In this document: positions 1-64,000 of the stretch, piece after piece
Layout: every line of letters begins with the position of its first letter
How positions within the stretch are numbered: the first letter of the stretch is position 1
Assembly: GCA_035583355.1 (NCBI GenBank)
Contig: DATEZQ010000003.1
Coordinates: forward strand, 1,844-65,843
Direction: 5' to 3'
DNA: 64,000 bases
DNA from: Minisyncoccota bacterium
GTDB taxonomy: Bacteria; Patescibacteriota; Minisyncoccia; Phycocordibacterales; UBA6899
The notes under the pieces: model-generated
Database searches by the model: none
What the model saw: the letters and a program-made list of their open reading frames with translations, nothing else
Told to the model about the DNA's origin: nothing
Translations under genes and position numbers: made by a program

Positions 1-1544
1 TCGGCGGTATCGACAAGCGTACCTGTTGTGCACCCATTGATACTACTTAAGTTACATGCACCATTTGTCTTTGGATACGAACAGTTCACGCTATTTGCGC
101 CACCATTTGAACCCGCACAGTACCAGATGTTGTTATTTGCATCATCGGCAAGATCGGTCCATGATCCGGCAGAACAACCATTGATGGCAGTGTTGTTACA
201 TGCGCCATTTACAGGTGTCGGAACAGTCACATTATATGTACTCCAACCCGAACTACGTCCATCGCTCGCGAGCGTATATGCCTTAAATGTCTTTGCACCA
301 GCACTAGACCAACTATTGTTTTGTGTAAATATCCAGTTTGATGTGCTATATGCAGATGATTGATCAACAACACTGTTGTTGTCCCAGTCGATCTGATAGC
401 TCACTGTACTGCCCAATGGATCTGCCGCCTGGAATGTATATGGATAACTCGTGCTGATGATTGGCGATGTCTGACCACCTATAGTAGGAACTGCGGGTAG
501 TGGCTTCGTCTCTGAACAAGCAGGACTACTTCCCCCACAACCACCCGTACAGCTCCAATTCCATGTAAGTGTGTTGCTTACGTTACTTGCTGATGTACCC
601 GCAGAGCATCCATAATGCGTTGCGCTGCAAGCACCATTAAGTGCTGCAACCGAACATGATCCGTAGGCATATGTTCCCGACCATGCACCGTTTGACTGAC
701 AGCTTTGCACCTGACTCGTACAAGAAGATCCGCAGGCAACTGATGATGCTTGATACATCGTGCGCGTCGATGCTGCCGGGGCAGAAGAAAGTGTGTATGA
801 CCCACTCCAAGCGCCACTCGTCTGACAATACTGTGTCTCGCTATAATAGCTATAGGTTCCACAGGCAGAAGTTGCTGCAGCATACATCGTACGCGAAGAT
901 GCTGCAGGAGCTGAAGCAAGTGTATATGAACCAGAAAGAGTCCCTGCATTACAGGTGCGTGTTTGACTTACTGGTGCTGATCCACAAGCATAGGAGCCAC
1001 TTGCGTATGCAGTGACCGACTGTCCACTTGCAATAGTTCCTCCCCACGGAAGATTACATGCGGGTTTCGTCTCACTACAGGATGCATTCGAGCCACCTCC
1101 AGTACCATTACAATTCCAAGTCCACGCAGCAGCTCCATCAACATTATTTGCTGACGTTCCTGCAGCACAAGCATAATGAGAAGCCGAACATACTCCATTT
1201 ACTGCAAGAACTTCAGAACACGAAGCTAGACCATATGCATGCGAACAATCCCAATAATACGCCGAGCCGCTATAATATTGAGAACTCGCGCCTCCCCAAG
1301 AGCAGCCATAGTGCGTAGGACTACAAGAGGACGCACCACAACACGTACCACAATCAGGATAAGGGGTACAGTTATACCAACCCGTATCATCACCTATACA
1401 ATCACAATCATAATAAGCTTCAGCACTGCTGAAGGAAAGTGAGACGCCTTTATTCTCATTATTAACGTTAAGTGATGGCGCAAAGAATAACACCGCCATG
1501 ACGAAGAATAAGGCTAGCACGGGAAAGATTTTTCTCCACAACAT
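1..1544 (-). CDS. Secreted cysteine-rich repeat protein. The CDS is partial: its start is at 1544 and its 3' end runs off the window start.
   Basis: Manual translation of the minus strand from the ATG at 1544 gives MLWRKIFPVLALFFVMAVLFFAPSL (a signal-peptide-like N-terminus) followed by a single frame that stays open to position 1. It contains repeated Cys-rich modules (NGxCSxTHYGCSAGTSAxNV...WNWxCxGxGGxSxxCSETKP and TCxxGTLSGSYTLxSAPAASxRTMY). The track omits it because it has no stop in the window; the short plus and minus ORFs at 28-1442 are antisense or off-frame to it. Confidence 0.6.
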   Translation of the reverse strand, partial: MLWRKIFPVLALFFVMAVLFFAPSLNVNNENKGVSLSFSSAEAYYDCDCIGDDTGWYNCTPYPDCGTCCGASSCSPTHYGCSWGGASSQYYSGSAYYWDCSHAYGLASCSEVLAVNGVCSASHYACAAGTSANNVDGAAAWTWNCNGTGGGSNASCSETKPACNLPWGGTIASGQSVTAYASGSYACGSAPVSQTRTCNAGTLSGSYTLASAPAASSRTMYAAATSACGTYSYYSETQYCQTSGAWSGSYTLSSAPAASTRTMYQASSVACGSSCTSQVQSCQSNGAWSGTYAYGSCSVAALNGACSATHYGCSAGTSASNVSNTLTWNWSCTGGCGGSSPACSETKPLPAVPTIGGQTSPIISTSYPYTFQAADPLGSTVSYQIDWDNNSVVDQSSAYSTSNWIFTQNNSWSSAGAKTFKAYTLASDGRSSGWSTYNVTVPTPVNGACNNTAINGCSAGSWTDLADDANNNIWYCAGSNGGANSVNCSYPKTNGACNLSSINGCTTGTLVDTA

Positions 1545-1656
1545 AATTATCCATATTATACACTAAATATCTTGCATTTTTAAATCGCACGTGAAGTAAA
1601 CCCACCGCATAACACGCGCGAAGCAAAAAACTCCACGTATGGAGTTTTCATTTGCA

Positions 1657-2283
1657 TTAGAGCTGCGTTGCGGCGAGTGCTGAGTTTATGCGTGGTATCA
1701 ACGTATTTTTCTGCAGTGCAATCGCCGTGAGTAATTTTGTCACATCATGGTCATGTGCAAAAAAGAGCGCATCGGAGCCATTATCCTCCCAATAACCGAG
1801 CGCACGGAGCATGCGGATGGCCATATAGAGTTCAAAATAATAACAGTCTTCTCGCGATTCAAGTGTTTCGAGGCGTGTGAGCTCAGTGATGAGCTCTTCG
1901 TAAAGTTCAGCATGTGGCTCTTCTCCATGAATAAGCCGCATAAGCATGCTTGAAAGTGCCGCGAGCACCTTACGGCGATGGGGATGGCGAAAGAGTACAC
2001 TCTGCGTGCTAATCGTGCGCGCACTGGTTAGTCTCCAACCATGTTTTCCGCGTACAAGATCGAGATGTGCATGAGCAAAACGCTGCAGAACGAAACGCAG
2101 ACGAGACTTCCCGAGACGTAGACTCTTGGCAATCACCATCACGAGACCGAGTTCTTTTGTATATACAAAAAGAAGCGCATCCCCTTCTCCTGTGGGCTTT
2201 GACTGCAATACAATTCCCTCAACATGATAAATACGATACGCCATGAATGCTTCTATTTTCCCTGAAAAAACTCTGTGCCGCAA
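1657..2283 (-). CDS. recO: DNA repair protein RecO
   Basis: N-terminal OB-fold signature YRIYHVEGIVL...GEGDALLFVYTKELG and a length of about 200 aa typical of RecO. Confidence 0.65.
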   Translation of the reverse strand: MRHRVFSGKIEAFMAYRIYHVEGIVLQSKPTGEGDALLFVYTKELGLVMVIAKSLRLGKSRLRFVLQRFAHAHLDLVRGKHGWRLTSARTISTQSVLFRHPHRRKVLAALSSMLMRLIHGEEPHAELYEELITELTRLETLESREDCYYFELYMAIRMLRALGYWEDNGSDALFFAHDHDVTKLLTAIALQKNTLIPRINSALAATQL

Positions 2284-2343
2284 GATTACACAAGAGCGTA
2301 AACGTGTTTATCTATAACAAAAACGCCATTGCTGGCGTTTTTG

Positions 2344-5300
2344 TTACATTTTTTCGAGTGCAAATTCAAGCTTTCCCTCAAGTAGCGCTACCGACTGCGT
2401 CGTTTCGCCTTCCTTGATGTCGAGGATGGTCGCCTCAACCGAGAGCATTTCCTGCATGTCGAGCGCAAAAGCCATTGCCTCCTCATTACCTGCGATAAGC
2501 AATCGTGCTGCCTCACCAGGATTGAACCCTGAGCGCTTGCGCTCTTCCTGAATCGCGCGAAGCACGTCACGCATCACTCCCTCGCGCTTAAGCTCTGGAG
2601 TCAAAACAAGATCAAGCTCTACAGCATCAGCGAGAAGGGCTGCGTCATGTGAAACAGTCTTTACATTAAGCTCATCGGCAATGATTGCAGTAAGAGCGGC
2701 GTCCGCAACGAGTGCTTTGTTACCCACATAAAGTGCGGCGAGTGGCTGACGCACCTTGATGCCGTTCTTTGCACGCTGCTCAAGTGCAAGTGTTACCGTC
2801 TTACGCACCGCCTCCATCGTATCGAGCACAGTGTGTAGAGCAACACCAGGCACTGGCCACTGCTCAAGATGCACACTTTCAAGCTTCTTCTCCACAGGAA
2901 GACGCTGATAGAGATCCTCGGCAAGGAATGGAGTGAACGGTGCAAGCAAACGCGAGAGTTGGAATAATATCCAGCCAAGCGTCATCTCTGCAAATGCCCT
3001 ATCTTCTCCCTCTCCCTTCAAGCGATCGCGTGAGCGGCGAAGCCACCATGTCGAAAGATCATCAATCAGTGGCAAGACTTGCTTTGCTGCACGATCAAGC
3101 TCGTTGGTCTCAAGGAAGTGTGTGGCCTCGTTATGCGTCTCATTCCATCGTGCAATGATCCAACGATCAAGTGCATGAGTCGACTTCGGCTGCTCACGGA
3201 GCACCGCCTGTCCCGTAGCATACATCTCATAGAACGAGCGTACATTATCAAGACGTAATGTGAGTTTCTTTGTGATCTCATCAACACCAAGTGTTGAAAA
3301 TTTCAGATCCTCGCCGCGCATCGCAGGCGACGCAACCATATAGAAGCGTAGTGCATCAGCACCATACTTCCCTACGACTTCCATAGGGTCTGGATAATTA
3401 CGTAGCTTCTTGCTCATCTTTTCACCGTTCTCAGCAAGGACAAGACCGTTTACAATCACATTTCGAAATGGCGACTTTCCAAAGAGTCCAATTCCAAGAA
3501 GCAGCATAGAATAGAACCATCCTCTTGTCTGGTCAAGACCCTCGGCGATGAAATGCGCCGGGAAATTATGCAAGAACATCTTTCCTGCATCATCATTCTC
3601 ATTACCACTAAAGTAGTGCTGCGCAAATGGCATTGAGCCAGACTCAAACCAGCAGTCGAACACTTCGGGAATACGCCTCATCTTGCCTCCACAGGCACAG
3701 CTGAAGACCACATCATCAATGTGCGGTCGATGGAGATCAAGCGCGTAGTCAGCATTATGCGGAAGTGGAGCAAACTTCATCTTATGCACCTCAGCATTAA
3801 GGACATAATCATCGTTTGCATTTTTACGCAATCGTATCGTCTCCGCCTCATCTGCGCCACGCGCTACTGCATCAAGCATCCATACACCATACTCGTGTGT
3901 AACAAAAAGAATGTTCTTCCCTTCATACACTGCGTCGGTCGCATAAAATGCCTCTCCAAAGCGACGCTTCATATCACGCAATGATTCACCATTCGGCGCT
4001 GCACGCGCAAACTTTTCCTCAACTGACGGGAACATCGCGCGATACTCATCGACACTGTGACCATTGAGGTCACCTGCATCTACCTCGTGCAGTCGTGCAT
4101 CATAAATGATTTGATCTCGAGGAATACCAACCATATCTGCCGCAATCTCTGCCGTCTCCTTCGTACGCTGCATCGGTGAAGCGATAATGATATCGATCTT
4201 CATCTTCTGTAACTTTTCACCAGCACTCTTCACTTGCTCTATCCCCTTCTTCGTCAGTGGATTAACGTCATCTTCGCGACAGGAAATGATATCCTGCACA
4301 TTTGACTCTGCCTCACCATGGCGAATTGCGAAATAGTGGTTCTTCGGAGGCTGCGCATCACGCAGCTCATCAATATGACCAATGACACGAATAGCATCAC
4401 AGTCCTTACATTTCCATACAGGAATTGCTGCACCCCAATAGCGGCTGCGCGAAATCGCCCAATCGCGTGCTCCCTCAAGCCAATTATGGAAACGGCCGTG
4501 GCCTACAGCATCTGGCACCCAATTGATTTCCTTATTTGCTTCAACAGCCTTCTCTTTAATCTCGCCCACATTCACAAACCATGAAGATGCCGCGTAATTG
4601 ATGAGTGGCCAATCGCAGCGCCAACAATACGGATAGCTGTGAGTCATATTCTCCTTGCTGAAGAAGAGATTTGCATCTTGAAGGAACTTGATGACAGCGA
4701 TGTCGGTGCTGAGTCGTACGCGGTCATCATCGCTCTTTGGTTTCACTGACATTCCCGCAAAACCAGTCACTTCATCCTTAATCGTTCCATCCATGCGCAC
4801 ATGCTGAATGAACGGGAGTTGTTCCCGCTTCCCGAGCTGCATATCATCATCACCAAATGCTGGCGCAATATGCACTATCCCTGTACCCGTATCACTTGCA
4901 ACGAAATCTGCACCATAGACATGCCAACCACGCTCGCGGTTTATGAGCTCAGCGTCATTAGCATAATCCATAAATGGAGGAATATATGCGATTCCAACGA
5001 GCTCTTTACCTGATACTTCTCCGGTCACGACAGCGCTTGGAGCAATACGAGGCAATGTATCCTTCTGTGCAATATATGTTGTCGCATCTCCAGGAAGCGT
5101 AAATCGCACATAAGCAAGATCCACATTGACCGCGAGTGCAACATTTCCCGGCAACGTCCAAGGAGTCGTTGTCCATGCAAGAAGTGCAACATCAGGATTA
5201 TCACGCAACGGAAATTTAAGCGTGACTGAGATATCCTTTACATCCTTATACCCGCCCGCAACCTCTGAGGCAGCGAGTGTCGTCTCACAACGAGGACAAA

Positions 5301-5880
5301 TGTGCATAGACTTGTAGCCCTCATAAATGAGCTTCTTGTCATAGAGTGTTTTGAAGGCCCACCATACACTTGCCATATAGCCAGTATCCATCGTCTTGTA
5401 GGCATGATCCATGTCTACCCAACGACCAACACGTGGTACGATTTCCTTCCATTCTTTGTCATACATCAGCACCGATGCTTCTGCTTTCGCATTAAAGGCA
5501 CCGATACCATATTCCTCGATCTGTCGCTTATGCTCGAGGCCAAGTTCTTGTTCAATGAGATTCTCCACCGGAAGTCCGTGGCAGTCCCAACCCCACACAC
5601 GGCGCACATAGCGTCCACGCATCGTCTGAAAACGAGGAATGACATCCTTGATGGTACCCGCAAGAATATGCCCATAGTGGGGCAAGCCGGTGGCAAATGG
5701 TGGCCCATCGAAAAACACGAACGGCTCATTGTGCGCAGTAGCTTCGAGTGACTTCTTAAAAATACGCTCTTTCGTCCAAAAATCTCCGATACGCACCTCG
5801 CGCTCGGCTAATGTTTCCTTTGAAAGATCGTGTGGCTGCTTTGAATCCATAGTGTTCTTATAGTATAGGAAAATGACCAT
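2344..5880 (-). CDS. ileS: Isoleucyl-tRNA synthetase (eukaryote-like type 2) with an inserted histidine-phosphatase-like domain
   Basis: HIGH region PPFATGLPHYGHIL, WDCHGLP, KMSKS-like EKMSKKLRNYPDP, zinc knuckle CKDC...CACGG, WFESGSMPF. The protein is 1178 aa, against about 1000 aa for a typical IleRS. An extra ~200 aa segment (aa ~510-712) carries RHGEAESN, LTKKGIEQ, IIIASPMQRTKETA and VTHEYG motifs. The likely true start is the Met at 5850 (MDSKQPH). Confidence 0.9.
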   Translation of the reverse strand: MVIFLYYKNTMDSKQPHDLSKETLAEREVRIGDFWTKERIFKKSLEATAHNEPFVFFDGPPFATGLPHYGHILAGTIKDVIPRFQTMRGRYVRRVWGWDCHGLPVENLIEQELGLEHKRQIEEYGIGAFNAKAEASVLMYDKEWKEIVPRVGRWVDMDHAYKTMDTGYMASVWWAFKTLYDKKLIYEGYKSMHICPRCETTLAASEVAGGYKDVKDISVTLKFPLRDNPDVALLAWTTTPWTLPGNVALAVNVDLAYVRFTLPGDATTYIAQKDTLPRIAPSAVVTGEVSGKELVGIAYIPPFMDYANDAELINRERGWHVYGADFVASDTGTGIVHIAPAFGDDDMQLGKREQLPFIQHVRMDGTIKDEVTGFAGMSVKPKSDDDRVRLSTDIAVIKFLQDANLFFSKENMTHSYPYCWRCDWPLINYAASSWFVNVGEIKEKAVEANKEINWVPDAVGHGRFHNWLEGARDWAISRSRYWGAAIPVWKCKDCDAIRVIGHIDELRDAQPPKNHYFAIRHGEAESNVQDIISCREDDVNPLTKKGIEQVKSAGEKLQKMKIDIIIASPMQRTKETAEIAADMVGIPRDQIIYDARLHEVDAGDLNGHSVDEYRAMFPSVEEKFARAAPNGESLRDMKRRFGEAFYATDAVYEGKNILFVTHEYGVWMLDAVARGADEAETIRLRKNANDDYVLNAEVHKMKFAPLPHNADYALDLHRPHIDDVVFSCACGGKMRRIPEVFDCWFESGSMPFAQHYFSGNENDDAGKMFLHNFPAHFIAEGLDQTRGWFYSMLLLGIGLFGKSPFRNVIVNGLVLAENGEKMSKKLRNYPDPMEVVGKYGADALRFYMVASPAMRGEDLKFSTLGVDEITKKLTLRLDNVRSFYEMYATGQAVLREQPKSTHALDRWIIARWNETHNEATHFLETNELDRAAKQVLPLIDDLSTWWLRRSRDRLKGEGEDRAFAEMTLGWILFQLSRLLAPFTPFLAEDLYQRLPVEKKLESVHLEQWPVPGVALHTVLDTMEAVRKTVTLALEQRAKNGIKVRQPLAALYVGNKALVADAALTAIIADELNVKTVSHDAALLADAVELDLVLTPELKREGVMRDVLRAIQEERKRSGFNPGEAARLLIAGNEEAMAFALDMQEMLSVEATILDIKEGETTQSVALLEGKLEFALEKM

Positions 5881-5950
5881 TTATCAAGAATGTGGTGTTG
5901 TGCAATGTGTGGACTAGCGGAGCCCTAAATCATTTGTTAGTATTATCCTC

Positions 5951-6220
5951 ATGGAAGTACCATCAGCAAACACGGAGAATACCACGAATGAAGCACAAGG
6001 GAGCTTCATGGGTCCGATCTGGAAAATCACACTCATGACAATGCTCGGCACCGCATGCATCGGTTATGCAATAAACCTTTTTGCACTTGAAAAGCGACAT
6101 GAGGAAAATATGCAGGAGGTTGCAAAAGTCGAATTCCGTACACAGCAATATGCAGCGTACCGAGACATTTACAAGACCGAAGGCAAGGCCGCTGCGGACG
6201 CCACACTAAAAAACAACTAA
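5951..6220 (+). CDS. Small hypothetical membrane protein (single predicted TM segment)
   Basis: 89 aa ORF with a hydrophobic segment ITLMTMLGTACIGYAINLFAL. It sits immediately upstream of a same-size ORF of similar architecture. Confidence 0.4.
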   Translation: MEVPSANTENTTNEAQGSFMGPIWKITLMTMLGTACIGYAINLFALEKRHEENMQEVAKVEFRTQQYAAYRDIYKTEGKAAADATLKNN

Positions 6221-6221
6221 T

Positions 6222-6491
6222 ATGGCACGCAAAGAAATCATTCAGTTGAGTGGAACGCACATCCTCATCGCAATGGCCGTCATTGGTAATCTCCTTGTTG
6301 GCGCCTTTCTCTATCGCTATCACTCTTTTGCACTCTTCCGCCTTGAGGATAGAGACCTTGCAACTTTCACAAAAGCGCAGCGCGCAGAACGCGATGTCAA
6401 AGAAGAGATTCGCGAACTTGAGCATGCCAAATCATGGAACGAGACAGCCTACGCACTCAAGAATCCTTGGAGTGCGGACGAAAAACTCTAA
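6222..6491 (+). CDS. Small hypothetical membrane protein, apparent tandem paralog of the 5951-6220 ORF
   Basis: 89 aa with one TM segment (ILIAMAVIGNLLVGAFLY) and a charged C-terminus. It is followed by a clean rho-independent terminator. Confidence 0.4.
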   Translation: MARKEIIQLSGTHILIAMAVIGNLLVGAFLYRYHSFALFRLEDRDLATFTKAQRAERDVKEEIRELEHAKSWNETAYALKNPWSADEKL

Positions 6492-6494
6492 AAC

Positions 6495-6520
6495 AAAAAA
6501 CGAGCCTTCGGCTCGTTTTT
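6495..6520. terminator. Rho-independent terminator, bidirectional
   Basis: aaaaaacgagcc-ttcg-gctcgttttt hairpin with T-run, lying between the convergent 6222-6491 (+) ORF and argS (-). Confidence 0.7.
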
Positions 6521-6527
6521 GTTTTGT

Positions 6528-8234
6528 TTACATCTTGCTTGGCACAGCGATGCCGAGCAATGTAAGCCCGCGCTCTATCACGATGCTTGTCGCTTTGGCA
6601 ATTGCGAGATTATAGCCAATCGCAGGATTCTCAGTATCGAGAATCTTGGTATTACCGTACCAGCCATTGAATGCCTGTGCGGTCTCAAGCAGATAGGTCG
6701 CGATATGATGTGGTGCCCATTCATTTATTGAAAGCTGCACTACCTCAGGGAAACGCGTGAGCATTTTCTCAATCTGGGTGACCTCGGTAGTCGGGACTAC
6801 ACACTCTCCCCGCTTGCAGGCCACATACCCTTCAGCTGCAGCCTTCGTGAGCACAGAACGTGCGCGCACAACGGTATATTGCAGATACGGACCAGAATCA
6901 CCCTCAAACGAAAGAGAAGTGTCGGGATCAAAGTTGATATTTTTTCCTGCTGCGGCACGCAAAATTGCGAACTTTATCGCTCCTATTGCGACGCGATCAA
7001 TATCCTCATCAATAAGCTGCGGCGCACGTTCACGTACTTCTTCTGCGAGTGTATCGATGATATCCGCTGCTAGTGGTACGCCACCAAGACGCGAAGACAT
7101 CTTCTGTCCCTTGAATGTCATGCGACCATGCGTACGATGTATGGAAAGCTTTTCCCAGAGTGGATTTATCCTTTTCGCTGCCGCGAGGACAACATCGAAG
7201 TGTGAAGCCTGTTCGTGATCGGTGATAAAAAGTGAGAGATCAGGATTATATCGATCAAATTTGAGCGAGAGCAAGCCGAGGTCTTTTGCTTCGTACGTTG
7301 GTCGTCCCTCCTTGTTCACAAACACACGCGTATGGAGGCCATCCTGTTCACCCTCATAGATGATTGCTCCTTCACTCTTTGCAAACACATCTCCAATATG
7401 TGTAGCAACAAGCTGCTCCCCCACCTTTCCCGCCTCACTCTCAAAAATATACGCATCGAAATGTGAACCGAGGCGCTTCGTAGTCTCTACAAAGTAGTCA
7501 AGATTAATAGTCTTACACTCCTCGAAGATATCAAGTATGTTTCCTGGTATGCGCTCGAAGAGTGTCTTCGAGATCTCGAGCACCTCAGCTTTCACCACAT
7601 CACTCTCTTCATAAAGCTGCGTCCCCTTCGCATAGCAAGCACCTAAGTATGCAAGTTTATCTTGCTCCGTCTTGCACGCACGCAGTTTTTCAATACCATC
7701 TTGAGCTACAACATACACCGCTTTTGCAATACCAAGCGAGACGTCGGATGGAAAAGAAATAGAAGTCACCTTGCCTGCCCCCGAAAATTCTGCAAGTCGT
7801 TTGATCGACTCACCTACGGCATTGTTCATCAAGTGGCCGATGTGAAACGGTTTGAATAAGTTTGGACTTGAATGCTCAACGAGAATTTTCTTACCGTCCC
7901 ACGAATCCTCTTTTCCATAGATTTCACCTTCCTCCACAATGCGCTCCACCTCACCACGAAATACCTCATCTTCGATCGTGAAATTAATAAAACCAGGACC
8001 AGCAATTGCAATAGTCTTTACTCCTTTGATGGCACGGGAGGTAAGCGCCACGACAAGCTCCTCGGCAAGCGTACGAGGATTCTTCCCTACACTCTTTGCG
8101 ACGACCATAGCGGCATTTGTCGCAAAATCACCATGTGATGCAACAGTCGGATGCTCCAATCCAAAAGCAACCTCAGGCAGGCCAATAGCAATAAGCGTAG
8201 CGCTAATTTCGCGCCTCAGGAATTCGCTGAACAT
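6528..8234 (-). CDS. argS: Arginyl-tRNA synthetase
   Basis: HPTVASHGDFATNAAM, AGPGFINF, HIGH-type motif SSPNLFKPFHIGHLMN, C-terminal ...LGIAVPSKM typical of ArgRS. Confidence 0.9.
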   Translation of the reverse strand: MFSEFLRREISATLIAIGLPEVAFGLEHPTVASHGDFATNAAMVVAKSVGKNPRTLAEELVVALTSRAIKGVKTIAIAGPGFINFTIEDEVFRGEVERIVEEGEIYGKEDSWDGKKILVEHSSPNLFKPFHIGHLMNNAVGESIKRLAEFSGAGKVTSISFPSDVSLGIAKAVYVVAQDGIEKLRACKTEQDKLAYLGACYAKGTQLYEESDVVKAEVLEISKTLFERIPGNILDIFEECKTINLDYFVETTKRLGSHFDAYIFESEAGKVGEQLVATHIGDVFAKSEGAIIYEGEQDGLHTRVFVNKEGRPTYEAKDLGLLSLKFDRYNPDLSLFITDHEQASHFDVVLAAAKRINPLWEKLSIHRTHGRMTFKGQKMSSRLGGVPLAADIIDTLAEEVRERAPQLIDEDIDRVAIGAIKFAILRAAAGKNINFDPDTSLSFEGDSGPYLQYTVVRARSVLTKAAAEGYVACKRGECVVPTTEVTQIEKMLTRFPEVVQLSINEWAPHHIATYLLETAQAFNGWYGNTKILDTENPAIGYNLAIAKATSIVIERGLTLLGIAVPSKM

Positions 8235-8305
8235 ATGTGATTACTATATATGCTTTGCCTTAAACCCGCAACAAAAGAAAACGCGCCCGAAGGCGCGAAT
8301 ATTTG

Positions 8306-8923
8306 CTAGTGTTTTGCAAGAATACGACGAACGATGTCCTCAGCTTCCTTGCAGACGATCTCGAGAGGCTTCGTTGCATCGATACGATACATCTTACCAG
8401 GAACCTCCTCGGCGAAAAACTGCTCGTAGCCCTTGCGCACACGTTCATACCACTCAAGAGGCTCAGTATCGAAGCGTGATGCAGCTTCATTGCGTGCAAG
8501 CGCACGTGCACGGCCGACCTCTGCGGGCACATCGAAATAGATGTAGGCATCAGGACGCGCATAGCGCGTAATGATACTGGTGATTCCCGAGAAGTATGCA
8601 ACCGCATCTTCATGCTCGTACGGAACTTGAATTGCAAACGAAGAACCGTCGAAGCGATCAGTGATGACATGAAATCCCTCAGCACGCTTCGGTGCGATGA
8701 ACTTCGCAACATGCTCTGCCCTATCAGCGCAAAAGAGCAAAAACTGCGTGTGCCAATGATACTCGCCTGTGCTCTTGCGAAAAATAAATTCGCGCATGGC
8801 TTTATCATCAGGTTCCCTAGTGTAGACCACAGGCAGATCGGAAAGTACACGTGCGAGATGCTCACGCACCGTCGACTTACCACTCCCTTCGATACCTTCA
8901 AGCGCGATCATCATTCCATACAT
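8306..8923 (-). CDS. tmk: Thymidylate kinase
   Basis: P-loop IALEGIEGSGKST, TREPDD nucleotide-binding motif, about 205 aa. Confidence 0.8.
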   Translation of the reverse strand: MYGMMIALEGIEGSGKSTVREHLARVLSDLPVVYTREPDDKAMREFIFRKSTGEYHWHTQFLLFCADRAEHVAKFIAPKRAEGFHVITDRFDGSSFAIQVPYEHEDAVAYFSGITSIITRYARPDAYIYFDVPAEVGRARALARNEAASRFDTEPLEWYERVRKGYEQFFAEEVPGKMYRIDATKPLEIVCKEAEDIVRRILAKH

Positions 8924-9058
8924 AGCTACTCCTTTTATTGTGAATAATCTTACTCAAAATTATCACGAGGGGGACCCCTGTCAATTTACGCAATAGCAAT
9001 TTTGGGTTCAAATACAGGTAACAAAAAACCCGCTCAGAATATGGGCGGATTTCATATA

Positions 9059-9604
9059 CTATGCATTGAGCAAGCGCTCGAGCTGCGCGTATAATTCCTC
9101 CTTGGAGCCACTATTGTCGATGATTACCGCAGACCTTGCCTTGAGTCCATCAATGAGCAGCTCCGACTCAAGCTTGTGATCATTCACGAATTGTTCCATG
9201 GTCTTTTCTACATCATCTGACTTTTCGCCACGAAGTTTCATACGTGCAAAACGTGTCTCCATTGGTGCATCGATATAGATGAGGCGAAACCCAGGCTGTC
9301 GCTCAAGAAAGGTCACATCATCAGGACGACGGACGCCATCAACGATGATGAGTGGGGCCGTAGATTTTTCTACCTGCGTCGCAAGGGCGCGCGCAAGTGT
9401 ATCTTCCCCAAAGCCCTCACGGAGTACGCGCGAAAGACGTGAAAGATGTTCACGGTCATTAGGAAGTCCAAGAATTTCTACAATAGAAAAGAGTGAGCTT
9501 GAGAAGCGGAACAGTGTCGCATTGTGGCGCTCCTTGAAATATTCCGCGATGGTACCTTTTCCTGCGGCAATAGGACCAGTGATACCGATGATTTGTTTTG
9601 CCAT
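9059..9604 (-). CDS. P-loop nucleotide kinase (adenylate kinase / dephospho-CoA kinase-like fold), exact substrate unknown
   Basis: Walker A IGITGPIAAGKGT, DGVRRPDDVTFLE resembling the adenylate-kinase DGFPR motif, about 180 aa. Confidence 0.5.
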   Translation of the reverse strand: MAKQIIGITGPIAAGKGTIAEYFKERHNATLFRFSSSLFSIVEILGLPNDREHLSRLSRVLREGFGEDTLARALATQVEKSTAPLIIVDGVRRPDDVTFLERQPGFRLIYIDAPMETRFARMKLRGEKSDDVEKTMEQFVNDHKLESELLIDGLKARSAVIIDNSGSKEELYAQLERLLNA

Positions 9605-9661
9605 ATAGAAGAGTATAGCATATGGGAGCTCAAGCCTAAATAAACGGTTATTCTACATTTT

Positions 9662-9725
9662 GCCCGTTGAGCGCGCTGGCACGAGTCACAAAGTATTCTG
9701 CTCCGCACTGCTCGCAGAATACCAA
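9662..9725. repeat. tRNA-less fragment of the Family-1 tRNA-associated element (tattctgc...gcagaata hairpin module)
   Basis: gagcgcgctggcacgagtcacaaagtattctgctccgcactgctcgcagaatacc matches ...tcgcacacagtattctgcgagcagcgcggagcagaatactg at 62215-62260 and the hairpin at 32590-32625. Confidence 0.5.
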
Positions 9726-9886
9726 GTGCTCGTCGCCACACCTCGCTGGTCCTCAATATAAAAACACTCTTCGGAAAGAGTGTTTTTATATTTGCGGGCC
9801 GAGCTCCGGTTTACAGCAAGGGCGGATGCATACGCATCCGCCACTTGTGACATTTTGATATGTTGTTGAGTTTGAGCCGCGATGGA

Positions 9887-10312
9887 TTACATCTCGCACT
9901 TTACACCCATAGACCTTGCTGTACCAGCAACAATCTTCATTGCTGCCTCGAGGTTAGCTGCATTAAGATCAGGCATCTTCTTCTTTGCGATCTCCTCAAC
10001 CTGTGACTTCGTGAGGGTACCTGCATTCTGTGAGCCTGGCTTGTTTGAAGCCTTCTCCTTGCCGAGTGCCTTAAGGATAAGACGTGACATTGGAGAAACC
10101 TTGGTGATGAAATCGTAGGTGCGATCATCGTAAACGGTGATCACTACAGGAACGATATCGCCTACCATGTCCTTTGTTGCATCGTTGAACTTCTTGACGA
10201 AGTCACCGATGTTTACACCTGCCTGACCAAGTGCTGGTCCAACTGGTGGTGCTGGTGTTGCCTTACCTCCTGGGATCTGCAACTTCACCAACTTTACTAC
10301 TTTCTTTGCCAT
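9887..10312 (-). CDS. rplK: 50S ribosomal protein L11
   Basis: [34 protein letters not shown] signature. Confidence 0.95.
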
Positions 10313-10529
10313 AATATATAAACTTAAGTTTATTGCCCAGCGAAGCGAGAGAAGAAAATGGCGTTACTTCGCATATTTTCTTCCGAGCGAGCGCAGACAA
10401 CAAGTAATTACTTATTCTTGAGCCATAGAAGCTTGGGATGTAATCAGTGTTGCAACACTGCCTCCCTAATACTCTTGAATACTGTGCATACTACAGCATT
10501 TTCCGGAAAAATCAACCCTGCCTTGGATT

Positions 10530-10680
10530 TCGCATTTACCCTACCCACACCATGAAACCGCGAGAATTTTTGCTCGCAACAGCCTCGCTGGAGCTTGACG
10601 CGGTACGATGGTACCGCGAGAGCGAAGCGTGAGGCTGGTCCGAGCAAAAAGGCCGCGGCTGTAAGGTCGCGAAACCCGTG
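10530..10680. repeat. Dispersed intergenic repeat, a second copy of the 38905-39110 sequence
   Basis: cgcatttaccctacccacaccatgaaaccgcgagaattt vs ttacgcatttcacccactccacaccatgaaacggcgaggattt at 38905, followed by related GC-rich hairpins (gcggtacgatggtaccgc palindrome). Confidence 0.45.
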
Positions 10681-10714
10681 GAATTGTTTTTTCCATCAAA
10701 AAACCCTAGCAGGG

Positions 10715-11320
10715 CTAGAGCTTTTTGATCTGGAAAAAATCCAATTCCACGGGAGTTTCGCGACCGAACATGGAAACATTGACTTTGACTCGAGCTTTCT
10801 CACGATCTATCTCTGAGATACGTCCTTCCATATCCTTGAATGGACCATCCATGACCATGACCGTCTCTCCGACTTCAACATCCATGACCGCACGTGCTTC
10901 TCCGTCCTTGCCGATGTAGCCGAGGAAGTGTGCAACCTCCTTTGGAGTAAGCGGCACTGGAATAACACCTGCACCGACGAATCCAGTAACGCGTGGCGTA
11001 TTACGCACGACGTACCATGACTCAGGGTCATACTTCATGTCGACGAGCACATAACCTGGATAGATCTGCTCCTCGACTTCGACACGCTTGGTACCCTTCA
11101 TCTTTACGGTCTTTTGCTTTGGGACAACGACATCAAAGATCTTTGTACCCATACCGAGTGACTCGATACGCTGCTTCAAGTTACGCACCACCGCATTCTC
11201 ATATCCTGAGTAGGTGTGAATTGCGTACCACTGACGGCCACGAGCTGCAGTCGCAGCAAAGGTATCATCCTTCGCAACTTCTGATGGGATTTCCTCATGA
11301 CGAATTTCTTCTTGATCCAT
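10715..11320 (-). CDS. nusG: Transcription termination/antitermination factor NusG
   Basis: NGN domain WYAIHTYSGYE and KOW motif GETVMVMDGPFKDMEGRISEIDREKARVKVNVSMFGRETPVEL. Confidence 0.95.
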   Translation of the reverse strand: MDQEEIRHEEIPSEVAKDDTFAATAARGRQWYAIHTYSGYENAVVRNLKQRIESLGMGTKIFDVVVPKQKTVKMKGTKRVEVEEQIYPGYVLVDMKYDPESWYVVRNTPRVTGFVGAGVIPVPLTPKEVAHFLGYIGKDGEARAVMDVEVGETVMVMDGPFKDMEGRISEIDREKARVKVNVSMFGRETPVELDFFQIKKL

Positions 11321-11547
11321 AGTGATGTGTTATTTTTTAACCGTGCATTGAAGCACGAAGTACTAGGCTGAATTCTAAGACTGAAGATTTTGGATGAAAT
11401 TTTCAGATATTCAGCCTTTATTAGGTGCTCAGATTTGAGATGCAATTGCCACTGATGGAGATGTGCGAACTCTAGCGAGCCGTACTCGGAGTACGGTGAG
11501 CGAGTCGCGCATCGAAGCAGTGGTAAGTGCGCTCAAATATGAGTGCC

Positions 11548-11736
11548 CTAGCGGATACCGATAAACGCAGCAAGTGCTTTACCAAATCCGTTGTCGAGAG
11601 CTCCCAGTGCAATACCGACAACAACAGAGATACCGATGACAAGCATCGTGTGATTGACTACAGTCTCACGTGTTGGCCATGAGATGTGTACCATCTCTGC
11701 ACGTGCCTCCTTTAAGTAGGTGATGAATGACGACAT
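11548..11736 (-). CDS. secE: Preprotein translocase subunit SecE
   Basis: 62 aa, YLKEARAEMVHISWPTRETV followed by a single TM helix; canonical position upstream of nusG-rplK. Confidence 0.8.
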   Translation of the reverse strand: MSSFITYLKEARAEMVHISWPTRETVVNHTMLVIGISVVVGIALGALDNGFGKALAAFIGIR

Positions 11737-11801
11737 AATATTTTGAAGTAGTTCCGTCTGTGGTTCTTATTAAAAACCGCCCACAGGCGAATTACGCTAT
11801 T

Positions 11802-11830
11802 AATATACTCCTTTTCCGGACCCAAGTCAA
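11802..11830 (-). promoter_or_regulatory. Near-consensus sigma70-type promoter for secE-nusG
   Basis: On the minus strand there is a TTGACT -35 box, a 17 nt spacer and a TATATT -10 box about 60 nt upstream of the secE start. Confidence 0.45.
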
Positions 11831-11875
11831 TAAGCCATAAAATATATAAAAATGCCCCATTGGGGCATTTAAAAG

Positions 11876-12442
11876 CTAGGGAAAAAGCAGGAACTGCATG
11901 AGCGAAGAGAGCTCAGGCCAGAGATTCATGATCTCCTTTCTGGCGTCCGCCGGCGACTCACTTGCATGGATGACGTTGCGCACCTGACGCAATTCTTCAT
12001 CGGCAATTTTCATGGAGTCAGTCGATAGTGCGCGAATGGTGCCCGGCTCCGCAAACGCGGGATCGGTGGCACCAACAATCTTGCGCAGGGTTGCATTGGC
12101 CTGCTCGCCCGAAAGGATGAATGCATGCACCTTACCCATGGTCATGTTCTCGCGTATCACCGCAAGAATCTCCTTCCCGAGCTCAGTCGGGGTCTTTGAG
12201 ACTCCTCCGCGCTTGGAAAGGATATCATGACGCTTCGCGCCAAGCCGCTGGCACCAATGATCACTCTTGTCATAGTGACGAGCGGCCTGCAGTGGGGAAA
12301 TTGAGAACTCCGCCTCCATGATGATGGAAAGCTTTCCATCCGCGACGAGCATTTCTCGGATCTGATCCCGAAGGCCCATCTCCATACCATCGGGCTTGAT
12401 GAGCGCGAACGCAAACTCATTACCGGACATACCGTCCTCCAT
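11876..12442 (-). CDS. ndk: Nucleoside diphosphate kinase, longer than typical with an internal insertion
   Basis: FAFALIKPDG, PGTIRA, active-site NVIHASES (NxxHGSD-like). The start is called at the internal Met MEDGMSG; the track ORF extends to 12616 but its N-terminal 58 aa look non-native. Confidence 0.8.
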   Translation of the reverse strand: MEDGMSGNEFAFALIKPDGMEMGLRDQIREMLVADGKLSIIMEAEFSISPLQAARHYDKSDHWCQRLGAKRHDILSKRGGVSKTPTELGKEILAVIRENMTMGKVHAFILSGEQANATLRKIVGATDPAFAEPGTIRALSTDSMKIADEELRQVRNVIHASESPADARKEIMNLWPELSSLMQFLLFP

Positions 12443-12533
12443 AAAATGGCACACGCCATGATTATCTGAAGAAAAACTAACACGCGCAGTACAAAAAGAA
12501 AAGAGCCCCGATGTTTGGGGCTCTTTGAAGAAC

Positions 12534-13235
12534 TTATGCGGCAAAAGGCTTTGGCGTGTGCATCGACTTACGTCGCTGCTGTGTGTAAACGAGAGAAGCG
12601 TCGAGACGCTCCCCATCGAGGATCACTGTTCTCCGTCCAGTGACGAAGAAGCGGCGCGATGGAATGACGCCAGGAATCACTTTCCGCATCTTTTCGATGA
12701 CTTCCGAATGTTCCACGGGAGTATTCCACATGCCGTACACCTGCATCTGCAGGGCCTTATCTTTGTGCTTGAAGAGGCCGGCGAATTCCCCCGTCGCTTC
12801 AAGCACGATGAATGCGACGGTAGCTGGTGACTTAGGATTCTTGGGATAAGCCCGCACTCCGAGAATGAGTCTCCCCTTCTCGGATACAATATGCGTCTGA
12901 GCCAGACACCCCCGCTTCTGCTTCGCGAGCAGATAGCTGACAAGGTTGAGGTCAGAGAGCTGGTGGTTCGGGATGATGACGATCTCCCGTTCCTTGCGCA
13001 TTGCACGGGCAGCAGGGTCCCCCTGCACCATAGTCACCCCCGGAGGAAATGACTGCTCGGCATAGCCGAGTGTGGCTTCGCCACCTGGTTTTTCCGAAGA
13101 AAGTGATTGTGGTTGACTCATGCATACCTCCATACTTTCGAACATTGATGAGAAAGGACAGGTGGCGTACTCTATGTACGTAGGAGTATTATAGCACAAA
13201 TATATAGTTTGTAAAGGTGTTTGCGGATATAACAA
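12534..13235 (-). CDS. Hypothetical protein, possibly a lysophospholipid acyltransferase (PlsC/LPLAT-like); tentative
   Basis: IIPNHQLSDLN resembles the NHxxxxD acyltransferase motif I but is one residue short, and VIPGVIP resembles motif IV. The N-terminal 30 aa of the ORF look dubious; the real start may be an internal Met. Confidence 0.35.
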   Translation of the reverse strand: MLYPQTPLQTIYLCYNTPTYIEYATCPFSSMFESMEVCMSQPQSLSSEKPGGEATLGYAEQSFPPGVTMVQGDPAARAMRKEREIVIIPNHQLSDLNLVSYLLAKQKRGCLAQTHIVSEKGRLILGVRAYPKNPKSPATVAFIVLEATGEFAGLFKHKDKALQMQVYGMWNTPVEHSEVIEKMRKVIPGVIPSRRFFVTGRRTVILDGERLDASLVYTQQRRKSMHTPKPFAA

Positions 13236-13263
13236 AACGGAGGCTTAAAACCTCCGTTTTCTG

Positions 13264-14091
13264 TTATTTTCCACCACTAATTTCGTATGTGATAGTTACA
13301 TTTGAGTGATACTGATTCTGCCCCGTTGGAAGCACTGGAGCAGGAGATACATCAGCAGCCATTGCCTTTGAATATTCCATTCCCCCGCGACCAAAATATG
13401 GAATCGCATTGTTCTCATTGAAGTTTGCAATGCGCACCAACTTTACGTTAAGTTGACCAGCAAGCTTTTCTGCCTTCTCCTTTGCTTGAGCAATCGCCTT
13501 TGCGCGTGCCTCAGCCTGAACCTTGTCCGTATTCTCTACCTTGAAGTTTAACTGACCAACATCGGTTGCACCATTCTTCGTAACAATATCAAGGATATTT
13601 GCTGCATTATCGAAGTTTTTGCTTCCGCGCATTGTAAGCTCAATACGCTGCGAAACCATATATCCACGAAGCTTCTGTGTTCCCGGAACACATGGCTGTG
13701 CATATCCCGGCGCTGCGAGTGGGCACACCTGCTGCACATAATCATACTGTGGCTGAAGATCATACGAAAGTGTCTTTATATCATCCTTCGAGAGACCTGC
13801 TGCAGTCAACGCATCGACAAGCTTCTGCATTGTACTGTTCACAAACTCACTTGCGAGCTTCTGCTCTTTAGCCTCTTTGCTTACACTAAATGAAAGCGTT
13901 ACGACATCTGCGGTTGCATATGCGTCACCTTCACCATTAACCGTTACCGTAGCAATCTGCTTATCTTTTGCAGATTCATCCCCCATGCCTTTAATAGCTG
14001 AAATACCTACAGCACCCATCAAAAAGATACCTGCAACAAGAGCTGCGGTGCCGACGCGCACAAGAAGCGTTGATTGTGTTTCTGAAATCAT
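13264..14091 (-). CDS. SIMPL/DUF541 family periplasmic protein (BP26-like)
   Basis: N-terminal TM anchor, then TVTVNGEGDAYATADVVTLSFSVSKEAKE...LSYDLQPQYDY pattern typical of SIMPL domain proteins. Confidence 0.65.
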   Translation of the reverse strand: MISETQSTLLVRVGTAALVAGIFLMGAVGISAIKGMGDESAKDKQIATVTVNGEGDAYATADVVTLSFSVSKEAKEQKLASEFVNSTMQKLVDALTAAGLSKDDIKTLSYDLQPQYDYVQQVCPLAAPGYAQPCVPGTQKLRGYMVSQRIELTMRGSKNFDNAANILDIVTKNGATDVGQLNFKVENTDKVQAEARAKAIAQAKEKAEKLAGQLNVKLVRIANFNENNAIPYFGRGGMEYSKAMAADVSPAPVLPTGQNQYHSNVTITYEISGGK

Positions 14092-14174
14092 AAATATAGT
14101 GATTAATTACATTAAGTATAACATGACCCCCTGCAAGTTGTGACAAAAAACAATAAAACACGATTACTCGTGTT

Positions 14175-15614
14175 TTATTTCCAGAACTTTTTGACTAATT
14201 CATTAAATGCCGCCCCACGAGCAAACTCATGAAGGAATTTCTCAAAAGAGGAACCTCCAGGAGAAAATGCGATAATTGCCTTCTCCCCCTTCGCTAGCCC
14301 CAATGTCAATTCCCACGCCTTGCGCACACATTCCTCAAGTGTCTTATATTGGACTGGATCCACCTTGAGGTATTTCGCCTTTTTGAGTGCAGCAATGAGC
14401 TTCGTCGTCCCTGTTCCTTCGAGAAACACAATTTGCTCCTTTGGAAGCGTGCTGCGCAGTGCACGTGCGAGGTCGTCATAATGAAGCTGCTTATCAGTTC
14501 CCCCAGTAATCAGGATGAGTTTTTCCTTCGGCATCTTCCCGAAACGAGTGAGCACGGCAGCAACCCCATCAGGGCTTGTTGCGCAACTATCGTTTATGAC
14601 GGTAATATGCTTATCAGCATATACTTCTTCCTGACGCATCACTGGATTCTTGAGTGCGAGAATATCTTTTTCGCTCACATTTATTTCGGGTGCAAAGAGT
14701 TTTACCGCAAGCAGTGCGGCAAGAAGATTCTGCAAGCTGTGTGGTCCCCGCTCTCTAAGAAATCGATCGACGCGCACTAACTTTTGCTCGATCCCTGCTG
14801 CTCGAAACACGGCATAACCGTCACGAACAAATAATCCATTCTTTCGCGCCGGCAACTCTTTGCGACTCGTAAAGAAAATCATACCTTGCGGTTTCATCTT
14901 GAGGAAAAATGATGTCCATTTATCCTCCGCATTAAGCACTAGGAAATCTCCACTAGTTTGATTTGCGAATATTCCGCCTTTCGCAGTGGCGTATTGTTCG
15001 ATTCCTCCATAACGATTCAAGTGATCAGGGTAGATATTCGTAATCACTGAGACGTGTGGTGCACGCTTTGCCCCCGGCAGGAACTCAAGTTGCCACGAAG
15101 AGAGCTCAGCGACGACGGGAATATCTTTTCCTTTGATGCGTACGATCTCTTTCAGCAATGCATTCTCTGGAGTATTACCTGAAGGGCGTGTCTGTGGCCA
15201 TTTCTTCGCGAGTAAATTCGCGATCCATAACGTCGTCGTCGTCTTTCCGCGGGTCCCCGTGACCGCAACAACAGGCTGCACGGCCGTATCGAAGAAAAGT
15301 GTCACGTCATTCACGATACGCTTCCCCGCCTTTCTTGCGATTGCGAGAAATGGTGACTCACGAGGTACGCCAGGATTTGCAACAACGATGTCGTGTGCAG
15401 CAAAATCCTTTTCATCATGTTTCCCTAGCACATAACGAACCTTTACATCCTTGAGTGCATCGATACTTGGTTTAAGTACCTTGCGCGTACGCATGTCTGT
15501 TGCGGTCACCTTTGCTCCTTTACTTGCGAGCCATTTTGTCGTAGCAACACCTCCGCCATGAAGCCCAAGCCCCATCACGAGCGCCTTCTTGCCTTTCAAA
15601 TTTTCCTTTTCCAT
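14175..15614 (-). CDS. murD: UDP-N-acetylmuramoylalanine--D-glutamate ligase
   Basis: KALVMGLGLHGGG, GVPRESP, VAVTGTRGKTTTT Mur ligase P-loop. Start called at the internal Met MEKENLKGKK; the track ORF begins 15 codons upstream. Confidence 0.85.
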   Translation of the reverse strand: MEKENLKGKKALVMGLGLHGGGVATTKWLASKGAKVTATDMRTRKVLKPSIDALKDVKVRYVLGKHDEKDFAAHDIVVANPGVPRESPFLAIARKAGKRIVNDVTLFFDTAVQPVVAVTGTRGKTTTTLWIANLLAKKWPQTRPSGNTPENALLKEIVRIKGKDIPVVAELSSWQLEFLPGAKRAPHVSVITNIYPDHLNRYGGIEQYATAKGGIFANQTSGDFLVLNAEDKWTSFFLKMKPQGMIFFTSRKELPARKNGLFVRDGYAVFRAAGIEQKLVRVDRFLRERGPHSLQNLLAALLAVKLFAPEINVSEKDILALKNPVMRQEEVYADKHITVINDSCATSPDGVAAVLTRFGKMPKEKLILITGGTDKQLHYDDLARALRSTLPKEQIVFLEGTGTTKLIAALKKAKYLKVDPVQYKTLEECVRKAWELTLGLAKGEKAIIAFSPGGSSFEKFLHEFARGAAFNELVKKFWK

Positions 15615-15668
15615 GGGGTCATCATAGCATATTTGGATTGTTTTAAAAAAGCACACCATCGTGCGCTT

Positions 15669-16151
15669 TTACCAGAGACTTGCCCCTGGAGAATATATTT
15701 TCCAAGTATTCACTCTCGTCGTATCTACTAGTTGCGGCTGTGAACTTGCCACAAATCCTGGCTCGTTAATCAATCTATCAATAAATGCATACTCGATACC
15801 ATTGGATATATAAATATAACAACTTATACTACCAACTTTATCCGCTGTAGGCTCAGACGGTATTGCACTAATATAAATTGGTGCCAAACCAGGGATTACA
15901 TTATTCGCGGAAAACGAACCCCAGAGCGCACATTCTGAACGCGTCAGACCTCCTGTGCTTGGGTAAGACCCATTCGCGTCATAATACATATCGAGAGCCA
16001 ACTTCACCTCACGAAAATCAGAAACACGTTTTGCGAGCCTTGCTTTCACACGCGCAGCGCCAATGGTCGCAAGTATGACACTTGAAAGCAACACCATTGT
16101 CGCAATGACAACAAGTAGCTCAACAAGGCTAAATCCGCGCTCATATTTCAT
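15669..16151 (-). CDS. Type IV pilin / pseudopilin with prepilin leader
   Basis: MKYERG|FSLVELLVVIATMVLL class III signal peptide with a G/F cleavage-methylation site. Start called at the internal Met. Confidence 0.8.
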   Translation of the reverse strand: MKYERGFSLVELLVVIATMVLLSSVILATIGAARVKARLAKRVSDFREVKLALDMYYDANGSYPSTGGLTRSECALWGSFSANNVIPGLAPIYISAIPSEPTADKVGSISCYIYISNGIEYAFIDRLINEPGFVASSQPQLVDTTRVNTWKIYSPGASLW

Positions 16152-16274
16152 GTACCTATTATACACGAGGAATTGGCACGCTCGACTGAAATATCAAAAA
16201 AACTATAATAAATGTTACTAGAGTCCAAACAACGTCTGTAGAGCAATAAAATAAACGCCCAAGGGCGTTATATT

Positions 16275-17453
16275 TTAATCAAGATGTTCACGCAAAGCTT
16301 TCAAGATACTCGCGGATTCATTCGTCTGCACTACGAGTATGCGTGCGGATGAATTATCAGCAGAAATATCAAGGAACGCTGCCTCGCCAGGAGTACCAAC
16401 GAGCTGCGCATTCAATGCAGGGTTAAGCGCAAGGCCGAACGCTGAAAGACTTTCGATGATGCGATTGCGCACCACAGGTGCCCCTTCTCCAATAGCAGCA
16501 GTAAAGACGAGTGCATCGAGTCCACCAAGGACTGCGATATAACTCCCTACGGTCTTCACGACTTGATACACAAAGAGATCAAGTGCGAGCTTTGCCTTTT
16601 CGTCACCCTCCCCCGAGAGCCTGATGATATCGCGCATATCACTACTTACTCCAGAGAGTCCGAGAAGTCCAGATTCTTTATTGCAAAGCGTCTCGATCTC
16701 CGCACGAGTCTTCCCTGCCGAAAGTAGTGCAAAGATAATGCTTGGGTCAATAGTCCCACTACGCGTCCCCATCATCAAGCCCTCAAGCGGAGTAAAGCCC
16801 ATCGATGTATCAATGGTCTTTCCGTCACGAAGTGCGGTAATGCTTGCGCCGCTGCCGAGATGAAGCACGATCGTGCGCGTAATTGCAACCTCAGATGCAT
16901 GTTCATTCAGTCTATCCCATATTGAGGCGACGGAGTGTCCGTGGTATCCATAACGTGCAAAACCAAATTCATCAACCACTTTTGCAGAGAGGCCATAACT
17001 CTTCGCCACGTTAGGCATCGTGTGATGGAATGCACTATCGGACGCTGAGATCAGTCTTGTATTCGGAAGTGCAGCGCGAATGAGTGCGAGCTCGAGCCGT
17101 GCAGGATGTATATGGAGCGGCGCAAGATATTCCTGTGCCTCAAATTTCTCCATAAATTCATCATCCACGACACGATGCTCTGCGAAATAATCTCCAGGGG
17201 CAACTGTGCGCACTGCAATCGCACCAATCGTGGCGATACCACGGGCAGTACAATCAGCAATCACACGATCAATCGCATGCTGAAACTCCTCGGAAGTGAT
17301 CATCACTTCGATTCGTCCTCCATCAGTCACTGCGAGCTTGAACTCCTGTCCAACTTTTTCAAAATGCCAAACAATGAGTTTTTCATTGCCCTTATAGAGT
17401 GCGTATTTCTTGGAAGAACTTCCGATATTTACAATTATTTGTTCCATGTCCAT
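16275..17453 (-). CDS. ackA: Acetate kinase
   Basis: IVNIGSSSKKYALY, HLGSGASI, DTSMGFTPLEGLMMGTRSGTIDPS signatures. Confidence 0.9.
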   Translation of the reverse strand: MDMEQIIVNIGSSSKKYALYKGNEKLIVWHFEKVGQEFKLAVTDGGRIEVMITSEEFQHAIDRVIADCTARGIATIGAIAVRTVAPGDYFAEHRVVDDEFMEKFEAQEYLAPLHIHPARLELALIRAALPNTRLISASDSAFHHTMPNVAKSYGLSAKVVDEFGFARYGYHGHSVASIWDRLNEHASEVAITRTIVLHLGSGASITALRDGKTIDTSMGFTPLEGLMMGTRSGTIDPSIIFALLSAGKTRAEIETLCNKESGLLGLSGVSSDMRDIIRLSGEGDEKAKLALDLFVYQVVKTVGSYIAVLGGLDALVFTAAIGEGAPVVRNRIIESLSAFGLALNPALNAQLVGTPGEAAFLDISADNSSARILVVQTNESASILKALREHLD

Positions 17454-19789
17454 GCGTCAATTTCATCAGGATCCATTCCGTGTTCAATAATATACGAGCG
17501 GTGTGCTTTGAGCTTCTCCTCATACTTTGCAACAATTCCCATTCCAAAGTCTCGTGCTATCCAGTCACGCTCCATGAGGGTTGTGAAGATATCAATTACG
17601 AGATGGTAACGACTTGTCTTGTTGCGCACATGCATATCAAATGGAGTAGTCGTTGAACCACTCTCAGAGTAGCCGTGCACATGGAAACGGTTCGGGTTTG
17701 ACTCATGAGGATTATCAAACAAGATTGCTTTCACCGCCTCGGTATAACCGTGGAAATTGAAAATGACTGGCTTATCCACCGTGAAGAAATCATGGAAGTG
17801 TGGGCGTGGTGGCACACAATCAGTTCCTCCGATTCCATTCAATGCCGAGAACTCGAGCACATTCACGAAACGCGTGCGCAATGTTGGATACTCGTCCTTT
17901 GCAAGCGAGATAGCAGCTAGTGCCTCCTTCACCATGTAACTACCTGAAGCAGCCATCACGATTTCTGGATTTTCATCACTTGCGAATTGCCACGTACTGA
18001 TTCCGTGTTTCAGCTCCTCCTTCGCTTCCGCATCAGTAAGCCATAGTGGTTCGTCGGTCTTTCCTGCTGCAATCACGTTGATCGAATTCTTTGATTCCAA
18101 GCAGTGCTGCATTACGAGTGCTGCAGAGTTTGCATCTGCGGGGAAATAAACGTGCACAAAATCTCCGTGACGAGAAAGCATATCCGAGATGAATCCTGGA
18201 TTCTGGTGTGAGAAGCCATTATGATCTTGGCGCCAACTTGATGACGTGAGGATATAGTTCGCAGAAGGACAATCGCCTCTCCATGGAAGCTCAAGACAGA
18301 TACGAAGATACTTCGCGTACTGATCCACCATGCTCGTAATCACCTGAACGAATGCTTCATATGAAGCGAGTACACCATGGCGACCGGTCAAAATATAACC
18401 CTGCATCATTCCCTGCATCGTATGCTCAGAGAGCATTTCATAGACATGTCCACCAGGAGCTAAGTCCTTATCCCATGGCTTTCGAGGCCAATTGAATGAA
18501 CGAGTCGTTGCCTTAAATACTGCATCGAGCTTATTCGAGTAGGTCTCATCTGGAGAAAAGAGTGAAATATTGCCTTGCTCCTTATTGGCCTTCATGACCT
18601 CTGCAAGATAGATACCTACTTGCTTCATCGAGCTTGCTACATCGATACCACGCTTATCCGTCGTCTTGAGCGCGACTTCAGGAAGTGTGAGCTTGAGCAA
18701 TTCACGAGTTGCAGTACATGCATGCTTGGTGCTTCCCATGCGCAAGTGCTCATTTGGCACAAGCGACATGATCTCATCGGTAAACTTCCCATCAACAAAG
18801 AGCTCATGGAAGTTATATGAGCGCATCCACGCCTCCACTGCCGCGCGCTGCTCGGGATCGGTGCGCGCCTCGAGTCCAACAACTTGGTGCGAGAGACAAT
18901 TATCCTCATACTTCTCACCCTGCAATTCCTTGATACCTGACCAGCCCTTTGGTGTACGCATCACAATCATTGGAAATCGCGGTGCAACCACCTCAACACC
19001 AGAGCGTGCTGCCTCTTGGATCATGCGAATTTCTTCGTATGCCTGGTCAAGCGCACGGATCATCTGTGCATCAACGTCGCCCTTATATTCATCAACGATC
19101 ATCGGAGCATAGCCATAGCCATGGAAGAGATCCATCAATTCCTCATCGCTCATACGTCCGAAGAATGTGGGACCTGAGATCTTGTAGCCATTTAAGTGGA
19201 GCACAGGGAGCACGGCACCATCCTTCTTTGGGCTAATGAGTTTATTTGCATGCCAAGCAGTCGCGAGCGGACCTGTCTCAGCTTCACCGTCTCCAACAAG
19301 ACAAGTAACGATCAGTTCGGGATTATCGAGCACCGCACCATATGATGATGCGAGTGAATAACCAAGTTCCCCACCCTCAAGAATCACTCCGGGAGTCTCA
19401 GGACTTGAGTGGCTCGGGAAGCCATATGGCCAACTAAACTTACGAGCAATCTCTGCGATGCCTGCTTCGTCACGAAGAATTGTTGGATGAAACTGTGTAA
19501 GCGAGCCCTCGAGAAAAACATTCGCCTGAAGTCCAGGAAAACCGTGTCCTGGTCCAAGGACGAACATCATGTCGACATTCTTCTCAATAATCAGACGATT
19601 AAGGTGCGCATAAAGGAAATTTATTCCTGGAACGCTTCCCCAGTGACCAAGCAATCGTGGCTTGATATGTTCTTCGCGAAGCGGCTCCGTGAGCATATAA
19701 TTTCCGCGTAAATAAATCTGAATGGCAGAGAGATAATTCGCGGCGCGAACATATTTCTGCAAACGAGCAATGGTGTCATTTTCAGTCAT
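17435..19789 (-). CDS. xfp: Xylulose-5-phosphate/fructose-6-phosphate phosphoketolase
   Basis: 784 aa, N-terminal RLLGHWGSVPGINFLYAHLNRLI phosphoketolase signature with TPP-binding regions; its 3' end overlaps the ackA start by 19 nt. Confidence 0.9.
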   Translation of the reverse strand: MTENDTIARLQKYVRAANYLSAIQIYLRGNYMLTEPLREEHIKPRLLGHWGSVPGINFLYAHLNRLIIEKNVDMMFVLGPGHGFPGLQANVFLEGSLTQFHPTILRDEAGIAEIARKFSWPYGFPSHSSPETPGVILEGGELGYSLASSYGAVLDNPELIVTCLVGDGEAETGPLATAWHANKLISPKKDGAVLPVLHLNGYKISGPTFFGRMSDEELMDLFHGYGYAPMIVDEYKGDVDAQMIRALDQAYEEIRMIQEAARSGVEVVAPRFPMIVMRTPKGWSGIKELQGEKYEDNCLSHQVVGLEARTDPEQRAAVEAWMRSYNFHELFVDGKFTDEIMSLVPNEHLRMGSTKHACTATRELLKLTLPEVALKTTDKRGIDVASSMKQVGIYLAEVMKANKEQGNISLFSPDETYSNKLDAVFKATTRSFNWPRKPWDKDLAPGGHVYEMLSEHTMQGMMQGYILTGRHGVLASYEAFVQVITSMVDQYAKYLRICLELPWRGDCPSANYILTSSSWRQDHNGFSHQNPGFISDMLSRHGDFVHVYFPADANSAALVMQHCLESKNSINVIAAGKTDEPLWLTDAEAKEELKHGISTWQFASDENPEIVMAASGSYMVKEALAAISLAKDEYPTLRTRFVNVLEFSALNGIGGTDCVPPRPHFHDFFTVDKPVIFNFHGYTEAVKAILFDNPHESNPNRFHVHGYSESGSTTTPFDMHVRNKTSRYHLVIDIFTTLMERDWIARDFGMGIVAKYEEKLKAHRSYIIEHGMDPDEIDAWTWNK

Positions 19790-19810
19790 GCGCCTATTTT
19801 ATCACAGAAA

Positions 19811-21328
19811 ATGAAAGAACTTGAACGAGCTAAATTCAAGATCGCACTGCTCTTTATTTGTAGAAACTATATTCGGTCGTTCTTTGACTTTTGTCCAAGA
19901 CGCTATAGTATGACAGCAGATTGTTCTCAGAAAGGAACTCCTATGAGCCTCACTGTTTCTCTCGTGCAGTACCCCTCGAACCCTGCAACGCAGATGGCCA
20001 AACATGCTGCCGGCGTATGCAAGAATCCGCACATCCCCCAAATGGGCGCCCCCGGCGTCGATGTGCGCAAGGGACTTTTCCAGGTCTCCCACCACACGAC
20101 CCTCGCGCATACGAACCTCACGTTCGCCATCGATGGCCTCTCCGTCAACGGCTTTACCTTCGGTGCACACCTCGCGAACATCTACTACAACAGCGATCAG
20201 CGTAGCGGAAGGTTCTGCAACGATATGTTCGGGAACCCCGATATCCTTGCGCTCGCTGAGCACATGCAGACGTACTGGAGCTTGGACACGAAACAACTCG
20301 AAGCGGCCCTCAACTTCATCAAGAAGGGTCTTCACCTCTATGCGTCACACCTCGACGAAAGCACACAGCTCATGAAGCTGTGGGCAAAAGAGGAACGTCC
20401 GTACATAAAGACCGACATGCTCGAAAAGAGCGGGGCGCGCAACTTCGCACAGGAACAACTGCGCATGCTTGTCCCGACGATATTCCCAAGCGGGACCGAT
20501 ATCACACTCAGCCTCACGGCCATCTTTTCGCTGTGGCACACCGCGCACTCTCCGGAGATGCGTGCGCTCACTGATAAGATGCGTGACATCGTACTCGAAC
20601 TCTGGCCCGATATCGACTATATGTTCGACGAGAAATCACGTCGTGCATATGATTTCGTTCCGAAGTTCGAAGGAGCTCCGCACCTCACGAGCGACCCCGT
20701 CGCTCGGTTCATTGGGCACACGGGCGACTTCGGAAAGATCATCGTCCCTGACGAGGAAGACATGTCCCCTGTGGACCTGCTCCCTTATCGTCCCAAGTAC
20801 ATGGACAACAATGGTATCGAAGTCCATTCGGAAATCGAATACTCTGTTGCAACCATGGGGCAAGACCAGAGGCATCGCTCGATCCGCCGCACGGAACCTC
20901 GTTTTACGGGTGGCTTCTATATGCCCCCCGTCATCGAGGCGTGCGTCCCCAAGGACATCGTCCTTGCGTACATGGAAGAATGGTACGCCCTGCGTACACT
21001 TCTCCCCGAGAGTCTCGTGCTCGCACTTGCTCCGTATGGCGCAGTGGTGCAGTACCGCAAGTTCGCCCCGATCAATGCGTTCGCGCATGAGCAAGCCAAG
21101 CGTGCCTGCAAGCTCGCGCAAGGAGAGATTCGCAAAGGAGCACTCCTCCTTCGCGAATCCATTCTGGCTTCAGGTGTGCCCAATGCAGCAATCGCAGCAG
21201 AGCTCATCGGCTCACCCTGCTGCCGCAACGGCGGCACCTGCACCGAAGGGCTTTACTACTGTGGTATCAGTCTTGCCGCGATTCGTAGCGGAGACCTTTC
21301 AGCCTGCTTCGGTCCGTTCAAAGTGTAA
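19811..21328 (+). CDS. ThyX-like (flavin-dependent thymidylate synthase-like) domain protein, divergent and about twice normal ThyX length; function uncertain
   Basis: HHTTLAHTNLTFAIDGLSVNGFTFGAHLANIYYNSDQRSGRF aligns to the ThyX core HETPFEH..FTF....RHR..S..SxRY but with the first RHR replaced by LAN; a second RHR-containing stretch QDQRHRSIRRTE lies downstream. The real start may be an internal Met (MTADC or MSLTVSL). Confidence 0.4.
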   Translation: MKELERAKFKIALLFICRNYIRSFFDFCPRRYSMTADCSQKGTPMSLTVSLVQYPSNPATQMAKHAAGVCKNPHIPQMGAPGVDVRKGLFQVSHHTTLAHTNLTFAIDGLSVNGFTFGAHLANIYYNSDQRSGRFCNDMFGNPDILALAEHMQTYWSLDTKQLEAALNFIKKGLHLYASHLDESTQLMKLWAKEERPYIKTDMLEKSGARNFAQEQLRMLVPTIFPSGTDITLSLTAIFSLWHTAHSPEMRALTDKMRDIVLELWPDIDYMFDEKSRRAYDFVPKFEGAPHLTSDPVARFIGHTGDFGKIIVPDEEDMSPVDLLPYRPKYMDNNGIEVHSEIEYSVATMGQDQRHRSIRRTEPRFTGGFYMPPVIEACVPKDIVLAYMEEWYALRTLLPESLVLALAPYGAVVQYRKFAPINAFAHEQAKRACKLAQGEIRKGALLLRESILASGVPNAAIAAELIGSPCCRNGGTCTEGLYYCGISLAAIRSGDLSACFGPFKV

Positions 21329-21393
21329 GCATCAAAACAATGCACTCGCCCTTCGGGGCGAGTTTTCATTAAAAAATCCGTCATGCGGATTTT

Positions 21394-22893
21394 TTAATTA
21401 AGCAGCTGCTCTTTAATAAGCTTCATCTCTTCCACCTTTGCGGCGAGATCGGAAGTTGCGGCATACACAGCTTCTACTCCATTTTGTGATCCATAGAAGA
21501 AGTGTGTTCCCGCATACTCTCTAATCGCAGCGAGGTCATCCTCAGCATGCCTGCTCCCGATAACAACAAAGCCGATCTTACGAGTTCCGAATTCACTGAC
21601 TGGCAAATCATAGAGCGAGAGCGAATTCGACGTTCCATCCTTTTCCTTAACGAGCAGTCCGCCTTGGAATCGCGAATCGAGCAGCCACGCATTTTTGTTC
21701 TTCCAAGAAAAACGTGCCTGCCCGAATGGCTCAAATGAATGCTCTTCAGTAAGTGTCGCCTTCATGAGGAAACTCTTTTGAGTATCTGAGTATGAAAGTA
21801 ATTTTGCGAGATCTCGTGGTGTTGTTGTCGATACAGTGAGGCTCGTGCCTCCACTCCACTCTGTGCTCATCATCCCGATTGCCTTCGACTTCTCATTCAT
21901 GTAGTTGCGAAATACTTTTTCTCCGCGTAACTTTACAATTCCTTTTGCGGCAATATCGCTTCCATCAAAGAGGAGTGGGTAAAGCAATGCGCCAACTTGC
22001 ACAGCACCGACATCGGTTGCTCTTGCGCTCGCAACATCTTTTCCCTTCACTAATTTTTCAAAATCAATATATTTATATTGATCGATTGTCTCCACTGAGA
22101 CAAGTGCAGTCATGAGCGCGACGAGTCGCCCCGGATGCACCAGCGCGTCCTCACCATGACTCCAGAGCACTTGACCTGTCTCTTCATCAAACACCGAAAA
22201 TGCCTGTGCACTCACCTCGGGAAGCGCTCCCGTATCACGCATATAGTAGCGCATCTCGTTGCTTGGAAGCGGAAGTGTACCACCCGTTACGTGCATGCGG
22301 GTATTCACACGCACAAGACCGAAAAGTTTTTCGGCATCGGGAGTCGAGAGCCTGATACACCCACCAGAATACCCCTTAGGAACATCCGTACCATCCTGAT
22401 AGGTCGGCCATCCGTGAATAAAGAAATTTCCGTAAAATTGCATGCTCCATGGCATCCACGTATTCCCAATCGAAGACAAATGCTTTGTCTCCTTCGTCTT
22501 CACCGCATAGTCACCTGCAGGTGTCTCCCAAAATGTCCCTGGACGACCTATTGAAAGAATAGAAAATGACGCAACGGTTGTTGTCCCCTCAGTGACTATA
22601 AGCGTTTTCGCATCAAGGTTCACACTGATCTCACGCTCATCAGACACCGGGGCATCAATAACATTACTTCGACCATCGAATAATACAGAGAGTGCAGCAA
22701 AATCTTTAAGTGATATTTGATTTGGAGGTAATGCTGCAGTATTGGTCGCAGGAGCACTGCCGACGGCTGCTGCAGTCATCTGCGCACCATGAACATTCGG
22801 AAGAGCAGAGGCAAAAGCGATAGCAAAAGCCGCACCAGAGCAAAGCGCCCCAGAGAGCATGAACAATTTTGCATGTGTTGGTGCAGTGCGCAT
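21394..22893 (-). CDS. Secreted L,D-transpeptidase (YkuD domain) fused to a degenerate D-Ala-D-Ala carboxypeptidase (DacA/S11-like) domain
   Basis: Signal peptide; YkuD catalytic motif FYGNFFIHGW...GYSGGCIRL. The C-terminal half has DacA-like landmarks (MNEKSKAIGMMSTEW, TTTPRDLAKLL, KNKNAWLL), but the SxxK site reads PGRLVALMT, so both the Ser and the Lys are lost. Confidence 0.65.
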   Translation of the reverse strand: MRTAPTHAKLFMLSGALCSGAAFAIAFASALPNVHGAQMTAAAVGSAPATNTAALPPNQISLKDFAALSVLFDGRSNVIDAPVSDEREISVNLDAKTLIVTEGTTTVASFSILSIGRPGTFWETPAGDYAVKTKETKHLSSIGNTWMPWSMQFYGNFFIHGWPTYQDGTDVPKGYSGGCIRLSTPDAEKLFGLVRVNTRMHVTGGTLPLPSNEMRYYMRDTGALPEVSAQAFSVFDEETGQVLWSHGEDALVHPGRLVALMTALVSVETIDQYKYIDFEKLVKGKDVASARATDVGAVQVGALLYPLLFDGSDIAAKGIVKLRGEKVFRNYMNEKSKAIGMMSTEWSGGTSLTVSTTTPRDLAKLLSYSDTQKSFLMKATLTEEHSFEPFGQARFSWKNKNAWLLDSRFQGGLLVKEKDGTSNSLSLYDLPVSEFGTRKIGFVVIGSRHAEDDLAAIREYAGTHFFYGSQNGVEAVYAATSDLAAKVEEMKLIKEQLLN

Positions 22894-23030
22894 GAAAAGT
22901 ATCAGTCGCGGAAAGCGGCCACTTATCTAGAGTTTACATGGTATTGATGCCCCACACAAACTGTGGATAACATATATATTTCAAATAGATTGGTGTACAA
23001 TATGCACATATAAGCAAATAACCATAGTAT

Positions 23031-23468
23031 ATGCATAAACATTTACTTCCCTATCGCGACAACTTCTTCGAAGATTTTTTCACCGGGGACATGCGTCTCC
23101 CAAGTCTATTCGAGGAGCGCACCGGTAGACTCCTTGGATTCCCTCGCATTGATGTACGCGATGAAGCAAAGCATCTCGTCGTCACTGCAAACATCCCTGG
23201 CATAGCAGCAAAAGACGTACATATTGACGTTGAAGATAATATGCTCACCCTCAGCGGAAGCGTCTCGCGCGAAGAAGAGGAGGGTAAAAAAGATTCGGAC
23301 TACTATCGCATGGAGCGAGAAGAAGGGTCTTTTGCTCGCACAATCACACTTCCTACTGGAGTAGATCGTAGTGGCATTGAAGCGAAAACGAAAAATGGTG
23401 TACTCACAATCATCCTTCCGAAAAAATCAGAGGAACAAAAATCGAGAATCAACATCAGAGAAGAATAA
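23031..23468 (+). CDS. Hsp20/alpha-crystallin family small heat shock protein
   Basis: PRIDVRDEAKHLVVTANIPGIAAKDVHIDVEDNMLTLSG...GVLTIILPK alpha-crystallin domain. Confidence 0.9.
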   Translation: MHKHLLPYRDNFFEDFFTGDMRLPSLFEERTGRLLGFPRIDVRDEAKHLVVTANIPGIAAKDVHIDVEDNMLTLSGSVSREEEEGKKDSDYYRMEREEGSFARTITLPTGVDRSGIEAKTKNGVLTIILPKKSEEQKSRINIREE

Positions 23469-23471
23469 GAA

Positions 23472-23500
23472 AACCGCCGGCCCGAGGCCGGCGGCGTTGT
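23472..23500. terminator. Rho-independent terminator (bidirectional, GC-rich stem)
   Basis: ccgccggcc-cgag-gccggcgg hairpin followed by a T-rich tract, between convergent hsp20 (+) and the 23501-24217 (-) gene. Confidence 0.7.
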
Positions 23501-24217
23501 TTACTTGTGCACTGCGATGAACAGCGCTCCGTGCGTGTTCTTCTCACTCGCACCTTCACGGATGATGTCGAATTGCATCACCTCGGGAAGGGATTCGGTG
23601 CCTGTGGCTGAGACAATATCTCCGAGCATGAAGCGAGCCTCATGGATCCCGGAGACACTCTCGACAAGCGGGACCGTGACGGTCTTGCCGAAGAGTTCCG
23701 TGCGCAGCATGAGCTTTGCACCCGCCTCAGCATTCACCGTCGCAGTGATCTCACTCACTGCATAACGCTCCGCCCGAATGGACTCCGTACCCGATGCGCT
23801 CGTCACGATTGACTTCGCAGATTCGGTCAGCTCGCCTTGCACGGAAGAGCCGACCCACCTGTTCTGCGTGACGACGTGGACATTGTCCGCACCCTGCACG
23901 GAACCCATCGTGAACTGCGTCCCCACGAGCGAACCGCCCGAGTTGCAGTAGATGGTCTGAATGCTGTAGCCACCCGAAAGCGTAATGCTGAAGGTAGGCC
24001 GGTCGCCATAGTTCACCCGCACGCTGGTCGGACTGATCGCCGCGCCCGTGTCGCACTGCGTGCTCACGAGAATGGGTTTGTCGAGAGCAGAGTCATCATG
24101 ACCCCTGCTGCCGGAGCACGCTGAAAAGGTGAGCAGAAGCAGCACGGAAACCAAGGAAGAGGCCGTATTTCGATTGATGCGCACGAGCGCCCCCTGTAAA
24201 GAAGTTGTCCTAGACAA
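23501..24217 (-). CDS. Hypothetical secreted protein / possible lipoprotein, in a GC-rich patch
   Basis: N-terminal hydrophobic leader ending LLLTFSACSG (imperfect lipobox), Ser/Thr/Gly-rich mature part. Local GC is visibly above the window average. Confidence 0.45.
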   Translation of the reverse strand: MSRTTSLQGALVRINRNTASSLVSVLLLLTFSACSGSRGHDDSALDKPILVSTQCDTGAAISPTSVRVNYGDRPTFSITLSGGYSIQTIYCNSGGSLVGTQFTMGSVQGADNVHVVTQNRWVGSSVQGELTESAKSIVTSASGTESIRAERYAVSEITATVNAEAGAKLMLRTELFGKTVTVPLVESVSGIHEARFMLGDIVSATGTESLPEVMQFDIIREGASEKNTHGALFIAVHK

Positions 24218-24274
24218 TATCTAACACATGTGTTCATATTTTGCAAGACAAAAAACAGGGTCTCCCCTGTTTTT

Positions 24275-25657
24275 CTAGTAAAAGAGTGAAATTATTGCCG
24301 CAACGCCAGCGACTGACATCATGCCGATCGTCACCCACCCAAGCGTGCTGAGGAGCCTGCTGTTTGCGTACTCACCCATGATTTCCTTGCTACTGCTTAT
24401 CTTCACAATGAAAACAAGAGCTATCGGCGCAACGATGCCGTTTGCAACTGCGGAATAGATAAGTGCTTTCATTGGATCAAGTCCGATGAAATTCAATCCG
24501 ATTCCAATAACCACAGAAACAATGATGACGCCATAGAATGCATACGCCTCTTTGAGCTTGCGGTAGAGACCGTGCTTAAAACCGAAACTCTCAGAAATAG
24601 CATACGCGCTCGAACCCGCAAGCACGGGGATCGCGAGCATACCAACGCCTACGATACCAATGGCGAAGAGATAGAAAGCCAGATCGCCCGCAAATGGTCG
24701 TAGTGCCTCGGCTGCGTCTGCCGCAGTTGCAATGTTCGTCACCCCATGCGTGAAGAGGGTACCCGCACATGCAGCGATAATGAAGAACATGACAAGATTC
24801 GAAAAGAACATTCCACTCACCACATCTTTACGCATCTTCTTGATCGTTCCTGGTTCGATATTCTGCTGCCAAAGATTTTCATCTTCCTTTCCCTGCAAAT
24901 TCTGTTCTTCGACTTCTTGTGCAGTTTGCCAGAAGAAAAGATAAGGAGAAATCGTTGTACCCAAGATGGCGCAGACCAGAAGAATTTGATCCTTATCAAA
25001 GGTCATGGAAGGCATCGCAAGGTGCCTAAATACATCTGGCCAGTTCAGTTCACTCATGAGTGCAGCAAAGATATATGCGAGAAGAGTGAATGAAAGATAT
25101 TTCAAAATCTTCGCGTACCGCGCATATGTGGTAAAAATTTGGAGCAACGCACTCACAACACCAAAACCAATCACAAGAAGAGCGAAACTCATCTTTGGGA
25201 ATATGAGCTGCACTCCCTGCGCCATCGCACCAAAATCCGCACCGATGTTGAATGTATTCGCAATAAGAAGCACTGATGTAATAAGATACAGTGTCCAGCG
25301 GGGATAGTTCTTGCGAATATTCGCTGCAAGGCCATGACCCGTCACCAGCCCAATGCGTGCACACATTTCCTGCACTGTAGCCATGAATGGAAACGAAAAG
25401 GCAGAAAGCCAAATGAGCTGTGGTCCATACTGCGCACCTGTTTGAGAATAGGTCGCAATTCCTGATGGATCATCATCTGCGGCGCCCGTAGTGAGACCCG
25501 GACCGATCGTCTCCCAGTATTCTTCCGCAACCTTGAATGGTTTTTTACTAATGAGCATCTGCTCCTCTTTTTGGATGAACTCTATGCCTTCATCGAGCAG
25601 CTTCGAGGGTTCCTCAAAAGCTTTCTCGAGTGCATGTTCGAATTGTTCTTCGTTCAT
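24275..25657 (-). CDS. mntH: NRAMP-family divalent metal cation transporter
   Basis: GPGLTTGAADDDPSGIATYSQTGAQYG (NRAMP DPGN-type motif), about 11 predicted TM segments. Confidence 0.85.
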   Translation of the reverse strand: MNEEQFEHALEKAFEEPSKLLDEGIEFIQKEEQMLISKKPFKVAEEYWETIGPGLTTGAADDDPSGIATYSQTGAQYGPQLIWLSAFSFPFMATVQEMCARIGLVTGHGLAANIRKNYPRWTLYLITSVLLIANTFNIGADFGAMAQGVQLIFPKMSFALLVIGFGVVSALLQIFTTYARYAKILKYLSFTLLAYIFAALMSELNWPDVFRHLAMPSMTFDKDQILLVCAILGTTISPYLFFWQTAQEVEEQNLQGKEDENLWQQNIEPGTIKKMRKDVVSGMFFSNLVMFFIIAACAGTLFTHGVTNIATAADAAEALRPFAGDLAFYLFAIGIVGVGMLAIPVLAGSSAYAISESFGFKHGLYRKLKEAYAFYGVIIVSVVIGIGLNFIGLDPMKALIYSAVANGIVAPIALVFIVKISSSKEIMGEYANSRLLSTLGWVTIGMMSVAGVAAIISLFY

Positions 25658-25702
25658 AATATGTTTGCTTCATCATATCATAAAACGCCGTAAACAGGCG
25701 TT

Positions 25703-26272
25703 TTAGAGCTCGCGAATCAATGTACGCTTATAATCCTCATCTTTCAAAATACTGATGCCCCGCAATTCCAGTGGCGCAAAATCAGACCAAGAATATATAG
25801 TGATATGCGTCAGAGGAACTTCAAAACTTGGCCCAAGCAGCGCAGAGAGTCCATGGTAATACTGCTCGATCCCCGGCACATGCACGCGCTCAACAATAGC
25901 GCGACGAATATGCGGAGGGACATCACTTTTCCCCGCCTCCATGAGTCGCTCTCTTGTATAAATTTCCTCATGTAACGAGTATCTTCCAAGGCGCTCATAT
26001 GACCAATCTTGCGCTTTCGCCAATGTCTCTAGATTTTGTAATGTTTCATTAAATTGCTGGAACTCTTCAACCAAATCATGTACGCGTCGTGCATTATCGG
26101 ACACAACGATACTAATATGAAATTCTGATTTCAGTGTTAATCCATTTGAAGCGCCAACCACCTTGATCTCCTCGGGTATTTCCAAATGTGCAACACCAAG
26201 CATGAGGGTGCAGTCGTGGCTATTGAACTTGATTTGCGTCGGTAATAACATAACAATCATTATAGCAAACAA
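25703..26272 (-). CDS. Hypothetical protein
   Basis: ORF only; no motif recognised. The real start may be an internal Met. Confidence 0.35.
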   Translation of the reverse strand: MFAIMIVMLLPTQIKFNSHDCTLMLGVAHLEIPEEIKVVGASNGLTLKSEFHISIVVSDNARRVHDLVEEFQQFNETLQNLETLAKAQDWSYERLGRYSLHEEIYTRERLMEAGKSDVPPHIRRAIVERVHVPGIEQYYHGLSALLGPSFEVPLTHITIYSWSDFAPLELRGISILKDEDYKRTLIREL

Positions 26273-26297
26273 AAAAGAGGCACTCGCCTCTTTGTTG

Positions 26298-26993
26298 CTA
26301 TTCCACTACACGGACTATTCGTGCAGATTTTTCTGCCTTTTTTATAGTAACACTCTCCCCCGTTTCAAGTGCAATAACCTCCTCCTGATTGTCCGCATAG
26401 ATATTTGCGGGGCCTCGCGTCAGCTTGAGGACGACGGTGCGTTGCTCCGCAAGTACGACATGATCCGCTTGCTCTGTACTATTATTGAAAGCGAGCCCGA
26501 TTCCTGTCTCGAAATAACTATCGGTAATACTACGATAATAACCCGTTGACCCAAATGGTGTCGCAACCACCACTCCGTCACCAATGACTTCATGAAGCTC
26601 CATACTCCCATCAACGGTGATCTTATAGCGAATACCGTGACGCGGATCAGTATTGTGGACGGTAATGTCATTAAGACCAATCAATGTTTTCCCTTTTGCC
26701 TGCGCCTCGAGCTTCCATACATCGGCAATGTGATACTCACCATCGCGTACGCGACGCAAAACTTCTTCATTTTCAAAAGTTCCTGAACCAAACTTACACA
26801 TCTTGCAAATATTACTATCACGCAGCACGATCTTCGGAATTTCAGGATACATAAACTCTGAGAGTATGAGCGTGCCATCCCCTCCAAAACTAATGACAAA
26901 GTCAGGGTTATTTTCCACAATTGTAAAATCATATTTTTTCACGAGATCCGTGATATTTTCTGGATGATTTCCAAATATCAATGCTTTCATCAC
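26298..26993 (-). CDS. nadK: NAD+ kinase
   Basis: GGDGTLI and DGSMELHEVIGDGVVVATPFGSTGYYRS motifs (GGDG / NE/D...TAYS). Confidence 0.85.
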   Translation of the reverse strand: MMKALIFGNHPENITDLVKKYDFTIVENNPDFVISFGGDGTLILSEFMYPEIPKIVLRDSNICKMCKFGSGTFENEEVLRRVRDGEYHIADVWKLEAQAKGKTLIGLNDITVHNTDPRHGIRYKITVDGSMELHEVIGDGVVVATPFGSTGYYRSITDSYFETGIGLAFNNSTEQADHVVLAEQRTVVLKLTRGPANIYADNQEEVIALETGESVTIKKAEKSARIVRVVE

Positions 26994-27064
26994 TTAAGAA
27001 TAACATCCGCAAGGAGAACAGCAACGCGTGCCGAAATGTCTATAATATATGGTATTATTTACTC

Positions 27065-36262: not shown

Positions 36263-36706
36263 TTACATCTGCGCAGGTACTCCCCCACCCATCTTCTTCC
36301 CCGCCTTAAGGCTTAGAATAAAGATGATCGTATAAAAGAGGAATCCAACTGAACACAATGGCAAACTATATACGAATGCCATGAATCCATCCGAGAAGAG
36401 AATCGGCAATTCTCCTGCAGTAAGATAGCCCGAGAATAATGCGCCAAAAAGTGAAAACCCTGTGACTGCCACCAACAGACCCTTCGTGAATCCATTCTTC
36501 ACTTGTGCCATGATCATGAGCACGGTGAGTACTGCATACACCAGGAAGCCAGTGTAACACGCAGGATAGCCAAGGAAGTATGGACACTGAGAACCAAAAG
36601 CGCATGTTGCGGTAAAGATCTTCACTCCCGAAAGATATCCCGAGAAAGCGAGACCTGCGAGAATAAAACCGAAAATTGTTTTAAACAATGTGGATGTTTT
36701 TTCCAT
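36263..36706 (-). CDS. Polytopic membrane protein with conserved Cys pairs, possibly VKOR/DoxX-like thiol-oxidoreductase; tentative
   Basis: About 4 TM helices, CAFGSQC and PACYTG Cys motifs in loop/TM boundaries. Start called at the internal Met MEKTSTL. Confidence 0.4.
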   Translation of the reverse strand: MEKTSTLFKTIFGFILAGLAFSGYLSGVKIFTATCAFGSQCPYFLGYPACYTGFLVYAVLTVLMIMAQVKNGFTKGLLVAVTGFSLFGALFSGYLTAGELPILFSDGFMAFVYSLPLCSVGFLFYTIIFILSLKAGKKMGGGVPAQM

Positions 36707-36748
36707 ATGATTTAGTGTTAACTTAACCATAAGTATAGCATACTTCAA

Positions 36749-37114
36749 TTAGATCATTTCCTTTAGGGTGTTCAAGGCGAGCATTGCACACTTTTCTCGC
36801 ATCGGACCAATATCTACATGAAGCAAAGCAAGCATATCCTCTCTAGTGAGCGACTTTATCTCTTCTTCGGTCATACCCCTCAGCTTATCGGAAAGCAGCG
36901 ATGCTGCGGCTTGAGAAATAGCGCAACCGTAACCATCGAAGCTTGCCTCTGAAACCTTTTTAATATTTCCCTCTTCCCACTTGATATACCATGTTAGATC
37001 ATCTCCGCAGGACACATTCTTTCCTCGGTGCATCAAATCTGCATCGTTCATCACTTGTTTGTGGTGCGGATGCTTATAATGTTCCAAAATATGTGCTTGA
37101 TAAAGTGAATCCAT
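36749..37114 (-). CDS. sufU: Fe-S cluster assembly scaffold protein SufU/IscU-like
   Basis: NVSCGDD and GCAISQAAAS motifs, about 120 aa, immediately downstream of sufS. Confidence 0.85.
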   Translation of the reverse strand: MDSLYQAHILEHYKHPHHKQVMNDADLMHRGKNVSCGDDLTWYIKWEEGNIKKVSEASFDGYGCAISQAAASLLSDKLRGMTEEEIKSLTREDMLALLHVDIGPMREKCAMLALNTLKEMI

Positions 37115-37120
37115 AGAATT

Positions 37121-38368
37121 TTAGTCAACAAACAGTTTACGCACTTCTTTTAACGCTTCCACTAATCCATCAATATCACTTTCGTTGTTGTAGAGATAGA
37201 AACTTACTCGTGTCGTCGCGGCAACACCAAGCTCCTCATGGTAAGGCAATGCACAATGATGTCCTGGGCGCACAGCAACACCATGTCGACCGAGAATTTC
37301 TGCAACATCATGAGGGTGTGCAAAATCACAAATGAATGCGACGTCGCCGATATTCAGTACATCATCATGCTCTGCAATCACATGGACTCCTTCTATCTGC
37401 AAAAGTCCCGTAATGGTTTTTGAGACAAGTCCCCCAACATGCTCGTGAATATGCTCAACTCCGATATGCATCAAATAATCGATAGCAGCACCGAGCGCAA
37501 TCACTCCTCCGATGTTTTTCGTTCCGGGTTCAAATCGATCAGGAATACCAGACCACTCAGCATCATTCTTGCTGACCTCCGCAATCATATGCCCTCCAAA
37601 AACCGCTGGCGATAGTGTTTCGAGAAGTTCTCGCTTTACCCAGAGCACCCCCACACCAGTTGGCCCCAAAATTTTGTGGCCTGAAAAGTAAAGCGCATCT
37701 GCTCCAAGAGCATGCACATTAACCGGAATATGCCCGATAGCAGCAGTCGCATCCACAATCATAAATGCTGCATGCGCATGGGCGATTGCTGCAATAGTAG
37801 AAATAGGATTTATCGTGCCTGTCACATTCGACGCGAGCATGACCGACACAATTGCAGTGTCATCAGTGATCAATTTCTCTGCCTCAGCAATATTCAATCG
37901 CACAGAGTCTTTCTGCAGTGCAACGTGCCCGAGCGAAAGTCCTCGACGCTTCACCAACTGCTGTAATGGTACGAGTGAGGCGTGATGTTCCATCACACTC
38001 GTCACTACAGTATTTTTTCCGTTTTCCCAAAATGCAGGCGTTTCATCAAGCATACGTATGAGCATGTTTGAAGATTCAGTCGCTCCGCCAGTAAAAATTA
38101 TCTCGTCTGGCTCCGCGCCGATAAATGCAGCAATTTTATTTCTTGCGTCCTCATAAAGTTCGGTTGCACGCGCTGCTTCAGGAAATATTGCTCGATGCGT
38201 ATTTGCGCGTGCATGGAGATAATAGTCATCCTGCGCATCAATCACCGCGCGTGGCGTAAGTGAAGTAGCCTGCGAATCGAGGTAGTGCGCACTTCCACTT
38301 GCGAGTTGCGGAAAATCTTTGCGAATGCCAATAAGATCGTATGTCATGAATCGAGTATACGTCCGCAT
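37121..38368 (-). CDS. sufS: Cysteine desulfurase (SufS/class V aminotransferase)
   Basis: PLP-lysine region SGHKILGPTGVGVLWV, catalytic Cys region HHCALP, about 410 aa. Confidence 0.9.
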   Translation of the reverse strand: MRTYTRFMTYDLIGIRKDFPQLASGSAHYLDSQATSLTPRAVIDAQDDYYLHARANTHRAIFPEAARATELYEDARNKIAAFIGAEPDEIIFTGGATESSNMLIRMLDETPAFWENGKNTVVTSVMEHHASLVPLQQLVKRRGLSLGHVALQKDSVRLNIAEAEKLITDDTAIVSVMLASNVTGTINPISTIAAIAHAHAAFMIVDATAAIGHIPVNVHALGADALYFSGHKILGPTGVGVLWVKRELLETLSPAVFGGHMIAEVSKNDAEWSGIPDRFEPGTKNIGGVIALGAAIDYLMHIGVEHIHEHVGGLVSKTITGLLQIEGVHVIAEHDDVLNIGDVAFICDFAHPHDVAEILGRHGVAVRPGHHCALPYHEELGVAATTRVSFYLYNNESDIDGLVEALKEVRKLFVD

Positions 38369-38409
38369 AAAAAAGTTGCAAACAAAAAGCCCCCAAGCGG
38401 GGGCTTTGC

Positions 38410-38835
38410 TTACTGCTGAAGATATTCCACGGGGAAGAGAAAGCCTCCAAAGGTGAGCGCGATCTCGAGCTCCTTGAGCTTCGGATTGAACAGGAGGGAG
38501 AATTCCTCATTGAGCGACGCGATATCGTCGGCAGTGAAATACTCCGTTGGCTCCAGGCCGTCTTGCCCCACCAACACGAGGTCGACGGAGACCTTCCGCT
38601 CAGGGATGTTGAAGGTCAAGCAGACCGTGTTCAGGTTTGGCGTGAAATACTTCTTCGCGAAGAACTTGCCGAGCGCGACGACGAACACCGGCATGATGAG
38701 CTCGATGATCTTGTGCGTCTCATCGCGCAAAATCCCTTTGTTCCGATCCAGCGCCTGCTGCGCACGCTCCACGCTCTTCTCCGCGGCACGCACCATCGCT
38801 TCGGCAAGAACGAGCTGCTCGATGTTGTGCATCAT
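38410..38835 (-). CDS. Hypothetical protein in a GC-rich patch
   Basis: ORF with a good Shine-Dalgarno (ggagg) 5 nt upstream of the ATG at 38835; the track ORF extends to 38949 but the upstream part lacks an RBS. Confidence 0.45.
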   Translation of the reverse strand: MMHNIEQLVLAEAMVRAAEKSVERAQQALDRNKGILRDETHKIIELIMPVFVVALGKFFAKKYFTPNLNTVCLTFNIPERKVSVDLVLVGQDGLEPTEYFTADDIASLNEEFSLLFNPKLKELEIALTFGGFLFPVEYLQQ

Positions 38836-38904
38836 AAAACCTCCTGGGTTTTCCTGACTTAGAACTACCACACATATTTGCACCTGTAAACCCCTCCCCG
38901 TATT

Positions 38905-39110
38905 TACGCATTTCACCCACTCCACACCATGAAACGGCGAGGATTTCACTTGTGTACCTTAATGGAACGGCGAGAGATTTTTCGCAAGGTTGGCATGTCG
39001 GAGCGAGGACCGCAGTGAGACGTATCGGGCATACGATGAACGCGGACCAGAGCGAGACATGCCAAGATTGCGGAAAATATCCCCCGCTACTACTATGCCC
39101 ACAAGAAACA
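38905..39110. repeat. Dispersed intergenic repeat (copy 2 of the 10530-10680 family)
   Basis: ttacgcatttcacccactccacaccatgaaacggcgaggattt plus downstream degenerate similarity (tacgatg...cgcgg...agagcga) to the 10530-10680 copy. Confidence 0.45.
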
Positions 39111-39117
39111 GCAGAAT

Positions 39118-39163
39118 AAAAAAATAAATCCCATAAGGGATTTATTTTTTTATTCTGCTGTTT
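39118..39163. terminator. Long perfect palindrome / bidirectional terminator downstream of rplS
   Basis: gaaacagcagaataaaaaaataaatccc-ataa-gggatttatttttttattctgctgtttc. Confidence 0.6.
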
Positions 39164-39563
39164 CGAAGTCTGTAGATGAACCTCCACCAATAATTGTCTG
39201 CTTCATCTTACGACGCACATCACGCACTGCCTTCTCACGTACGTAGTAAAGCTTTGCGCGACGCACTGTTGAGCGCTTCACGAGCTCAATCTCGTTGATT
39301 GATGGTGAGAAGAGTGGGAACACGCGCTCTACACCAACACCAGATGCGACACGGCGCACAGTGAATGATGCACCTGCAGTATTGCCGTGCTTCGTTGAGA
39401 GCACAAGACCCTCAAATGCCTGCAAACGGTACTTCTGCTTTGCCTTATCTTCAAGGACCTTCACCCAAACACGTACCGTATCACCGGCAGTAAGTTCGAG
39501 CTTCTTGCGAGACTCCATGTTGACTGGGGTCGTTGTAATTTTGCTGATCAATTCCGTATTCAT
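39150..39563 (-). CDS. rplS: 50S ribosomal protein L19
   Basis: [29 protein letters not shown] signature. Confidence 0.9.
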
Positions 39564-39699
39564 AGTGGAGTCAATCTATCACAAATGCTGTTTTTTGGCA
39601 AGCCCCATAAGGGTTTATTACTTACAGATGCACAGTACCTTGCATGACATAGTACCATATGCTATACTGGTTTAAGCATTGTAAACATATTTATTACCT

Positions 39700-40020
39700 A
39701 TGGACCAAGAAGCAAAAGCACAATTACGCAAAGGCCTGCTTGAGTATTGCATTCTCCTTGCGGTCGGAAACGGAAAAGCATACGCAAGCGATATCATCGA
39801 GGCGCTCAAGGTAGCAGACCTCATCATCGTTGAGGGAACACTCTATCCCCTACTTACACGCATGAAGAATAATAGTCTGCTTGAGTATAGTTGGCAGGAA
39901 TCACCGAGCGGCCCACCGCGCAAGTACTATGCACTTACCCCCTCAGGCAAAGCCCTACGCGGACGGCTCGACAAGACCTGGGACGATCTCATTACTTCCG
40001 TTTCATTACTCCGCCGTTAA
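39700..40020 (+). CDS. PadR-family transcriptional regulator
   Basis: LLEYCILLAV...EGTLYPLLTRMKNNSLLE winged-helix PadR motif, 106 aa. Confidence 0.85.
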   Translation: MDQEAKAQLRKGLLEYCILLAVGNGKAYASDIIEALKVADLIIVEGTLYPLLTRMKNNSLLEYSWQESPSGPPRKYYALTPSGKALRGRLDKTWDDLITSVSLLRR

Positions 40021-40029
40021 TTCATTACC

Positions 40030-41196
40030 ATGGAAAAGATAACTCAAATCTCAATTAATTCCGTACTCTTTGCTCTCGAGGAGAGCGCATATAATAAACT
40101 CTCTTTCTATCTCGAAGAAATTCGTTCTGCATTTGCAGATGAGACGGGTGGGCAAGAGATACTCAAAGATATCGAGGCGCGCATCGCAGAACACCTCAAG
40201 AATCGCAGTGAAGCGGTTATATCTATAAAGGCAGTTGACGAAGTCATTGCCACCATGGGTACAGTAGCGGAGCTTACCGGACAGACGGAGACAAGTACGT
40301 CAAAGGCAAAGAAGGTTACATCAGCATCTGCTCAAGCAGAGCGACGACTCTATCGTGATGAAGATAGGGCGATTCTCGGTGGCGTCTGTGCAGGAATTGC
40401 TGCCTATCTTGAAGTAGATCCAACATGGGTACGCATCGCATTTGTCATACTCATGTTCTTTGGTTTTGGACTCATCATACCGATATACATTATTCTTTGG
40501 CTTATTGTTCCTCCCGCCTCAACTACTGCAGAGAAATTAGAAATGCACGGCAACCCCGTTACCCTGCACACTATTGTCGACACGGTCAGGGAGCGCGCCC
40601 ACGATCTCTATGGAGAAAAGTCAGCAAAAGATGGTACAGCGAAAGAGACAACGCACAAGGAAGACAAGGGAGAACATATCAGAATGCGCATCCATACTGT
40701 CGCCGCACGAATCGCGCAGGTATGTGGCACAAGCATCCGCATGATAGTCGGCATAGTGCTCTCACTGATCGGCCTCGGAATGATCATCGGATCAGCTGCT
40801 GGCACTACCGCACTACTCTCAGTGGACAAAGCAAAGGAAGTCGGCGATTTCATTGCATATGCAAACGCTGCCCCATTTCTCAATATCGCAATCGCTGCAC
40901 TCGCACTACTCATTGCAATACCAGGACTCTTCATTCTTTTTGGAGGGATAAATGTACTTCGAAGGAAGGCGGTCGTGCAAATTCGCTACGGCCTCGCAAT
41001 CTTTGGTATCTGGATGCTTGCACTAACCGTTATTGTCATACTTGGTACTCATTTTGGAATTCGCTATGCTGAATTCGCTGGAAAGTCACGCAATAATGTT
41101 CAAGTCACGATATCCCAAGGGACACTTGTGCCTCCTCCAGCTCCTCTTCCACCAAGTGGAGATGCTGGGGAAATCACTATTGCTCCTGCATTGTAA
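40030..41196 (+). CDS. PspC-domain membrane protein (stress-responsive, PadR-associated)
   Basis: LYRDEDRAILGGVCAGIAAYLEVDPTWVRIAFVIL PspC domain, then several TM helices and a Pro-rich C-terminus; directly downstream of padR. Confidence 0.75.
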   Translation: MEKITQISINSVLFALEESAYNKLSFYLEEIRSAFADETGGQEILKDIEARIAEHLKNRSEAVISIKAVDEVIATMGTVAELTGQTETSTSKAKKVTSASAQAERRLYRDEDRAILGGVCAGIAAYLEVDPTWVRIAFVILMFFGFGLIIPIYIILWLIVPPASTTAEKLEMHGNPVTLHTIVDTVRERAHDLYGEKSAKDGTAKETTHKEDKGEHIRMRIHTVAARIAQVCGTSIRMIVGIVLSLIGLGMIIGSAAGTTALLSVDKAKEVGDFIAYANAAPFLNIAIAALALLIAIPGLFILFGGINVLRRKAVVQIRYGLAIFGIWMLALTVIVILGTHFGIRYAEFAGKSRNNVQVTISQGTLVPPPAPLPPSGDAGEITIAPAL

Positions 41197-41224
41197 TGTA
41201 ATAAAAACATCCCTAGGGATGTTT

Positions 41225-41962
41225 TTATATTGCTATATCAAGCACTTGAAGCGCATTCACAAAATCAAGAGGGAGCGGTGCGACAAACTCCATTAGGGCA
41301 TTCTTTGTGGGATGCCTAACCGCAAGTCGCTCTGCGTGCAATGCAAGATGCTCCATTCCAAGAGCTGCAGCCGTCCCATAACGGGAATCTGCAATAATAG
41401 GAAATCCTTCTGCTTTTGCATGTACACGAAGCTGGTGCGTACGGCCAGTCTTTGGAGCAAATCGTACTAGACTATATGTCTTTCCTTCAGCGACACCAAC
41501 TCCAATCAGTGAATAATCTGTATGCGCGGATCGTAATGTTCCTCGCGCAAATGGCGGCACCGTCCACTCTCGATAGTCCGTACGGTTACGACCAATTGGA
41601 TGTACTATGCTACCAGTCTTTTCCTTAGGAGCGCCCTCGCAGATTGCGAGATATTGTTTTGTCACCTCTCGCGCAATGAATTGCTGCTGGAGAGGCCAAA
41701 ATGCGGCATCTGTTTTTGCAATGAGCACCACACCACTCGTCTCCCTATCAAGGCGGTGCACGATGCCTGCGCGAGGTGCATAGCGACCACTATCGAGGGT
41801 ATGGAGGCCTCCAATGTCAGTATTCCCCGGATAGCGCGCAAGCACCCAATCAGTGAGCGAGGGCTCCTCGGTGCGACCATCACTATGCACTACAAGACCC
41901 GCAGGCTTATTGACTGCGAGCAATGCGTCATCTTCATAGATTATTTCCACAGAGGGAATCAT
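41225..41962 (-). CDS. RluA-family pseudouridine synthase
   Basis: VNKPAGLVVH, HRLDRETSGVVL catalytic Asp motif, GRTHQLRVH. Confidence 0.9.
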   Translation of the reverse strand: MIPSVEIIYEDDALLAVNKPAGLVVHSDGRTEEPSLTDWVLARYPGNTDIGGLHTLDSGRYAPRAGIVHRLDRETSGVVLIAKTDAAFWPLQQQFIAREVTKQYLAICEGAPKEKTGSIVHPIGRNRTDYREWTVPPFARGTLRSAHTDYSLIGVGVAEGKTYSLVRFAPKTGRTHQLRVHAKAEGFPIIADSRYGTAAALGMEHLALHAERLAVRHPTKNALMEFVAPLPLDFVNALQVLDIAI

Positions 41963-42065
41963 GGAGATACTATAGCGTAGAATACGGAATAGGAAAAGAA
42001 AAGCGCCTCAGCGCTATTCTTTTCCTAAAATCACGCAAATTACGTGCACACGTTTCGATACTAAT

Positions 42066-42230
42066 ACATACTCGAAAGGTTTTCCTTAATCTTCTCGAGT
42101 CTTTTCTCTTCTAATTTTTTTCTAAAAAGCTCGATGAGGGTATCACGTTCATTCCCCAAGGTACCAAGATTTACCTCCAGCAATGCAACGATTTGATTTA
42201 CTTCTTTTTCTAATTCTTCGTTACTCATAC
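42066..42230 (-). CDS. Small coiled-coil ORF (54 aa) immediately downstream of the 690 aa hypothetical gene; below the track length cutoff
   Basis: Manual translation MSNEELEKEVNQIVALLEVNLGTLGNERDTLIELFRKKLEEKRLEKIKENLSSMY; the ATG is 8 nt after the stop of the upstream gene on the same strand. Confidence 0.3.
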
Positions 42231-42237
42231 TCGTTTA

Positions 42238-44310
42238 TTAGACATACTCTGGGTAAACCTCAGCGTAATTTGGCAAATCGAGTATCTTTATCGCGGAGGA
42301 GGGTATGTTTTTACCCACCTGAACGTCAACTCCTCCCCCAGAACCCTTTAACATAGATATGGCACTGCTAAGATTGAATGCTTCAGGTGCCTCACCAAGC
42401 ATTTTTGCATAATCTTCAAATGTTCCTGTTTCCTTATATTGCTCAATGAAACTTCTTTCAATGACTGCAACATTGAGAGTGCTATTATTTCCTGCGAACT
42501 TTTCCCAGTATTTCTCAAAAAAATTGAGAATCTGCATTTTCTCACCTTCGCTAATGTTTGGATGCCGCCTCCCCTCCTTGATATCTGCATCTGATGCAGA
42601 CATCATATCATTACAAAGATTTTCAACGTTCTCACGTGCCACAGCATAATCTCGCAAATAATATGCCTTCTTTCTATTTCCTTCATTTGGGACATGGAAA
42701 CCACCGGAAACAAATTGACTAAACCATTCAGGGGAACCGGCGGCATACTGCAATACATCACGTGGAGTAGAAGCAACAGAAGTTTTACTTTCTGAATTTA
42801 TCCCAGCCCAACCAAGCAACATATTGTGCCCCGCCTTGCGACCGATAGTAGCAATCTTATTGAGGTCTTCCCAGTCCCATGCGCGCTTATTTATTGCGAT
42901 ACCGTCCTCCGCAATACTTTCCTTAAATGCACCATTAAATGCATGGAAATAATACCCCTCATTCACATAATGATCTCTAAAAAAATTAAAAACTTTCGAC
43001 TTTCCTTCCAATGAACCCACGTCGTTGATGTTTAATTTCTCGGCAATCTTTTTTATGAGAATTTCATTTACCCGTGCATCTTCCATTGCACTAGATAACC
43101 CTTCACCTTTTAATCCAAGTGATTTCACGTCTTCAATGAATCCTTGGGCTCCTGCAGGGTCCTTAAATAAGGTCATATATTCGAGCGTGTAGCCAACCAC
43201 TCTTCCCCTCACCGTTGGACCAAATTCACTGAGACTTGAGGTAAACTCATTCGATTTAAGGAACTTCGAGATTTCTGGCCATTCCACCGACTTCTGCTTC
43301 TCCTGCGTCACTGAAGCATCAGGAACATTCCTTTCTTCACTGTTTTTCAGGTGATTACTTTCGCTATGCTGCCCACTGGCCGTGTCGACTCCTTCCGCAC
43401 TTTCACGTACTCTATCTCCACCATCTTTTGGAGTAGCCCCATCACTCTTACTGCCTTCATTTTCTTGCACTGATTCCACTTGAGGAATATGAACAACCGT
43501 TCGTTCCATCTCATCAATCGGAGCGACGAAAGATGACTCTACTGAGGTTCTCAAGTCTGGATTCGAAGAGTAAAATTCTTCACTAGGAATATCTTTAAGA
43601 AGAGTCTCCCCAGTTATAGGGTCAACTTTTGTAACAACCACATACCCTTCTGGTGCGTTCTCTTTAATGCTCCAGTCTGACTCAATATCTCCATTTGTCC
43701 TTATGACTTTGATAGACGAAGAATTACCCTCGAGTGGACCCGAGGAAGTCTCTTGCTTAATCAAATTCTCCACCACCCCACGAAGGCCTCCTGCGCTTGT
43801 AACATAATCAATTTTTGTAGGATCTTCTCGAACCATTGTTATTATTCCCCTCAGTTCTTCCGAGGAATACGATTTTTGAGAACCTTGGATTCCACCCACT
43901 TCATCCAACTCCCTATACAGATCCTGAAAGTTTTTTGCAGAAGAAAGTTTACTTGAGAGTTGGTTTCTAAATTTCGCATACATGCGCTCTACAGAATCGG
44001 CAATGCTCTTTTTCGCATCCGCAACCAAACCCTCGGCAGTCTTATCTATTTCCTGCAATCGAGCACTTGTACCGAGCTCTGAGTTTATCGCACCTACTTC
44101 GTCAGGCTGAAGTCCACTTGTCTCGATGATATGCGTCATCGAAGCAGTGCTAACGGAATGAAAATCTGCTTCCTTCTGAGTGAGAATATGTAATGCGTGC
44201 TCGCCTATTTCCTCAGGCGAACTCTCGCTTTCTATTTTTTTATCAATAGATTCTATTCGCTGATGATGTGATTCGTGCTGCTCGGCATGGGCTTCGTTAG
44301 ACATAATCAA
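42238..44310 (-). CDS. Large hypothetical protein (690 aa) in an AT-rich tract
   Basis: Long ORF with no signal peptide and an acidic, Ser-rich N-terminal half; the C-terminal ~350 aa are globular with no motif I recognise. Local GC is visibly lower than neighbouring housekeeping genes. Confidence 0.5.
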   Translation of the reverse strand: MIMSNEAHAEQHESHHQRIESIDKKIESESSPEEIGEHALHILTQKEADFHSVSTASMTHIIETSGLQPDEVGAINSELGTSARLQEIDKTAEGLVADAKKSIADSVERMYAKFRNQLSSKLSSAKNFQDLYRELDEVGGIQGSQKSYSSEELRGIITMVREDPTKIDYVTSAGGLRGVVENLIKQETSSGPLEGNSSSIKVIRTNGDIESDWSIKENAPEGYVVVTKVDPITGETLLKDIPSEEFYSSNPDLRTSVESSFVAPIDEMERTVVHIPQVESVQENEGSKSDGATPKDGGDRVRESAEGVDTASGQHSESNHLKNSEERNVPDASVTQEKQKSVEWPEISKFLKSNEFTSSLSEFGPTVRGRVVGYTLEYMTLFKDPAGAQGFIEDVKSLGLKGEGLSSAMEDARVNEILIKKIAEKLNINDVGSLEGKSKVFNFFRDHYVNEGYYFHAFNGAFKESIAEDGIAINKRAWDWEDLNKIATIGRKAGHNMLLGWAGINSESKTSVASTPRDVLQYAAGSPEWFSQFVSGGFHVPNEGNRKKAYYLRDYAVARENVENLCNDMMSASDADIKEGRRHPNISEGEKMQILNFFEKYWEKFAGNNSTLNVAVIERSFIEQYKETGTFEDYAKMLGEAPEAFNLSSAISMLKGSGGGVDVQVGKNIPSSAIKILDLPNYAEVYPEYV

Positions 44311-44412
44311 ATTATACGGGCACTTATGCGCATTGCAACTGGTTCAAATACAAACAATTGTACTCGCGGAGTTTGGGTTTAAAAGAAAAGAGCATTTGTG
44401 TGCTCCTTCCTT

Positions 44413-44753
44413 AGATTGTCTCTCCGCTAGGTAATCGAAAGAACTTTTCTCGCGCACCCCAGAGGAATATAGGGCCCTTGCTAGGATATCTCACGTCGCC
44501 TGGCTCGCGCACCCTACAGGGTCCCGCACGGCCAGGCTCGTCTATTTCATTACATGAACGGTACACCTTTTGGATCTTTTGTTTCAATGACTCACAAAAG
44601 TTCTCAAAAGGTCTTGCGCTCTCGCTCCCATATGAATGGGACCCATGAGCGAGAGCTCACCCACGGTTCTCGACGCTCGAAGACTCACTGCTCTCCTCCG
44701 CAGGAGAGGTGCCCCTCTCCTGACACCTCTCCGTTCGATTCTTAGCAGAGGGA
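44413..44753 (-). repeat. tRNA-associated structured element, Family 2, downstream of tRNA-Arg(TCT) (copy E4)
   Basis: Near-perfect inverted copy of the tRNA 3' end (ccgttcgattcttagcagaggga, 44731-44753); core motifs ggagagcag, cgtcgagaaccgtgggt and gtgcgcgag shared with the Ser and Arg(GCG) copies; terminal direct copy ctccgctaggtaatcgaaag (44413-44432). Confidence 0.6.
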
Positions 44754-44754
44754 A

Positions 44755-44787
44755 AGAAAAAGCGCCAAGGCGCTTTTTCTTTAATGG
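44755..44787. terminator. Terminator hairpin for tRNA-Arg(TCT)
   Basis: aaaaagcgcc-aag-gcgcttttt. Confidence 0.6.
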
Positions 44788-44859
44788 TCCCTCTGCTAAG
44801 AATCGAACTTAGATCTAGAACTTAGAAGGTTCTTGTTCTATCCATTGAACTACAGAGAG
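44788..44859 (-). tRNA. tRNA-Arg (anticodon TCT)
   Basis: Acceptor CTCTCTG/CAGAGGG (C1:G72), D-arm GTTC-AATGGATA-GAAC, anticodon stem AGAAC/GTTCT, loop CTTCTAA, T-arm CTAAG-TTCGATT-CTTAG, discriminator A. Confidence 0.8.
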
Positions 44860-44929
44860 TTTATATTGTTCGCCCAGCATAACCCAATTTGCTTTTTTTC
44901 GCAAAATGGGTTAGATTGTCATAACAAAT

Positions 44930-45002
44930 GCGCCTTTAGCTCAGTTGGTAGAGCAATTCGTTTACACCGAAAAGGTCGGGGGTTCAAGTCCCTCAAGGCG
45001 CA
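44930..45002 (+). tRNA. tRNA-Val (anticodon TAC)
   Basis: Acceptor GCGCCTT/AAGGCGC, D-arm GCTC-AGTTGGTA-GAGC, anticodon stem ATTCG/CGAAA (A27:A43 mismatch), loop TTTACAC, T-arm GGGGG-TTCAAGT-CCCTC, discriminator A; divergent from tRNA-Arg(TCT). Confidence 0.85.
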
Positions 45003-45003
45003 C

Positions 45004-45046
45004 AAAAAGACCACCCCAAAGCAAACGCTTTGGGGTGGTTTCTTTT
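45004..45046 (+). terminator. Terminator hairpin for tRNA-Val
   Basis: aaaaagaccaccccaaagc-aaac-gctttggggtggtttcttttt. Confidence 0.65.
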
Positions 45047-45270
45047 TGCCCGCCTTGAGGGACTTGAAAGGCGGAGGCTGCGAAGCCAGCCGCTAAGGCT
45101 TCCCAGCCGAAGCGGCTGTAGCCGAGCCGTGGCGACGACCACTTAGTCTTACGGCGTCTCAAAGAGCGCCCGTAAGGCTTTGTGAGTCGTGCCAAGTCCC
45201 AGACTCCGATTCAGTTCGCTCTTGCGCTCAATCAAACAAAAACCCAGAGGGTTTTGTTTGCTTGTGTATT
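45047..45270 (+). repeat. tRNA-associated structured element, Family 1, downstream of tRNA-Val (copy E5) plus one unit of the terminator-like extension module
   Basis: Inverted copy tgcccgccttgagggacttgaa (45047-45068); core aggcggaggctgcgaagccagccgctaaggcttcccagccgaagcggctgtagccgagcc; ttgtgagtcgtgccaagtccc (the GTGAC motif plus terminal direct copy, 45182-45202); then gcgctcaatcaaacaaaaacccagagggttttgtttgc. Confidence 0.6.
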
Positions 45271-45376
45271 TAATATATCCTATTCCGCACGCGCAGCGTT
45301 CCATGAGTCAAAAACCCAAAGGGTTTTTCGACTCCCACTGCATCGCAATTGCATCTAACAAAAAATAACCGTCAGG

Positions 45377-45766
45377 TTATTTTTTCGTTGTCGTCGCAGT
45401 CGTTGTCGCCAAAGGCGTCGTAGTCGCAACTTGAATTGTTGTCGGAGTCTTAATATTCCCACTTATTGGCACCACTTCTGGTGCAGTTGCAAGCACTCTC
45501 TCATAATGCTCACTGCGCTGCGCAACATCTTCCTCCACCCTCGCTAACTCTTCTTCGGTAATAGGAATTGACACTGGTTTTACCTTATTAATCACTGCAT
45601 TCTCGGTGATGCCCCAACTATAGATATACCACCCTCCACCCATAAGCATTGCGAAAATGATGATTGCGGTCACCATCATGATCTTCCATATTGCCTCGAC
45701 ACCAACATGCTCACGTGTTGCCAAGTGCATCCTGCGGAGCACGGAGCTAAGTATTTTTTTATCCAT
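45377..45766 (-). CDS. Hypothetical membrane-anchored protein, last gene of the pilMNO cluster
   Basis: TM segment IMMVTAIIIFAMLMGGGWYIY, Thr-rich C-terminus; co-oriented, closely spaced with pilO. Confidence 0.45.
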   Translation of the reverse strand: MDKKILSSVLRRMHLATREHVGVEAIWKIMMVTAIIIFAMLMGGGWYIYSWGITENAVINKVKPVSIPITEEELARVEEDVAQRSEHYERVLATAPEVVPISGNIKTPTTIQVATTTPLATTTATTTKK

Positions 45767-45774
45767 GGCGATAA

Positions 45775-46314
45775 TTATGGCTTATGTGTATGCAAGAGAG
45801 TAAAGCGCACATTTGCACGATAGTTCACCCTTGAGACTCCCCCCGACTGAGATGGTGAATCTTCACTTATTGTAATATCACTGATGAATAGCTTAAATGG
45901 ATATACTTCGAGCGCTGCAATCGCATGGTAGACATTTTTCCACTCACCAATAAAGCTCAGTGAACCTGCAATCGATGATGAATCAGCGGCAACCTCAAGA
46001 TCACGCACTTCCGCTTTCACTCCAGTAACTCGTCCAATACGCTCAAGATCAGAAATAAGCTGAATCTGATTTTCATCAGTGACTGTAAATGAGAACTCTT
46101 GCAAGCTCGCGTCCACTGCAACCGCACGATCAAGCGTCTTTCTCAGCGAAAGAACTTGCTTACTCTTCCTGATCCACGATTGGAATTCCCCACGTGCGGT
46201 ATCACTTTCTCCCTTGAGTGTCGTAATCGCATCGATTCCGTACCAAACGATTCCCCCAAGGATCACTGCAAGCAGTGCTGCAACGATCAACGTAATATAT
46301 GTTCGTTTTTGCAT
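45775..46314 (-). CDS. pilO: Type IV pilus assembly protein PilO-like
   Basis: Single N-terminal TM, coiled-coil, then periplasmic domain; gene order pilM-pilN-pilO. Confidence 0.55.
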   Translation of the reverse strand: MQKRTYITLIVAALLAVILGGIVWYGIDAITTLKGESDTARGEFQSWIRKSKQVLSLRKTLDRAVAVDASLQEFSFTVTDENQIQLISDLERIGRVTGVKAEVRDLEVAADSSSIAGSLSFIGEWKNVYHAIAALEVYPFKLFISDITISEDSPSQSGGVSRVNYRANVRFTLLHTHKP

Positions 46315-46315
46315 A

Positions 46316-46846
46316 CTACTTGAGTGTTACGGTGAGATTATAAGCAATATCCACCTTTCTTGTGATGAAGCTTTCCGCGTAATGCGCCTCTTCTACAAAA
46401 GGAAGTTCACGTATGATTTTCTGATACTCAAGGAGTGCTTCTCGAGTCGCCCCAACACCAGAGAGCTGTAGTCCGCCCGCCTCCCCCTTTCGCGAGAACG
46501 AGATATTTTTCGTACTCACTCCCACTGGACGTGCCTTCAGGATTTCCCCGATAAGCATTGAAGGAACGTAGCGCGAGATACCAATATCTGAAAGGAAGTT
46601 GTGAATATTCGCCGCATGATTCTTCAGTTCATCCTCAACACTACCCTTCCCTGAGACCGTTTGCTGCAACTGTGCAACACCACTCGTTAGTGATGCATGC
46701 TGCACACGCACAATTGCATAAGTTGGCACAAGGAGCACTATTGCAAGAAGCTCAAGTGTCGCAACAAGAAAACACCCTGCGATAAAAAGTCGCATTGATT
46801 GCTCCCTTTGGAGCGATGCCTTTTCTTGTGTGGGGAGTAAATTCAT
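46316..46846 (-). CDS. pilN: Type IV pilus assembly protein PilN-like
   Basis: N-terminal MNLLP motif then TM helix LFIAGCFLVATLELLAIVLLV, typical of PilN. Confidence 0.6.
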   Translation of the reverse strand: MNLLPTQEKASLQREQSMRLFIAGCFLVATLELLAIVLLVPTYAIVRVQHASLTSGVAQLQQTVSGKGSVEDELKNHAANIHNFLSDIGISRYVPSMLIGEILKARPVGVSTKNISFSRKGEAGGLQLSGVGATREALLEYQKIIRELPFVEEAHYAESFITRKVDIAYNLTVTLK

Positions 46847-46861
46847 ATTTGATATATATCT

Positions 46862-47914
46862 CTAGAGAGGCTCATTACGCAATGCGAGGCCAATTGCTGC
46901 AGTATATCCATGCGCTGCATGCATCGGGATATCTGGTATATAGTCAGTGAAATCACAAACATTAATCCATGGATTTGCAATAATCATCGGCACACGCACA
47001 CCTTGTCCGAGATACTCCGTCATGCCCTTCAAATTTGCGCCACCGCCAGTAAGTGCAACGCGTTCAATTGCTGCAACGGTTGCATTACGTGACTGCCAGA
47101 ATGCAAAGTGTCGTAATATGCGCGAACGCAGATCCTCGAGTACAGGAAGCATTGCATCGCGGAGTGCACCACCCTCAGCAGCACCCACAAGTCCATGTCG
47201 TGCTTTGAGTGCCTCAGCCTCAGCAAAAGGTAATCCCAATTTACGCACAATAGCATTCGTCAGTGTATCACCACCAATATCGAGAATTGCTGAGAAGTAT
47301 ACAATCCCATCTCGCACAATAAATACATTCGTAATATCTTTACCTATATCAATACCCATGTATGCACCTCGATCCTTTTTCGTAAACAAAGCGCGCGCCA
47401 TTGCGTGTGACTGAAATTCAAAACTCTTTGGAGTGATTCCCGTATCTCTGAATATTTCAAGATATTGGTCAACAATCTTTCGAGGCAGCACGCTTGCGAT
47501 TACTGACGTTGTATCGTCATTGTCAGAATCAGTGATGACATAGTCGTAAATCGCTTCATTTGGGGGCACGGGTACATATTCTTCAAGATGCACCTCAACC
47601 GCGGTACTTACATCACGCAGGGGCACGCGAGGAAATTCCATATGAGCAAGAAATGCCTGCTCCTCAGGAAGGGCAATATTGGCCATATTCAAATGATGCT
47701 CATGTGCAAGCTCTCCAATGACTTTTGAGAGTGCCAGTGGGTCGTGAATCGTTCCGCCCTGTACTATTCCTCCGAGCAGCGCAGCTTCCCCAAAACGTGC
47801 AACCTTAAAATGGCCACGATATGGCTCAAGCTCAACGAAACGTACACTGTCGGAAGATATGTCGAGTCCGACGGCAGGCATCGTCAAAAACTTTGGTGCG
47901 GAAAGAATGGACAT
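46862..47914 (-). CDS. pilM: Type IV pilus assembly protein PilM (actin-like ATPase fold)
   Basis: VGLDISSDSVRFVEL N-terminal, GIDIGKDITNVFIV, VALTGGGANLKGM; about 350 aa. Confidence 0.8.
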   Translation of the reverse strand: MSILSAPKFLTMPAVGLDISSDSVRFVELEPYRGHFKVARFGEAALLGGIVQGGTIHDPLALSKVIGELAHEHHLNMANIALPEEQAFLAHMEFPRVPLRDVSTAVEVHLEEYVPVPPNEAIYDYVITDSDNDDTTSVIASVLPRKIVDQYLEIFRDTGITPKSFEFQSHAMARALFTKKDRGAYMGIDIGKDITNVFIVRDGIVYFSAILDIGGDTLTNAIVRKLGLPFAEAEALKARHGLVGAAEGGALRDAMLPVLEDLRSRILRHFAFWQSRNATVAAIERVALTGGGANLKGMTEYLGQGVRVPMIIANPWINVCDFTDYIPDIPMHAAHGYTAAIGLALRNEPL

Positions 47915-48034
47915 TTGTTCATATTATAACACATGAGACAAAGGGAATACGGGGATGAGGAAATGAGTAAATGCACAACAAACATATAGCTCAAACAATA
48001 TTTCGTGTCGCTCCATTCATGCTATACTCTTTGC

Positions 48035-48442
48035 ATGGAAAATGAAAATCCCTCAACAAGCACAGAACAAGGAACTGCTCCTCAAGTAGCACTTGAAGTC
48101 GCCCCCGCTCCTGTCTATGCAACGATCGATGACTTCGCGAAGATCGAAATCAAGATCGGCACGATCCTTACTGCAGAATTCATCGAAGGCGCAGACAAAC
48201 TCCTTCGTCTTACCATTGATTTCGGTGAAGCAGAACCCCGCCAAATCCTCTCAGGGATTCGCAAATACTACACACCCGAAGAACTTGTCGGCAAACAATG
48301 TCCTTTTGTCGTGAATCTCGCACCACGCACAATGAAAGGTCTCACCAGTTATGGAATGATTCTTGCAGCACGCACAGGAGATGATAAACTCGCACTCCTT
48401 CACCCAAACATCCCTACTGATGTCGGCGCGCACGTCGGATAA
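48035..48442 (+). CDS. tRNA-binding protein (Trbp111/CsaA-like EMAP/OB-fold domain)
   Basis: IEIKIGTILTAEFIEGADKLLRLTIDFGEAEPRQILSGIRKYYTPEELVGKQCPFVVNLAPRTMKGLTSYGMIL; start called at the internal Met MENEN. Confidence 0.8.
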   Translation: MENENPSTSTEQGTAPQVALEVAPAPVYATIDDFAKIEIKIGTILTAEFIEGADKLLRLTIDFGEAEPRQILSGIRKYYTPEELVGKQCPFVVNLAPRTMKGLTSYGMILAARTGDDKLALLHPNIPTDVGAHVG

Positions 48443-48446
48443 ATTA

Positions 48447-48468
48447 AAAAGACCTCAATGGTCTTTTT
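48447..48468. terminator. Bidirectional terminator between convergent tRNA-binding protein gene and murB
   Basis: aaaaagacc-tcaat-ggtcttttt. Confidence 0.65.
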
Positions 48469-48469
48469 A

Positions 48470-49477
48470 TTATGGAATGAAATTTGGCTCAGGCAAAAGT
48501 GTAACGCTGAACATATTATAAACTGCTCCACTTATAGCAGAAATTGCATCAGCTACTTCTGCTGCCGATGCTTTTCCATTTGTTTCAAGCACGAGCGCAT
48601 GCTTTGATGAGACAGAAACATTACCCCACGTTTTTCCTTTCAAACCCGCTTGCTCAATGAGCCATGCAGCGGAAAGCTTCATTCCATCTCCAGATTGAAA
48701 CTGTGGCATTTCCTTATACTGCTCATGCAACTTCTCTGCTATTATTTTCTCAATTACAGGATTCTTAAAGAAGGAACCGCAATTGGGATGTGCGATATAA
48801 TCAGGGAGCTTCTGTTTGCGGATAGCACGAATTTGATCGCCTACCTCTTTTGGAGTTATCGCGCTTTCGCTCTTCTCGACTACCTCCTTAGGGAGTGCAC
48901 GCCTTCTCTTCTGGTGTAACCAAAAACGTACCCGGAGAATAATGTACCGATCACGTTCAACGCCATTAAAAATACTTGAACGGTAACCAAAACCACAGAG
49001 GCGTGCGGGGATTCCTCTTATCTCTTTATTCTTACGGTCATACACCTCAACAGCTTCAATACTGTCCGCTGCCTCCGTGCCATACGCCCCAATATTCTGT
49101 ATTGGTGCCGCTCCCGCAGTACCAGGAATTCCTGCGAGCGCTTCAATGCCCCAAACACCCTCCGCTGCGGCGCGGTCAACAACTGCGTCCCAATCCTCGC
49201 CCGCACCCACCGTAAGCACCTTTCCTTCAATAACTGATGGCTGCACAGAAATACCTTTTATTCCAACACGAAGCAGTACGAGATCATCATGCTTTCCATC
49301 ACCAAAATAAGTGTTCATGCCAGCTCCGATAACATAAACCCGAGATCCCATTTTTGCTATTTCATCCAGAGCCTTCACCACATCTTCGTCAGAGGAAACA
49401 GCATAGAGCCCTCGAGCAGTGCCACCCACGCGCAATGCGGAATATTCGTTGAGTGCAATATCTGGGATAAACTCCAT
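48470..49477 (-). CDS. murB: UDP-N-acetylenolpyruvoylglucosamine reductase
   Basis: FAD-binding VGGTARGLYAVSSDEDV, GIPGTAGAAPIQNIGAYGTE, GSFFKNP. Confidence 0.9.
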   Translation of the reverse strand: MEFIPDIALNEYSALRVGGTARGLYAVSSDEDVVKALDEIAKMGSRVYVIGAGMNTYFGDGKHDDLVLLRVGIKGISVQPSVIEGKVLTVGAGEDWDAVVDRAAAEGVWGIEALAGIPGTAGAAPIQNIGAYGTEAADSIEAVEVYDRKNKEIRGIPARLCGFGYRSSIFNGVERDRYIILRVRFWLHQKRRRALPKEVVEKSESAITPKEVGDQIRAIRKQKLPDYIAHPNCGSFFKNPVIEKIIAEKLHEQYKEMPQFQSGDGMKLSAAWLIEQAGLKGKTWGNVSVSSKHALVLETNGKASAAEVADAISAISGAVYNMFSVTLLPEPNFIP

Positions 49478-49511
49478 AGGGACAGTATATCATATATGAT
49501 ATACTCATAGA

Positions 49512-51017
49512 ATGAATGAACAGGAAAAAATAGGTATTTTCATCCGAAGTATTCGCGAAGCCCGAGGGATGACACAGGCTGATTTCGCAAAGGCACTGAA
49601 GACTAGCCAAAGTGCTGTCGCACGTATGGAAAAAGGCGGACAGAATTTTACCACAAGCGCGCTTGAGAATATCAGCAATATTCTTGGACGAAAGATTATT
49701 GAAGTGACCGAATCACTCGACTTCCGCATCGAGGGCGGACACAAGCTCCATGGAAGCGTTGCAACGAATGCATCGAAAAACGGAGCGATGGGACTACTCT
49801 CTGCAGCGCTTCTGAATCGTGCACCAACGATACTCCACGGTATCCCGCGCATAGAAGAAGCGAATCGCTACATCGAATTCCTCACAAGCTTAGGCATTAA
49901 GATTGAGTGGATCGGACCAAACAGTATTCGTTTCACTCCTCCAAAGAAACTTGCACTTGAAAAAATGGACAAGGAGGCGGCAAGCCGCATCCGTTCCTCG
50001 ATTATGCTCATCGGCTCGCTTATACATTTAGAGCCAAGCTTCGCCCTCCCCCACGCTGGTGGATGCAAAATGGGCAATCGCACCATCGCCGCACATCGCC
50101 ACGGACTCGAAGAACTCGGAGCAAAGATAGTCACCAAGGATACCCATTACGCCATCACCGCAAAGAAGCTCCACCCTGCGGACATCGTGCTTTACGAGGC
50201 AAGTGATACCGCTGCAGAAAATCTCCTTATTGCCGCAGCACGTATTCCAGGCAAGACCACTATCTCATTTGCAACAAGCAACTACATGGTCCAAGAAGTT
50301 TGCTTCTTTCTCGAGAAGCTCGGGGTAAAGATCGAAGGTATCGGGACCAGCACCCTCACGGTGCATGGAGTGAAAGAAATTAATACTCCAATCGAATACC
50401 ACAACAGCGAAGACCCTATTGAGTCGATGATGTTCCTCACCGCGGCTATCGTCACGAATTCGAAACTCACCGTCACGCGTTGCCCTATCGACTTTCTTGC
50501 GCTTGAAATGCAAAAGCTCAAAGCGATGGGACTCAAATACAGCACTTCAAAAGTCTATCTCGCACACAACGGACACACGAAACTTGTTGATATCACCGTG
50601 CATCCAAGCAAACTCGTAACTGCGGGAGACAAAATTCATGCACAGCCCTACCCTGGTATCAACACTGATAACCTCCCCTTCTTCGTTCCCATTGCAACAC
50701 AGGCGCTTGGTACGACACTTATCCATGATTGGATGTGGGAGAACCGTGCGATCTACTTCACCGAGCTCAACCGCCTCGGCGCGAACATCACTCTCGCTGA
50801 CCCTCATCGTGCATTTGTGACAGGTCCGACCAAGCTCAAAGCAGCACAGATTGTCTGCCCTCCCGCATTGCGCCCTGCGATGATTATTCTCATCGCAATG
50901 CTCGCCGCAGAGGGTACTTCAATCCTCCGCAATGTTTACTCCATCAATCGTGGATACGAGGAGATTGCAAAGCGACTCAATACTATCGGGGCAAAAATTG
51001 AGGTCATCCATAATTAA
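49512..51017 (+). CDS. murA: UDP-N-acetylglucosamine 1-carboxyvinyltransferase with N-terminal XRE-family HTH domain fusion
   Basis: N-terminal ~70 aa IGIFIRSIREARGMTQADFAKALKTSQSAVARMEKG (Cro/C1-type HTH), then canonical MurA with active-site Cys in HAGGCKMGNRTI and a full EPSP-synthase-fold double domain; 501 aa vs about 420 aa typical. Confidence 0.9.
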   Translation: MNEQEKIGIFIRSIREARGMTQADFAKALKTSQSAVARMEKGGQNFTTSALENISNILGRKIIEVTESLDFRIEGGHKLHGSVATNASKNGAMGLLSAALLNRAPTILHGIPRIEEANRYIEFLTSLGIKIEWIGPNSIRFTPPKKLALEKMDKEAASRIRSSIMLIGSLIHLEPSFALPHAGGCKMGNRTIAAHRHGLEELGAKIVTKDTHYAITAKKLHPADIVLYEASDTAAENLLIAAARIPGKTTISFATSNYMVQEVCFFLEKLGVKIEGIGTSTLTVHGVKEINTPIEYHNSEDPIESMMFLTAAIVTNSKLTVTRCPIDFLALEMQKLKAMGLKYSTSKVYLAHNGHTKLVDITVHPSKLVTAGDKIHAQPYPGINTDNLPFFVPIATQALGTTLIHDWMWENRAIYFTELNRLGANITLADPHRAFVTGPTKLKAAQIVCPPALRPAMIILIAMLAAEGTSILRNVYSINRGYEEIAKRLNTIGAKIEVIHN

Positions 51018-51019
51018 AA

Positions 51020-51045
51020 AACACCGCTTGGTGTTTTTTAATCCC
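51020..51045. terminator. Bidirectional terminator between murA and the exonuclease gene
   Basis: aaaaaacacc-gctt-ggtgtttttt. Confidence 0.6.
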
Positions 51046-51784
51046 ACAATTTCGCTGCTTGGTGTGGAACACCAAGATACTCCTCGAGTGAATAGACCAT
51101 ATCTTCATCACCGTCAGGATTCTGCTGCTTTTGCTTGAGGAGCCATTCGAGATAACCACGATCTTCCTTCAAGATATCTGCGAGTTTCTTGCCTGCATAC
51201 TTCCCGAAACGAATAGTGCGAACAAGTGATGGCTTCAAAGAAATCGCAATCATCTCCTTAATAGCATCCTCCTCAGAACCCTTCTCCTTCACCATCTTTG
51301 CAAGCAATCGCTCAAAGAGTTGTTCAAGTACAACGACGTCACCCCAGGCATCATGTGCATTGATACCCTCGACCTCGATGCCGAGAAAATAGCGGAGATA
51401 CTGCAAGCGATAACTTGGAATCTTGTCTTCAGGATCAAGCGCACGCGCAACCTTCATCGTACAAATAAACTTAGGCACTGCAATATCCTCTTTCTTCAAA
51501 ATCGCAATATCAAATGCCGCATTATGCGCAACTGATATCGTATCGCTCGCCTCAAAGAGAGCCTTGGTCTTTATATACTCAGGCGCATCCTTGAAGAGTG
51601 GCCTGTCACCAATGATCTTCGGGGTAATATGATGCACTGCCATCGACTCAAAAGAAATTGGTGTTGGTGGTGCATACATTGCATTCAAGACCGGCTGCTC
51701 AACACCACGCTCCTTGATGCCAAGCTGGATCAAACGTCCTTTTGTAACATCATCAGTAGTTTCTGTATCAAAGAAAATAATCAT
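51038..51784 (-). CDS. DEDDh 3'-5' exonuclease (DnaQ/epsilon-like domain protein)
   Basis: Exo I FFDTETT, Exo II HNAAFD, Exo III HDAWGD; C-terminal extension of unknown function. Confidence 0.8.
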   Translation of the reverse strand: MIIFFDTETTDDVTKGRLIQLGIKERGVEQPVLNAMYAPPTPISFESMAVHHITPKIIGDRPLFKDAPEYIKTKALFEASDTISVAHNAAFDIAILKKEDIAVPKFICTMKVARALDPEDKIPSYRLQYLRYFLGIEVEGINAHDAWGDVVVLEQLFERLLAKMVKEKGSEEDAIKEMIAISLKPSLVRTIRFGKYAGKKLADILKEDRGYLEWLLKQKQQNPDGDEDMVYSLEEYLGVPHQAAKLWD

Positions 51785-51795
51785 GTATTTTGAAA

Positions 51796-52230
51796 TTAAT
51801 AGTCAATGTCCTCATCTGGATCACCATTGCCATCTGACCCGCTGTAACTCGGGTTCACTCCATCAAGGTAGCTCTGCAGAATCAGAGTTGCGGCCGAGGC
51901 ATCATTCATCGCATTATCTCCTTGAATATGTGCAGCTTGCACAGAAGTATAAGCTTCGAGACGATAGTAGAGCGGGGCTCCCGATTCCATGGCGAGTGCT
52001 TCGCAAAATGGTTTTGCCTTTTGCATAATAGGATTTTCTACTCCGTCACGGTTACGGGAATCCCCCGCTACGATAACTCCTACATTCTCCTTTTTCATCA
52101 GTGCAAGAATTTCATCCTTAGCGGTATTCGTATTCTGGACGATCGAGTGCGGAAACGCCATTCTCCCCGAGGAGTCAGACAGCGAAATTCCTATACGTTT
52201 TGAGCCAAAATCAATGCCGAGATATCTCAT
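51796..52230 (-). CDS. ruvX: Holliday junction resolvase-like protein RuvX/YqgF
   Basis: MRYLGIDFGSKRIGIS N-terminus, about 144 aa. Confidence 0.9.
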   Translation of the reverse strand: MRYLGIDFGSKRIGISLSDSSGRMAFPHSIVQNTNTAKDEILALMKKENVGVIVAGDSRNRDGVENPIMQKAKPFCEALAMESGAPLYYRLEAYTSVQAAHIQGDNAMNDASAATLILQSYLDGVNPSYSGSDGNGDPDEDIDY

Positions 52231-52396
52231 GGGATTATCATAGCACGCCCCATATTATCCGCCACGGTATTGCAAATTAGTAAATATTTGGTAGTATGCA
52301 CTAATCGCGGTAAGGAAACCGAGATGCAATTACAAGGCAGATGCCTAGCAATTGGAGTTTGGTTTGTGGAGGCAAAGCCTCCTCATATAACAATTT

Positions 52397-52484
52397 GGAG
52401 ATGTGGCTGAGCGGTTTAAGGCACCTGTCTTGAAAACAGACGCTCCTACGGGGGCCGTGAGTTCGAATCTCACCATCTCCGCCA
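52397..52484 (+). tRNA. tRNA-Ser (anticodon TGA), type II, CCA encoded
   Basis: GGAGATG acceptor, GCT/AGC 3 bp D-stem, anticodon loop CTTGAAA flanked by CCTGT/ACAGA stem (one mismatch), long variable arm, T-arm GTGAG-TTCGAAT-CTCAC, 3' CATCTCCGCCA. Confidence 0.85.
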
Positions 52485-52520
52485 AAACAAAAAGCGAACA
52501 CGAAAGTGTTCGTCTTTTTG
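52485..52520 (+). terminator. Terminator hairpin for tRNA-Ser
   Basis: aaagcgaacac-gaaa-gtgttcgcttttt. Confidence 0.65.
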
Positions 52521-52523
52521 TTA

Positions 52524-52711
52524 TTTGGCGGAGATGGTGAGATTCGAACGGATAGGGGTCGGGAAAGGAGGCCCTTTCCCGTCTAGGAGAGCAGGACTTC
52601 CTCTTCCCTGAAGAGGAAGTCCGTCGAGAACCGTGGGTTCTCGAAACCGAAGGCCGCGCGAGGCTCCTCCGGAGTGCGCGAGCCGTAGGTTGTTCAATTC
52701 TCCCATTTCCG
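52524..52711 (+). repeat. tRNA-associated structured element, Family 2, downstream of tRNA-Ser (copy E6)
   Basis: Exact inverted copy of the tRNA-Ser 3' end tggcggagatggtgagattcgaac (52524-52547); core ggtcgggaaaggaggccctttcccgtctaggagagcagg, perfect hairpin ggacttcctcttc-cctg-aagaggaagtcc, cgagaaccgtgggttctcg, gccgcgcgaggctcctccggagtgcgcgag; degenerate direct copy gttgttcaattctcccatttccgc (52688-52711). Confidence 0.65.
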
Positions 52712-52802
52712 CGCTCAAAACGCTTTGGGATTAACTAAAATTTATGAATTGAGTTTCCCGGAAACAGAAGATTTATCTGCTATTTTTTGTTAAGATATAA
52801 TC

Positions 52803-53522
52803 ATGGAAGAGAAAAGAACTCTTGATGAAATAATAGAAAATATTCCAATCATGAAGGAACTAGAATTAAATTCTAGAAATTGTGGGAAGAGTAGATATCC
52901 CAGAAGTGCCTATTCTCTAACAACATATTCTATAAAATTGCAATATCTCAATAATTCCATTAATTATTGTAAAGATATCGGAGATTACTATTCTCTTTGT
53001 GTACTTTTTAGGTCATTACTTGAACACTATTTCAGGCATCTATATATCTATACTAGGGCTTTAAAAGAAAATAGTGATGATGTTGGAATTGAATACTACG
53101 GAAAATTAAACGGTCACGAAGATTTATGCTCCTTAAGGAGTAATATCTCACTGAATACAAAACTGACTGGAATAAAATCTATTTTAAGTTTGGGTGGTGA
53201 ACAAAATAAAAGTTTAGATGATATAGCTCAAAACTTTAAAATTAATAATATTCTTTCTTATATAAACGAAAACATTGGGGAAAATAGTGAGCTACGGGAA
53301 ACATCAAAAGATTCCTTAAATAGATATTCTCGGCTGTACTCAACATTATCATCATTTGTTCATGGTGGCCCTTACGCTGAAAAGTACATGGGGTTGTATT
53401 CAAAAAATAATACTAGTAAAGATAAGGATATAGAATTTCTTTCTGATGAAACAAATTCATTAACAAACCAAGCAAGGGAAAATACATCTCTATTTATAGA
53501 GATAACAACAGAAAAAACTTAG
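52803..53522 (+). CDS. Hypothetical protein encoded in a strongly AT-rich islet downstream of tRNA-Ser
   Basis: 239 aa ORF rich in N/K/I/Y/S with no recognised motif; the flanking sequence 52730-53650 is visibly the most AT-rich stretch of the window. Confidence 0.45.
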   Translation: MEEKRTLDEIIENIPIMKELELNSRNCGKSRYPRSAYSLTTYSIKLQYLNNSINYCKDIGDYYSLCVLFRSLLEHYFRHLYIYTRALKENSDDVGIEYYGKLNGHEDLCSLRSNISLNTKLTGIKSILSLGGEQNKSLDDIAQNFKINNILSYINENIGENSELRETSKDSLNRYSRLYSTLSSFVHGGPYAEKYMGLYSKNNTSKDKDIEFLSDETNSLTNQARENTSLFIEITTEKT

Positions 53523-53653
53523 ACTCCCTTGCCCCATAAAGTAGATCAGTAAAATCCAAAAATACCCTTGCGGTGCCAACATTCGTAAGCACTTAACTCA
53601 TCATCTCGAAGAGATTACAAAACAACGACACCCTTGTGTCGCTGTTTTCCTGT

Positions 53654-54346
53654 CTATTCATGCATCAACTTATACTCCTTCCAGAAATATCTCTTACTCA
53701 TCCTGAACACTCCATACGCAATAAAGTACGCCGCGAACACATCGATCGAATAGTGGAGATGTCCGAACAACACTGTCGCCGCCATGAGCATACTGAACCC
53801 TATAAATAGATTCCTAAGCCATGGCGTCTTCCAGAACATTAGTGCAAGGAGAAATGGATATCCCGTATGCCCTGAGAAGAACATGTCGGTTCCCGAACTG
53901 ACTGAGAACAATGCTTCTGCAGCCTGATTCGCCGCCGTATTCGCCCCCGAGAAATAATGATAATACTGGATGTTTGGCGGAGCCACATGGGTGAGCACCA
54001 TGAAGAACGAGCGAATAAGGAAGAACATCGCCGTCACTTCGAGACCGAATGGGAGCTTACGTGGATCAAAAAATGCAATAATCGTAGGGATGATGGTCAG
54101 GAATGCAATCCCACCAAAGAAGAGCACTTCAACATTGAGTGTCGGAATGTGATCGAGAATCAAATCTTTGACGACAATGCCTCCCGTTGTCTGTGTATAG
54201 TCATACGCGGTCATCGTTGCATACACGCTGAGTGCGAACAAGGCAATACTCAACGTAATATTCCAAAAGATACCCTTATCATGCGAGATGACCCGATAGT
54301 GTTCACGTAATCTATCCATAATCCCACTCATTATATTATGAATCAT
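53654..54346 (-). CDS. PAP2-superfamily membrane protein (lipid phosphatase / phosphotransferase-like)
   Basis: About 6 TM; motifs DPRKLPF (KxxxxxxRP-like), FFSGHTGYPF (PSGH), FGHLHYSIDVFAAY (SRxxxxxHxxxD-like). Confidence 0.55.
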   Translation of the reverse strand: MIHNIMSGIMDRLREHYRVISHDKGIFWNITLSIALFALSVYATMTAYDYTQTTGGIVVKDLILDHIPTLNVEVLFFGGIAFLTIIPTIIAFFDPRKLPFGLEVTAMFFLIRSFFMVLTHVAPPNIQYYHYFSGANTAANQAAEALFSVSSGTDMFFSGHTGYPFLLALMFWKTPWLRNLFIGFSMLMAATVLFGHLHYSIDVFAAYFIAYGVFRMSKRYFWKEYKLMHE

Positions 54347-54449
54347 CGTGAAACACTAATAGGTATTTGGTTTATTTCCTCTATCATCTGATGAAACTTA
54401 CGCAAACGTATATTGCCTCAAACTCATTTTTTTGCTAGTGTAGGGAACT

Positions 54450-55007
54450 ATGAAAACAAAGACTGCTGTGATCTCCCTATTACTGATCATCGCATTAGTT
54501 GGACTTCTTTATGTACTTGTGATCGCTTACCGAAGTGCACGAGAGAGGTCAGGGCTCCAAAAACTTGTTGAAACAACTCAACCTGATATCACTTCAGAAA
54601 ATGGAATGTATGGCTATTACCGTATCTATACGGGCATGCTCCTTTGCAGTGATTGTGATAGCGTCGCCGCACGCATCATCCTAAAATCAGAACATGCCAC
54701 TAGTACTGATGGTGTAGCAACGTTTGAAACGACAAAAATCTATGCTGGCGCAAAACCGGAAAAACTGCCCATTCAAAAGGCCTTATGGACTGTTTTGCAA
54801 GGAAACTCAGAAAATTCCGAAGCAAAATATATATCCTTATTTACAGACGACAACACCATTGCTACTTTCGTTATAGATGAGAGCTTAAATAGCGCTATTT
54901 GGAAAATCATCGTTGAAGCAACTGCGGAGGGCGAGCCTCTTTCCACAAGCGAGCATCGCATTGGCAAGCTCGTACTCATGTCCGAGGGTAATACAATCAT
55001 GAAATGA
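54450..55007 (+). CDS. Hypothetical secreted/membrane-anchored protein
   Basis: N-terminal TM/signal AVISLLLIIALVGLLYVLVIAY, soluble remainder without recognised motifs. Confidence 0.45.
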   Translation: MKTKTAVISLLLIIALVGLLYVLVIAYRSARERSGLQKLVETTQPDITSENGMYGYYRIYTGMLLCSDCDSVAARIILKSEHATSTDGVATFETTKIYAGAKPEKLPIQKALWTVLQGNSENSEAKYISLFTDDNTIATFVIDESLNSAIWKIIVEATAEGEPLSTSEHRIGKLVLMSEGNTIMK

Positions 55008-55525
55008 TTCACGGCCACAGTAGTGGCTGTGTTTTATTTACCATACCCCTTTCACTTTTGTGTTATTATATATGTATGCAATGGAGCACACCCACCGCAC
55101 ATATTCAGAAAAAAAGTAACGACTGGTTTGCTTCGCTCATCGTGATCACCGGTGCGCTCATTTTTGTCTCCATCCTTACAAGCAATTATATTGTTGCACT
55201 GCTTATACTCTCAACTGCCGTTGCTCTCATTATTGCTCATAGTGCACCACATCTCGCACAAAACGTTGAACTGCGCACGGGCGGAATCATCGTTGGAAAT
55301 ACACTTACCCCATGGGACACGCTTGAGTCATTTGCGCTTCAGGAATATTTCGGTATTCCACGCCTCCTCCTCCTCTCAAAAAAGCATTGGATGCCAATCA
55401 TCTCTATTCCTATTGCTGAAGATGTAAACATTGAAGAGCTCCGCGAAGTGGTTGAGGAAGTCCTTCCCGAGAAAGATATCCACGAACCATTTCTCCATTT
55501 GCTCGCAGAGCGATTTGGATTATAA
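55004..55525 (+). CDS. Hypothetical membrane protein
   Basis: Two hydrophobic helices (LIVITGALIFVSILT, IVALLILSTAVALIIA); overlaps the upstream stop by 4 nt; the start may be the internal Met. Confidence 0.4.
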   Translation: MIHGHSSGCVLFTIPLSLLCYYICMQWSTPTAHIQKKSNDWFASLIVITGALIFVSILTSNYIVALLILSTAVALIIAHSAPHLAQNVELRTGGIIVGNTLTPWDTLESFALQEYFGIPRLLLLSKKHWMPIISIPIAEDVNIEELREVVEEVLPEKDIHEPFLHLLAERFGL

Positions 55526-55555
55526 AATACCGCACCAATGGTGCGGTATTGTGTT

Positions 55556-56116
55556 TCAGATTTCGAAATCGAGTGCAGGGTCAGCATCAAGGATGCGCAA
55601 CTCTGTAATAAATGAAACCCCGGGTTCTTGTGCAAAGAATGCGGCAATCGCGATCGCGGGGATCTTCGCACGCATGCCTGCAGCGAAATCATCCTCATCA
55701 ACGATGCCACACGCATAGAGCACGGCGCGGTGAAGCTCCTCCGATTCGAACACTGGGGGCACTTCGCATGCAAGCGAAGGATGGTTCCCACGCTCGGCAA
55801 TATGCGCGCACAAGAAATCGACCATCGCTGTGGTAGGCAGATCAGCAAGCTTCTCCGCCTGGGTTGTGTAGTGATAGATGAAAGAAATGACCGGCTCCAT
55901 CTCCAGAGGAGGACCTACAAGTGTCAACACTGTGTGGCAGCCCCCTTCTTGCCCTTCGAGGATCACTGCGTTCTCCTTCACTTCGGTGAAGTATGCGCCG
56001 AGGGGGAGAAATGATGTTGCGAGCGCAGCAATCGCCTCGAATGGATGTTCTGCAACGAGCGGTTCGGGTTCAAAATGCTCATCGCCTTCTTGTGAGAAGT
56101 TACTGATGATTATCAT
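55556..56116 (-). CDS. Hypothetical protein (GC-rich, acidic)
   Basis: ORF only; no recognised motif. Confidence 0.4.
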   Translation of the reverse strand: MIIISNFSQEGDEHFEPEPLVAEHPFEAIAALATSFLPLGAYFTEVKENAVILEGQEGGCHTVLTLVGPPLEMEPVISFIYHYTTQAEKLADLPTTAMVDFLCAHIAERGNHPSLACEVPPVFESEELHRAVLYACGIVDEDDFAAGMRAKIPAIAIAAFFAQEPGVSFITELRILDADPALDFEI

Positions 56117-56217
56117 GAGGACTCCTTATGTGTTCTACTGAAAGGCTAACAAGGAAGAAACAAAAATGCAATGACCAAATAAAAAACAGAGCCTGAGCTC
56201 TGTTTGAAGCTACTTCA

Positions 56218-56571
56218 CTACTCTCGTACTGCAACTGCAAGCAGTACATTCTCGAAACTTTTCTCGGGAGTGCGCACAAGGGAAGCAATGTTCGCAAGGA
56301 CAATCTTCTTGCCCAAAGCAAACGTCATTCCGAAGTCAAAGAATGAACCCTTTGAGGCAGCATTCCACCAAACATGAACCTCATCCGCAAGCTCGATCGC
56401 ACGGCGATTGTCCTCGCAGATACGAAATCCAATGGGATCATTCTGGTCAGTGTCCCGAAGCGGCCAGTGGACGATTTGACCAGCTAATTCAAGGTCACTT
56501 ACATATCTTTCAATGGCAATTTTTTCTTCGTCGGTGATGTTACGGACGGGGCAGATAAGGAAGATGCGCAT
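56218..56571 (-). CDS. Nucleoside 2-deoxyribosyltransferase-like / Rcl-like protein
   Basis: MRIFLICPVR N-terminus and SKGSFFDFGMTFALGKKIVL resembling the NDT-family nucleophile region; start called at the internal Met (the track ORF adds 27 hydrophobic codons). Confidence 0.5.
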   Translation of the reverse strand: MRIFLICPVRNITDEEKIAIERYVSDLELAGQIVHWPLRDTDQNDPIGFRICEDNRRAIELADEVHVWWNAASKGSFFDFGMTFALGKKIVLANIASLVRTPEKSFENVLLAVAVRE

Positions 56572-56720
56572 GAGGGCTCCAAGCCAACATAAGTATTCTA
56601 AAATGAGACTATACGCTGCCAGAAGTAGTGTCAAGAATGCAAACAAATACAAATTTCTTCAAATAGTTCACGGCTGGACAAATAGGGCAATATCTGTTAA
56701 TCTATTTCCACACCAATGAC

Positions 56721-56792
56721 GTCCTCGTCGTTCAATGGATAGGACAAGAGTTTGCGGAACTCTAAATGTAGGTTCGATTCCTACCGAGGGCA
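56721..56792 (+). tRNA. tRNA-Arg (anticodon read as GCG)
   Basis: Acceptor GTCCTCG/CGAGGGC, D-arm GTTC-AATGGATA-GGAC, anticodon stem AGAGT/ACTCT, loop TTGCGGA, T-arm GTAGG-TTCGATT-CCTAC, discriminator A; anticodon identity should be confirmed with tRNAscan-SE. Confidence 0.7.
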
Positions 56793-56834
56793 CAAAATAG
56801 CAAAACCAGCGCGAAAGCGCTGGTTTTGCTATTT
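56793..56834 (+). terminator. Terminator hairpin for tRNA-Arg(GCG)
   Basis: agcaaaaccagcgc-gaaa-gcgctggttttgct. Confidence 0.65.
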
Positions 56835-57046
56835 GCCCTCGGCAGGAATCGAACAGGAAGGGGTCGGGAAACGGGAGTTTCCCGTCTAGGAGAGCAGGTC
56901 TTCCTTTTCCTAAAGGAAGACCGTCGAGAACCGTGGGTTCTCGAAGAACTTTGCCGCGCGAGGCTCCTCCGGAGTGCGCGAGCAAAGTTCGCGAGATATC
57001 CTACTCAATTTCCCTATTCCCTATACCCTATTCCCTACCGGAAAAG
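56835..57046 (+). repeat. tRNA-associated structured element, Family 2, downstream of tRNA-Arg(GCG) (copy E7)
   Basis: Inverted copy tgccctcggcaggaatcgaac (56835-56856, 1 mismatch to the tRNA 3' end); core nearly identical to the Ser copy (gggtcgggaaacgggagtttcccgtctaggagagcagg, ggtcttccttttcc-taa-aggaagacc, cgagaaccgtgggttctcg, gccgcgcgaggctcctccggagtgcgcgag); ccctattccctataccctattccctacc repeats and the direct copy attccctaccgg (57029-57046). Confidence 0.65.
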
Positions 57047-57216
57047 GCGAGAGTGCAACTATCGCCTGAATTAATTCGCACGCCGGTGGGCGCTCATTGA
57101 CCGGCAGGCCAGCCCGGTCCACAAGGTGGCTGGCCTATTCCCAATTTTTAGCGTATGCTCTCGATATGAAACCCCGAACTCCTATTACACCCGCAGCCTC
57201 AGCTCCACTCTGGCCT

Positions 57217-57918
57217 ATGCGTATCAATAAATACCTCGCTCAAAAAGGTTATTCTACACGCCGTGGAGCCGATACCCTTATTGCGAAGGGCCAAGTAAGC
57301 ATCAATGGTCGCAAGGCAGTGCTCGGCGATGTTGTGAACGAAACGGATAAGGTTATTTGCAAGAACTCTCCTACCGCACACGACTATATGTATGTCGCCT
57401 TTTATAAACCAAAGGGTATCATCACGCACTCACCACAGGGCGACGAAACAGATATTAAAGAACTCGTTTCACGCAACCGACAGCTCCGTGACCTCTTCCC
57501 TGTCGGGCGCCTCGACAAAGCATCACACGGCCTGATCATTCTCACTAATGACGGCCGCATCACTGACCGCCTCCTCAGTCCCGACAAGATCCACGAGAAG
57601 GAATATGCTGTTGAAACAGTACAGAATCTTCGTCCAAGCTTTGCGGAACACATGGAGAAGGGCGTCGAACTCGAAGACTGTGTCACAAAACCCTGCAAGG
57701 TTCACGTGAATGGTGAAAAAACTTTCCGTATCACAATCACCGAAGGAAAGAAGCATCAAATCAGGCGTATGGTTTCTGCGATGCACAATGAGGTAGCAGA
57801 CATCAAACGCATTCGCATCATGAACATTAAGCTCGGTAATATGAAGCCGGGCGAGGCACGCACGATTGCAGGAAATGAGCGCAAGCAATTCCTTGAATCA
57901 CTTGGACTCATCGCTTAA
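57217..57918 (+). CDS. RsuA/RluB-family pseudouridine synthase with N-terminal S4 domain
   Basis: MRINKYLAQKGYSTRRGA (S4), GRLDKASHGLIILTNDG catalytic motif, KHQIRRM; start called at the internal ATG 57217. Confidence 0.85.
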   Translation: MRINKYLAQKGYSTRRGADTLIAKGQVSINGRKAVLGDVVNETDKVICKNSPTAHDYMYVAFYKPKGIITHSPQGDETDIKELVSRNRQLRDLFPVGRLDKASHGLIILTNDGRITDRLLSPDKIHEKEYAVETVQNLRPSFAEHMEKGVELEDCVTKPCKVHVNGEKTFRITITEGKKHQIRRMVSAMHNEVADIKRIRIMNIKLGNMKPGEARTIAGNERKQFLESLGLIA

Positions 57919-57919
57919 A

Positions 57920-57950
57920 AACAAAACCACCTTTAGGTGGTTTTGTTTTG
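57920..57950. terminator. Bidirectional terminator between the pseudouridine synthase gene and rpsT
   Basis: aaaacaaaaccacc-ttta-ggtggttttgtttt. Confidence 0.65.
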
Positions 57951-57954
57951 CAGC

Positions 57955-58257
57955 TTATGCTGCCTTCTTTGTCTTTGCAGCTACCTTTGGGGCCTTTGCG
58001 GCCTTTGTGATAAATGCGTAAAGGCGAGACTTCTTGCGTGCTGCAGAGTTGTCCTTGATAACACCACGCTTTGCGGCCTTATCGATTGCCTGGTAAGCAG
58101 TTGAGAGTGCCTTCTCTGCACCCTTTGTATCTCCTGCGAGTACAAGCTTCTTGATCTCCTTCACTTCATCACGCATCGTGCTGAGGCGGCGAACATTGAA
58201 GAGGCGCTTGCGCTCTGACACGCGAATTGCGCGCTTTGCATTTGCTTTGATTGCCAT
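57955..58257 (-). CDS. rpsT: 30S ribosomal protein S20
   Basis: MAIKANAKRAIRVSERKRLFN...DKAAKRGVIKDNSAARKKSRL. Confidence 0.9.
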   Translation of the reverse strand: MAIKANAKRAIRVSERKRLFNVRRLSTMRDEVKEIKKLVLAGDTKGAEKALSTAYQAIDKAAKRGVIKDNSAARKKSRLYAFITKAAKAPKVAAKTKKAA

Positions 58258-58431
58258 AATAGAGCGATACTACACCAGAGTATACAAAATTGCAAGGATT
58301 TCATCCGTATGAAATTTCTTTGAGGGACGGAATAAACCCCTGCGAACTATGCGTAATTTCCCTATTTTACGAAGCTGTGTCACCATTTTTCATCAGCGTA
58401 TCCCTCACGCTCGCTGTGCTATAATTTACAA

Positions 58432-59010
58432 ATGATTGGCTATATTGAAGGAATCGTTATCGAAAATAGCGAGCGGGGCGTTGTCATACTCACGAAATCA
58501 GGCATTGGCTACCTTGTTTCAGTAAACCGCACGACACTCGAAAAGGCAAAAGTTGATACAGATATTGCGTTATGGATACATACTGTCGTACGTGAAGACG
58601 CACTCGACTTATATGGCTTCCATACCGAGGAAGAACTCCGGTTCTTCAAAATGCTCACTACTGTTTCAGGTATTGGACCCAAGTCCGCATGTAACATCCT
58701 TTCGCTCGCGGACCTTAAGACTATCATTCATGCGATCCAAGGTGGAGACGCGTCTTACCTCACAAAAGTTTCTGGTATAGGAAAGAAAAACGCTGAAAAG
58801 ATTGTGCTTGAACTCAGAGACAAGCTTGAGAATTTCGCAATCACATTCTCAACCACCGCAAGCACCTCCACTGAGTCAGAAGTCATCGACGCTCTTGAAG
58901 CACTTGGCTATGAACCACGCGCAACAAGAGAAGTTGTCCGCACTCTTGCTCGAGAGAATCTTTCAACTCAGGAAATTATTCGCGCCGCACTACAGCAATT
59001 AGGAAAATAA
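58432..59010 (+). CDS. ruvA: Holliday junction branch migration protein RuvA
   Basis: MIGYIEGIV N-terminal OB domain, two HhH motifs VSGIGPKSA and VSGIGKKNAEKIVLEL, C-terminal domain III. Confidence 0.9.
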   Translation: MIGYIEGIVIENSERGVVILTKSGIGYLVSVNRTTLEKAKVDTDIALWIHTVVREDALDLYGFHTEEELRFFKMLTTVSGIGPKSACNILSLADLKTIIHAIQGGDASYLTKVSGIGKKNAEKIVLELRDKLENFAITFSTTASTSTESEVIDALEALGYEPRATREVVRTLARENLSTQEIIRAALQQLGK

Positions 59011-59011
59011 C

Positions 59012-60298
59012 ATGCTTTCAACTCTCAAAAAAATCATCCCCGCTCCCCTCTTTAAAATGATAGAGCCTCTGTATCACTTCATGTTCGCAATGATTGGTGC
59101 TATTCGATTCGGCTTTCCCTCAAGACAGCTTGTGGTGATTGGTATCACAGGAACAAAAGGCAAAACCTCTACAGCAGAATTCCTTGACCACATCCTTACC
59201 GCGAACGGCGCAAAAACTGCAGTGCTCGGTACACTCCATTTCAAGATTGGCGAGAAAGATACCCGAAACATGAAGAAGATGACGATGCCTGGCAGATTCT
59301 TCATCCAAAGCTTCCTGCGCGATGCAGTCAACGCAGGCTGCACTCATGCGATCATCGAGATGACGAGCGAAGGAGCACGCCAATATCGTCAGCGCTTTAT
59401 TGACATGGATGCGCTCATCTTCACAAATCTCTCACCAGAGCACATTGAGCGCCATGGCTCATTCGAAAACTATCGCGATGCAAAACTTTCAATTGCGCGC
59501 ACACTCGCGCGTAGCAGTAAACACCGAAAGCTTCTTGTCGTAAATGCGGATGACGATTCTGCAGAGCTCTTTCTTGCAGTACAAGGTGTCATCAGTACCA
59601 CCTACGCCAAGCATAATATGCATGACATTGTAGCGGACGCAAAACACTTCTCCTTCACGTGGAACAATAATCATATTGAGGGATATCTCCCGGGATTATT
59701 CAATGCATATAATGCGCTCGCCGCAGCAACGTGTGCACACGAACTCGCAATCCCTGTGCAGTCTATTGCAGAAGGTATTGCTGCGACGAAGCTTATCCGC
59801 GGTCGCGCAGAACACATAAACTGCTGGCAGCCTTTCCCTGTTGTCGTCGACTACGCACACACTCCTGACTCGCTTATTGCGCTCTATGAGGCATTTAAGG
59901 GATACAAAATCATTGCAGTGCTTGGTAATACCGGAGGTGGGCGTGATACTTGGAAAAGGCCCGAGATGGGAAAGATCGCCGATCAATACTGCGAACATAT
60001 CATTCTTTCAAATGAGGATCCTTATGATGAGGATCCGCGAGCAATTATCAATGCGATGAAGTCAGCTATCGTGATCAAGCCTTGTGAGGTCATCCTTGAT
60101 CGTCGCGAGGCAATCAAAAAAGCACTCGAGCTCGCAAAAGATATTCCGTATGCTGCAGTACTCCTTACGGGAAAAGGTACCGATCCTTACATCATGGGAC
60201 CAAATGGTTCAAAGATGGATTGGGACGAGGCAACGGTCGCCCGAGAAGAACTGGAAAAATTCGGCTATACTTGTAGTACTGAAAAAACGAACGCCTAG
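59012..60298 (+). CDS. Mur ligase family protein, MurE-like (short N-terminal region)
   Basis: P-loop VIGITGTKGKTST and DYAHTPDSL (MurE-type signature) plus a C-terminal Mur ligase domain; only 428 aa, so assignment to murE versus another Mur-ligase paralog is uncertain. Confidence 0.65.
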   Translation: MLSTLKKIIPAPLFKMIEPLYHFMFAMIGAIRFGFPSRQLVVIGITGTKGKTSTAEFLDHILTANGAKTAVLGTLHFKIGEKDTRNMKKMTMPGRFFIQSFLRDAVNAGCTHAIIEMTSEGARQYRQRFIDMDALIFTNLSPEHIERHGSFENYRDAKLSIARTLARSSKHRKLLVVNADDDSAELFLAVQGVISTTYAKHNMHDIVADAKHFSFTWNNNHIEGYLPGLFNAYNALAAATCAHELAIPVQSIAEGIAATKLIRGRAEHINCWQPFPVVVDYAHTPDSLIALYEAFKGYKIIAVLGNTGGGRDTWKRPEMGKIADQYCEHIILSNEDPYDEDPRAIINAMKSAIVIKPCEVILDRREAIKKALELAKDIPYAAVLLTGKGTDPYIMGPNGSKMDWDEATVAREELEKFGYTCSTEKTNA

Positions 60299-60310
60299 GC
60301 GTTCGTTTTT
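60283..60310. terminator. Bidirectional terminator between the Mur ligase gene and rnhB
   Basis: aaaaaacgaacgcc-tag-gcgttcgttttt. Confidence 0.65.
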
Positions 60311-60890
60311 AAATATTCTTGCAAAACGACCTGCGATGTTCTTTTGAGAGTCCGTGGGTACGAATTGCGTCCATGTGTGCCTTTGTACCATAGCCCTTAT
60401 GCTTTGCGAAATCGTATTCAGGATAGGACTCCGCCAGTTGCACCATGAGTCTATCTCTTGCTACCTTCGCAACCACAGATGCCATGGCAATGATCGTCTC
60501 CTTACCATCACCACCAATGATCGTCTCCTGGTTGATATATTCTTCTGGCGCATAAAGTCCACCATCAAGGAGTACCCGACACTCAGTAGGATCCACTGCA
60601 AGCTGAACGAGTCCTTCTTTGAGCGCCTTCTTTATCGCAGGAGCAATACCGATGACATCAATTTCCTCCGCAGGAACGAAGCACACTACGCTTCTCAGGC
60701 CTTCCCCGCGTGCAGCCAATATTTTGTCGTTCCATAACTCTCTTTTCTTTTCGGAAAGTTGTTTTGATTCTTTTATTTCGGTGAATGCTTGGAGCATGTC
60801 AGGGGTCGCAAGAATAGCACCGACTGCAACCGGCCCCGCAAGTGGACCCCTCCCTACCTCATCGATACCAATGATATATTTCAGCAACAT
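60309..60890 (-). CDS. rnhB: Ribonuclease HII
   Basis: IIGIDEVGRGPLAGPVAV catalytic motif; start called at the internal Met MLLKYIIG, which abuts the upstream methyltransferase stop. Confidence 0.9.
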   Translation of the reverse strand: MLLKYIIGIDEVGRGPLAGPVAVGAILATPDMLQAFTEIKESKQLSEKKRELWNDKILAARGEGLRSVVCFVPAEEIDVIGIAPAIKKALKEGLVQLAVDPTECRVLLDGGLYAPEEYINQETIIGGDGKETIIAMASVVAKVARDRLMVQLAESYPEYDFAKHKGYGTKAHMDAIRTHGLSKEHRRSFCKNI

Positions 60891-60891
60891 A

Positions 60892-61374
60892 TTATCGGTC
60901 AAAAAGTCGATACATAGTAATTCCAAAAGCAACTGAGACATTCAGTGATTCCTTGTCACCCTTCATGGGGAGTTCAATGAATACGTCGCATACATTACGC
61001 AGTGCCTCTTCGATACCATTCACCTCCTCACCCATAACAATAAGTGTCTTTGCTTTGGGTACATAAGTCTTATAGTCAACAGCACGAACATCTTGTTCTA
61101 CACCCACGACCGTGAAACCACTTGCTTTCGCTTGCGCAACAAAATCAAGCGCTGAGTCACCCTGCTCCCAAGGAATCGAAAGCTCAGCACCTAGCGCGGT
61201 TTTCGCGATCTCCTTCACCGGGCGCTTGAAACGATCGAGTGGTGTAGGAGTGAATCCGGAAAGCAAAAAACGAGTCACCCCAATTGCGTCACCGGTGCGA
61301 AACATACTTCCCACATTATGTGCGGAACGGATGTTGTGCAAAAGCACCCATATTTCATCTTGCGCCTTCTCCAT
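60892..61374 (-). CDS. SpoU/TrmH-family RNA 2'-O-methyltransferase (TrmL-like)
   Basis: LLHNIRSAHNVGSMFRTGDAIG SPOUT motif 1, MGEEVNGI and ELPMKGDKESLNVSVAFGITMY knot region, about 160 aa. Confidence 0.8.
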   Translation of the reverse strand: MEKAQDEIWVLLHNIRSAHNVGSMFRTGDAIGVTRFLLSGFTPTPLDRFKRPVKEIAKTALGAELSIPWEQGDSALDFVAQAKASGFTVVGVEQDVRAVDYKTYVPKAKTLIVMGEEVNGIEEALRNVCDVFIELPMKGDKESLNVSVAFGITMYRLFDR

Positions 61375-61434
61375 ATTGCACTGTTATAGCATGCAAAGAA
61401 AAAAGGAGCCACTGGCTCCTTTTACTACAAAGAC

Positions 61435-61842
61435 CTAAACGCTGTACACACCGACGCCACCGAAGCGCGACTTGGTATTGTACTCGACGACGACCTCTCG
61501 GCGTCCATGCGGGGTCTCCGCGACGCCCTTCACTTCCCAGTTGTCATAATCCATGCCGATGCGACGGAGGCCGTTGACCTGCATGACCATATACATGTCG
61601 CCCTTGGTCCTCTGGTCGACCATGCTGGTGAAGTGAAAGCGGACCGTACGAGCACCCATCGCACCATCAGTAAGCGAGAGCTCGAGATCCCGAAGCGACG
61701 GTCCACCATCGACGGGAATGAGATCGGGATTTTGTGCCATACAGCACCTCAAGAAAGAACACATTCTCTGATGCGGGAGAATGAAACCGCCTGACCCTCT
61801 CTCGTGAGAGCGCGACCACTCATACAAGTGGAATTGCCTCAA
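61435..61842 (-). CDS. Hypothetical protein in a GC-rich patch
   Basis: ORF only; the likely start is the internal Met MAQNPDL; visibly high GC compared with flanking genes. Confidence 0.35.
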   Translation of the reverse strand: MRQFHLYEWSRSHERGSGGFILPHQRMCSFLRCCMAQNPDLIPVDGGPSLRDLELSLTDGAMGARTVRFHFTSMVDQRTKGDMYMVMQVNGLRRIGMDYDNWEVKGVAETPHGRREVVVEYNTKSRFGGVGVYSV

Positions 61843-61914
61843 CCCTACACCTACGTGTTCAGGAAGTAAAGCCTATTTGAATTTACAGCTTTCTGTGTTA
61901 GTATCCCTGTACAT

Positions 61915-61933
61915 CCCCCTATAGCTCAGTCGG
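61915..61933 (+). pseudogene. Orphan 19 nt duplicate of the tRNA-Lys 5' end (acceptor 5' strand plus D-arm start), not a functional tRNA
   Basis: ccccctatagctcagtcgg is identical to 62010-62028; the downstream sequence lacks a T-arm and diverges. Confidence 0.5.
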
Positions 61934-62009
61934 CAATAAGAAATAGCCAGCAACCTGGTTGTTGCACCGAATGAACAGTTATGGAAGGTGTGCGAAAACA
62001 ATTAAATAT

Positions 62010-62082
62010 CCCCCTATAGCTCAGTCGGTAGAGCAGCAACCTTTTAAGTTGACGGTCGTTGGTTCGATTCCAACTGGGGGGA
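62010..62082 (+). tRNA. tRNA-Lys (anticodon TTT)
   Basis: Acceptor CCCCCTA/TGGGGGG (C1:G72), D-arm GCTC-AGTCGGTA-GAGC, anticodon stem GCAAC/GTTGA (one mismatch), loop CTTTTAA, T-arm GTTGG-TTCGATT-CCAAC, discriminator A. Confidence 0.8.
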
Positions 62083-62088
62083 CAATGA

Positions 62089-62128
62089 CATGCCCAAGAC
62101 GCGAAAGCATCTTGGGCATTTGTCATTG
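62089..62128 (+). terminator. Terminator-like long hairpin after tRNA-Lys
   Basis: caatgacatgcccaaga-cgcgaaagca-tcttgggcatttgtcattg. Confidence 0.55.
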
Positions 62129-62289
62129 CCTGCCCCAGTTGGAATCAAAGGGCGGAGGCCGCGAAGCCGGCCGCTGAGGCTCCCAGCCGAAGCGGCCGTG
62201 GCCGAGCCCTGGCCCTACTCGCACACAGTATTCTGCGAGCAGCGCGGAGCAGAATACTGATGTGACGAAGGGGCGATTCCAACTGGGTA
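62129..62289 (+). repeat. tRNA-associated structured element, Family 1, downstream of tRNA-Lys (copy E8)
   Basis: Inverted copy ctgccccagttggaatc (62129-62145); core ggcggaggccgcgaagccggccgctgaggctcccagccgaagcggccgtggccgagcc; hairpin cagtattctgc-gagcagcgcggag-cagaatactg; tgtgacg motif then the direct copy gcgattccaactgggtag (62272-62289). Confidence 0.65.
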
Positions 62290-62342
62290 GCTAAGAATGT
62301 ATTCAAAAACCGCAATGCTTACACATTGTGGTTTTCTGGAAG

Positions 62343-62411
62343 ATTACTTCTTTACTGCAGCCTTCTTTGGCTTCTTCACTTCCTTCTTGGAGCGGTTATC
62401 ACCTTTTCCCA
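62343..62411 (-). CDS. Possible 22 aa Lys-rich small protein (below the track cutoff); speculative
   Basis: Manual translation MGKGDNRSKKEVKKPKKAAVKK from an ATG at 62411; sits between the tRNA-Lys element and the Elp3-like gene. Confidence 0.2.
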
Positions 62412-62446
62412 TGGTCGTATGATTAATCTTTTATAAAATAATTATA

Positions 62447-63988
62447 TCATAATTCTTTTACCATATAGGTACCTTCGAGATAATAGCCTAACTTCTCGTA
62501 GTATTTGCGTACACCTACGCCAGCAATGATTGCGAGTTTCTTTGCACCATGTTCACGTGCGATTTCTTCTGCGCGCGCAATTAACCGTCGCCCAAATCCT
62601 ACATGTTGTGACTGGGTTCCCTCTGCCCCCACACGAGTATGCTGTCCATACGTATGGAGTTCACGAATGAGTGCTGCACCAAGCAGTTCAGGAAGCGGTG
62701 CACTACCGAAATCATTCGGGATACGCAGACGTGTAAACGACGCAAGCTTCCCACCCAACGGATCATCTTTTTCGAAAGAGAGAAAATACTCCTTTCCATG
62801 CGTCGTTTCAAAACCACGTTCTATTAGTTCGTAATCATCTGCGCATACTTCCGACTCGCGCACCTCGCGGCAGCGAATGCATTTGCAGTACCATCCGTGC
62901 TCATGCATATCCTGCGCGATAACCTCACGAAGGTTCGAGATCTTGCTCCCCGCTTCGATATGTCCTGCAGGAATATCACGAACCACGCGCTGTATGCGTA
63001 CATAATGTGGTACAGCTTTCTTTGCACCAATGAGCACCTTCGCGAGCTCCCCATCGGTATACGGACGAAACTCTCCTCGCAGGTATTCGTCATACAGCTC
63101 GGTGGTTTTGAGTACCATGCACGGATAGATCTTCAGCATGTCAGGCTGAAAGTCCTTGCCGCTAAATAGGTCGGCAAACATTGAAACATCGCGCTCAGGG
63201 GTTGAGCCAGGAAGATTTGGCATCATATGATACACCAACTTAAAACCCGCATCACGAAGCCGCTCAGTTGCAGTGATAACACGCTCTATCTTCATATCAC
63301 GTTTAGTCTTTTGAAGTACCGCATCATCAAGATGCTGTACCCCCATCTCGACTTTCGTCACTCCAAGCATGCGCATACGCGCAATCTCGAAGTCTGTAAT
63401 ATAATCTGGCCTCGTCTCTATCGAAAGTCCGATGACACGGGCATGCGCTGTTTCATTACGAGATTGCAATAAGGTGATATACGCACGCATATCTTCATAT
63501 TGTTCGGTACGTGAATCATTTCCCGTCGCCCAATCATTGCAGGCGCGGTATGCTCCAATGAGAAATTCTTCCTGATATACCGGATGATAAAAGCTCCAGG
63601 TTCCCCCGATGACAATCATTTCAATCTTGTCGACGGGGTGCCCATTAGCAACAAGTGCAGCAAGACGTGTCGTCACTTGCCGATATGCATCAAATTCATT
63701 AGCCAAGGCCCTGGCCGCCGCAGGCTCATCCGCCAAATAGCTCTTTGGCATACGAACATCATTCGGGCAATACGTGCAACGTCCTGGACATGCATAAGGT
63801 TTAGTGAGAATTGATACGACCGCTACACCAGAATTCGACTTTGTGCGCATCTTGCGAAGCAACTGGTCCACGAGTGGATTTGCTGACTCTACCCCATCAC
63901 GCACAAGATACTCATAAAGCTGCCGCAGTTCCGCAGTCGAGGGCATCATAAATGCATCAATGCGGCGCGATCCCCCTTTGGTATACAA
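62447..63988 (-). CDS. elp3: Elp3-family radical SAM / GNAT protein (tRNA uridine-34 acetyltransferase-like)
   Basis: Radical SAM CxxxCxxC in YACPGRCTYCP, central Elp3 region, C-terminal GNAT acetyltransferase domain (HGAKKLAIIAGVGVRKYYEKLGY); about 500 aa. The start may be the internal Met MMPSTAEL. Confidence 0.8.
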   Translation of the reverse strand: MYTKGGSRRIDAFMMPSTAELRQLYEYLVRDGVESANPLVDQLLRKMRTKSNSGVAVVSILTKPYACPGRCTYCPNDVRMPKSYLADEPAAARALANEFDAYRQVTTRLAALVANGHPVDKIEMIVIGGTWSFYHPVYQEEFLIGAYRACNDWATGNDSRTEQYEDMRAYITLLQSRNETAHARVIGLSIETRPDYITDFEIARMRMLGVTKVEMGVQHLDDAVLQKTKRDMKIERVITATERLRDAGFKLVYHMMPNLPGSTPERDVSMFADLFSGKDFQPDMLKIYPCMVLKTTELYDEYLRGEFRPYTDGELAKVLIGAKKAVPHYVRIQRVVRDIPAGHIEAGSKISNLREVIAQDMHEHGWYCKCIRCREVRESEVCADDYELIERGFETTHGKEYFLSFEKDDPLGGKLASFTRLRIPNDFGSAPLPELLGAALIRELHTYGQHTRVGAEGTQSQHVGFGRRLIARAEEIAREHGAKKLAIIAGVGVRKYYEKLGYYLEGTYMVKEL

Positions 63989-64000
63989 GGCTTTCCCCCG

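What the first reader, a model, noticed from the sequence alone, without database searches (positions are those of the whole stretch)
3745..4353. Isoleucyl-tRNA synthetase carries an in-frame ~200 aa histidine-phosphatase (phosphoglycerate-mutase family) domain inside its zinc knuckle
The ileS product is 1178 aa. Between the first Cys pair of the zinc-binding knuckle (VWKCKDCDAIRVIGHIDEL) and the second (LHRPHIDDVVFSCACGGKMRR) lies a segment absent from ordinary IleRS. In type-2 IleRS such as the Thermus enzyme, only a short linker separates these elements.

The inserted segment carries the ordered hallmarks of histidine-phosphatase branch 1:
- RHGEAESN (catalytic RHG plus Asn);
- LTKKGIEQ;
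- IIIASPMQRTKETA;
- LHEVDAGDLNG;
- a second catalytic His in ILFVTHEYG.

No intein signatures are present: no Cys/Ser/Thr plus HN splice-junction residues and no homing-endonuclease motifs. The reading frame is continuous with full-length IleRS domains on both sides, so this is a domain insertion, not a gene fusion artefact.

A phosphatase module embedded in an essential aminoacyl-tRNA synthetase could have several roles: phosphohistidine or phospho-substrate hydrolysis, removal of a 2',3'-cyclic or 3'-phosphate on tRNA ends, or resistance to or sensing of a phosphorylated inhibitor. I cannot recall a described IleRS with this architecture.
Basis: partly seen in the sequence, partly recalled or inferred. 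Interest (0 to 1): 0.85.

Follow-up and report, generated by a model that had tools for sequence, protein, structure and literature searches.

The report
Phosphatase domain grafted inside isoleucyl-tRNA synthetase
An essential protein-synthesis enzyme (isoleucyl-tRNA synthetase) of an uncultured ultra-small bacterium carries a complete, apparently active phosphatase inside its catalytic core; in relatives the same phosphatase is a separate gene just upstream, hundreds of related lineages share the fusion, and no searchable paper describes it.

Summary
Window 2344-5880 (-) encodes one continuous type-2 IleRS of 1178 aa (probably 1168 from M11). Residues 514-702 are a complete histidine-phosphatase branch-1 domain (Pfam E=1e-32; AlphaFold pLDDT 92.6). 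It sits in the CP3 zinc-knuckle subdomain, where ordinary IleRS has about 13-40 residues.

It is not an artefact. About 60 species-representative CPR/Patescibacteria genomes and 164 clusters at 50% identity (E<=1e-30) match this region; nearly all of the 150 listed span both junctions. The catalytic residues (R520, H521, N527, R572, E599, H662) are invariant and under purifying selection.

New findings:
- In relatives with an insert-less ileS, the closest free-standing phosphatase lies immediately upstream (argS-phosphatase-ileS-recO). Fused genomes lack that gene.
- Some IleRS carry the domain at two other sites.
- ValRS of Gracilibacteria/Peregrinibacteria carry 1-4 copies, mostly in the homologous CP3 loop.

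The domain is a phosphatase type, not a phosphoglycerate mutase. Its substrate is unknown. I favour a tethered phosphomonoesterase functionally coupled to class Ia aminoacylation over a mere passenger. Eight full-text literature searches found no description, although the sequences are public under generic names.

The parts
2344..5880 (-). ileS: type-2 isoleucyl-tRNA synthetase with an internal phosphatase domain. The ORF is 1178 aa; the probable true start is M11 at 5850.
   Evidence: ORF. TIGR00392 ileS scores 816 bits against a cutoff of 621. Best PDB matches are 8c8v/8c8u (E~1e-210) and 1ile. HYGH at aa 68-71 and KMSKK at aa 821-825. Full-length AF2 gives pLDDT 85.9 and pTM 0.76. Start inferred from the orthologue.
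4390..5880 (-). IleRS N-terminal part (aa 1-497): first half of the Rossmann fold, CP core, CP1 editing domain, CP2, the CP2-3 linker ARDWAISRSRYWG (aa 471-483) and the first Cys pair.
   Evidence: The editing domain matches 1wk8 over aa 210-418. The linker's role in the tRNA CCA/reveromycin pocket comes from PMC7955072.
4399..4410 (-). First Cys pair of the CP3 zinc knuckle (C491-x2-C494).
   Evidence: Read directly from the sequence. Invariant in the 47 closest homologues but kept in only about 37 of 65 across the wider family.
4342..4398 (-). CP3 helix plus short N-linker (aa 495-513, DAIRVIGHIDELRDAQPPK) leading into the graft.
   Evidence: Comparison with unfused CP3 (L078...CEKCDARKVISSLAELTELSGKTLEDIHKPYIDD...).
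3775..4341 (-). Histidine-phosphatase branch-1 domain (aa 514-702). Catalytic residues: R520/H521 (4318-4323), N527, R572 (4165-4167), E599 (4084-4086), H662 (3895-3897).
   Evidence: Pfam PF00300 E=1e-32. AF2 of the insert alone gives pLDDT 92.6 and pTM 0.90. Foldseek finds PspA, PhoE, GpgP and a mycobacterial hydrolase at TM 0.72-0.78. Catalytic residues are invariant in 64/64 and 47/47 homologues. dN is 0.13 with saturated dS.
3742..3774 (-). C-terminal linker FAPLPHNADYA (aa 703-713) with a conserved P-[LI]-P-[HR]-N motif. It is absent from unfused CP3 and from the free-standing phosphatases.
2347..3741 (-). IleRS C-terminal part (aa 714-1178): CP3 return strand with the second Cys pair (C728, C730 at 3691-3699), second half of the Rossmann fold with KMSKK, the anticodon-binding domain and DUF5915.
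6528..8234 (-). argS, the conserved upstream neighbour. In relatives the free-standing phosphatase gene lies between argS and ileS.
5881..6527 (.). argS-ileS gap, the slot that holds the free-standing phosphatase in unfused relatives. Here it contains no phosphatase remnant, only two small opposite-strand ORFs.
   Evidence: hmmsearch of the six-frame ORFs finds no second domain. The small ORFs are also called as genes in the orthologous contig L080.
1657..2283 (-). recO, the conserved downstream neighbour and part of the syntenic block.

Best explanation
SHOWN. The gene encodes a complete, functional-looking type-2 IleRS. Its structurally plastic CP3 subdomain carries a whole small histidine phosphatase (branch 1, phosphatase type, about 190 aa). 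The phosphatase is joined by a short N-linker and a conserved 11-residue C-linker. It has a full catalytic set (Arg-His nucleophile, Asn, second Arg, Glu acid/base, second His), is predicted to fold on its own, and is under purifying selection.

INFERRED ORIGIN. The module derives from an operon partner. In related CPR genomes its closest free-standing homologue is encoded 5-40 nt upstream of an insert-less ileS. Fused genomes have lost that gene.

INFERRED MECHANISM. The phosphatase works as an additional active site physically tethered to a class Ia synthetase. It removes a phosphate from a phosphomonoester linked to the aminoacylation cycle. Tethering, either by co-translation from an operon or in one polypeptide, guarantees 1:1 co-localisation. 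CP3 follows directly on the CP2-3 linker that lines the tRNA CCA-end pocket. The most plausible substrate classes are therefore a phosphorylated tRNA 3' end (2'/3'-phosphate, or cyclic or pyrophosphorylated CCA) or a nucleotide or by-product of the reaction (AMP, PPi-type terminal phosphate). The substrate itself is not established.
For: Architecture and fold.

Not an artefact and widespread:
- 64 fused loci among species-representative CPR genomes, found with patterns internal to the phosphatase.
- Continuous ORFs.
- 164 clusters at 50% identity with E<=1e-30.
- All 120 best full-length hits carry PF00300.

Active-site conservation: R520, H521, N527, E599 and H662 are kept in 64/64, and R572 in addition in 47/47. 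dN of the insert equals that of the editing and C-terminal domains, with dS saturated.

Operon origin and linkage:
- The free-standing relatives P0008, P0004, P0002 and P0013, and loci L064, L066 and L067, lie directly upstream of an insert-less ileS (961-994 aa where the gene is complete) in the order argS-phos-ileS-recO.
- The fused loci keep argS-ileS-recO with no second copy within 8 kb.
- ileS-adjacent free-standing copies are more similar to the fused domains (126-151 bits) than non-adjacent ones (82-120 bits).

Recurrent association with class Ia synthetases:
- Extra sites B and C occur in IleRS P0170, P0163 and P0172.
- In the ValRS family, 71 of 120 proteins carry 1-4 copies, mainly in the homologous CP3 loop. 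Their nucleophile His is kept in 84/85 and the RHG Arg in 83/85.

Location: CP3 is variable between IleRS structures (PMC7191050). The CP2-3 linker forms part of the tRNA CCA pocket (PMC7955072).
Against: - No substrate evidence of any kind exists.
- The three IleRS insertion sites are far apart in sequence. ValRS can carry 2-4 copies. Both facts argue against a single precise geometry relative to the synthetic site.
- Fused domains are mildly acidic (median net charge -3), with no autonomous RNA-binding signature.
- CPR IleRS and ValRS also host other odd inserts (IS200-like, GNAT, PF04480, PF00216), so these enzymes may simply be permissive hosts.
- Insert-less ValRS shows no phosphatase neighbour.
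- The crude host tree does not resolve how many times site A was colonised, or the polarity of the change (fusion versus fission).
Confidence: 0.55

Rival explanations
1. Passenger model. The phosphatase is an independent housekeeping enzyme, for example a broad-specificity or cofactor-pathway phosphomonoesterase. It was fused into its downstream neighbour by a local rearrangement and is tolerated because CP3 is a permissive loop. There is no functional coupling to aminoacylation beyond co-expression.
For: - CP3 topology varies naturally.
- aaRSs are known as preferred insertion hosts (PMC13114784).
- CPR IleRS and ValRS carry other unrelated inserts.
- Several distant insertion sites and tandem copies suggest that geometry is unimportant.
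- The nearest structures are metabolic phosphatases such as PspA, GpgP and the riboflavin HFP.
Against: - The same subfamily entered class Ia synthetases in at least five independent events (IleRS sites A, B and C; ValRS CP3 and CP2).
- In an unbiased genome scan with domain-internal patterns, 64 of 69 hits were inside IleRS, 3 were directly upstream of ileS, and none was in another host protein.
- The free-standing form is tightly coupled to ileS across divergent lineages.
Confidence: 0.28
2. Sensor or allosteric module. The domain binds, and slowly turns over, a phosphorylated metabolite. Through its two tethers in CP3, next to the CCA pocket, it tunes IleRS or ValRS activity to the metabolic state.
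For: Insertion into a loop adjacent to the active site is the classical architecture of allosteric switches. The CP2-3 linker is part of the tRNA pocket. Binding residues would be conserved as observed.
Against: No evidence distinguishes binding from catalysis. Free-standing operon-encoded homologues cannot act through covalent tethers. Sites B and C are elsewhere in the protein.
Confidence: 0.08
3. Moonlighting glycolytic enzyme. The insert is a small cofactor-dependent phosphoglycerate mutase that supplies lower glycolysis.
For: The best NCBIfam hit is the archaeal small dPGM model NF038349 (92.9 bits), and the best sequence match in PDB is the 211-aa S. pombe PGM 1fzt.
Against: - The score is far below the model cutoff (225).
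- dPGM substrate-binding residues are missing: EVDAG aligns to the yeast ERYYG (consensus ERHYG), and there is no Arg-Arg pair or HGN motif.
- Foldseek aligns phosphatase-type members better (rmsd 2.3-3.0 A) than dPGMs (4-6 A).
- 1:1 stoichiometry with an aaRS is poorly suited to a high-flux enzyme.
Confidence: 0.05
4. Artefact or selfish element: a frameshift or mis-assembly joining two genes, an intein, or a degenerate pseudo-enzyme spacer.
For: One related locus (L057) has the phosphatase split over two frames. L058 and L059 have a truncated cap region.
Against: About 50 independent complete ORFs. Homologous junctions. No HINT or endonuclease domain, and the +1 residue after HN is not C/S/T. 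Catalytic residues are invariant and under purifying selection.
Confidence: 0.02

Closest known systems
Type-2 (eukaryote/archaea-like) IleRS, e.g. Thermus thermophilus IleRS (1ILE) and Priestia megaterium IleRS2 (8C8U/8C8V)
   Same: Full domain set: Rossmann fold with HYGH/KMSKK, CP core, CP1 editing domain, CP2, CP3 with a Cys4 zinc knuckle as in Thermus, anticodon-binding domain and DUF5915 C-terminal domain. E~1e-210 to 8c8v and above the TIGR00392 cutoff.
   Different: About 196 extra residues forming an autonomous phosphatase domain inside CP3. No solved or described IleRS has a catalytic domain there.
Small phosphatase-type members of histidine-phosphatase branch 1: PhoE/YhfR (1H2E), PspA phosphoserine phosphatase (4IJ5), GpgP Rv2419c (4QIH), CobC
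   Same: Size of about 190 aa, same fold (TM 0.72-0.78), a complete catalytic set and a short cap.
   Different: Only 21-31% identity. No NCBIfam equivalog cutoff is reached. The known members are free-standing, whereas this subfamily is either encoded directly upstream of ileS or embedded in IleRS or ValRS. Its substrate is unknown.
Bifunctional RNase H / acid phosphatase (Rv2228c/RnhC type; NCBIfam NF005567)
   Same: A CobC-like histidine phosphatase is covalently joined to a nucleic-acid enzyme. It is the second-best NCBIfam match of the insert (77 bits).
   Different: There the fusion is end to end (C-terminal) and the partner is RNase H. Here the domain is nested inside the catalytic core of an aaRS. 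The score is below the model cutoff of 326. That the phosphatase's role is still unclear in that system is from my own knowledge.
Catalytic domains nested in aaRS cores: CP1 editing domain of IleRS/ValRS/LeuRS, INS domain of bacterial ProRS, and GNAT-containing IleRS (NCBIfam NF040702)
   Same: A second catalytic module is inserted into or appended to a synthetase. aaRSs are recognised insertion hosts (PMC13114784).
   Different: Those modules act on aminoacyl-tRNA or adenylate (editing or acylation). A phosphomonoesterase has no known role in the aminoacylation cycle.

Membership tests
Histidine phosphatase superfamily, branch 1 (PF00300) | Significant match to the family profile | tested here: met
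   113.8 bits, E=1e-32, against a cutoff of 21.7.
Histidine phosphatase superfamily, branch 1 (PF00300) | RHG motif with nucleophilic His, plus second Arg, second His and Glu proton donor | tested here: met
   R520-H521-G522, N527, R572, E599 and H662 align with the catalytic residues of PhoE and PGM and are invariant across homologues.
Histidine phosphatase superfamily, branch 1 (PF00300) | Alpha/beta fold of the superfamily | tested here: met
   AF2 pLDDT 92.6. Foldseek probability 1.00 and TM 0.72-0.78 to PspA, PhoE and GpgP.
Histidine phosphatase superfamily, branch 1 (PF00300) | Phosphatase activity via a phosphohistidine intermediate | not testable with these tools
   Requires enzymology (pNPP, nucleotides, 3'-phospho-tRNA; H521A control).
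Cofactor-dependent phosphoglycerate mutase (dPGM) | Reaches a curated dPGM model cutoff | tested here: not met
   Best is NF038349 at 92.9 bits against a cutoff of 225. All other dPGM models score lower still.
Cofactor-dependent phosphoglycerate mutase (dPGM) | Mutase-specific substrate residues: ERHYG Tyr, Lys100, Arg116/Arg117, HGN Asn (E. coli numbering, from own knowledge) | tested here: not met
   In the alignment to 1fzt the insert has EVDAG, 'KFARAAP' (no RR pair) and THEYG.
Isoleucyl-tRNA synthetase (TIGR00392 ileS), type 2 | Equivalog model cutoff; HIGH and KMSKS motifs; CP1 editing domain | tested here: met
   816 bits against a cutoff of 621. HYGH at aa 68-71 and KMSKK at aa 821-825. 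The editing domain matches 1wk8, with the WTTTPWTLPGN and GTGIVHIAP motifs.
Mupirocin-resistance IleRS MupA/MupB | Exception-model cutoff (1900 bits) | tested here: not met
   689 and 663 bits. This is a type-2 relative only.
Intein | HINT domain; Cys/Ser/Thr at intein position 1 and at extein +1 after a terminal HN | tested here: not met
   No HINT or endonuclease Pfam hit. The junction residues are K/N at the N side, and HN is followed by A/E/K/D.
Known anti-phage defence components (PADLOC) | Match to any PADLOC model | tested here: not met
   No hits for the insert or three free-standing relatives.

The most novel reading that the evidence does not exclude
The phosphatase is a third catalytic station for the mobile tRNA CCA end. 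Class Ia editing synthetases already shuttle the 3' end between the synthetic and editing sites. In these CPR bacteria it could also be delivered to the CP3-borne phosphatase, which would strip a 2'/3'-phosphate, a cyclic phosphate or a toxin-added pyrophosphate. The synthetase would thereby 'heal' damaged tRNA-Ile or tRNA-Val immediately before charging, giving a built-in tRNA-repair or anti-toxin function in an aaRS.
Probability: 0.12. Interest if true: 0.9.

Novelty: new variant of a known kind. Interest (0 to 1): 0.68.

Why it matters
Aminoacyl-tRNA synthetases are among the best-studied enzymes. The catalytic modules known to be nested in their cores are editing domains. A conserved, apparently active phosphomonoesterase embedded in the core of IleRS, and in parallel in ValRS, implies a phosphate-removal step linked to tRNA charging that textbook aminoacylation does not include. 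The alternative is an unusually clear natural case of a neighbouring gene being captured into an internal loop of an essential enzyme.

The two states form a 'Rosetta-stone' pair: a separate upstream gene, or an internal domain. This makes the functional link directly testable with recombinant proteins. It also concerns the very poorly understood physiology of CPR/Patescibacteria. Finally, it explains why automatic annotation downgrades these essential genes to 'class I tRNA ligase family protein' or 'hypothetical protein'.

Tried and rejected
- **Frameshift or mis-assembly:** rejected because independent loci have continuous ORFs.
- **Intein:** rejected.
- **Recent horizontal insertion:** there is no GC or skew anomaly, and dS is saturated between orthologues.
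- **dPGM identity:** rejected on residues, model cutoffs and structural neighbours.
- **Defence-system component:** no PADLOC hit.
- **RNA elements near the gene:** Rfam finds only tRNAs in the window.
- **Second phosphatase copy in the window:** none.
- **Single origin of the site-A fusion:** a crude NJ tree of host proteins left this unresolved, because unfused L067 nests among fused sequences.
- **Net-charge analysis for an RNA-binding signature:** uninformative.
- **AFDB Foldseek search:** library unavailable.
- **Literature:** eight full-text searches combining IleRS/aaRS, histidine phosphatase/PGM and CPR/Patescibacteria/Parcubacteria. Searches returned nothing. Searches returned papers, but none describes the architecture. 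A 2026 survey of domain insertions does not mention this pair.
Full report
**1. Observation**

The window contains one uninterrupted ORF on the minus strand, 2344..5880, of 1178 aa. The flagged coordinates 3745-4353 translate exactly to residues 510-712.
- VWKCKDCD at 488
- RHGEAESN at 520
- LTKKGIEQ at 542
- IIIASPMQRTKETA at 564
- LHEVDAGDLNG at 597
- ILFVTHEYG at 657
- LHRPHIDDVVFSCACGG at 716

Pfam finds tRNA-synt_1 in two stretches (E=1.7e-128). It finds His_Phos_1 over residues 518-684 (E=3e-31; 1e-32 for the excised segment), followed by Anticodon_1 and DUF5915. The protein passes the NCBIfam ileS equivalog cutoff (816 against 621 bits). Its best solved relatives are type-2 IleRS (8c8v/8c8u at E~1e-210; 1ile at 2e-194).

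In the alignment to 8c8v, query 497 corresponds to chain 465 and query 707 to chain 479. About 196 residues are therefore additional. Base composition shows nothing unusual across the insert. The closest orthologue starts at MESKQ, and AF2 confidence is below 50 for residues 1-17. The real start is therefore probably M11 at window 5850.

**2. Anatomy**

Published IleRS structures call the host element the CP3 subdomain. It is zinc-binding in Thermus, lacks zinc in Candida and Staphylococcus, and has a different topology in each (PMC7191050). It follows directly on the CP2-3 linker ARDWNVSRNRYWG. That linker helps form the pocket for the tRNA CCA end, the pocket occupied by reveromycin A in yeast IleRS (PMC7955072). 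The window has ARDWAISRSRYWG at residues 471-483.

Compare an unfused relative, L078: C-x2-C, DARKVISSLAELTELSGKTLEDIHKPYIDD, C-x-C. In the window the graft replaces the short 'SGKT' turn between the CP3 helix and the L-D-L-H-R-P-x-I-D-D strand. A short N-linker (QPPK) leads into 189 residues of phosphatase. These are followed by an 11-residue C-linker, FAPLPHNADYA, whose P-[LI]-P-[HR]-N motif is conserved among fused proteins. The motif is absent from unfused CP3 and from free-standing phosphatases.

The insert alone is predicted with pLDDT 92.6 and pTM 0.90. In the full-length model (pLDDT 85.9, pTM 0.76) it is among the most confident regions. Its nearest solved structures are small phosphatase-type members:
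- PspA (4ij5/4ij6)
- mycobacterial hydrolase (6s2q)
- PhoE (1h2e)
- the riboflavin-pathway HFP (9mmh)
- GpgP Rv2419c (4qih)

These match at TM 0.72-0.78 and rmsd 2.3-3.0 A, whereas true dPGMs align at rmsd 4-6 A.

**3. Phosphatase, not mutase**

In the alignment with S. pombe PGM and PhoE, the catalytic Arg-His, Asn, second Arg, Glu and second His are all present. The residues that bind the distal part of bisphosphoglycerate in mutases are absent. The insert has EVDAG where the yeast enzyme has ERYYG (consensus ERHYG), has no Arg-Arg pair, and has THEYG instead of HGN. The identity of those mutase residues comes from my own knowledge of dPGM.

No NCBIfam equivalog is reached. The best are the archaeal dPGM model (92.9 against 225 bits), bifunctional RNase H/acid phosphatase (77 against 326) and CobC (76 against 163). 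The free-standing relatives behave the same way. This is therefore an unclassified subfamily of branch-1 histidine phosphatases.

**4. Not an artefact, and not rare**

- A scan of one genome per GTDB species used two peptide patterns lying inside the phosphatase. It returned 69 loci, of which 64 are IleRS with the domain at the same site. All are from Patescibacteria/CPR: Lloyd-, Wolfe- (including the complete genome CP011209.1), Kaiser-, Zambryski-, Yanofsky- and Nomurabacteria, Paceibacterota, and others.
- About 50 complete loci have continuous ORFs of 1061-1315 aa.
- An exhaustive HMMER search of 1.84 billion cluster representatives found 164 clusters with E<=1e-30. Nearly all of the 150 listed span both junctions.
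- All 120 best full-length homologues (51-92% identity) carry PF00300. Sources name them 'class I tRNA ligase family protein', 'isoleucyl-tRNA synthetase' or 'hypothetical protein'.
- The window's own sequence is not in the collection. The nearest is 92% identical.

Across 64 fused homologues, R520, H521, N527, E599 and H662 are invariant, although the inserts share only 35-50% identity. The zinc cysteines survive in only about 37 of 65. In the 47 closest homologues, R572 and the four cysteines are invariant as well.

Against an 86%-identical orthologue, synonymous sites are saturated. The insert's dN (0.13) equals that of the editing domain (0.10) and the C-terminal domain (0.13).

**5. Origin**

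The closest free-standing relatives are 180-205 aa, share 36-40% identity with the insert, and align with it end to end. In their genomes they lie directly between argS and an insert-less ileS, followed by recO (ileS is 961-994 aa in the loci where the gene is complete):
- P0008 (L070-72) and P0004 (L073-75)
- P0002 (L076; the downstream gene is cut off at the contig end and has no Pfam look-up, so it is presumed ileS) and P0013 (Moranbacteria, L078/79)
- L064, L066 and L067

The spacing to ileS is only 5-40 nt in most of them. Three other relatives (L068, L069, P0009) are not ileS-linked.

In the fused loci the order is tmk/argS - ileS::phosphatase - recO. No second phosphatase lies within 8 kb, and argS often abuts ileS. 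The window has the same order, and its argS-ileS gap holds no phosphatase remnant.

ileS-adjacent free-standing copies are more similar to fused domains (126-151 bits) than non-adjacent ones are (82-120 bits). The two states, upstream gene or internal domain, are thus mutually exclusive versions of one association.

I infer capture of the upstream gene into CP3. The opposite polarity (fission) and the number of events at this site are not resolved, because a crude NJ tree of host sequences interleaves unfused and fused lineages.

**6. Recurrence**

- **P0170** is an IleRS with an intact, insert-less zinc knuckle. It has phosphatase domains after the WFESGSMPYA motif (site B) and between the KMSKS/stem-contact region and the anticodon-binding domain (site C).
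- **P0163 and P0172** combine site A with site C.
- **P0158** is a ValRS with four copies.

A search seeded with P0158 revealed a whole family. Of the 120 best ValRS hits, from Gracilibacteria, Peregrinibacteria and relatives, 71 carry the domain: 57 once, 12 twice, one three times and one four times. The copies are mostly between WCISRQIWWGHRIPVW and DTWFSSALWPF, the loop homologous to IleRS site A. A second site lies at the start of CP2.

The nucleophile His (84/85) and the RHG Arg (83/85) are retained in almost all ValRS-borne copies. Some copies have lost the Glu or the second His. An insert-less ValRS in this group has no phosphatase neighbour.

This phosphatase subfamily has therefore entered class Ia synthetases in at least five separate events.

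**7. Mechanism**

*Shown:* a complete IleRS plus a complete, conserved phosphatase active site in one polypeptide, and a conserved genomic or physical association of this phosphatase subfamily with IleRS and ValRS.

*Inferred:* the selected property is co-localisation of a phosphomonoesterase with the synthetase. I put about 0.55 on genuine functional coupling. Within that, the candidates are:
- removal of a blocking phosphate from the tRNA 3' end (attractive because class Ia editing enzymes already move the CCA end between sites, and CP3 adjoins the CCA pocket);
- hydrolysis of a nucleotide or by-product of the reaction;
- dephosphorylation of the synthetase itself;
- metabolite sensing.

None of these is supported directly. 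Several facts weigh against a geometry-dependent mechanism and keep the passenger model alive at about 0.28:
- the multiplicity of insertion sites and tandem copies;
- the mildly acidic character of the domains;
- the fact that CPR IleRS and ValRS also host other foreign domains (IS200-like, GNAT, PF04480, PF00216).

There is no link to known defence systems. The distance between the active sites could not be measured, because model coordinates are not exposed.

**8. Comparison and novelty**

The host is an ordinary type-2 IleRS. The guest is an ordinary-looking small histidine phosphatase. The combination, a phosphomonoesterase nested in the CP3 subdomain of a class Ia synthetase, has no described counterpart that I could find. 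Eight full-text searches found no description of it. A 2026 survey of insertion architectures does not mention it.

The nearest precedents are the end-to-end RNase H/acid-phosphatase fusions of actinobacteria (NF005567) and the nested editing domains of aaRSs. The sequences themselves have been public for years under generic names, with the Pfam hit precomputed. The novelty therefore lies in recognition and interpretation, not in the data. I rate it a new variant of a known kind (aaRS with an accessory catalytic domain), with interest 0.68.

Noticed in passing
window 5951-6220 (+) and 6222-6491 (+): Two adjacent small ORFs (89 aa each, each with a hydrophobic stretch) lie on the opposite strand in the argS-ileS gap. 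This is the slot that holds the free-standing phosphatase in unfused relatives. Equivalent genes (89 and 84 aa) are called in the orthologous contig L080.
   Followed up: partly
window 5850-5880 (aa 1-10 of the ORF): The ORF as listed probably starts 10 codons too early. The 86%-identical orthologue begins MESKQ (aligned to M11), and AF2 pLDDT is below 50 for residues 1-17.
   Followed up: partly
window 3742-3774 (aa 703-713): The C-terminal linker of the graft carries a conserved P-[LI]-P-[HR]-N motif. It is found neither in unfused CP3 nor in free-standing phosphatases, and its role is unexplained. The HN is not an intein junction, because the +1 residue is A/E/K/D.
   Followed up: partly
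P0170, P0163, P0172 (metagenomic IleRS, 979-1419 aa): IleRS variants have the phosphatase at two further sites: after the WFESGSMPYA motif, and between the KMSKS region and the anticodon-binding domain. Some carry two domains per protein, and P0170 keeps an intact insert-less zinc knuckle.
   Followed up: partly
P0158, P0294-P0411; L082 5001-8270: A parallel family of ValRS in Gracilibacteria/Peregrinibacteria carries 1-4 copies of the same phosphatase type, mostly in the loop homologous to the IleRS site. Insert-less relatives (e.g. L081) have no phosphatase neighbour.
   Followed up: partly
P0076 (1066 aa): An IleRS has an IS200-like transposase (Y1_Tnp) domain inside the editing domain, the phosphatase in CP3, and a C-terminal GNAT domain. 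NCBIfam has a dedicated 'ileS_w_GNAT' model. Some CPR ValRS also list PF04480, PF00216 or PF16326.
   Followed up: no
L057 1604-2198; L058 8106-8573; L059 8106-8564: L057 has the phosphatase split over two reading frames (a frameshift or a sequencing error). L058 and L059 have lost about 35-45 residues of the cap region but keep the catalytic residues.
   Followed up: no
L066 5894-11316: A contig labelled 'Candidatus Pacearchaeota archaeon' (DPANN) has the same argS-phosphatase-ileS arrangement as the CPR bacteria. This indicates either mis-binning or inter-domain transfer of the gene pair.
   Followed up: no
L078 8948-9487: In the Moranbacteria-type locus a NUDIX hydrolase gene overlaps the end of the insert-less ileS. 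The synthetase is thus flanked by a phosphatase and a nucleotide-diphosphate hydrolase.
   Followed up: no
window 15672-19798 (-): By eye, there are a prepilin-like N-terminus (15672-16193), an acetate-kinase-like ORF (16278-17456) and a phosphoketolase-like ORF (17438-19798). This fits a fermentative CPR lifestyle.
   Followed up: no

Follow-up and report, generated by a model that had tools for sequence, protein, structure and literature searches.

Canonical ThyX, the flavin-dependent thymidylate synthase, is a homotetramer in which each of the four active sites is located between three monomers (PMC11940539, PMC3498832). The contribution of the individual subunits is known in some detail. 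In PBCV-1 ThyX, monomer A provides Gln75 and Arg182, the latter corresponding to R174 of T. maritima, and monomer B provides Ser88, Gln89 and Arg90 (PMC3498832). In M. tuberculosis (Mtb) ThyX, subunit A binds FAD and dUMP through the RHR motif and Arg199, again the equivalent of T. maritima R174, subunit C provides Gln103, Ser105, Arg107 and Tyr108, which correspond to T. maritima E86, S88, R90 and Y91, and Ser71 and Arg190 of subunit B contact the FAD phosphates (PMC6514825). Tyr91 is described as "strictly conserved", and its mutation in the T. maritima enzyme slows flavin oxidation about 1000-fold (PMC11940539).

The subunits of canonical ThyX, such as those of T. maritima (TM0449, PDB 1KQ4/1O26) and M. 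tuberculosis (PDB 2AF6), are about 220–250 aa long. The ThyX of Chlamydia trachomatis, an active enzyme of about 529 aa, is roughly double-length, and its biochemical characterization was reportedly carried out by Griffin et al. in 2005. An NADPH-oxidation assay of this enzyme is also mentioned elsewhere (PMC3498832). The locus considered here encodes a tandem ThyX which, in contrast to the canonical homotetramer, is a single chain, very probably of 461 aa, with two non-identical domains.

The gene is found in the window, i.e., the whole stretch of 64,000 nucleotides of Minisyncoccota DNA that was analysed, where an ORF at 19811–21328 (plus strand; 505 aa) contains both strings, HHTTLAHTNLTFAIDGLSVNGFTFGAHLANIYYNSDQRSGRF and QDQRHRSIRRTE, that had marked it as ThyX-like in the preliminary description. 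The length of 505 aa is likely an over-call because a 99%-identical database protein has 461 aa and the relatives align from Met45; a downstream start is also favoured since two elements fall within the longer ORF, namely a promoter-like TTGACT-16 nt-TAGTAT in the divergent xfp/thyX intergenic region (19884–19911, plus strand; a consensus match only, from a consensus scan) and a Shine–Dalgarno-like AAAGGA (19931–19936, plus strand), read directly from the sequence 6 nt 5' of the ATG at 19943. Translation very probably starts at Met45 (nt 19943), and the likely coding sequence, based on the 461-aa homologue and the family alignment, spans 19943–21328 on the plus strand with the stop codon included; residue numbers are counted from this Met. 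The stop codon is followed by a GC-rich hairpin (21344–21363), terminator-like on both strands, between the convergent thyX-like and YkuD/S11 genes. The divergent neighbour is xfp, as first described (XFP_N/XFP/XFP_C; 17435–19789, minus strand), and acetate kinase comes next, so that the gene is surrounded in the window by xfp/ackA and a cell-wall enzyme and lies outside any dNTP cluster. A tblastn search of the window reveals neither thyA, whose absence had already been noticed, nor canonical thyX; in particular, the E. coli ThyA query finds nothing there, and the tandem ThyX protein has no Pfam match to the ThyA Thymidylat_synt domain (PF00303).

The membership of the protein in the ThyX family is supported by the Pfam Thy1 model (PF02511), which is matched in two stretches with 36.4 bits against a gathering score of 24.8, and homologues are named FAD-dependent thymidylate synthase or ThyX by NCBI and JGI. 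The thyX equivalog TIGR02170 (NCBIfam) is not reached (15.6 against a cutoff of 87.9). A full-length AlphaFold model built from the family alignment has a pLDDT of 89.3 and a pTM of 0.89, and each of its 113 significant matches among PDB structures is a ThyX; by sequence, PDB gave nothing in a single-sequence search and only weak N-terminal matches in a profile search. The N-half domain, here called the substrate-loop donor (residues 1–232; 19943–20638, plus strand; hhalign and Pfam Thy1), is matched to canonical ThyX by hhalign with a probability of 93.5% and an E-value of 2.3e-7 over T. maritima residues 10–202, the reference sequence having been checked as identical to PDB 1KQ4. The C-half domain, here called the RHR/flavin donor (residues 236–412; 20648–21178, plus strand; separate fold model and weak Thy1), reaches only 13.8 bits against Thy1 when taken alone, below the cutoff (E 0.05), and its profile comparison with canonical ThyX by hhalign is not significant (probability 0.3%). 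The two halves likewise show no detectable similarity to each other by profile (probability 0.3%), and an internal duplication is thus not demonstrable by sequence. Since the C-half is unrecognisable by profile both to canonical ThyX and to the N-half, it was predicted alone and its fold was searched: the separate model (pLDDT 90.8) gives 156 PDB matches at E<=1e-3, all of them ThyX, with a best E-value of 6.8e-8 and TM scores of 0.52–0.57. The best structural match of the C-half is the Thy1 of Thermus thermophilus (PDB 6J61), a ThyX with an appended C-terminal element, which, unlike tandem ThyX, has a single catalytic domain and 270 aa. As judged from the models, both halves have the ThyX fold; therefore the outcome that had been named beforehand as speaking against a ThyX relationship, namely no ThyX-fold match for either half, was not what the Thy1 matches and the fold searches returned.

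The residue pattern of the two halves was derived from 193 unique family sequences, on which all conservation counts are based, and equivalents are given in T. maritima numbering. In the N-half, HHTTLAH (residues 50–56; 20090–20110, plus strand; hhalign and conservation) corresponds to H53-E-T55-P-F-E-H59 of T. maritima, so that the HETP of canonical ThyX is HHTT; H50 and H56, the equivalents of H53 and H59, are invariant (193/193) and T52, the equivalent of T55, is kept in 189 of the 193. The slot of the RHR motif is degenerate in this half and, by hhalign and conservation, is occupied by G74-A75-H76-L77 (20162–20173, plus strand), in a stretch without Arg; across the family it shows G74 in 192/193, L or M at position 75 and H76 in 193/193. 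The substitution of RHR by LAN proposed in the preliminary description stands as regards the loss of the motif, which holds whichever aligner is used because residues 68–86 are without any Arg or Lys, whereas the identity of the replacing triplet depends on the aligner (G74-A75-H76 by hhalign, A78-N79-I80 by HMMER against Mtb ThyX, L77-A78-N79 without gaps), since the N-half has an insertion of 2–3 residues before SGRF. The N-half also lacks the T. maritima R174 segment and has a hydrophobic residue at the Q75 position.

The dUMP/flavin loop is instead retained in the N-half: QRSGRF (residues 86–91; 20198–20215, plus strand; hhalign and conservation) aligns with E86-L-S88-G-R90-Y91 of T. maritima, in agreement with the earlier reading of SGRF for SGRY. 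Q86, S88, G89 and R90 are each kept in 191–193 of 193 sequences, the last three in all of them, while the position of Tyr91 is occupied by Phe in 118/193, including the protein of the window, and by Tyr in 75/193. Loop residues 82–90 have a low pLDDT in the model, as expected for the flexible ThyX loop. Farther downstream, E171-Q-L-R174 (20453–20464, plus strand; hhalign) provides the equivalents of T. maritima E144 and R147, E171 and R174 being invariant (193/193).

The C-half shows the complementary pattern. QDQRHR (residues 307–312; 20861–20878, plus strand; hhalign and conservation) corresponds to Q75-x-x-R78-H79-R80 of T. maritima, and Q307, D308, Q309, R310, H311 and R312 are each found in 193/193 sequences; this is the second RHR of the preliminary description, present as stated but about 236 residues away rather than about 250. 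The downstream FYxPP is also kept. A further invariant segment, H382-E-x-x-K386-R387-x-C389 (21086–21109, plus strand; H382, E383, K386, R387 and C389 each 193/193), is aligned collinearly by hhalign in global mode so that K386-R387 fall opposite L173-R174 of T. maritima; this alignment is not significant alone but agrees with fold and secondary structure, and R387 is the probable equivalent of R174. In this half five residues of the active-site loop are gone, with no Ser/Arg/Tyr triad and no conserved equivalents of E144 and R147. Consequently, neither domain contains the whole ThyX motif RHRxxS...SxRY, since the C-half alone has RHR and the N-half alone has SGR(F/Y). The split pattern is not due to chance because S88, G89 and R90 on one side and Q307–R312 on the other are invariant in the 193 unique members.

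Read against the Mtb and PBCV-1 enzymes, the alignments assign to the C-half exactly the "A" residue set and to the N-half exactly the "C" set; because the published ThyX structures place these two sets on different subunits, the fusion appears as a hard-wired heterodimer. The earlier suggestion of a fused pseudo-dimeric ThyX with an active site of the inter-subunit type is supported by the two Thy1 stretches and by the match of the kept residues to two subunit roles. We consider it likely that tandem ThyX is the flavin-dependent thymidylate synthase of the organism, converting dUMP and CH2-THF to dTMP, in the form of a single-chain pseudo-heterodimer of two ThyX-fold domains. The C-half would supply Q307, R310-H311-R312 and R387 and would have the FAD/dUMP-binding role, and the N-half would supply Q86, S88, R90, F91, E171 and R174. 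The predicted composite set, i.e., the equivalents of Q75, R78, H79, R80, E86, S88, R90, R147 and R174, is all present and invariant in the family. Only a pairing from C-half to N-half could give a complete site, as the opposite pairing has none of the key Arg and Ser residues, and by D2 symmetry a dimer of chains, i.e., a pseudo-tetramer, would have two live and two dead sites instead of four, with one FAD predicted per 461-aa chain. The role of the third subunit (T. maritima T55/R165) is only partly traceable, with T52 conserved and no conserved equivalent of R165. This speaks against the proposed function, as do the low TIGR02170 score, the Phe at the position of Tyr91, the non-significant profile comparison of the C-half, the lack of detectable similarity between the halves and the location of the gene outside the dNTP cluster in the window. 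The residue pattern is observed, and we infer how the chains assemble, how many sites are live, that FAD is bound, that catalysis takes place and that residues of the two halves meet in a shared pocket.

In comparison to canonical ThyX, both halves share the same fold, the same catalytic residues are all located somewhere in the tandem chain, the flexible loop is found in both proteins, and relatives of the window protein are encoded in the same pathway context. The differences are the confinement of RHR, Q75 and R174 to the C-half and of the S88/R90/Y91 loop with E144/R147 to the N-half, the frequent Phe at Tyr91, an invariant set of four cysteines, the failure to reach TIGR02170 and a predicted number of live sites per ThyX domain that would be halved.

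The family is widespread: a full scan of 1.84 billion representatives finds 132 clusters with E<=1e-30, a number that rises to 342 when the limit is relaxed to 1e-10 and to 1208 when it is relaxed to 1e-3. An archaeal tier of 485–525 aa, related to tandem ThyX with profile E-values of 1e-26 to 1e-36 and 30–60 residues longer, likewise shows HHT, SQR[YF] and then a single RHR, together with four C-terminal cysteines whose spacing is about 33/12/7 as against 38/6/7 in the window family. The archaeal member P0376 is encoded on a contig that also has DNA ligase A, TrmB, an ABCE1-like protein and Translin, and an archaeal relative has a dUTPase directly upstream. In the viral structure library, a double-length ThyX fold is found in the 491-aa "putative thymidylate synthase" of Microcystis phage Ma-LMM01 (BAF36111.1), which matches over both halves with TM scores of 0.51–0.55 and has the same split, STRY being confined to its N-half and its one RHR to its C-half; this split is shared by 34 of 37 Ma-LMM01 relatives (460–590 aa), from which the cysteines are absent. 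The phage proteins, with 491 aa in Ma-LMM01 and 505–590 aa in relatives, are longer than the window protein, have no tblastn similarity to it and no Cys4 tail, and reach hhalign probabilities of only 12–15% in the N-to-N and C-to-C comparisons. Since the same split is seen in the core family of the candidate phyla radiation (CPR), in the archaeal tier and in the phage LMM01 group, the split-site tandem design is old and recurrent. The Cys4 element, which the phage group lacks, distinguishes the bacterial (CPR) and archaeal branch.

The invariant cysteines are located in and after the C-half. C427-x5-C433-x6-C440 (21221–21262, plus strand), together with C389, forms a putative metal site recognised by conservation, each of the four residues being present in 193/193 sequences; for the Cys-rich tail, searches against Pfam and PDB sequences gave no match. 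C389 lies two residues past R387, the probable R174 equivalent, and the putative metal site may therefore adjoin the active site. On the basis of their conservation, the four cysteines most likely hold a metal, and the roles considered here for it are conditional. The cautious reading is that of a structural zinc site. A bolder reading, which we regard as unlikely, is that the cysteines hold an iron-sulfur cluster through which ferredoxin, or a different donor of low potential, would reduce the flavin, an entry of electrons that would replace or supplement NAD(P)H and would suit anaerobic, cofactor-poor Patescibacteria and small archaea. The invariance of the cysteines, with a similar spacing kept in the archaeal tier, is in line with such a cluster, as is C389 if its position brings the site near the flavin/dUMP pocket; moreover, ThyX is without a dedicated NADPH-binding domain (PMC3498832), and the window contains Fe-S assembly genes, i.e., a NifU-like protein and a class-V aminotransferase. 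The same conservation is nevertheless accounted for by structural zinc, the pattern C-x37-C-x5-C-x6-C corresponds to none of the known Fe-S signatures, and the neighbourhoods of related loci do not show a recurrent ferredoxin gene. In addition, a metal is unnecessary for the split design, because the phage-type tandem ThyX proteins keep the split site without the cysteines. If the Fe-S reading were true, electrons of low potential would enter tandem ThyX through a built-in site, with ferredoxin and not NAD(P)H as the driving donor, which would make it the first thymidylate synthase of this kind. The arrangement would be shared by Patescibacteria and archaea with small genomes and would account for the way in which these cofactor-poor anaerobes reduce the flavin of ThyX.

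The function of tandem ThyX as thymidylate synthase is indicated by the genes that accompany it. The reference-genome scan gave 80 loci, mostly from Patescibacteria, with others from MAGs labelled Alphaproteobacteria, Rickettsiales or Enterousia; the gene is present, for example, in the complete genomes CP175956.1 and OY970290.1. Clustering of the flanking ORFs revealed a recurrent same-strand cluster in about 35 of them, in the order NusG, L11, L1, dNMP-type kinases, dCMP deaminase, tandem ThyX, thymidylate kinase, MazG or dUTPase, and GatB; SHMT stands beside the cluster in 8–9 loci and MazG is found in 6. Pfam assignments on 97 flanking ORFs included thymidylate kinase (32), dCMP deaminase (23), dUTPase (14), deoxynucleoside kinase (14), dCTP-deaminase-like proteins (10) and AAA_17/18 (dNMP/dN) kinases (about 20). 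The genes of the cluster make dUMP, supply CH2-THF and use up dTMP. In the window, as in the closely related loci L001 and L002, the gene has left the cluster and is found beside xfp/ackA. No other thymidylate synthase, either canonical thyX or thyA, was seen in 79 of the 80 flanks, which cover about 16 kb each and thus a small part of the genome. The remaining locus, L023, has in the same operon a thyA-folA cassette, whose ThyA shares 61% identity with that of E. coli and which adjoins an intact tandem gene and a shortened deaminase; it is read as an acquired analogue that landed in the thymidylate slot. Because the gene clusters with those of dCMP deaminase, dUTPase, thymidylate kinase and SHMT, tandem ThyX is very probably the thymidylate synthase of the organism and not a repurposed protein, and the recruitment to another nucleotide- or RNA-modifying function entertained in the preliminary description finds no support in the position of the gene in relatives.

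ThyX-like enzymes exist for natural products or hypermodified bases, and a changed chemistry or substrate, e.g., the methylation or hydroxymethylation of another pyrimidine nucleotide instead of the conversion of dUMP to dTMP, has to be weighed. It would fit the failure of the protein to reach the equivalog model, the change of Tyr91 to Phe in most members and of HETP to HHTT, the extra Cys4 element and the thyA-folA genes next to the tandem gene at L023. We judge it very improbable: the equivalents of the uracil- and phosphate-binding residues Q75, R78, R80, S88, R90, R147 and R174 are all invariant, the neighbours provide dUMP and CH2-THF and use dTMP, and no second thymidylate synthase was seen in the flanks, of about 16 kb each, of the other 79 loci. 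The coexistence seen at L023 also has a precedent, ThyA and ThyX being known together in one genome from mycobacteria (PMC2386288).

That the protein is a pseudoenzyme without activity, or that a frameshift or misassembly has artificially joined two neighbouring thyX genes, as might be suggested by the half of the catalytic set missing in each domain and by one metagenome contig with the gene broken in two, is effectively refuted because the complementary catalytic residues are conserved without exception in the 193 unique uninterrupted sequences (440–510 aa, from independent assemblies), the broken example being due to a 79-nt direct duplication. Natural two-gene split forms were rejected, since half-length matches other than this duplication break are contig-edge fragments.

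The functional label of tandem ThyX is already known in databases, whereas its split architecture, though widespread, is apparently undescribed: no description of a tandem, fused, duplicated or split-site ThyX, of ThyX in CPR/DPANN or of the Cys set was found in the searchable literature. The preliminary description does not mention that R174 is missing from the N-half or that the Ser/Arg/Tyr loop is missing from the C-half, nor does it note the invariant Cys4 set.

ThyX is a target for antibiotics and is mechanistically unusual, because its active site is shared between subunits. The tandem family represents a natural, evolutionarily fixed mixed-mutant experiment, in which one domain donates flavin binding and RHR and the other donates the substrate loop, and it offers a single-chain system where each subunit role can be mutated independently. 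As far as the alignments indicate, the hydroxyl of Tyr91, supposedly essential, would be dispensable in hundreds of lineages, and the family adds an invariant site of the metal-binding type. For genome annotation, the family accounts for the failure of the equivalog model to detect thymidylate synthase in much of the Patescibacteria and in some archaea, and it bears on the claims as to whether these reduced organisms make their own dTMP.

The gene encoding tandem ThyX, the double-length protein with two ThyX-fold halves in one chain, lies in the window about 9 kb from a block of genes for NusG, ribosomal protein L11 and an AAA_17/18 P-loop kinase, which are still grouped on the minus strand (9059-11320), opposite to that of the ThyX gene. 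This block accompanies ThyX in other Patescibacteria, and the window kinase is 38% identical to the kinase adjoining ThyX in a related locus outside the window (L003); neither L1 nor dCMP deaminase was detected between the block and the ThyX gene. On the other side, the ThyX gene is convergent to a minus-strand gene (21394-22893) and shares a terminator hairpin with it; this gene encodes a single protein of 499 aa in which L,D-transpeptidase (YkuD) and D-Ala-D-Ala carboxypeptidase (Peptidase_S11) domains are fused.

An IleRS-like class-I tRNA synthetase of 1177 aa (2344-5880, minus strand), with tRNA-synt_1 and Anticodon_1 domains, is interrupted at residues 517-683 by a histidine-phosphatase domain (PF00300, 108.9 bits in Pfam). 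The insertion point is located within the catalytic domain. A 245-aa ORF (11876-12616, minus strand) matches the nucleoside-diphosphate kinase (NDK) domain only in its last ~80 residues, corresponding to profile positions 59-130 of 135, and is either an over-called start with a truncated domain or an NDK with an unusual N-terminal extension. Five further ORFs of 189-441 aa (8260-8901, 12534-13235, 23501-24217, 25703-26272 and 31040-32365) gave no Pfam matches at E<=1e-3.

Tandem ThyX is also encoded in an archaeal contig (JBPKZE010000003.1; L081 7454-9569) as a protein of 522 aa with the set of four C-terminal cysteines, a putative metal site, and with the SxRY/F loop and the RHR triplet divided between the halves as in the window protein. 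The archaeal gene adjoins a dUTPase gene and is surrounded by DNA ligase A, TrmB, ABCE1-like, Translin and HerA-like genes. The 491-aa "putative thymidylate synthase" of Microcystis phage Ma-LMM01 (AB231700.1; L085 15717-17192) likewise has a double-length ThyX fold with STRY in the N-half and RHR in the C-half; unlike the window protein, it does not possess the cysteine tail.

In another locus (L084 193-1636), a direct duplication of ~79 nt divides the family member between two ORFs, one for the N-half and one for the C-half. The coding sequence for the peptide MFKAEKRRKEDLVFNLPKSFILTKS is present in two copies, and the second ORF starts anew from the duplicated ATG, with which the stop codon overlaps. 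The break reflects either an error in the assembly or a lesion that arose recently.

The dTTP gene cluster of a Moraniibacteriota MAG (L023 6116-9268) contains an inserted thyA-folA cassette, which lies between a truncated dCMP deaminase gene and an intact tandem ThyX gene. The encoded ThyA is 61% identical to that of E. coli, and the insertion may represent a non-orthologous displacement caught in progress.

Follow-up and report, generated by a model that had tools for sequence, protein, structure and literature searches.

Non-coding, hairpin-rich units at tRNA genes of Patescibacteria: candidate insertion cassettes aimed at the T-loop-to-3'-end segment

Units downstream of the tRNA genes in the window

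What stands behind the tRNA genes of this Patescibacteria contig, and is it mobile DNA? The window, that is, the whole stretch of 64,000 nt analysed, contains eight tRNA genes, a count already given by a sequence-only reading of this DNA and on which ARAGORN and Rfam agree, gene by gene. That reading held that every one of them is followed by a structured element bounded by an inverted and a direct partial copy of the tRNA's own 3' end. The observation is real but was overstated. Small, non-coding, hairpin-rich modules do lie behind the tRNA genes and share the layout tRNA(D1)-T1-I-core-D2 (Table 1), in which D1 is the 3' segment of the tRNA itself, T1 a terminator, I the inverted copy and D2 the distal direct copy. 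The units are gene-less, with no ORF inside them, and measure ~190-400 nt.

As reported, a terminator separates tRNA and inverted copy at all eight loci. We searched for I and D with nt 54-73 of each window tRNA, scoring matches out of 20. The best inverted match lies 34-50 nt past the discriminator except at His (113 nt), where a 60-nt hairpin splits the copy. Scores are 20 for ArgTCT and Ser, 18 for Val and ArgGCG, 16 for LeuGAG, 15 for Lys, 13 for His and 12 for LeuCAG, and at each of the eight loci 0/500 shuffles reached the observed value, in line with the claim that chance does not account for the matches. The same queries score 6-13 against the regions downstream of other tRNAs; the copies are therefore locus-specific. 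When only nt 61-73, beyond the conserved T-loop, are considered, significance holds at six of the eight loci; it is lost at His because the copy is split, and at LeuCAG because of three mismatches.

The direct copy fares less uniformly. D2 is strong at LeuCAG (18/18), LeuGAG (16/16) and Lys (14/14) and degenerate yet above chance at ArgTCT, Ser and His (p = 0.002-0.006), but in the shuffle test it does not exceed chance at Val (8 nt, p = 0.24) or ArgGCG (p = 0.28). Thus, of the two copies announced for every tRNA, the inverted one is present at 8/8 loci and the direct one above chance at 6/8, the repeat being clear at 3-4 loci and degenerate at 2-3. The inverted copies had been correctly located at 44731-44753 (ArgTCT) and 45047-45068 (Val); we place them at 44734-44753 and 45051-45068, and base 44733, next after the ArgTCT copy, also complements G53. 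The ArgTCT direct copy, formerly put at 44413-44432, really lies at 44419-44439, with 3 mismatches and 1 indel, and of the Val direct copy (45191-45202) only CAAGTCCC at 45193-45200 is left, which is not above chance.

Table 1. Positions of the tRNA genes and unit parts in the window
Feature	Position	Strand	Details
tRNA-Arg(TCT)	44788..44859	-	ARAGORN; Rfam RF00005, 64.5 bits; nt 56-73 = D1
encoded CCA of tRNA-Arg(TCT)	44785-44787	-	
ArgTCT T1	44754..44787	-	hairpin + T-run; A-tract on 5' side (bidirectional type); from sequence
ArgTCT I	44734..44753	-	tRNA nt 54-73, 20/20; 0/500 shuffles
ArgTCT core	44440..44733	-	family B, 294 nt
ArgTCT D2	44419..44439	-	degenerate copy of nt 54-73, TTCGATTACCTAGCGGAGAGA; 3 mismatches, 1 indel; p = 0.006
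tRNA-Val(TAC)	44930..45002	+	ARAGORN, Rfam; nt 56-73 = D1; CCA not encoded
Val T1 palindrome	45003..45050	+	terminator
Val I	45051..45068	+	tRNA-Val nt 54-71, 18/18
Val core A	45069..45192	+	helices P2-P5
Val D2 remnant	45193..45200	+	CAAGTCCC only; p = 0.24
His unit	32414..32816	-	downstream of tRNA-His 32817-32888
His T1	32772-32816	-	
His split I	32764-32771; 32704-32763; 32691-32703	-	acceptor part; inserted hairpin; T-arm part
His core	32427-32690	-	core A + second, weaker core-like module
His D2	32414-32426	-	
LeuGAG unit	35474..35675	-	downstream of tRNA-Leu(GAG) 35676-35757; R1 101.5 bits
LeuGAG T1	35628-35675	-	
LeuGAG I	35610-35627	-	17/18
LeuGAG core A	35490-35609	-	
LeuGAG D2	35474-35489	-	16/16
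LeuCAG unit	35932..36259	+	downstream of tRNA-Leu(CAG) 35850-35931; R1 34.8 bits
LeuCAG T1	35932-35979	+	
LeuCAG I	35980-35997	+	15/18
LeuCAG core	35998-36205	+	
LeuCAG D2	36206-36223	+	18/18
LeuCAG second, different terminator	~36226-36259	+	after D2
Ser unit	52482..52711	+	downstream of tRNA-Ser(TGA) 52397-52481
Ser T1	52482-52528	+	
Ser I	52529-52548	+	20/20
Ser core B	52549-52692	+	
Ser D2	52693-52711	+	degenerate
ArgGCG unit	56793..57040	+	downstream of tRNA-Arg(GCG) 56721-56792
ArgGCG T1	56793-56833	+	
ArgGCG I	56834-56853	+	19/20
ArgGCG core B	56854-57029	+	
ArgGCG D2 remnant	57030-57040	+	
Lys unit	62083..62287	+	downstream of tRNA-Lys(TTT) 62010-62082; R1 68.8 bits
Lys T1	62083-62132	+	
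Lys I	62133-62149	+	16/17
Lys core A	62150-62273	+	
Lys D2	62274-62287	+	14/14

The cores fall into two families, A (His, LeuGAG, Val, Lys and, weakly, LeuCAG) and B (ArgTCT, Ser and ArgGCG), and no full-form core motif was found elsewhere in the window. Covariance model R1 matches the Val unit at 45057-45204 (79.7 bits, E = 6.5e-22) and the His unit twice, at 32562-32702 (69.8 bits) and 32416-32538 (32.2 bits). Within family B, the Ser and ArgGCG cores are 97% identical across 123 nt, and the ArgTCT core has GGAGAGCAG...CGTCGAGAACCGTGGGT in common with both. Each I nevertheless fits its own tRNA, which bears out the earlier view that cores are shared and terminal copies are not. The further argument, that shared cores exclude the spread of a master copy, is weaker than it was made out to be, since conversion between the cores of a single genome is a serious alternative and could mimic recent spread.

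Units at tRNA and tmRNA genes of other Patescibacteria

Scanning metagenomes with a core motif of 20 specified bases returned 103 stretches. A genome scan found the same layout in at least three Patescibacteria (CPR) genomes among the matches listed; its pattern (GGAGGCNGCGAAGCC...GCCGAG) is too GC-rich, so that Streptomyces-type noise occurs among these matches and only L070, L086 and L096 are useful (L074 is the same contig as L169). The motif lies downstream of 74 tRNAs, typically starting 62-67 nt past the tRNA end. Both I and D are present at 55 distinct loci, whose tRNAs cover most amino-acid specificities, and one tmRNA gene also bears a unit. I terminates at T54 in 52 of the 55 loci; D begins at C56 in 38 and reaches nt 73 or further in 44, and identity between D1 and D2 is lost 1-3 nt beyond the end of D. 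These exact 54/56 boundaries hold with palindromic as well as non-palindromic T loops. Two patterns run against IMG/VR viral contigs gave no true match (17 loose matches, all of high GC content, 56-74%, and without element context). The loci compared include no close relative of the window, and attempts to extend the source genome through two window proteins led to no record for one and only to a 4.4-kb contig for the other.

Occupancy is patchy, and the genome-wide system suggested by the sequence-only reading is not supported. I is present at only 7 of 60 unselected tRNAs on other Patescibacteria contigs, and units are missing at most neighbouring tRNAs. The search for empty sites that the sequence-only reading had proposed was successful: several sites are empty in syntenic relatives of the window His/Leu/Val/Arg/Ser cluster, and at the orthologous Arg-TCT site of such relatives the core family differs. 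The clearest case is provided by two orthologous tRNA-Ser(GCT) loci, L175 and L194, which are ~95% identical. Between T55 and C56, L194 has exactly one unit more, of 191 nt (D-T1'-I'-core C); it belongs to a different core family (core C) and is closer to the tRNA than the unit common to both loci. The three D copies of L194 are all perfect. The difference could equally be a deletion through D x D recombination. Tandem arrays occur at L086, L137, L144, L166 and L129, with T1 repeated in them. Together with L175/L194, these arrays show T1 to be part of the unit, with the inserted piece placed between D1 and the T1 that was already there. Gain or loss of units is precise at the D repeat, and units accumulate in arrays. 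The distal-most D of L194 is followed by CCA and D2 of LeuCAG by a second, different terminator; both fit displaced original tRNA ends. Insertions may have displaced an encoded CCA, a hint that comes from one locus, L194.

A selected fold in the core and the origin of the copies

Core A is a five-helix fold. Across 115 distinct copies, compensatory changes are found in 28 of 31 pairs and 94.7% of cells are paired against 72% in shuffles, although the R1-based alignment was fitted to the model, so that pair counts lean toward structure. The covariation score is 0.564, as compared with 0.17 in shuffled and at most 0.085 in slid controls. On the tRNA-sense strand, core helices contain 63 G.T against 12 A.C, and this strand folds more stably at 48 of 49 loci. 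Junction nucleotides are invariant and the core ends in ...GTGAC. The core is a selected single-strand fold. The I:D helix, by contrast, has no wobble asymmetry (39 G.T, 32 A.C and 78 other mismatches) and thus no sign of RNA-level selection, which weakens the proposals that I takes part in two alternative RNA helices or acts as an antisense or decoy RNA for tRNA 3' ends.

T1 is element-borne: on different contigs, members of a single T1 family (AAAAATAAnGAGC..GCGAnTnTATTTTTGTAG) are found after tRNAs for His, Ala, Gly, Ile, Arg and Leu. Imperfections of the I:D helix vary with the T1 family and not with the tRNA. In one family an additional A faces the discriminator; in another, I lacks 1-2 nt at one or two places when the tRNA is that for Gly, Val, Asp, Asn or Lys. 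D can be perfect though I is imperfect (L162, L124/L145 and the proximal L194 unit), which fits a target-derived D combined with an element-borne I. Even with I of another type, all D copies equal the local tRNA (L124/L145, L162, L194), and D2 follows the T-stem changes that distinguish the tRNAs of L124 and L145. This favours target duplication, although att recombination between identical sites is also compatible. The window shows the opposite pattern, I being near-perfect and D2 decaying at 4-5 loci, so that window copies may be immobile, with I maybe kept for another reason.

I complements the gene flank (e.g. AACGAT/ATCGTT), and TGG is part of it only if the gene encodes CCA; in Ser, for example, TGG at 52526-52528 extends the copy over the encoded CCA. 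As I corresponds to the gene flank and not to a mature CCA end, it was copied from DNA or a precursor, not from mature tRNA; a retroelement primer-binding site or mature-tRNA template was rejected for this reason. Many I copies contain a ~25-nt hairpin at or near the acceptor/T-stem junction (window His, L096, L136, L158, L167, L174, L180, L195). In the window, D1-T1-I forms a near-perfect palindrome centred on the terminator, flanks included, with ~40-50 nt per arm, for example at Ser. A perfect I goes with a perfectly palindromic T1, as in the window, and an imperfect I with a T1 that contains internal loops.

Comparison with known systems

The sequence-only reading knew of no named class with this architecture, and this held against Rfam 15 and the full-text literature, in which our search found no description of it. 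Only the eight tRNAs pass a gathering-score scan of the whole window. E-value scans gave sub-threshold hairpin/miRNA-like matches to the palindromes at 44380-45400 and no matches at 9500-10400, and none of the Rfam families checked, including ribozymes, tmRNA, tRNA-like RNAs and ROOL/GOLLD, matches the units. A group I/II intron or T-loop intron was rejected, as boundary nucleotides do not fit, Rfam gives no match and the upstream tRNA is complete; published Patescibacteria tRNA introns lie at position 35/36 (bioRxiv 10.1101/2025.07.03.662931). Pfam was run on 32 of the ~68 window ORFs of at least 100 aa, among them 30 of at least 200 aa (the others include one of 213 aa); in these 32, recombinases, transposases, Cas1, reverse transcriptases and HUH proteins are all missing.

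T-loops of tRNA and tmRNA genes are reportedly among the sublocations in a classification of tyrosine-integrase att sites (Williams, 2002). Like elements integrated there, the units leave the tRNA intact, also use tmRNA, insert in tandem, show precise presence/absence at the repeat and are flanked by direct repeats of the target tRNA 3' end (D1/D2, nt 56-73/74, 38-44 of 55 loci). They differ in being only 190-400 nt long, without integrase or ORF, in that one core family uses nearly any tRNA type, and in adding an inverted copy, their own terminator and a conserved structured core, with D apparently target-derived. No unit contains an integrase of its own and no recombinase domain was detected in the 32 window ORFs.

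A search for distant I/D copies revealed no autonomous copy. L199 is an island of the usual kind, with a repeat of the anticodon arm. Four further loci, L122 (restriction-modification genes), L169 (truncated serine recombinase and RepO-like protein), L158 (251-aa membrane ORF) and L191, seem to have received an insertion at a later time, in each case between the tRNA and a unit that was older. The truncated serine recombinase of L169, in an unrelated island, is the sole recombinase seen nearby. The window ORFs 42238-44310 and 31040-32365, directly after units, have no Pfam domains and no tRNA-end repeat beyond them, and no link to the units was seen.

The casposon of A. boonei has a 15-bp target site duplication (TSD) and requires the adjacent 18-bp T-psi-C-loop region (PMC5137440, PMC4779613). 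The units share with Cas1-type systems the duplication of a target beside a T-psi-C-loop "leader", and when the site is used again, tandem elements with a repeat in common result; the extra unit of L194, whatever its relative age, is on the leader side, where CRISPR arrays acquire their new units. Here, however, the repeat measures ~19 nt and is a segment of the tRNA itself (nt 56-74), and the insert is a fixed structured module instead of a large transposon or captured spacer. Neither cas1 nor polB was found in the units or the scanned window ORFs, and the units lack terminal inverted repeats.

Sites of the attC and CTX-phi type are imperfect hairpins read on one strand, with conserved extrahelical bases, a variable stem and a variable or structured apex, and attC cassettes form arrays that grow at a fixed chromosomal site with the enzyme provided in trans. 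The units resemble them in family-specific bulges and a sense-strand core bias, yet their I:D stem has no strand bias, the joint is at the apical end of the 3' arm after GGTT, unlike the attC crossover in the GTT of a basal R box, the sequence of the stem is that of the neighbouring tRNA, and the apex (core) is strongly conserved in sequence. No intI, attI or dif-like site is adjacent to the units.

MITEs, REP/BIME and the tRNA-flanking palindromes of fungal mitochondria are small, non-coding, GC-rich and hairpin-dense, with fixed ends of their own. The units are likewise non-autonomous modular mosaics present in many copies after genes, but in contrast to those elements their flanking repeats are those of the local tRNA, their position is fixed to the nucleotide and their core covaries like an RNA. 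A MITE was rejected, as the ends of the mobile part (T1 start and ...GTGAC) are not inverted repeats and the I/D pair is a target copy. A 4-nt CGAA target duplication around the core was also rejected: it fits palindromic TTCGAA loops and fails for TTCAAGT and TTCAACT. Palindrome-associated elements derived from IS200/IS605 are defined by insertion 3' of a fixed tetra-/pentanucleotide without duplication, by subterminal hairpins and by TnpA/TnpB in the genome; the units insert directly after GGTT and have hairpins at both ends, and TnpA/TnpB are absent from the window ORFs scanned.

Tn7-like CRISPR transposons (CASTs) are directed next to tRNA genes by delocalized crRNAs (PMC11656645). The units similarly carry a short sequence matching the adjacent tRNA gene beside a structured scaffold, but the geometry does not fit, no Cas/Tns genes are found here and the units are two orders of magnitude smaller. 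CAST-like insertion 60-66 bp from a GGTT PAM agrees with the distances and is excluded by L175/L194 and the arrays.

An insertion cassette and the competing explanations

We give even chances to the explanation that we put first, namely that the units are non-autonomous, site-specific insertion cassettes whose target is the T-loop-to-3'-end segment of tRNA/tmRNA genes in Patescibacteria. Of the three options in the sequence-only reading, a tRNA-targeting non-autonomous mobile element is thus the favoured one, because of presence/absence at T55/C56, tandem arrays, patchy occupancy and the lack of ORFs in the units. The unit occupies the exact junction of T55 and C56 and has a copy of nt 56-74 on either side, D1 within the working tRNA and D2 distally; owing to the repeat, this position is equivalent to one just past nt 74. 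Since the unit brings its own T1, transcription of the tRNA mostly ends before the rest of the unit, in which I copies nt 54-72/73 and is followed by the conserved multi-helix core.

Under this explanation, the active form would be single-stranded and folded, with tRNA-sense polarity; it could be top-strand DNA or a read-through transcript, and I would pair in it with D across T1 or across the core. The imperfect I:D hairpin would constitute a double-stranded replica of the tRNA gene 3' end with family-specific extrahelical bases, and the core, with its invariant junction nucleotides, may be the handle for a trans-acting host or helper enzyme making the joints at 55/56 and ~74. The D pair would most simply be a target duplication, comparable to the TSD of a casposon or the repeat of a CRISPR array, and the tRNA as far as GGTT would be the "leader"; an element-borne att copy is less likely. 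As the repeat makes the inserted segment circularly ambiguous, target duplication and att-type recombination are not rigorously separable. After insertion, arm-to-arm conversion across the T1 palindrome may keep or make I complementary to the local tRNA. Near-identical cores with different I at different tRNAs imply a retargeting for which the cassette explanation does not account. We put forward only tentatively the bolder proposal of a new mobile-element class, active as a folded single strand, which a candidate Patescibacteria enzyme would insert at T55/C56 with duplication of nt 56-74. The ~110-nt core would recruit this widely conserved enzyme and the I/D hairpin would be the replica of the tRNA-gene 3' end, in a CRISPR-/casposon-like "leader-repeat" or an RNA/ssDNA-templated system that could be re-aimed at any tRNA/tmRNA because its ends are rebuilt from the target.

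The core fold also suits a host-serving structured RNA, which we hold to be unlikely. A tRNA-sense read-through of I, core and D would fold into a tRNA-like molecule, with I:D forming the acceptor and T stems, often with a third arm inserted at the junction; it would be processed by RNase P, RNase Z and the CCA-adding enzyme and act in tRNA maturation, quality control or 3'-end protection, and presence/absence would be gain and loss of an accessory RNA gene. The strong core covariation and invariant junction nucleotides agree with such an RNA, as do G.U pairs limited to the sense strand, its greater stability (48/49 loci, as in T1 terminators), the many I hairpins that would give a three-way, tRNA-like junction, the way D2 tracks the T-stem (L124 versus L145) and the wide distribution of the motif over Patescibacteria lineages. 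However, a terminator precedes every unit and no room is left for a promoter between T1 and I, I:D mismatches are random, D2 has decayed at half of the window loci while I is intact, and Rfam has no match; moreover, a selfish element is the better match for patchy occupancy, for core families that differ between orthologous sites and for identical units arranged in tandem. The D1-I-D2 triplet is, on the other hand, the classic signature of duplication-inversion-duplication, and there is a small chance that the units arose without dedicated mobility, as by-products of palindrome-driven replication errors. Template switching by fold-back at the terminator hairpin would yield a reversed copy of the tRNA 3' end (I), another switch, at the T-arm palindrome, would copy it forward again (D2), and accreting hairpin cores would be homogenised by gene conversion inside the genome. 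The terminator-centred palindrome of the window with its flanks, the perfection of I following that of T1, as expected from arm-to-arm conversion, and the 97% identity of the Ser and ArgGCG cores are all compatible with this scenario, but it leaves unexplained the core and T1 families, which are conserved with invariant junctions and covariation in distant organisms and across most types of tRNA, the 54/56 boundaries, exact with both kinds of T-loop, the family-specific bulges and the clean one-unit L175/L194 difference with its different core family.

Finally, core and D2 may be read as a guide-RNA-like module, which seems to us very improbable. The core would be a scaffold and D2 a 19-nt 3' spacer for the tRNA segment after GGTT (nt 52-55), a motif that presumably resembles a Cas12k PAM; the DNA encoding D2 is preceded by GTGAC and so would not be a target, and an RNA-guided nuclease or transposase encoded elsewhere would home to tRNA genes. 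Such a module would have the observed conserved sense-strand scaffold with a variable 19-20-nt segment at its 3' end; D begins at C56 directly after GGTT (38/55 loci), D2 stays identical to the tRNA while I drifts, and units are inserted at the far end of the segment (~nt 74). CAST homing next to tRNA genes by delocalized crRNAs offers a precedent (PMC11656645). Against this, Cas12k, TnpB, IscB and Tns are absent from the scanned window ORFs and none was seen beside units elsewhere; D1 behind GGTT stays an intact target in occupied loci, so that a nuclease would self-target; L175/L194 and the T1-repeating arrays contradict a fixed insertion 60-66 bp from GGTT; I would sequester the spacer; and D2 has decayed in half of the window units.

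Implications

Patescibacteria are a very large and poorly understood radiation with tiny genomes, so that dozens of non-coding modules at their tRNA loci need explaining. If mobile, the units target essential single-copy tRNA genes harmlessly, as they bring a terminator and leave the 3' end intact. Target-specific ends around a shared structured core fall outside integrase islands, MITEs, integron cassettes, casposons and IS200/605 derivatives as defined, and the units would thus be a variant of tRNA-targeting mobile DNA, possibly with a new mechanism. The enzyme, once found, could give a compact programmable tool for integration at tRNA sites. The core itself is a new, well-supported structured motif (115 distinct copies) that could join RNA/DNA motif libraries and improve CPR annotation. 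Arrays are a record of leader-proximal insertions, usable for strain typing, and the palindromes can mislead assembly and the annotation of tRNA 3' ends.

Layout of the units in the window

ARAGORN and Rfam identify the same set of eight tRNA genes in the window (His, Leu-GAG, Leu-CAG, Arg-TCT, Val, Ser-TGA, Arg-GCG, and Lys). Inspection of the 600 nt located 3' of each of them reveals a single layout, common to all eight and always in the tRNA's own direction. The tRNA, whose 3' end we call D1, is directly followed by a hairpin with A- and T-tracts, i.e. an intrinsic terminator of the bidirectional type (T1), then by an inverted copy of its T loop, 3' T-stem strand, and 3' acceptor strand (I), by a GC-rich, multi-hairpin core of 120-294 nt and, in most window units, by a direct copy of the same tRNA segment at the distal end of the core (D2). 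In the window, D1, T1, and I together form a near-perfect palindrome, with arms of ~40-50 nt at loci such as Ser.

Using nt 54-73 of each tRNA as a query and 500 shuffles as a reference, I obtains a score of 12-20 (maximum 20) at its own locus versus 6-13 at other loci, and at all eight loci the observed score exceeds that of every one of the 500 shuffles, which bears out the sequence-only reading that an inverted tRNA-end copy follows every tRNA of the window. I is also significant at six of the eight loci when the conserved T loop is left out of the query (nt 61-73). As for D2, it is intact or almost intact at Leu-CAG (18/18), Leu-GAG (16/16), and Lys (14/14), degenerate yet above chance at Arg-TCT, Ser, and His, and not above chance in the shuffle test at Val (8 nt) or Arg-GCG. 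A direct copy had been claimed for all eight loci: this holds for four to six of them. The positions previously assigned to the I copies were recovered, while the direct copy of Arg-TCT had been misplaced (see table). Window copies combine a near-perfect I with a D2 decaying at four to five loci, the reverse of loci elsewhere.

Six of the eight tRNA genes do not encode CCA, the discriminator being followed by CAA. In many units, a 25-60-nt hairpin is present in I at or near the acceptor/T-stem boundary, as in the His unit and at scanned loci L096, L136, L158, L167, L174, L180, L195, and L121; it often ends in CGT or TGT and makes I:D a three-way, tRNA-like junction. Two or three more shared modules lie past D2 of the Val and Leu-GAG units (TATTCCGCGCG..GCGCTCAATCAAAC, then a terminator hairpin of the AAAAACCCAAAGGGTTTTT type; the spacer, TGTATTAGATATATC, is AT-rich), and are also found behind an array in a different organism.

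Core families and core fold

Cores belong to two families: A (motif GGCGGAGGCYGCGAAGCC), behind His, Leu-GAG, Val, Lys and, weakly, Leu-CAG, and B (motif GTCGAGAACCGTGGGT), behind Arg-TCT, Ser, and Arg-GCG. Within the window, both motifs, in complete form, occur solely 3' of tRNAs and solely in that orientation. The cores of the Ser and Arg-GCG units share 97% identity across 123 nt, while their I and T1 segments differ.

The core-A consensus, derived from an alignment of 28 units, comprises a closing helix formed by I and D (P1), two short, clearly covarying helices (P2 and P3; one pair varies between A-U, G-C, C-G, and U-A, another between C-G and U-A), an invariant GCGAAGC mini-hairpin, a hypervariable hairpin (P4), and a long hairpin (P5). 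Junction nucleotides are invariant in this alignment, but as the GAAAG, CGGAGGC, and GCGAAGCC stretches were preset by the search pattern, only GCCGAG and the following GG are independently conserved. A covariance model built from the 28 units (R1) yielded 124 core-A copies, 115 of them distinct. In these copies, paired cells amount to 94.7% (72% in shuffles), both sides change at 28 of the 31 pairs, and the covariation score is 0.564, versus 0.17 in shuffled and at most 0.085 in slid controls, with the caveat for the pair counts that the alignment was fitted to the covariance model.

Core helices contain 63 G.T versus 12 A.C, and, of the two strands, the sense one gives the more stable fold at 48 of 49 loci (38 of 49 for T1 terminators). 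This asymmetry and this stability indicate that the folded strand is the tRNA-sense strand, either as RNA or as top-strand DNA; the core is a selected structure on that strand. P1 is devoid of G.T bias (39 G.T, 32 A.C, and 78 other mismatches), and the I:D complementarity seems to have arisen by copying rather than through selection on an RNA helix.

R1 also detects a weak core-A/P5-like hairpin in the window with no adjoining tRNA and no match in Rfam. Hairpin modules may also exist as free intergenic repeats.

Distribution and boundaries

The pattern of a first genome scan was too GC-rich and returned mostly actinomycete noise, along with at least three true loci among the matches listed (Patescibacteria bacterium UBA6023, "bacterium SKS1.bin43", and a Candidatus Saccharibacteria MAG). 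Matches to 103 metagenome stretches were obtained with a more specific core-A pattern; of the matches located directly behind an annotated tRNA, most start 62-67 nt past its end. Loci related to the window units come from Patescibacteria (CPR) assemblies. I and D are both present at 55 distinct loci, and unit-bearing tRNAs cover most amino-acid specificities. In addition, one tmRNA gene (tag AKTSKGIASPYMPAFALA*) is followed by the T1-I-core-A arrangement, with an I matching the tmRNA 3' end.

Boundaries are sharply defined: the complement of T54 is the last base of I in 52 of the 55 loci (in family B, I extends one base more, to G53), D starts at C56 in 38 and reaches the discriminator in 44, and identity between the sequences trailing D1 and D2 stops 1-3 nt past the discriminator. 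At two loci, L126 and L186, a core-A unit lies behind a T arm and acceptor 3' strand (..GGTCGCAGGTTCGAATCCTGCCCGGGGAGCA) in which ARAGORN finds neither tRNA nor tmRNA, and which may belong to an interrupted or unusual tRNA-like gene.

The search of Rfam 15 proposed along with the sequence-only reading matched no family, no unit copy was found in IMG/VR, and a full-text literature search retrieved no description of the architecture. The Patescibacteria tRNA introns treated in a recent preprint are located at position 35/36 (bioRxiv 10.1101/2025.07.03.662931) and are unrelated.

Which parts travel with the unit

The same T1 families recur behind different tRNAs on different contigs (e.g. AAAAATAAnGAGC-hairpin-GCGAnTnTATTTTTGTAG), so that T1 belongs to the unit. 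Imperfections of I track the T1 family and not the tRNA: one family shows an extra A opposite the discriminator, and in another, I has lost 1-2 nt at one or two places, regardless of whether it lies behind a Gly, Val, Asp, Asn, or Lys tRNA. D matches the local tRNA even where I does not, as at locus L162 and in the comparison of L124 with L145, where an older T-stem state is kept in I and D2 follows the tRNA.

Gain, loss, and occupancy

Units are subject to precise insertion or deletion at the D repeat. Loci L175 and L194 are orthologous tRNA-Ser(GCT) loci, ~95% identical in their upstream region, tRNA, and shared core-A unit, but L194 has exactly one extra 191-nt unit, which separates T55 from C56, lies closer to the tRNA than the shared one, and is made of D, a different T1, an I with an inserted hairpin, and a core of a different family. 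All three D copies of L194 are perfect, while the I of the extra unit is imperfect. A CCA stands behind the distal-most D, as expected of an original tRNA end, and suggests that a working gene can lose its encoded CCA upon unit insertion.

Tandem (D-T1-I-core) arrays exist in several contigs. In contigs syntenic with the His/Leu/Val/Arg/Ser cluster of the window, most of these tRNAs are empty, and the orthologous Arg-TCT site of a syntenic relative carries core A, versus core B in the window. I is present at only 7 of the 60 tRNAs of the same contigs that were not picked by the search pattern. The occupancy of all eight tRNAs in the window is extreme.

At four loci, gene-carrying segments are found between the tRNA and a distal tRNA-matched D'-T1-I-core-D unit; they have the appearance of islands inserted later at this tRNA, but could be cargo. 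A classical island at a tRNA-Leu(TAG), with partial tandem duplicates and a repeat of ~45 nt (from the anticodon arm to the 3' end) 4.4 kb away, shows that these organisms harbor ordinary integrase-type islands alongside the small units.

Locations of features in the window and in contigs or loci from the genome and metagenome scans (L-numbers)
Feature	Location	Strand	Remark
Base 3' of tRNA, CCA not encoded	window 32816, 35675, 35932, 45003, 56793, 62083
Encoded CCA, Arg-TCT	window 44785-44787
Encoded CCA, Ser	window 52482-52484
Direct copy, Arg-TCT	window 44419-44439
Hairpin inside His I	window 32704-32763	-
Modules past D2, Val	window 45202-45345	+
Modules past D2, Leu-GAG	window 35235-35472	-
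Same modules behind array	L086, about 6930-7060
Core-A/P5-like hairpin	window 9669-9823	-	R1 22 bits, E = 1.4e-4; intergenic, 3' of ORF 9887-10312 (-)
tmRNA gene with unit	L206 887-1259, 702-831	-
Unit behind T arm and acceptor strand	L126, upstream of 6349; L186, upstream of 179
Gene-carrying segment	L122 2093-6600		DNA methylase, Z1/ResIII protein
Gene-carrying segment	L169 6100-10760		truncated large serine recombinase, RepO-like protein
Gene-carrying segment	L158 1990-3260		251-aa membrane ORF
Gene-carrying segment	L191 750-2400		~1.6 kb
Classical island	L199 8200-8260, 12700-12920	-
Isoleucyl-tRNA synthetase	window 2344-5880	-	1178 aa
EPSP-synthase/MurA-family protein	window 49512-51017	+	N-terminal HTH_3 domain
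505-aa protein	window 19811-21328	+	just a weak ThyX (Thy1) match, first half
690-aa ORF	window 42238-44310	-	no significant Pfam match
441-aa ORF	window 31040-32365	-	only a sub-threshold Pfam match (EphA2_TM, E = 0.0086)

Possible mechanism and alternatives

A direct repeat at a T-loop site and tRNA/tmRNA targets are classical for integrative elements. What is not classical is that a gene-less unit should combine a terminator of its own with a locus-matched I and a covarying core. Given this classical site and target range and this non-classical combination of parts, we file the units as tRNA-targeting mobile DNA; that they represent a genuinely new insertion mechanism is a possibility we hold as rather doubtful. 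The units do bear a terminator, a conserved sense-strand fold, and target-matched flanks. In the simplest view, the D pair would be a duplication of target nt 56-74, beside the GGTT of the T arm. By pairing with D across T1 or the core, I would form a hairpin that reproduces the end of the tRNA gene and has defined extrahelical bases, and the core could be the handle for a trans-acting enzyme, the active strand being DNA or RNA. After insertion at a new tRNA, I could plausibly be re-templated through conversion of one arm by the other across the T1 palindrome, with the terminator stem and the conserved TCGAA as anchors. Such a duplication would resemble that of casposons, whose target-site duplication adjoins a T-psi-C-loop "leader", comparable to CRISPR repeat duplication (PMC5137440), and for which tandem copies with one common repeat are known (PMC4779613); the I:D hairpin with its extrahelical bases would be reminiscent of integron attC and folded CTX-phi attP sites.

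Recombination of the att type between identical sites is formally possible. Core covariation, as well as the hairpins at or near the acceptor/T-stem junction of many I copies, could also point to a host RNA with a tRNA-like fold, which we consider unlikely in view of the terminator preceding the unit, the random I:D mismatches, the decay of D2, and the patchy occupancy and arrays. Palindrome growth purely by template switching would leave unexplained the conservation of cores and T1 families across distant organisms and the clean single-unit polymorphism; it does account for the direct-inverted-direct triplet, but appears quite improbable. Finally, the units could be guide-RNA-like, with a scaffold and a 19-nt spacer whose target follows GGTT, an intriguing idea given CAST homing to tRNA genes (PMC11656645). 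However, the Pfam scan of 32 window ORFs reveals no effector gene, self-targeting of D1 would be implied, and the L175/L194 pair contradicts a fixed-distance version, making this explanation very hard to credit.

Genes of the window

The window carries ordinary housekeeping genes, such as those for IleRS, ArgRS, phosphoketolase, acetate kinase, Mur ligases, a PilM-family protein, NusG, and RecO. The Pfam scan, which covered 32 ORFs out of ~68 of at least 100 aa, reveals neither a recombinase nor a transposase. The 690- and 441-aa ORFs start ~50-110 nt past the ends of the Arg-TCT and His units, on the same strand, and no further tRNA-end copy is found beyond them. The isoleucyl-tRNA synthetase has a histidine-phosphatase domain (His_Phos_1) inserted at residues 518-684.

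Follow-up and report, generated by a model that had tools for sequence, protein, structure and literature searches.

All eight tRNA genes in the window, the 64-kb stretch of contig analyzed here, are followed by a highly structured, non-coding unit of about 0.2-0.4 kb. In the sense of the tRNA, the order is the tRNA gene, a terminator spacer (X), an inverted copy (I) of tRNA nt 53-73, a scaffold belonging to one of two families, and a direct copy (D) of the same tRNA segment. This anatomy was observed directly at every tRNA gene in the window, and the X-I-scaffold-D layout is also found at most tRNAs of related contigs. The host is a tiny-genome (CPR/Paceibacteria) bacterium, and the units look like an undescribed family of small tRNA-end insertion elements. 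A literature search found nothing describing such elements.

Our best reading, held tentatively and at somewhat less than even confidence, is that the units are non-autonomous elements that insert specifically at tRNA 3' ends and that would be active as a folded single strand. With similar reserve, we regard the unit at tRNA-Ser as possibly one member of a lineage-wide family in Paceibacteria/Kaiserbacteria-like CPR bacteria. The initial annotation of this locus had recognized the structured module and its complementary ends; it missed the direct repeat, the occupancy of 8/8 tRNA genes, and the turnover and stacking of units.

Anatomy of the units

The tRNA-Ser unit carries a Family-2 scaffold with four hairpins, P1-P4, and has the following parts.

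52397..52484, + strand: tRNA-Ser(TGA) (ARAGORN; Rfam tRNA, 55.7 bits)
52461-52484, + strand: copied "core" of tRNA-Ser, its last 24 nt, G53 through CCA
52485..52525, no strand: spacer X, with an A-tract, an 8-bp hairpin (52494-52513) and a T-tract (terminator scan)
52526..52549, + strand: I (anticore), TGGCGGAGATGGTGAGATTCGAAC, inverted copy of tRNA-Ser nt 53-76, 24/24 reverse complement of 52461-52484
52550..52691, + strand: Family-2 scaffold, covariation in P1, P2, P3 and P4; joiners GGAUAGGGGUC before P1 and UCUAGGAGAGCAG between P1 and P2
52560-52581: P1
52594-52622: P2, a 13-bp polypyrimidine/polypurine hairpin
52624-52644: P3, UCGAGAACC-GUG-GGUUCUCGA
52645-52691: P4, with a conserved G·U and a bulged A
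52692..52713, + strand: D, degenerate direct copy, GTTCAATTCTCCCATTTCCGCG vs GTTCGAATCTCACCATCTCCGC, which pairs with I and closes the element

The Ser spacer scores as an intrinsic terminator on both strands, and the inverted arms in its region reach 33 nt with the A/T tracts included. The two ends of the element, GCGGAAATGG and CCATCTCCGC, are indeed complementary, as reported previously, since the far one (52692-52713) repeats the tRNA 3' end in direct orientation and degenerate form. The Ser D is decayed, and the I/D closing stem retains 18/23 pairs; in the orthologous L013 unit, D matches at 19/21 positions and is followed by a terminator. Within 5 kb downstream of tRNA-Ser, we detected neither a further D nor a larger flanked island.

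Two tRNA-Arg genes also carry Family-2 units.

56721..56793, + strand: tRNA-Arg(GCG), CCA not encoded
56794..56833, no strand: Arg-GCG spacer X, a perfect 18-bp hairpin including A/T tracts (inverted-repeat scan)
56834..56854, + strand: Arg-GCG I, TGCCCTCGGCAGGAATCGAAC, 20/21
56855..56990, + strand: Arg-GCG Family-2 scaffold, 182.7 bits, 95% identity to the Ser copy
56991..57046, + strand: Arg-GCG degenerate D region, with GCGAGATATCCTAC, a short CCCTATT repeat and TTCCCTACCGG
44785..44859, - strand: tRNA-Arg(TCT)
44754..44784, no strand: Arg-TCT spacer X, a terminator hairpin
44733..44753, - strand: Arg-TCT I, 21/21
44439..44732, - strand: Arg-TCT long-type Family-2 scaffold, 85.7 bits
44418..44438, - strand: Arg-TCT D, TCGATTACCTAGCGGAGAGAC

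Every motif that the initial annotation quoted was found where it had been placed. The near-identity that it proposed for the Ser and Arg-GCG copies was borne out, the scaffolds (52545-52690 and 56855-56988) being identical at 123/129 ungapped columns, with a compensated A-T to T-A change in the Arg-GCG P2. The two scaffolds are this similar (95%) though they are flanked by unrelated X, I and D. The C·A mismatch in the Arg-GCG I is identical in L001 and L011, two of the related loci. Within the Arg-GCG D region, GCGAGATATCCTAC combines the end motif of this subtype with the 3' strand of the T stem.

The Arg-TCT copy had been described as the common core with inserts. It has P1, GGAGAGCAG and CGTCGAGAACCGTGGGT in common with the Ser and Arg-GCG copies and contains extra material, in the order P1, GGAGAGCAG, a short P2, GTCGAGAACCGTGGGT, an insert of about 150 nt, and two P4-like units, the first of which is followed by its own D-like motif, GTGAGATATCCTAGC. 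This long type of Family-2 scaffold is also present in L006 and L008. The Arg-TCT I ends at the discriminator, although the tRNA-Arg(TCT) gene encodes CCA. In its acceptor part, the Arg-TCT D agrees with tRNA-Arg-TCT from the relative L015 and not with that of the window, whereas I matches the present tRNA.

The remaining five units have Family-1 or Family-1-like scaffolds.

45004..45260, + strand: tRNA-Val unit, Family-1 scaffold, with X, I (45041-45068), scaffold, partial D, tail and terminator
62084..62300, + strand: tRNA-Lys unit, Family 1, I at 62133-62149, D being CGATTCCAACTGGG
35933..36270, + strand: tRNA-Leu(CAG) unit, Family-1-like, I imperfect, D 18/18, then a second terminator
35465..35674, - strand: tRNA-Leu(GAG) unit, Family 1, I 17/21, D 17/18
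32420..32815, - strand: tRNA-His unit, Family-1-like, with a 58-nt hairpin insertion that splits I

Across units, D begins at a T-loop position that depends on the family and extends slightly beyond the tRNA 3' end. It starts at nt 53 or about 61 in the Family-2 subtypes and at nt 55/56 in Family 1, and the duplicated segment varies by family from 13 to 24 or more nt. Several copies have a perfect D (the examples are LeuCAG, 18/18; LeuGAG, 17/18; L001; and L011), which is sometimes followed by an apparent original terminator. The terminal repeats I and D are locus-specific, being derived from the local tRNA, and an inverted match of 21-24 nt within 100 nt is far above chance. In an inverted-repeat scan, the core, X and I form a single long quasi-palindrome.

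The copied segment follows the tRNA gene and not the mature tRNA, as the Arg copies have no TGG opposite CCA. We therefore rejected I as a retroelement primer-binding site: the Arg-GCG and Arg-TCT copies have no TGG opposite the mature-tRNA CCA, so priming from the tRNA 3' end would be impossible. A simple target-site duplication of palindromic TTCGAA was also rejected, because D has a genuine sense T loop of 7 nt, to which I is complementary throughout. An intron in which tRNA nt 1-53 would be spliced to D fails as a general model, given that the Ser D is decayed, too much so to serve as a tRNA exon, and that the terminator precedes the element. Coding capacity was rejected as well, because variation in the helices takes the form of compensatory changes and of indels whose lengths are not divisible by three.

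A selected, strand-specific structure

The structure of the Family-2 scaffold is under selection and is strand-specific. The Ser element folds far better than shuffled sequence (z = -7.5 in the tRNA sense, -7.1 on the opposite strand), and the tRNA-sense fold is about 9 kcal/mol better than that of the opposite strand. In 17 Family-2 copies from the window and related genomes, 91.7% of cells are paired, versus 76% in shuffles, and slid controls give 40-56%. Changes on both sides occur at 27/42 pairs in these copies, a count that was reached by 0/500 shuffles. Strong covariation is present in all four hairpins, P1-P4. The initial annotation had argued from compensatory stem changes for a conserved multi-hairpin module tied to tRNA genes. 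Covariation and the occupancy of all eight window tRNAs uphold that view, and the compensatory substitutions imply that a folded single-stranded form is under selection. Outside P2, the scaffold is 95-100% conserved across loci and genomes.

When read on the tRNA-sense strand, noncanonical pairs are mostly wobble and purine-purine pairs: G·U/U·G outnumber A·C/C·A by 24 to 8, and G·A/A·G outnumber pyrimidine-pyrimidine pairs by 22 to 5. A MAFFT-only alignment also favors the tRNA-sense strand, 11 vs 2. All 16 of 16 Family-2 copies that adjoin a tRNA are co-oriented with it.

These data bear on the model put forward originally, in which the opposite strand encodes an RNA of about 190 nt that ends at a bidirectional terminator and presents a minihelix end to RNase P, RNase Z or the CCA-adding enzyme. 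X does score as a terminator on both strands, the RNA would end in GTTCGAATCTCACCATCTCCGCCA paired with its own 5' end, and the opposite strand folds well (z = -7.1). However, wobble pairs, purine-purine pairs and the better fold all lie on the other strand, and the conserved G·U would become a C·A mismatch in such an RNA. The supposed tRNA-like 3' terminus does not amount to a T arm: G53 alone remains of the T-stem 5' strand, the Ser copy having ATCCG instead of GTGAG. The Arg copies, moreover, lack CCA. The minihelix is instead the inverted copy I paired with the direct copy D of the tRNA 3' segment. It is consequently present on either strand and gives no specific support to an opposite-strand RNA. 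In addition, D, which would be the minihelix 5' strand, is decayed or truncated in many copies, no promoter was detected, and neither ARAGORN nor Rfam sees a tRNA-like gene. We consider this model quite improbable.

Covariation also speaks to whether the units are a non-functional by-product, formed when replication switches templates at palindromes of the terminator and T arm, and filled with passive GC-rich repeat DNA. The long core-X-I quasi-palindrome is what such a process might leave. Quasi-palindrome correction, a form of template-switch mutagenesis, would keep I matched to the tRNA without selection. In contrast, the scaffold is conserved, carries compensatory double changes at 27/42 pairs and shows strand bias; the junction positions are family-specific; and T-loop copies lie on both sides of the scaffold where a microhomology switch would leave one. 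As an account of the scaffold, the by-product reading is largely refuted by the covariation, and overall we judge it highly improbable.

Stacking, turnover and an empty site in relatives

Units are stacked and replaced in related genomes. Tandem stacks comprise Family 1 plus Family 2 in L001, and Family 1, a linker and Family 2 in L015 and L006. L013 has Family 1 plus a truncated Family 2, and the Arg-TCT locus of L015 has repeated P3-P4-D' units. Between genomes whose proteins are about 88% identical, orthologous tRNAs differ in the family or subtype of scaffold that they carry. Vestiges are present in L017, and L017 and L011 include tRNAs that have no scaffold; the tRNA-Pro of L011 is followed by a plain terminator without a unit and represents an empty site. 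An ectopic copy in L003 retains only 9 nt of tRNA-Gln. A distant scaffold from a Parcubacteria MAG (about 30 bits to model R1) is associated with a tandem duplication of tRNA-Gln from the anticodon loop to the 3' end, and this anticodon-loop version of the duplication was found in L002 and L005. The more distant syntenic loci L018-L020 have no tRNAs.

The inverted copy changes with its tRNA. I and the tRNA co-vary between orthologs of the Val and Arg-TCT loci, and I tracks isoacceptor or acceptor changes. In L011, the near core and D are local, and I is foreign-like, apparently carried over from an Arg-GCG-type site. The X and I of tRNA-Val are conserved out to a 70%-identity relative that has no scaffold, a hint of a possible independent role for core-X-I.

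Some of these observations would suit a host non-coding RNA. Read-through of X would transcribe I-scaffold-D as a 3' extension of the tRNA, with similarity across loci kept by gene conversion. The 21-bp I/D stem or the core-X-I hairpin of about 40 bp would then be an RNase III processing stem, or an RNase P/Z minihelix. The freed scaffold RNA would act in tRNA metabolism or mark read-through precursors for destruction, and Families 1 and 2 would be interchangeable classes. The tRNA-sense fold is RNA-like in its conserved G·U, bulged A and conserved unpaired joiners. The 95-100% conservation outside P2, the presence of a co-oriented unit at every window tRNA and the covariation of I with the tRNA at the Val and Arg-TCT loci fit this reading too, and in a modeled read-through transcript I captures the 3' part of the tRNA in a long hairpin. 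However, a strong terminator separates tRNA and element, no promoter was detected, no Rfam family corresponds, and decay of D often breaks the closing stem, as in Ser (18/23). Truncated, stacked and partially duplicated units, scaffold types that vary at orthologous tRNAs, tRNAs without scaffold in L017 and L011, and an ectopic copy without a tRNA are behaviors of selfish repeats rather than of an essential partner RNA. A host RNA, the main rival to insertion elements, is an unlikely explanation in our view.

Searches for associated genes and known RNAs

Neither the 64-kb window nor the sequence beside any copy yielded an integrase, transposase, HUH nuclease or reverse transcriptase. Pfam and PHROGs scans of 44 window and neighboring ORFs revealed only housekeeping or unknown proteins, and the element-adjoining ORF239, ORF690 and three L015 ORFs gave no recombinase-like signal in either. 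Searches of phage, plasmid and IMG/VR collections returned no matches; no related IS turned up in them, in the window or at the loci, and no autonomous relative was found. The initial annotation had held that residence of the core, in unrelated genomes, within a known mobile element with protein-coding capacity would count against its proposal; neither a known mobile element nor coding capacity was found for the core.

A scan of the whole window with Rfam 15 at gathering scores detected only tRNAs, and scans of two loci at E <= 10 added only generic long-hairpin matches to miRNA models. ARAGORN and Rfam identified only the true tRNAs, with no tRNA-like or tmRNA-like gene in the element, and a promoter scan detected none for the element. 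Group I, group II and other Rfam intron models gave no matches, and the tRNA is complete upstream of the terminator.

The searches also concern an RNA-guided system, in which the scaffold would be a protein-binding guide scaffold and I a guide of about 21 nt to the sense strand of the tRNA gene or to the tRNA. By analogy with omega-RNAs, bridge RNAs and CAST homing guides that target tRNA genes, a trans-encoded recombinase, nuclease or dead-nuclease regulator might be sent to the tRNA 3' end, for example in homing. The division into a constant scaffold and a variable segment of 21-24 nt that matches the neighboring tRNA gene, not the mature tRNA, has this character. So do the swapping of scaffolds between different "guides," the tracking of isoacceptor and acceptor changes by I, and the apparent carry-over of I from an Arg-GCG-type site in L011. 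Against this, I is fully complementary to D in the same molecule, so that the guide would be occluded, and the target lies right beside it. The neighborhoods of the copies contain no TnpB, IscB, Cas, IS110 or other effector gene. At E <= 10, no Rfam match to HEARO or IS605-type RNAs (including IS605-orfB) was obtained, although members of the OMEGA/IS200/IS605/IS110 class would be expected to give one, and no conserved PAM/TAM-like flank was seen. Such a system appears improbable.

Comparison with known systems and a possible mechanism

Elements that integrate into tDNA classically cross over at one of two sublocations, the T loop or the anticodon loop, and a regenerated target with a displaced fragment is their hallmark (PMC4383910). 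The displaced-fragment feature is present here as D in LeuCAG, LeuGAG, L001, L011 and L013, and in degenerate form in Ser. In such islands the element also supplies the proximal 3' part of the tRNA; the differing acceptor version in the window's Arg-TCT D is consistent with this, whereas in L011 the near core and D are both local and I is the foreign-like part. Like islands and prophages with tyrosine integrases (Islander type), the units have an intact proximal tRNA and a direct repeat of the tRNA that extends to the 3' end from the T loop or, in the T3Sed10 relative, from the anticodon loop, and repeated insertion gives tandem accretion. Unlike such islands, they are only 0.2-0.4 kb, non-coding and without a nearby integrase; they add an inverted tRNA copy and a covarying scaffold, and they occupy essentially every window tRNA.

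Integron attC sites and the CTX-phage attP(+) share with the units a strand-specific structure, conserved in place of duplex sequence, in which an inverted pair of sites folds to mimic a duplex target. The integrated CTX-type product has a site, a loop and an inverted site at one junction and a second site at the other (PMC3442271, PMC5027507), an arrangement that mirrors core-X-I ... D. However, the units lack R''/R' core sites (RYYYAAC/GTTRRRY) in attC topology, an IntI gene and a dif-like site. GAAC...GTTC motifs lie at inner, not outer, ends and match the consensus at only 5/7 positions. Moreover, the loop of the unit is a conserved multi-helix module whereas theirs is variable, and its cargo would be only a terminator.

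MITEs, REP/BIME/REPIN, Correia and ERIC sequences and IS200/IS605 PATEs resemble the units in being short, multi-copy, non-coding, GC-rich and hairpin-forming, with terminal inverted repeats (here I and D), terminator neighbors and assembly breaks. In the units, by contrast, each locus has terminal repeats of its own, copied from the tRNA beside it. Insertion occurs only at the 3' ends of tRNAs, in a single orientation, with no identified parental IS/RAYT or fixed target-site duplication.

The tmRNA tRNA-like domain, YrlA Y RNA, viral TLS and mascRNA have paired ends that correspond, as in the units, to acceptor and T-stem strands of a specific tRNA. The units differ in that the hairpin has no T arm or T loop, CCA is inconsistent, the 3' copy is often decayed, and there is one per tRNA gene, not one per genome. 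Intervening sequences of 23S rRNA and archaeal non-canonical tRNA introns are likewise sporadic structured insertions in a helix or loop of a stable RNA. Their flanking complementarity is a processing stem, and their positions include T and anticodon loops; here, however, a terminator follows an intact tRNA gene, and the mature tRNA does not include the element.

For insertion elements specific for tRNA 3' ends, the following course can be proposed. D would be what insertion into a tRNA gene classically leaves behind when the 3' part of the gene is regenerated or duplicated. Repeated insertions would stack units, distal units would decay, and scaffolds would be exchanged between loci. The active form would be a folded single strand of tRNA-sense polarity, either ssDNA or RNA from tRNA-promoter read-through. 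Pairing of I with D or with the tRNA core would place the junction at the base of a stem beside the scaffold junction, perhaps much as integron attC sites or the CTX-phage attP(+) present theirs, and a putative enzyme would act in trans. Mobility, the single-strand intermediate and the recombination point are what we infer in this scheme.

Several facts count against insertion elements. None of the models tried explains simply how I matches each different tRNA, or how identical scaffolds come to lie in differing I/X/D frames. Insertion at the T loop should bring in a foreign acceptor strand. No recombinase-type gene is nearby, and no autonomous relative was found. No excision product, transcript or empty/filled polymorphism within a single population was seen. 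A host function would be just as compatible with the near-complete occupancy and the strongly conserved joiner sequences.

Biological implications

The units may instead represent a new class altogether, a proposition that we find doubtful yet worth stating: one tRNA-coupled structured RNA or element per tRNA gene, with antisense and sense copies of the tRNA 3' end around a catalytic or protein-binding scaffold, recognizing the tRNA gene or the tRNA by 21-nt pairing. In one version, the tRNA T loop would serve as the junction of a protein-light, RNA-guided element for homing or recombination. In another, the unit would be a partner RNA for each tRNA that controls the maturation or turnover of that tRNA.

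If the units are host RNAs, a dedicated structured partner RNA for every tRNA would constitute a new layer of tRNA biology. If they are mobile, they would be the first described non-coding elements to colonize essentially every tRNA gene of a bacterium and would carry a locus-matched inverted copy of their target. This implies either an unrecognized insertion chemistry at the T or anticodon loop or an unusually efficient re-matching to new targets. Several hundred structured bases would have been added per tRNA in genomes noted for extreme reduction. Under either reading, Patescibacteria genomes and metatranscriptomes can readily be surveyed with the Family-2 covariance model.

Mobile elements of this kind would also explain assembly breaks at tRNA genes in CPR genomes. 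Short-read contigs of close relatives stop at the boundary between tRNA-Ser and its element, as a multi-copy repeat would predict, and contigs L021-L024, from very close strains, extend no further than the tRNA.

Structured elements at the 3' ends of tRNA genes

The modules that follow tRNA genes in this genome belong to a family of structured elements, undescribed and spread across the lineage, that are coupled to the 3' ends of tRNA genes. The tRNA-Ser locus of the window has the following parts:

52397-52484, tRNA-Ser(TGA)
52494-52513, X, composed of A-tract, hairpin, and T-tract, with an intrinsic-terminator score on either strand
52526-52549, I, a perfect 24-nt reverse complement of the last 24 nt of tRNA-Ser, from G53 (T loop) through CCA
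52692-52713, D, GTTCAATTCTCCCATTTCCGCG, a decayed direct copy of the tRNA-Ser 3' segment GTTCGAATCTCACCATCTCCGC

The order of the unit in tRNA sense is therefore tRNA, X, I, scaffold, D. The segment after I is GC-rich (0.585, versus 0.474 for the whole window) and contains every motif quoted in the initial annotation. The ends described there as roughly complementary do pair, as I with D; beyond this complementarity, the far end repeats the tRNA 3' segment directly, in decayed form.

Family-2 scaffolds (helices P1-P4) are present at the Ser, Arg-GCG, and Arg-TCT loci. The Ser and Arg-GCG scaffolds are nearly identical, as first noticed (123 of 129 ungapped columns), while their X, I, and D segments are mutually unrelated, each matching its own tRNA. 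Scaffolds 95% identical amid unrelated flanks could reflect cassette exchange at inverted T-loop-derived ends, or gene conversion. The Arg-TCT copy (minus strand) shares its 5' half with the other two and then carries ~150 nt of inserted material, again as noted earlier. Its 3' end has two P4-like units, the first leading to its own D-like motif and the second to D.

The tRNA-Arg-GCG gene lacks an encoded CCA, and its I lacks TGG. The tRNA-Arg-TCT gene encodes CCA, and its I ends at the discriminator. The inverted copy mirrors the tRNA gene rather than the mature tRNA, which excludes a retroviral-type primer-binding site as a reading of I.

Occupancy of tRNA genes in the window

Each of the eight tRNAs in the window has its own 3' end repeated in inverted form 31-104 nt downstream (at least 15 of 21 matches, where chance gives ~11-12), and a structured module comes after the repeat. 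Family-1-type scaffolds, found at Val, Lys, Leu-GAG, Leu-CAG, and His, likewise fold into multiple helices, which are closed where the T-loop portions of I and D pair. D is reported as perfect at both Leu loci (Leu-CAG 18/18, Leu-GAG 17/18), and at Leu-CAG a second terminator follows it. The tRNA-coupled units are a genome-wide system.

Three further observations concern individual loci:

61913-61933 and 62008-62028, 21-nt perfect direct repeat ATCCCCCTATAGCTCAGTCGG of the tRNA-Lys 5' end, 95 nt upstream of the gene
32700-32790 (minus), after tRNA-His, a 58-nt GC-rich hairpin GGTCGCCCCGAGTGGCC...GGCCACTCGGAGGCGA that splits the inverted tRNA-His 3' copy
45195-45260 and 35330-35470 (minus), "tail" module GAGTCGTGC-CAAGTCCC-GACTCC ... 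GCGCTCAATCAAAC plus terminator, common to the Val and Leu-GAG units and also found after tRNA-Val in a groundwater contig (L013)

The tRNA-Lys repeat resembles the footprint of a duplication on the 5' (D-loop) side, a mirror of the 3'-side events. The hairpin at tRNA-His is a nested insertion inside I. The presence of a Val-type T-arm fragment in the Leu-GAG tail suggests transfer from one tRNA locus to another.

Relatives and covariation

Protein neighbours place the organism among Paceibacteria/Kaiserbacteria-like CPR. Pattern scans for the Family-2 core hit three MAGs and four metagenome contigs. Most of these cores follow a tRNA (Arg-GCG, Gln, Pro, Glu, Met, or Arg-CCG) with the layout seen in the window, and three loci (L003, L004, L012) have the core with no adjacent tRNA. 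No Rfam family matches the element, no similar sequence was found in phage, plasmid, or IMG/VR collections, and our literature search found no paper describing such elements. They clearly fall outside every family tested.

A Family-2 covariance model, R1, recovers 17 strong copies, and all 16 that adjoin a tRNA share its orientation. In the R1 alignment, 91.7% of cells are paired, compared with 76% after shuffling and 40-56% with slid partners. Both sides change in 27 of 42 pairs, and no shuffle reached the covariation score. The compensatory stem changes proposed from the window's copies are therefore strongly borne out in the 17-copy alignment. P3 is fixed in the first eight sequences, and a variant subtype carries three double substitutions (UCGAGAACC/GGUUCUCGA to UUAGGAACC/GGUUCCUAA). 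Sequence itself is conserved in the joiners GGAAAGGGGUC and GUNUAGGAGAGCAG and in the P3 loop. This covariation contradicts the idea that the units are a passive palindrome by-product, which we regard as highly improbable.

The folded strand

Read in tRNA sense, G·U/U·G oppositions number 24 versus 8 A·C/C·A, and G·A/A·G oppositions 22 versus 5 pyrimidine-pyrimidine. One G·U is kept in 11 of 15 copies and would be a C·A mismatch on the opposite strand. The G·U-type versus A·C-type asymmetry is also seen in a MAFFT-only alignment (11 versus 2) and in Family 1 (~14 versus 6). For the Ser copy, folding is 9 kcal/mol more favourable on the sense strand. Thus, the structure appears to belong to the tRNA-sense strand, as RNA or single-stranded DNA.

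The initial annotation had proposed an opposite-strand RNA of ~190 nt with a minihelix-like end. Its observation was confirmed and extended and its structural reading stands in part, but the strand and the "tRNA-like terminus" are probably wrong: non-Watson-Crick bias and stability favour the other strand, the T stem is missing, and CCA is inconsistent. Such an RNA is quite improbable.

A host noncoding RNA that read-through would produce and cleavage at the I/D stem would release agrees with the strand assignment, the RNA-like features, and the full tRNA occupancy. It accounts poorly for the debris-like loci described below, and we consider it rather unlikely. Between tRNA and element lies a strong terminator, and nothing promoter-like was detected. 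When a read-through transcript is modelled, I traps the tRNA's own 3' part in a ~40-bp hairpin.

Behaviour across related genomes

Orthologous regions were compared in L013 (neighbouring exonuclease 88% identical), L015 and L016 (SKS1.bin43-like genomes, 87%), and L017 (a 70% relative). After tRNA-Ser, the window has X, I, a Family-2 scaffold, and D. L013 has another X, a Family-1 scaffold, a linker, and a Family-2 scaffold reduced to its P4 end, in which the GCCGTAGGTT stem is the same as in the window; D (19/21) and a terminator follow. L015 and L016 have Family 1, a linker, and a complete Family-2 scaffold of a different subtype.

At tRNA-Arg-TCT, the Family-2 scaffold is long in the window, short in L013, and a vestige in L017; L015 has a variant plus tandem partial P3-P4-D' units. 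I is perfect to the local tRNA in the window, L013, and L015 despite differing acceptor stems, and the window's D keeps the L015-type acceptor. At tRNA-Val, the orthology of X and I can be recognised across all four genomes, and I tracks two tRNA substitutions (nt 57 and nt 67). Scaffold subtype varies there, and L017 lacks both scaffold and D. I might match its tRNA because it arrived together with the proximal core, through quasi-palindrome conversion across X, or by selection.

In other genomes, the L011 tRNA-Pro is followed by a plain terminator alone, an empty site. The L011 Arg-CCG unit has a local and perfect D and an I resembling the Arg-GCG type. L003 carries tRNA-Gln-specific I and D with only the last 9 nt of that tRNA upstream, and L001 and L006 contain tandem stacks of Family-1 and Family-2 units. 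Short-read contigs of the closest strains (L021-L024) run out at the tRNA-Ser locus or a short way upstream of it, as a repeat would cause. The elements probably introduce breaks at tRNA genes when CPR genomes are assembled.

Immediately beyond the tRNA-Ser unit, gene content differs between close relatives, forming a variable islet in which no mobility genes could be recognised:

window 52803-53522, a 239-aa ORF
L015 6175-8851, three unknown ORFs (also in L016)
L013 8722-9300, almost nothing

A Parcubacteria MAG has a smaller scaffold after tRNA-Gln that scores ~30 bits against R1:

L002 4229-4402, distant scaffold
L005 3087-3440, distant scaffold

Here, I is 12 nt, complementary to the anticodon-loop region, and varies with the isoacceptor, CTG or TTG; D spans tRNA-Gln from its anticodon loop to its 3' end. 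The units are stacked, one of them at the T loop. An inverted Family-2-like module lies directly after the distant scaffold. T loop and anticodon loop are classical crossover positions of tRNA-gene-integrating elements, whose hallmark is a regenerated gene with a displaced 3' fragment (PMC4383910).

Interpretation

D starts within a tRNA loop at a point particular to the family, units stack with the distal ones decayed, truncated remnants occur, close genomes carry different families at one tRNA, and an empty site and an ectopic copy exist. Jointly, these five features are how insertion elements behave, and not how an essential partner RNA would. A scaffold that is conserved, covarying, and strand-specific implies a part for a folded single strand in the life cycle of the element. 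Mechanistically, the closest analogues are integron attC and CTX-phage attP(+), in which an inverted pair of site copies folds into a mimic of the duplex target; after integration, an inverted site lies beside one junction (PMC5027507, PMC3442271).

We therefore rank first, though tentatively, non-autonomous insertion elements specific for tRNA 3' ends whose active form is a folded single strand. A real gap in this model is that neither the window nor the surroundings of any copy yielded a recombinase, nuclease, or RT. A guide-RNA reading would suit the design of constant scaffold and variable match, yet any effector gene is missing and the "guide" is base-paired to D; we judge it improbable. 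The elements are most economically filed among site-specific insertion elements, pending an enzyme and an intermediate.

Other features

Additional features were observed in the window and a relative:

2344-5880 (minus), isoleucyl/class-I tRNA synthetase of 1178 aa, interrupted at residues 518-684 by an inserted histidine-phosphatase (His_Phos_1) domain
49512-51017, N-terminal Cro/C1-type HTH domain on MurA (EPSP_synthase fold), a fusion kept in all relatives fetched
10535-10569 and 38912-38946, 35-nt motif TTYACCC..CCACACCATGAAAC.GCGAG.ATTT, with inverted repeats after each copy; a possible leader or regulatory element shared by the two sites
39105-39164, perfect 28-bp palindrome with a 4-nt loop (GAAACAGCAGAATAAAAAAATAAATCCC/...), an unusual length for a terminator
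L017 9594-9983, 23S-rRNA-IVS-protein/bAvd-like four-helix-bundle gene between ruvX and the exonuclease gene, only in this 70% relative
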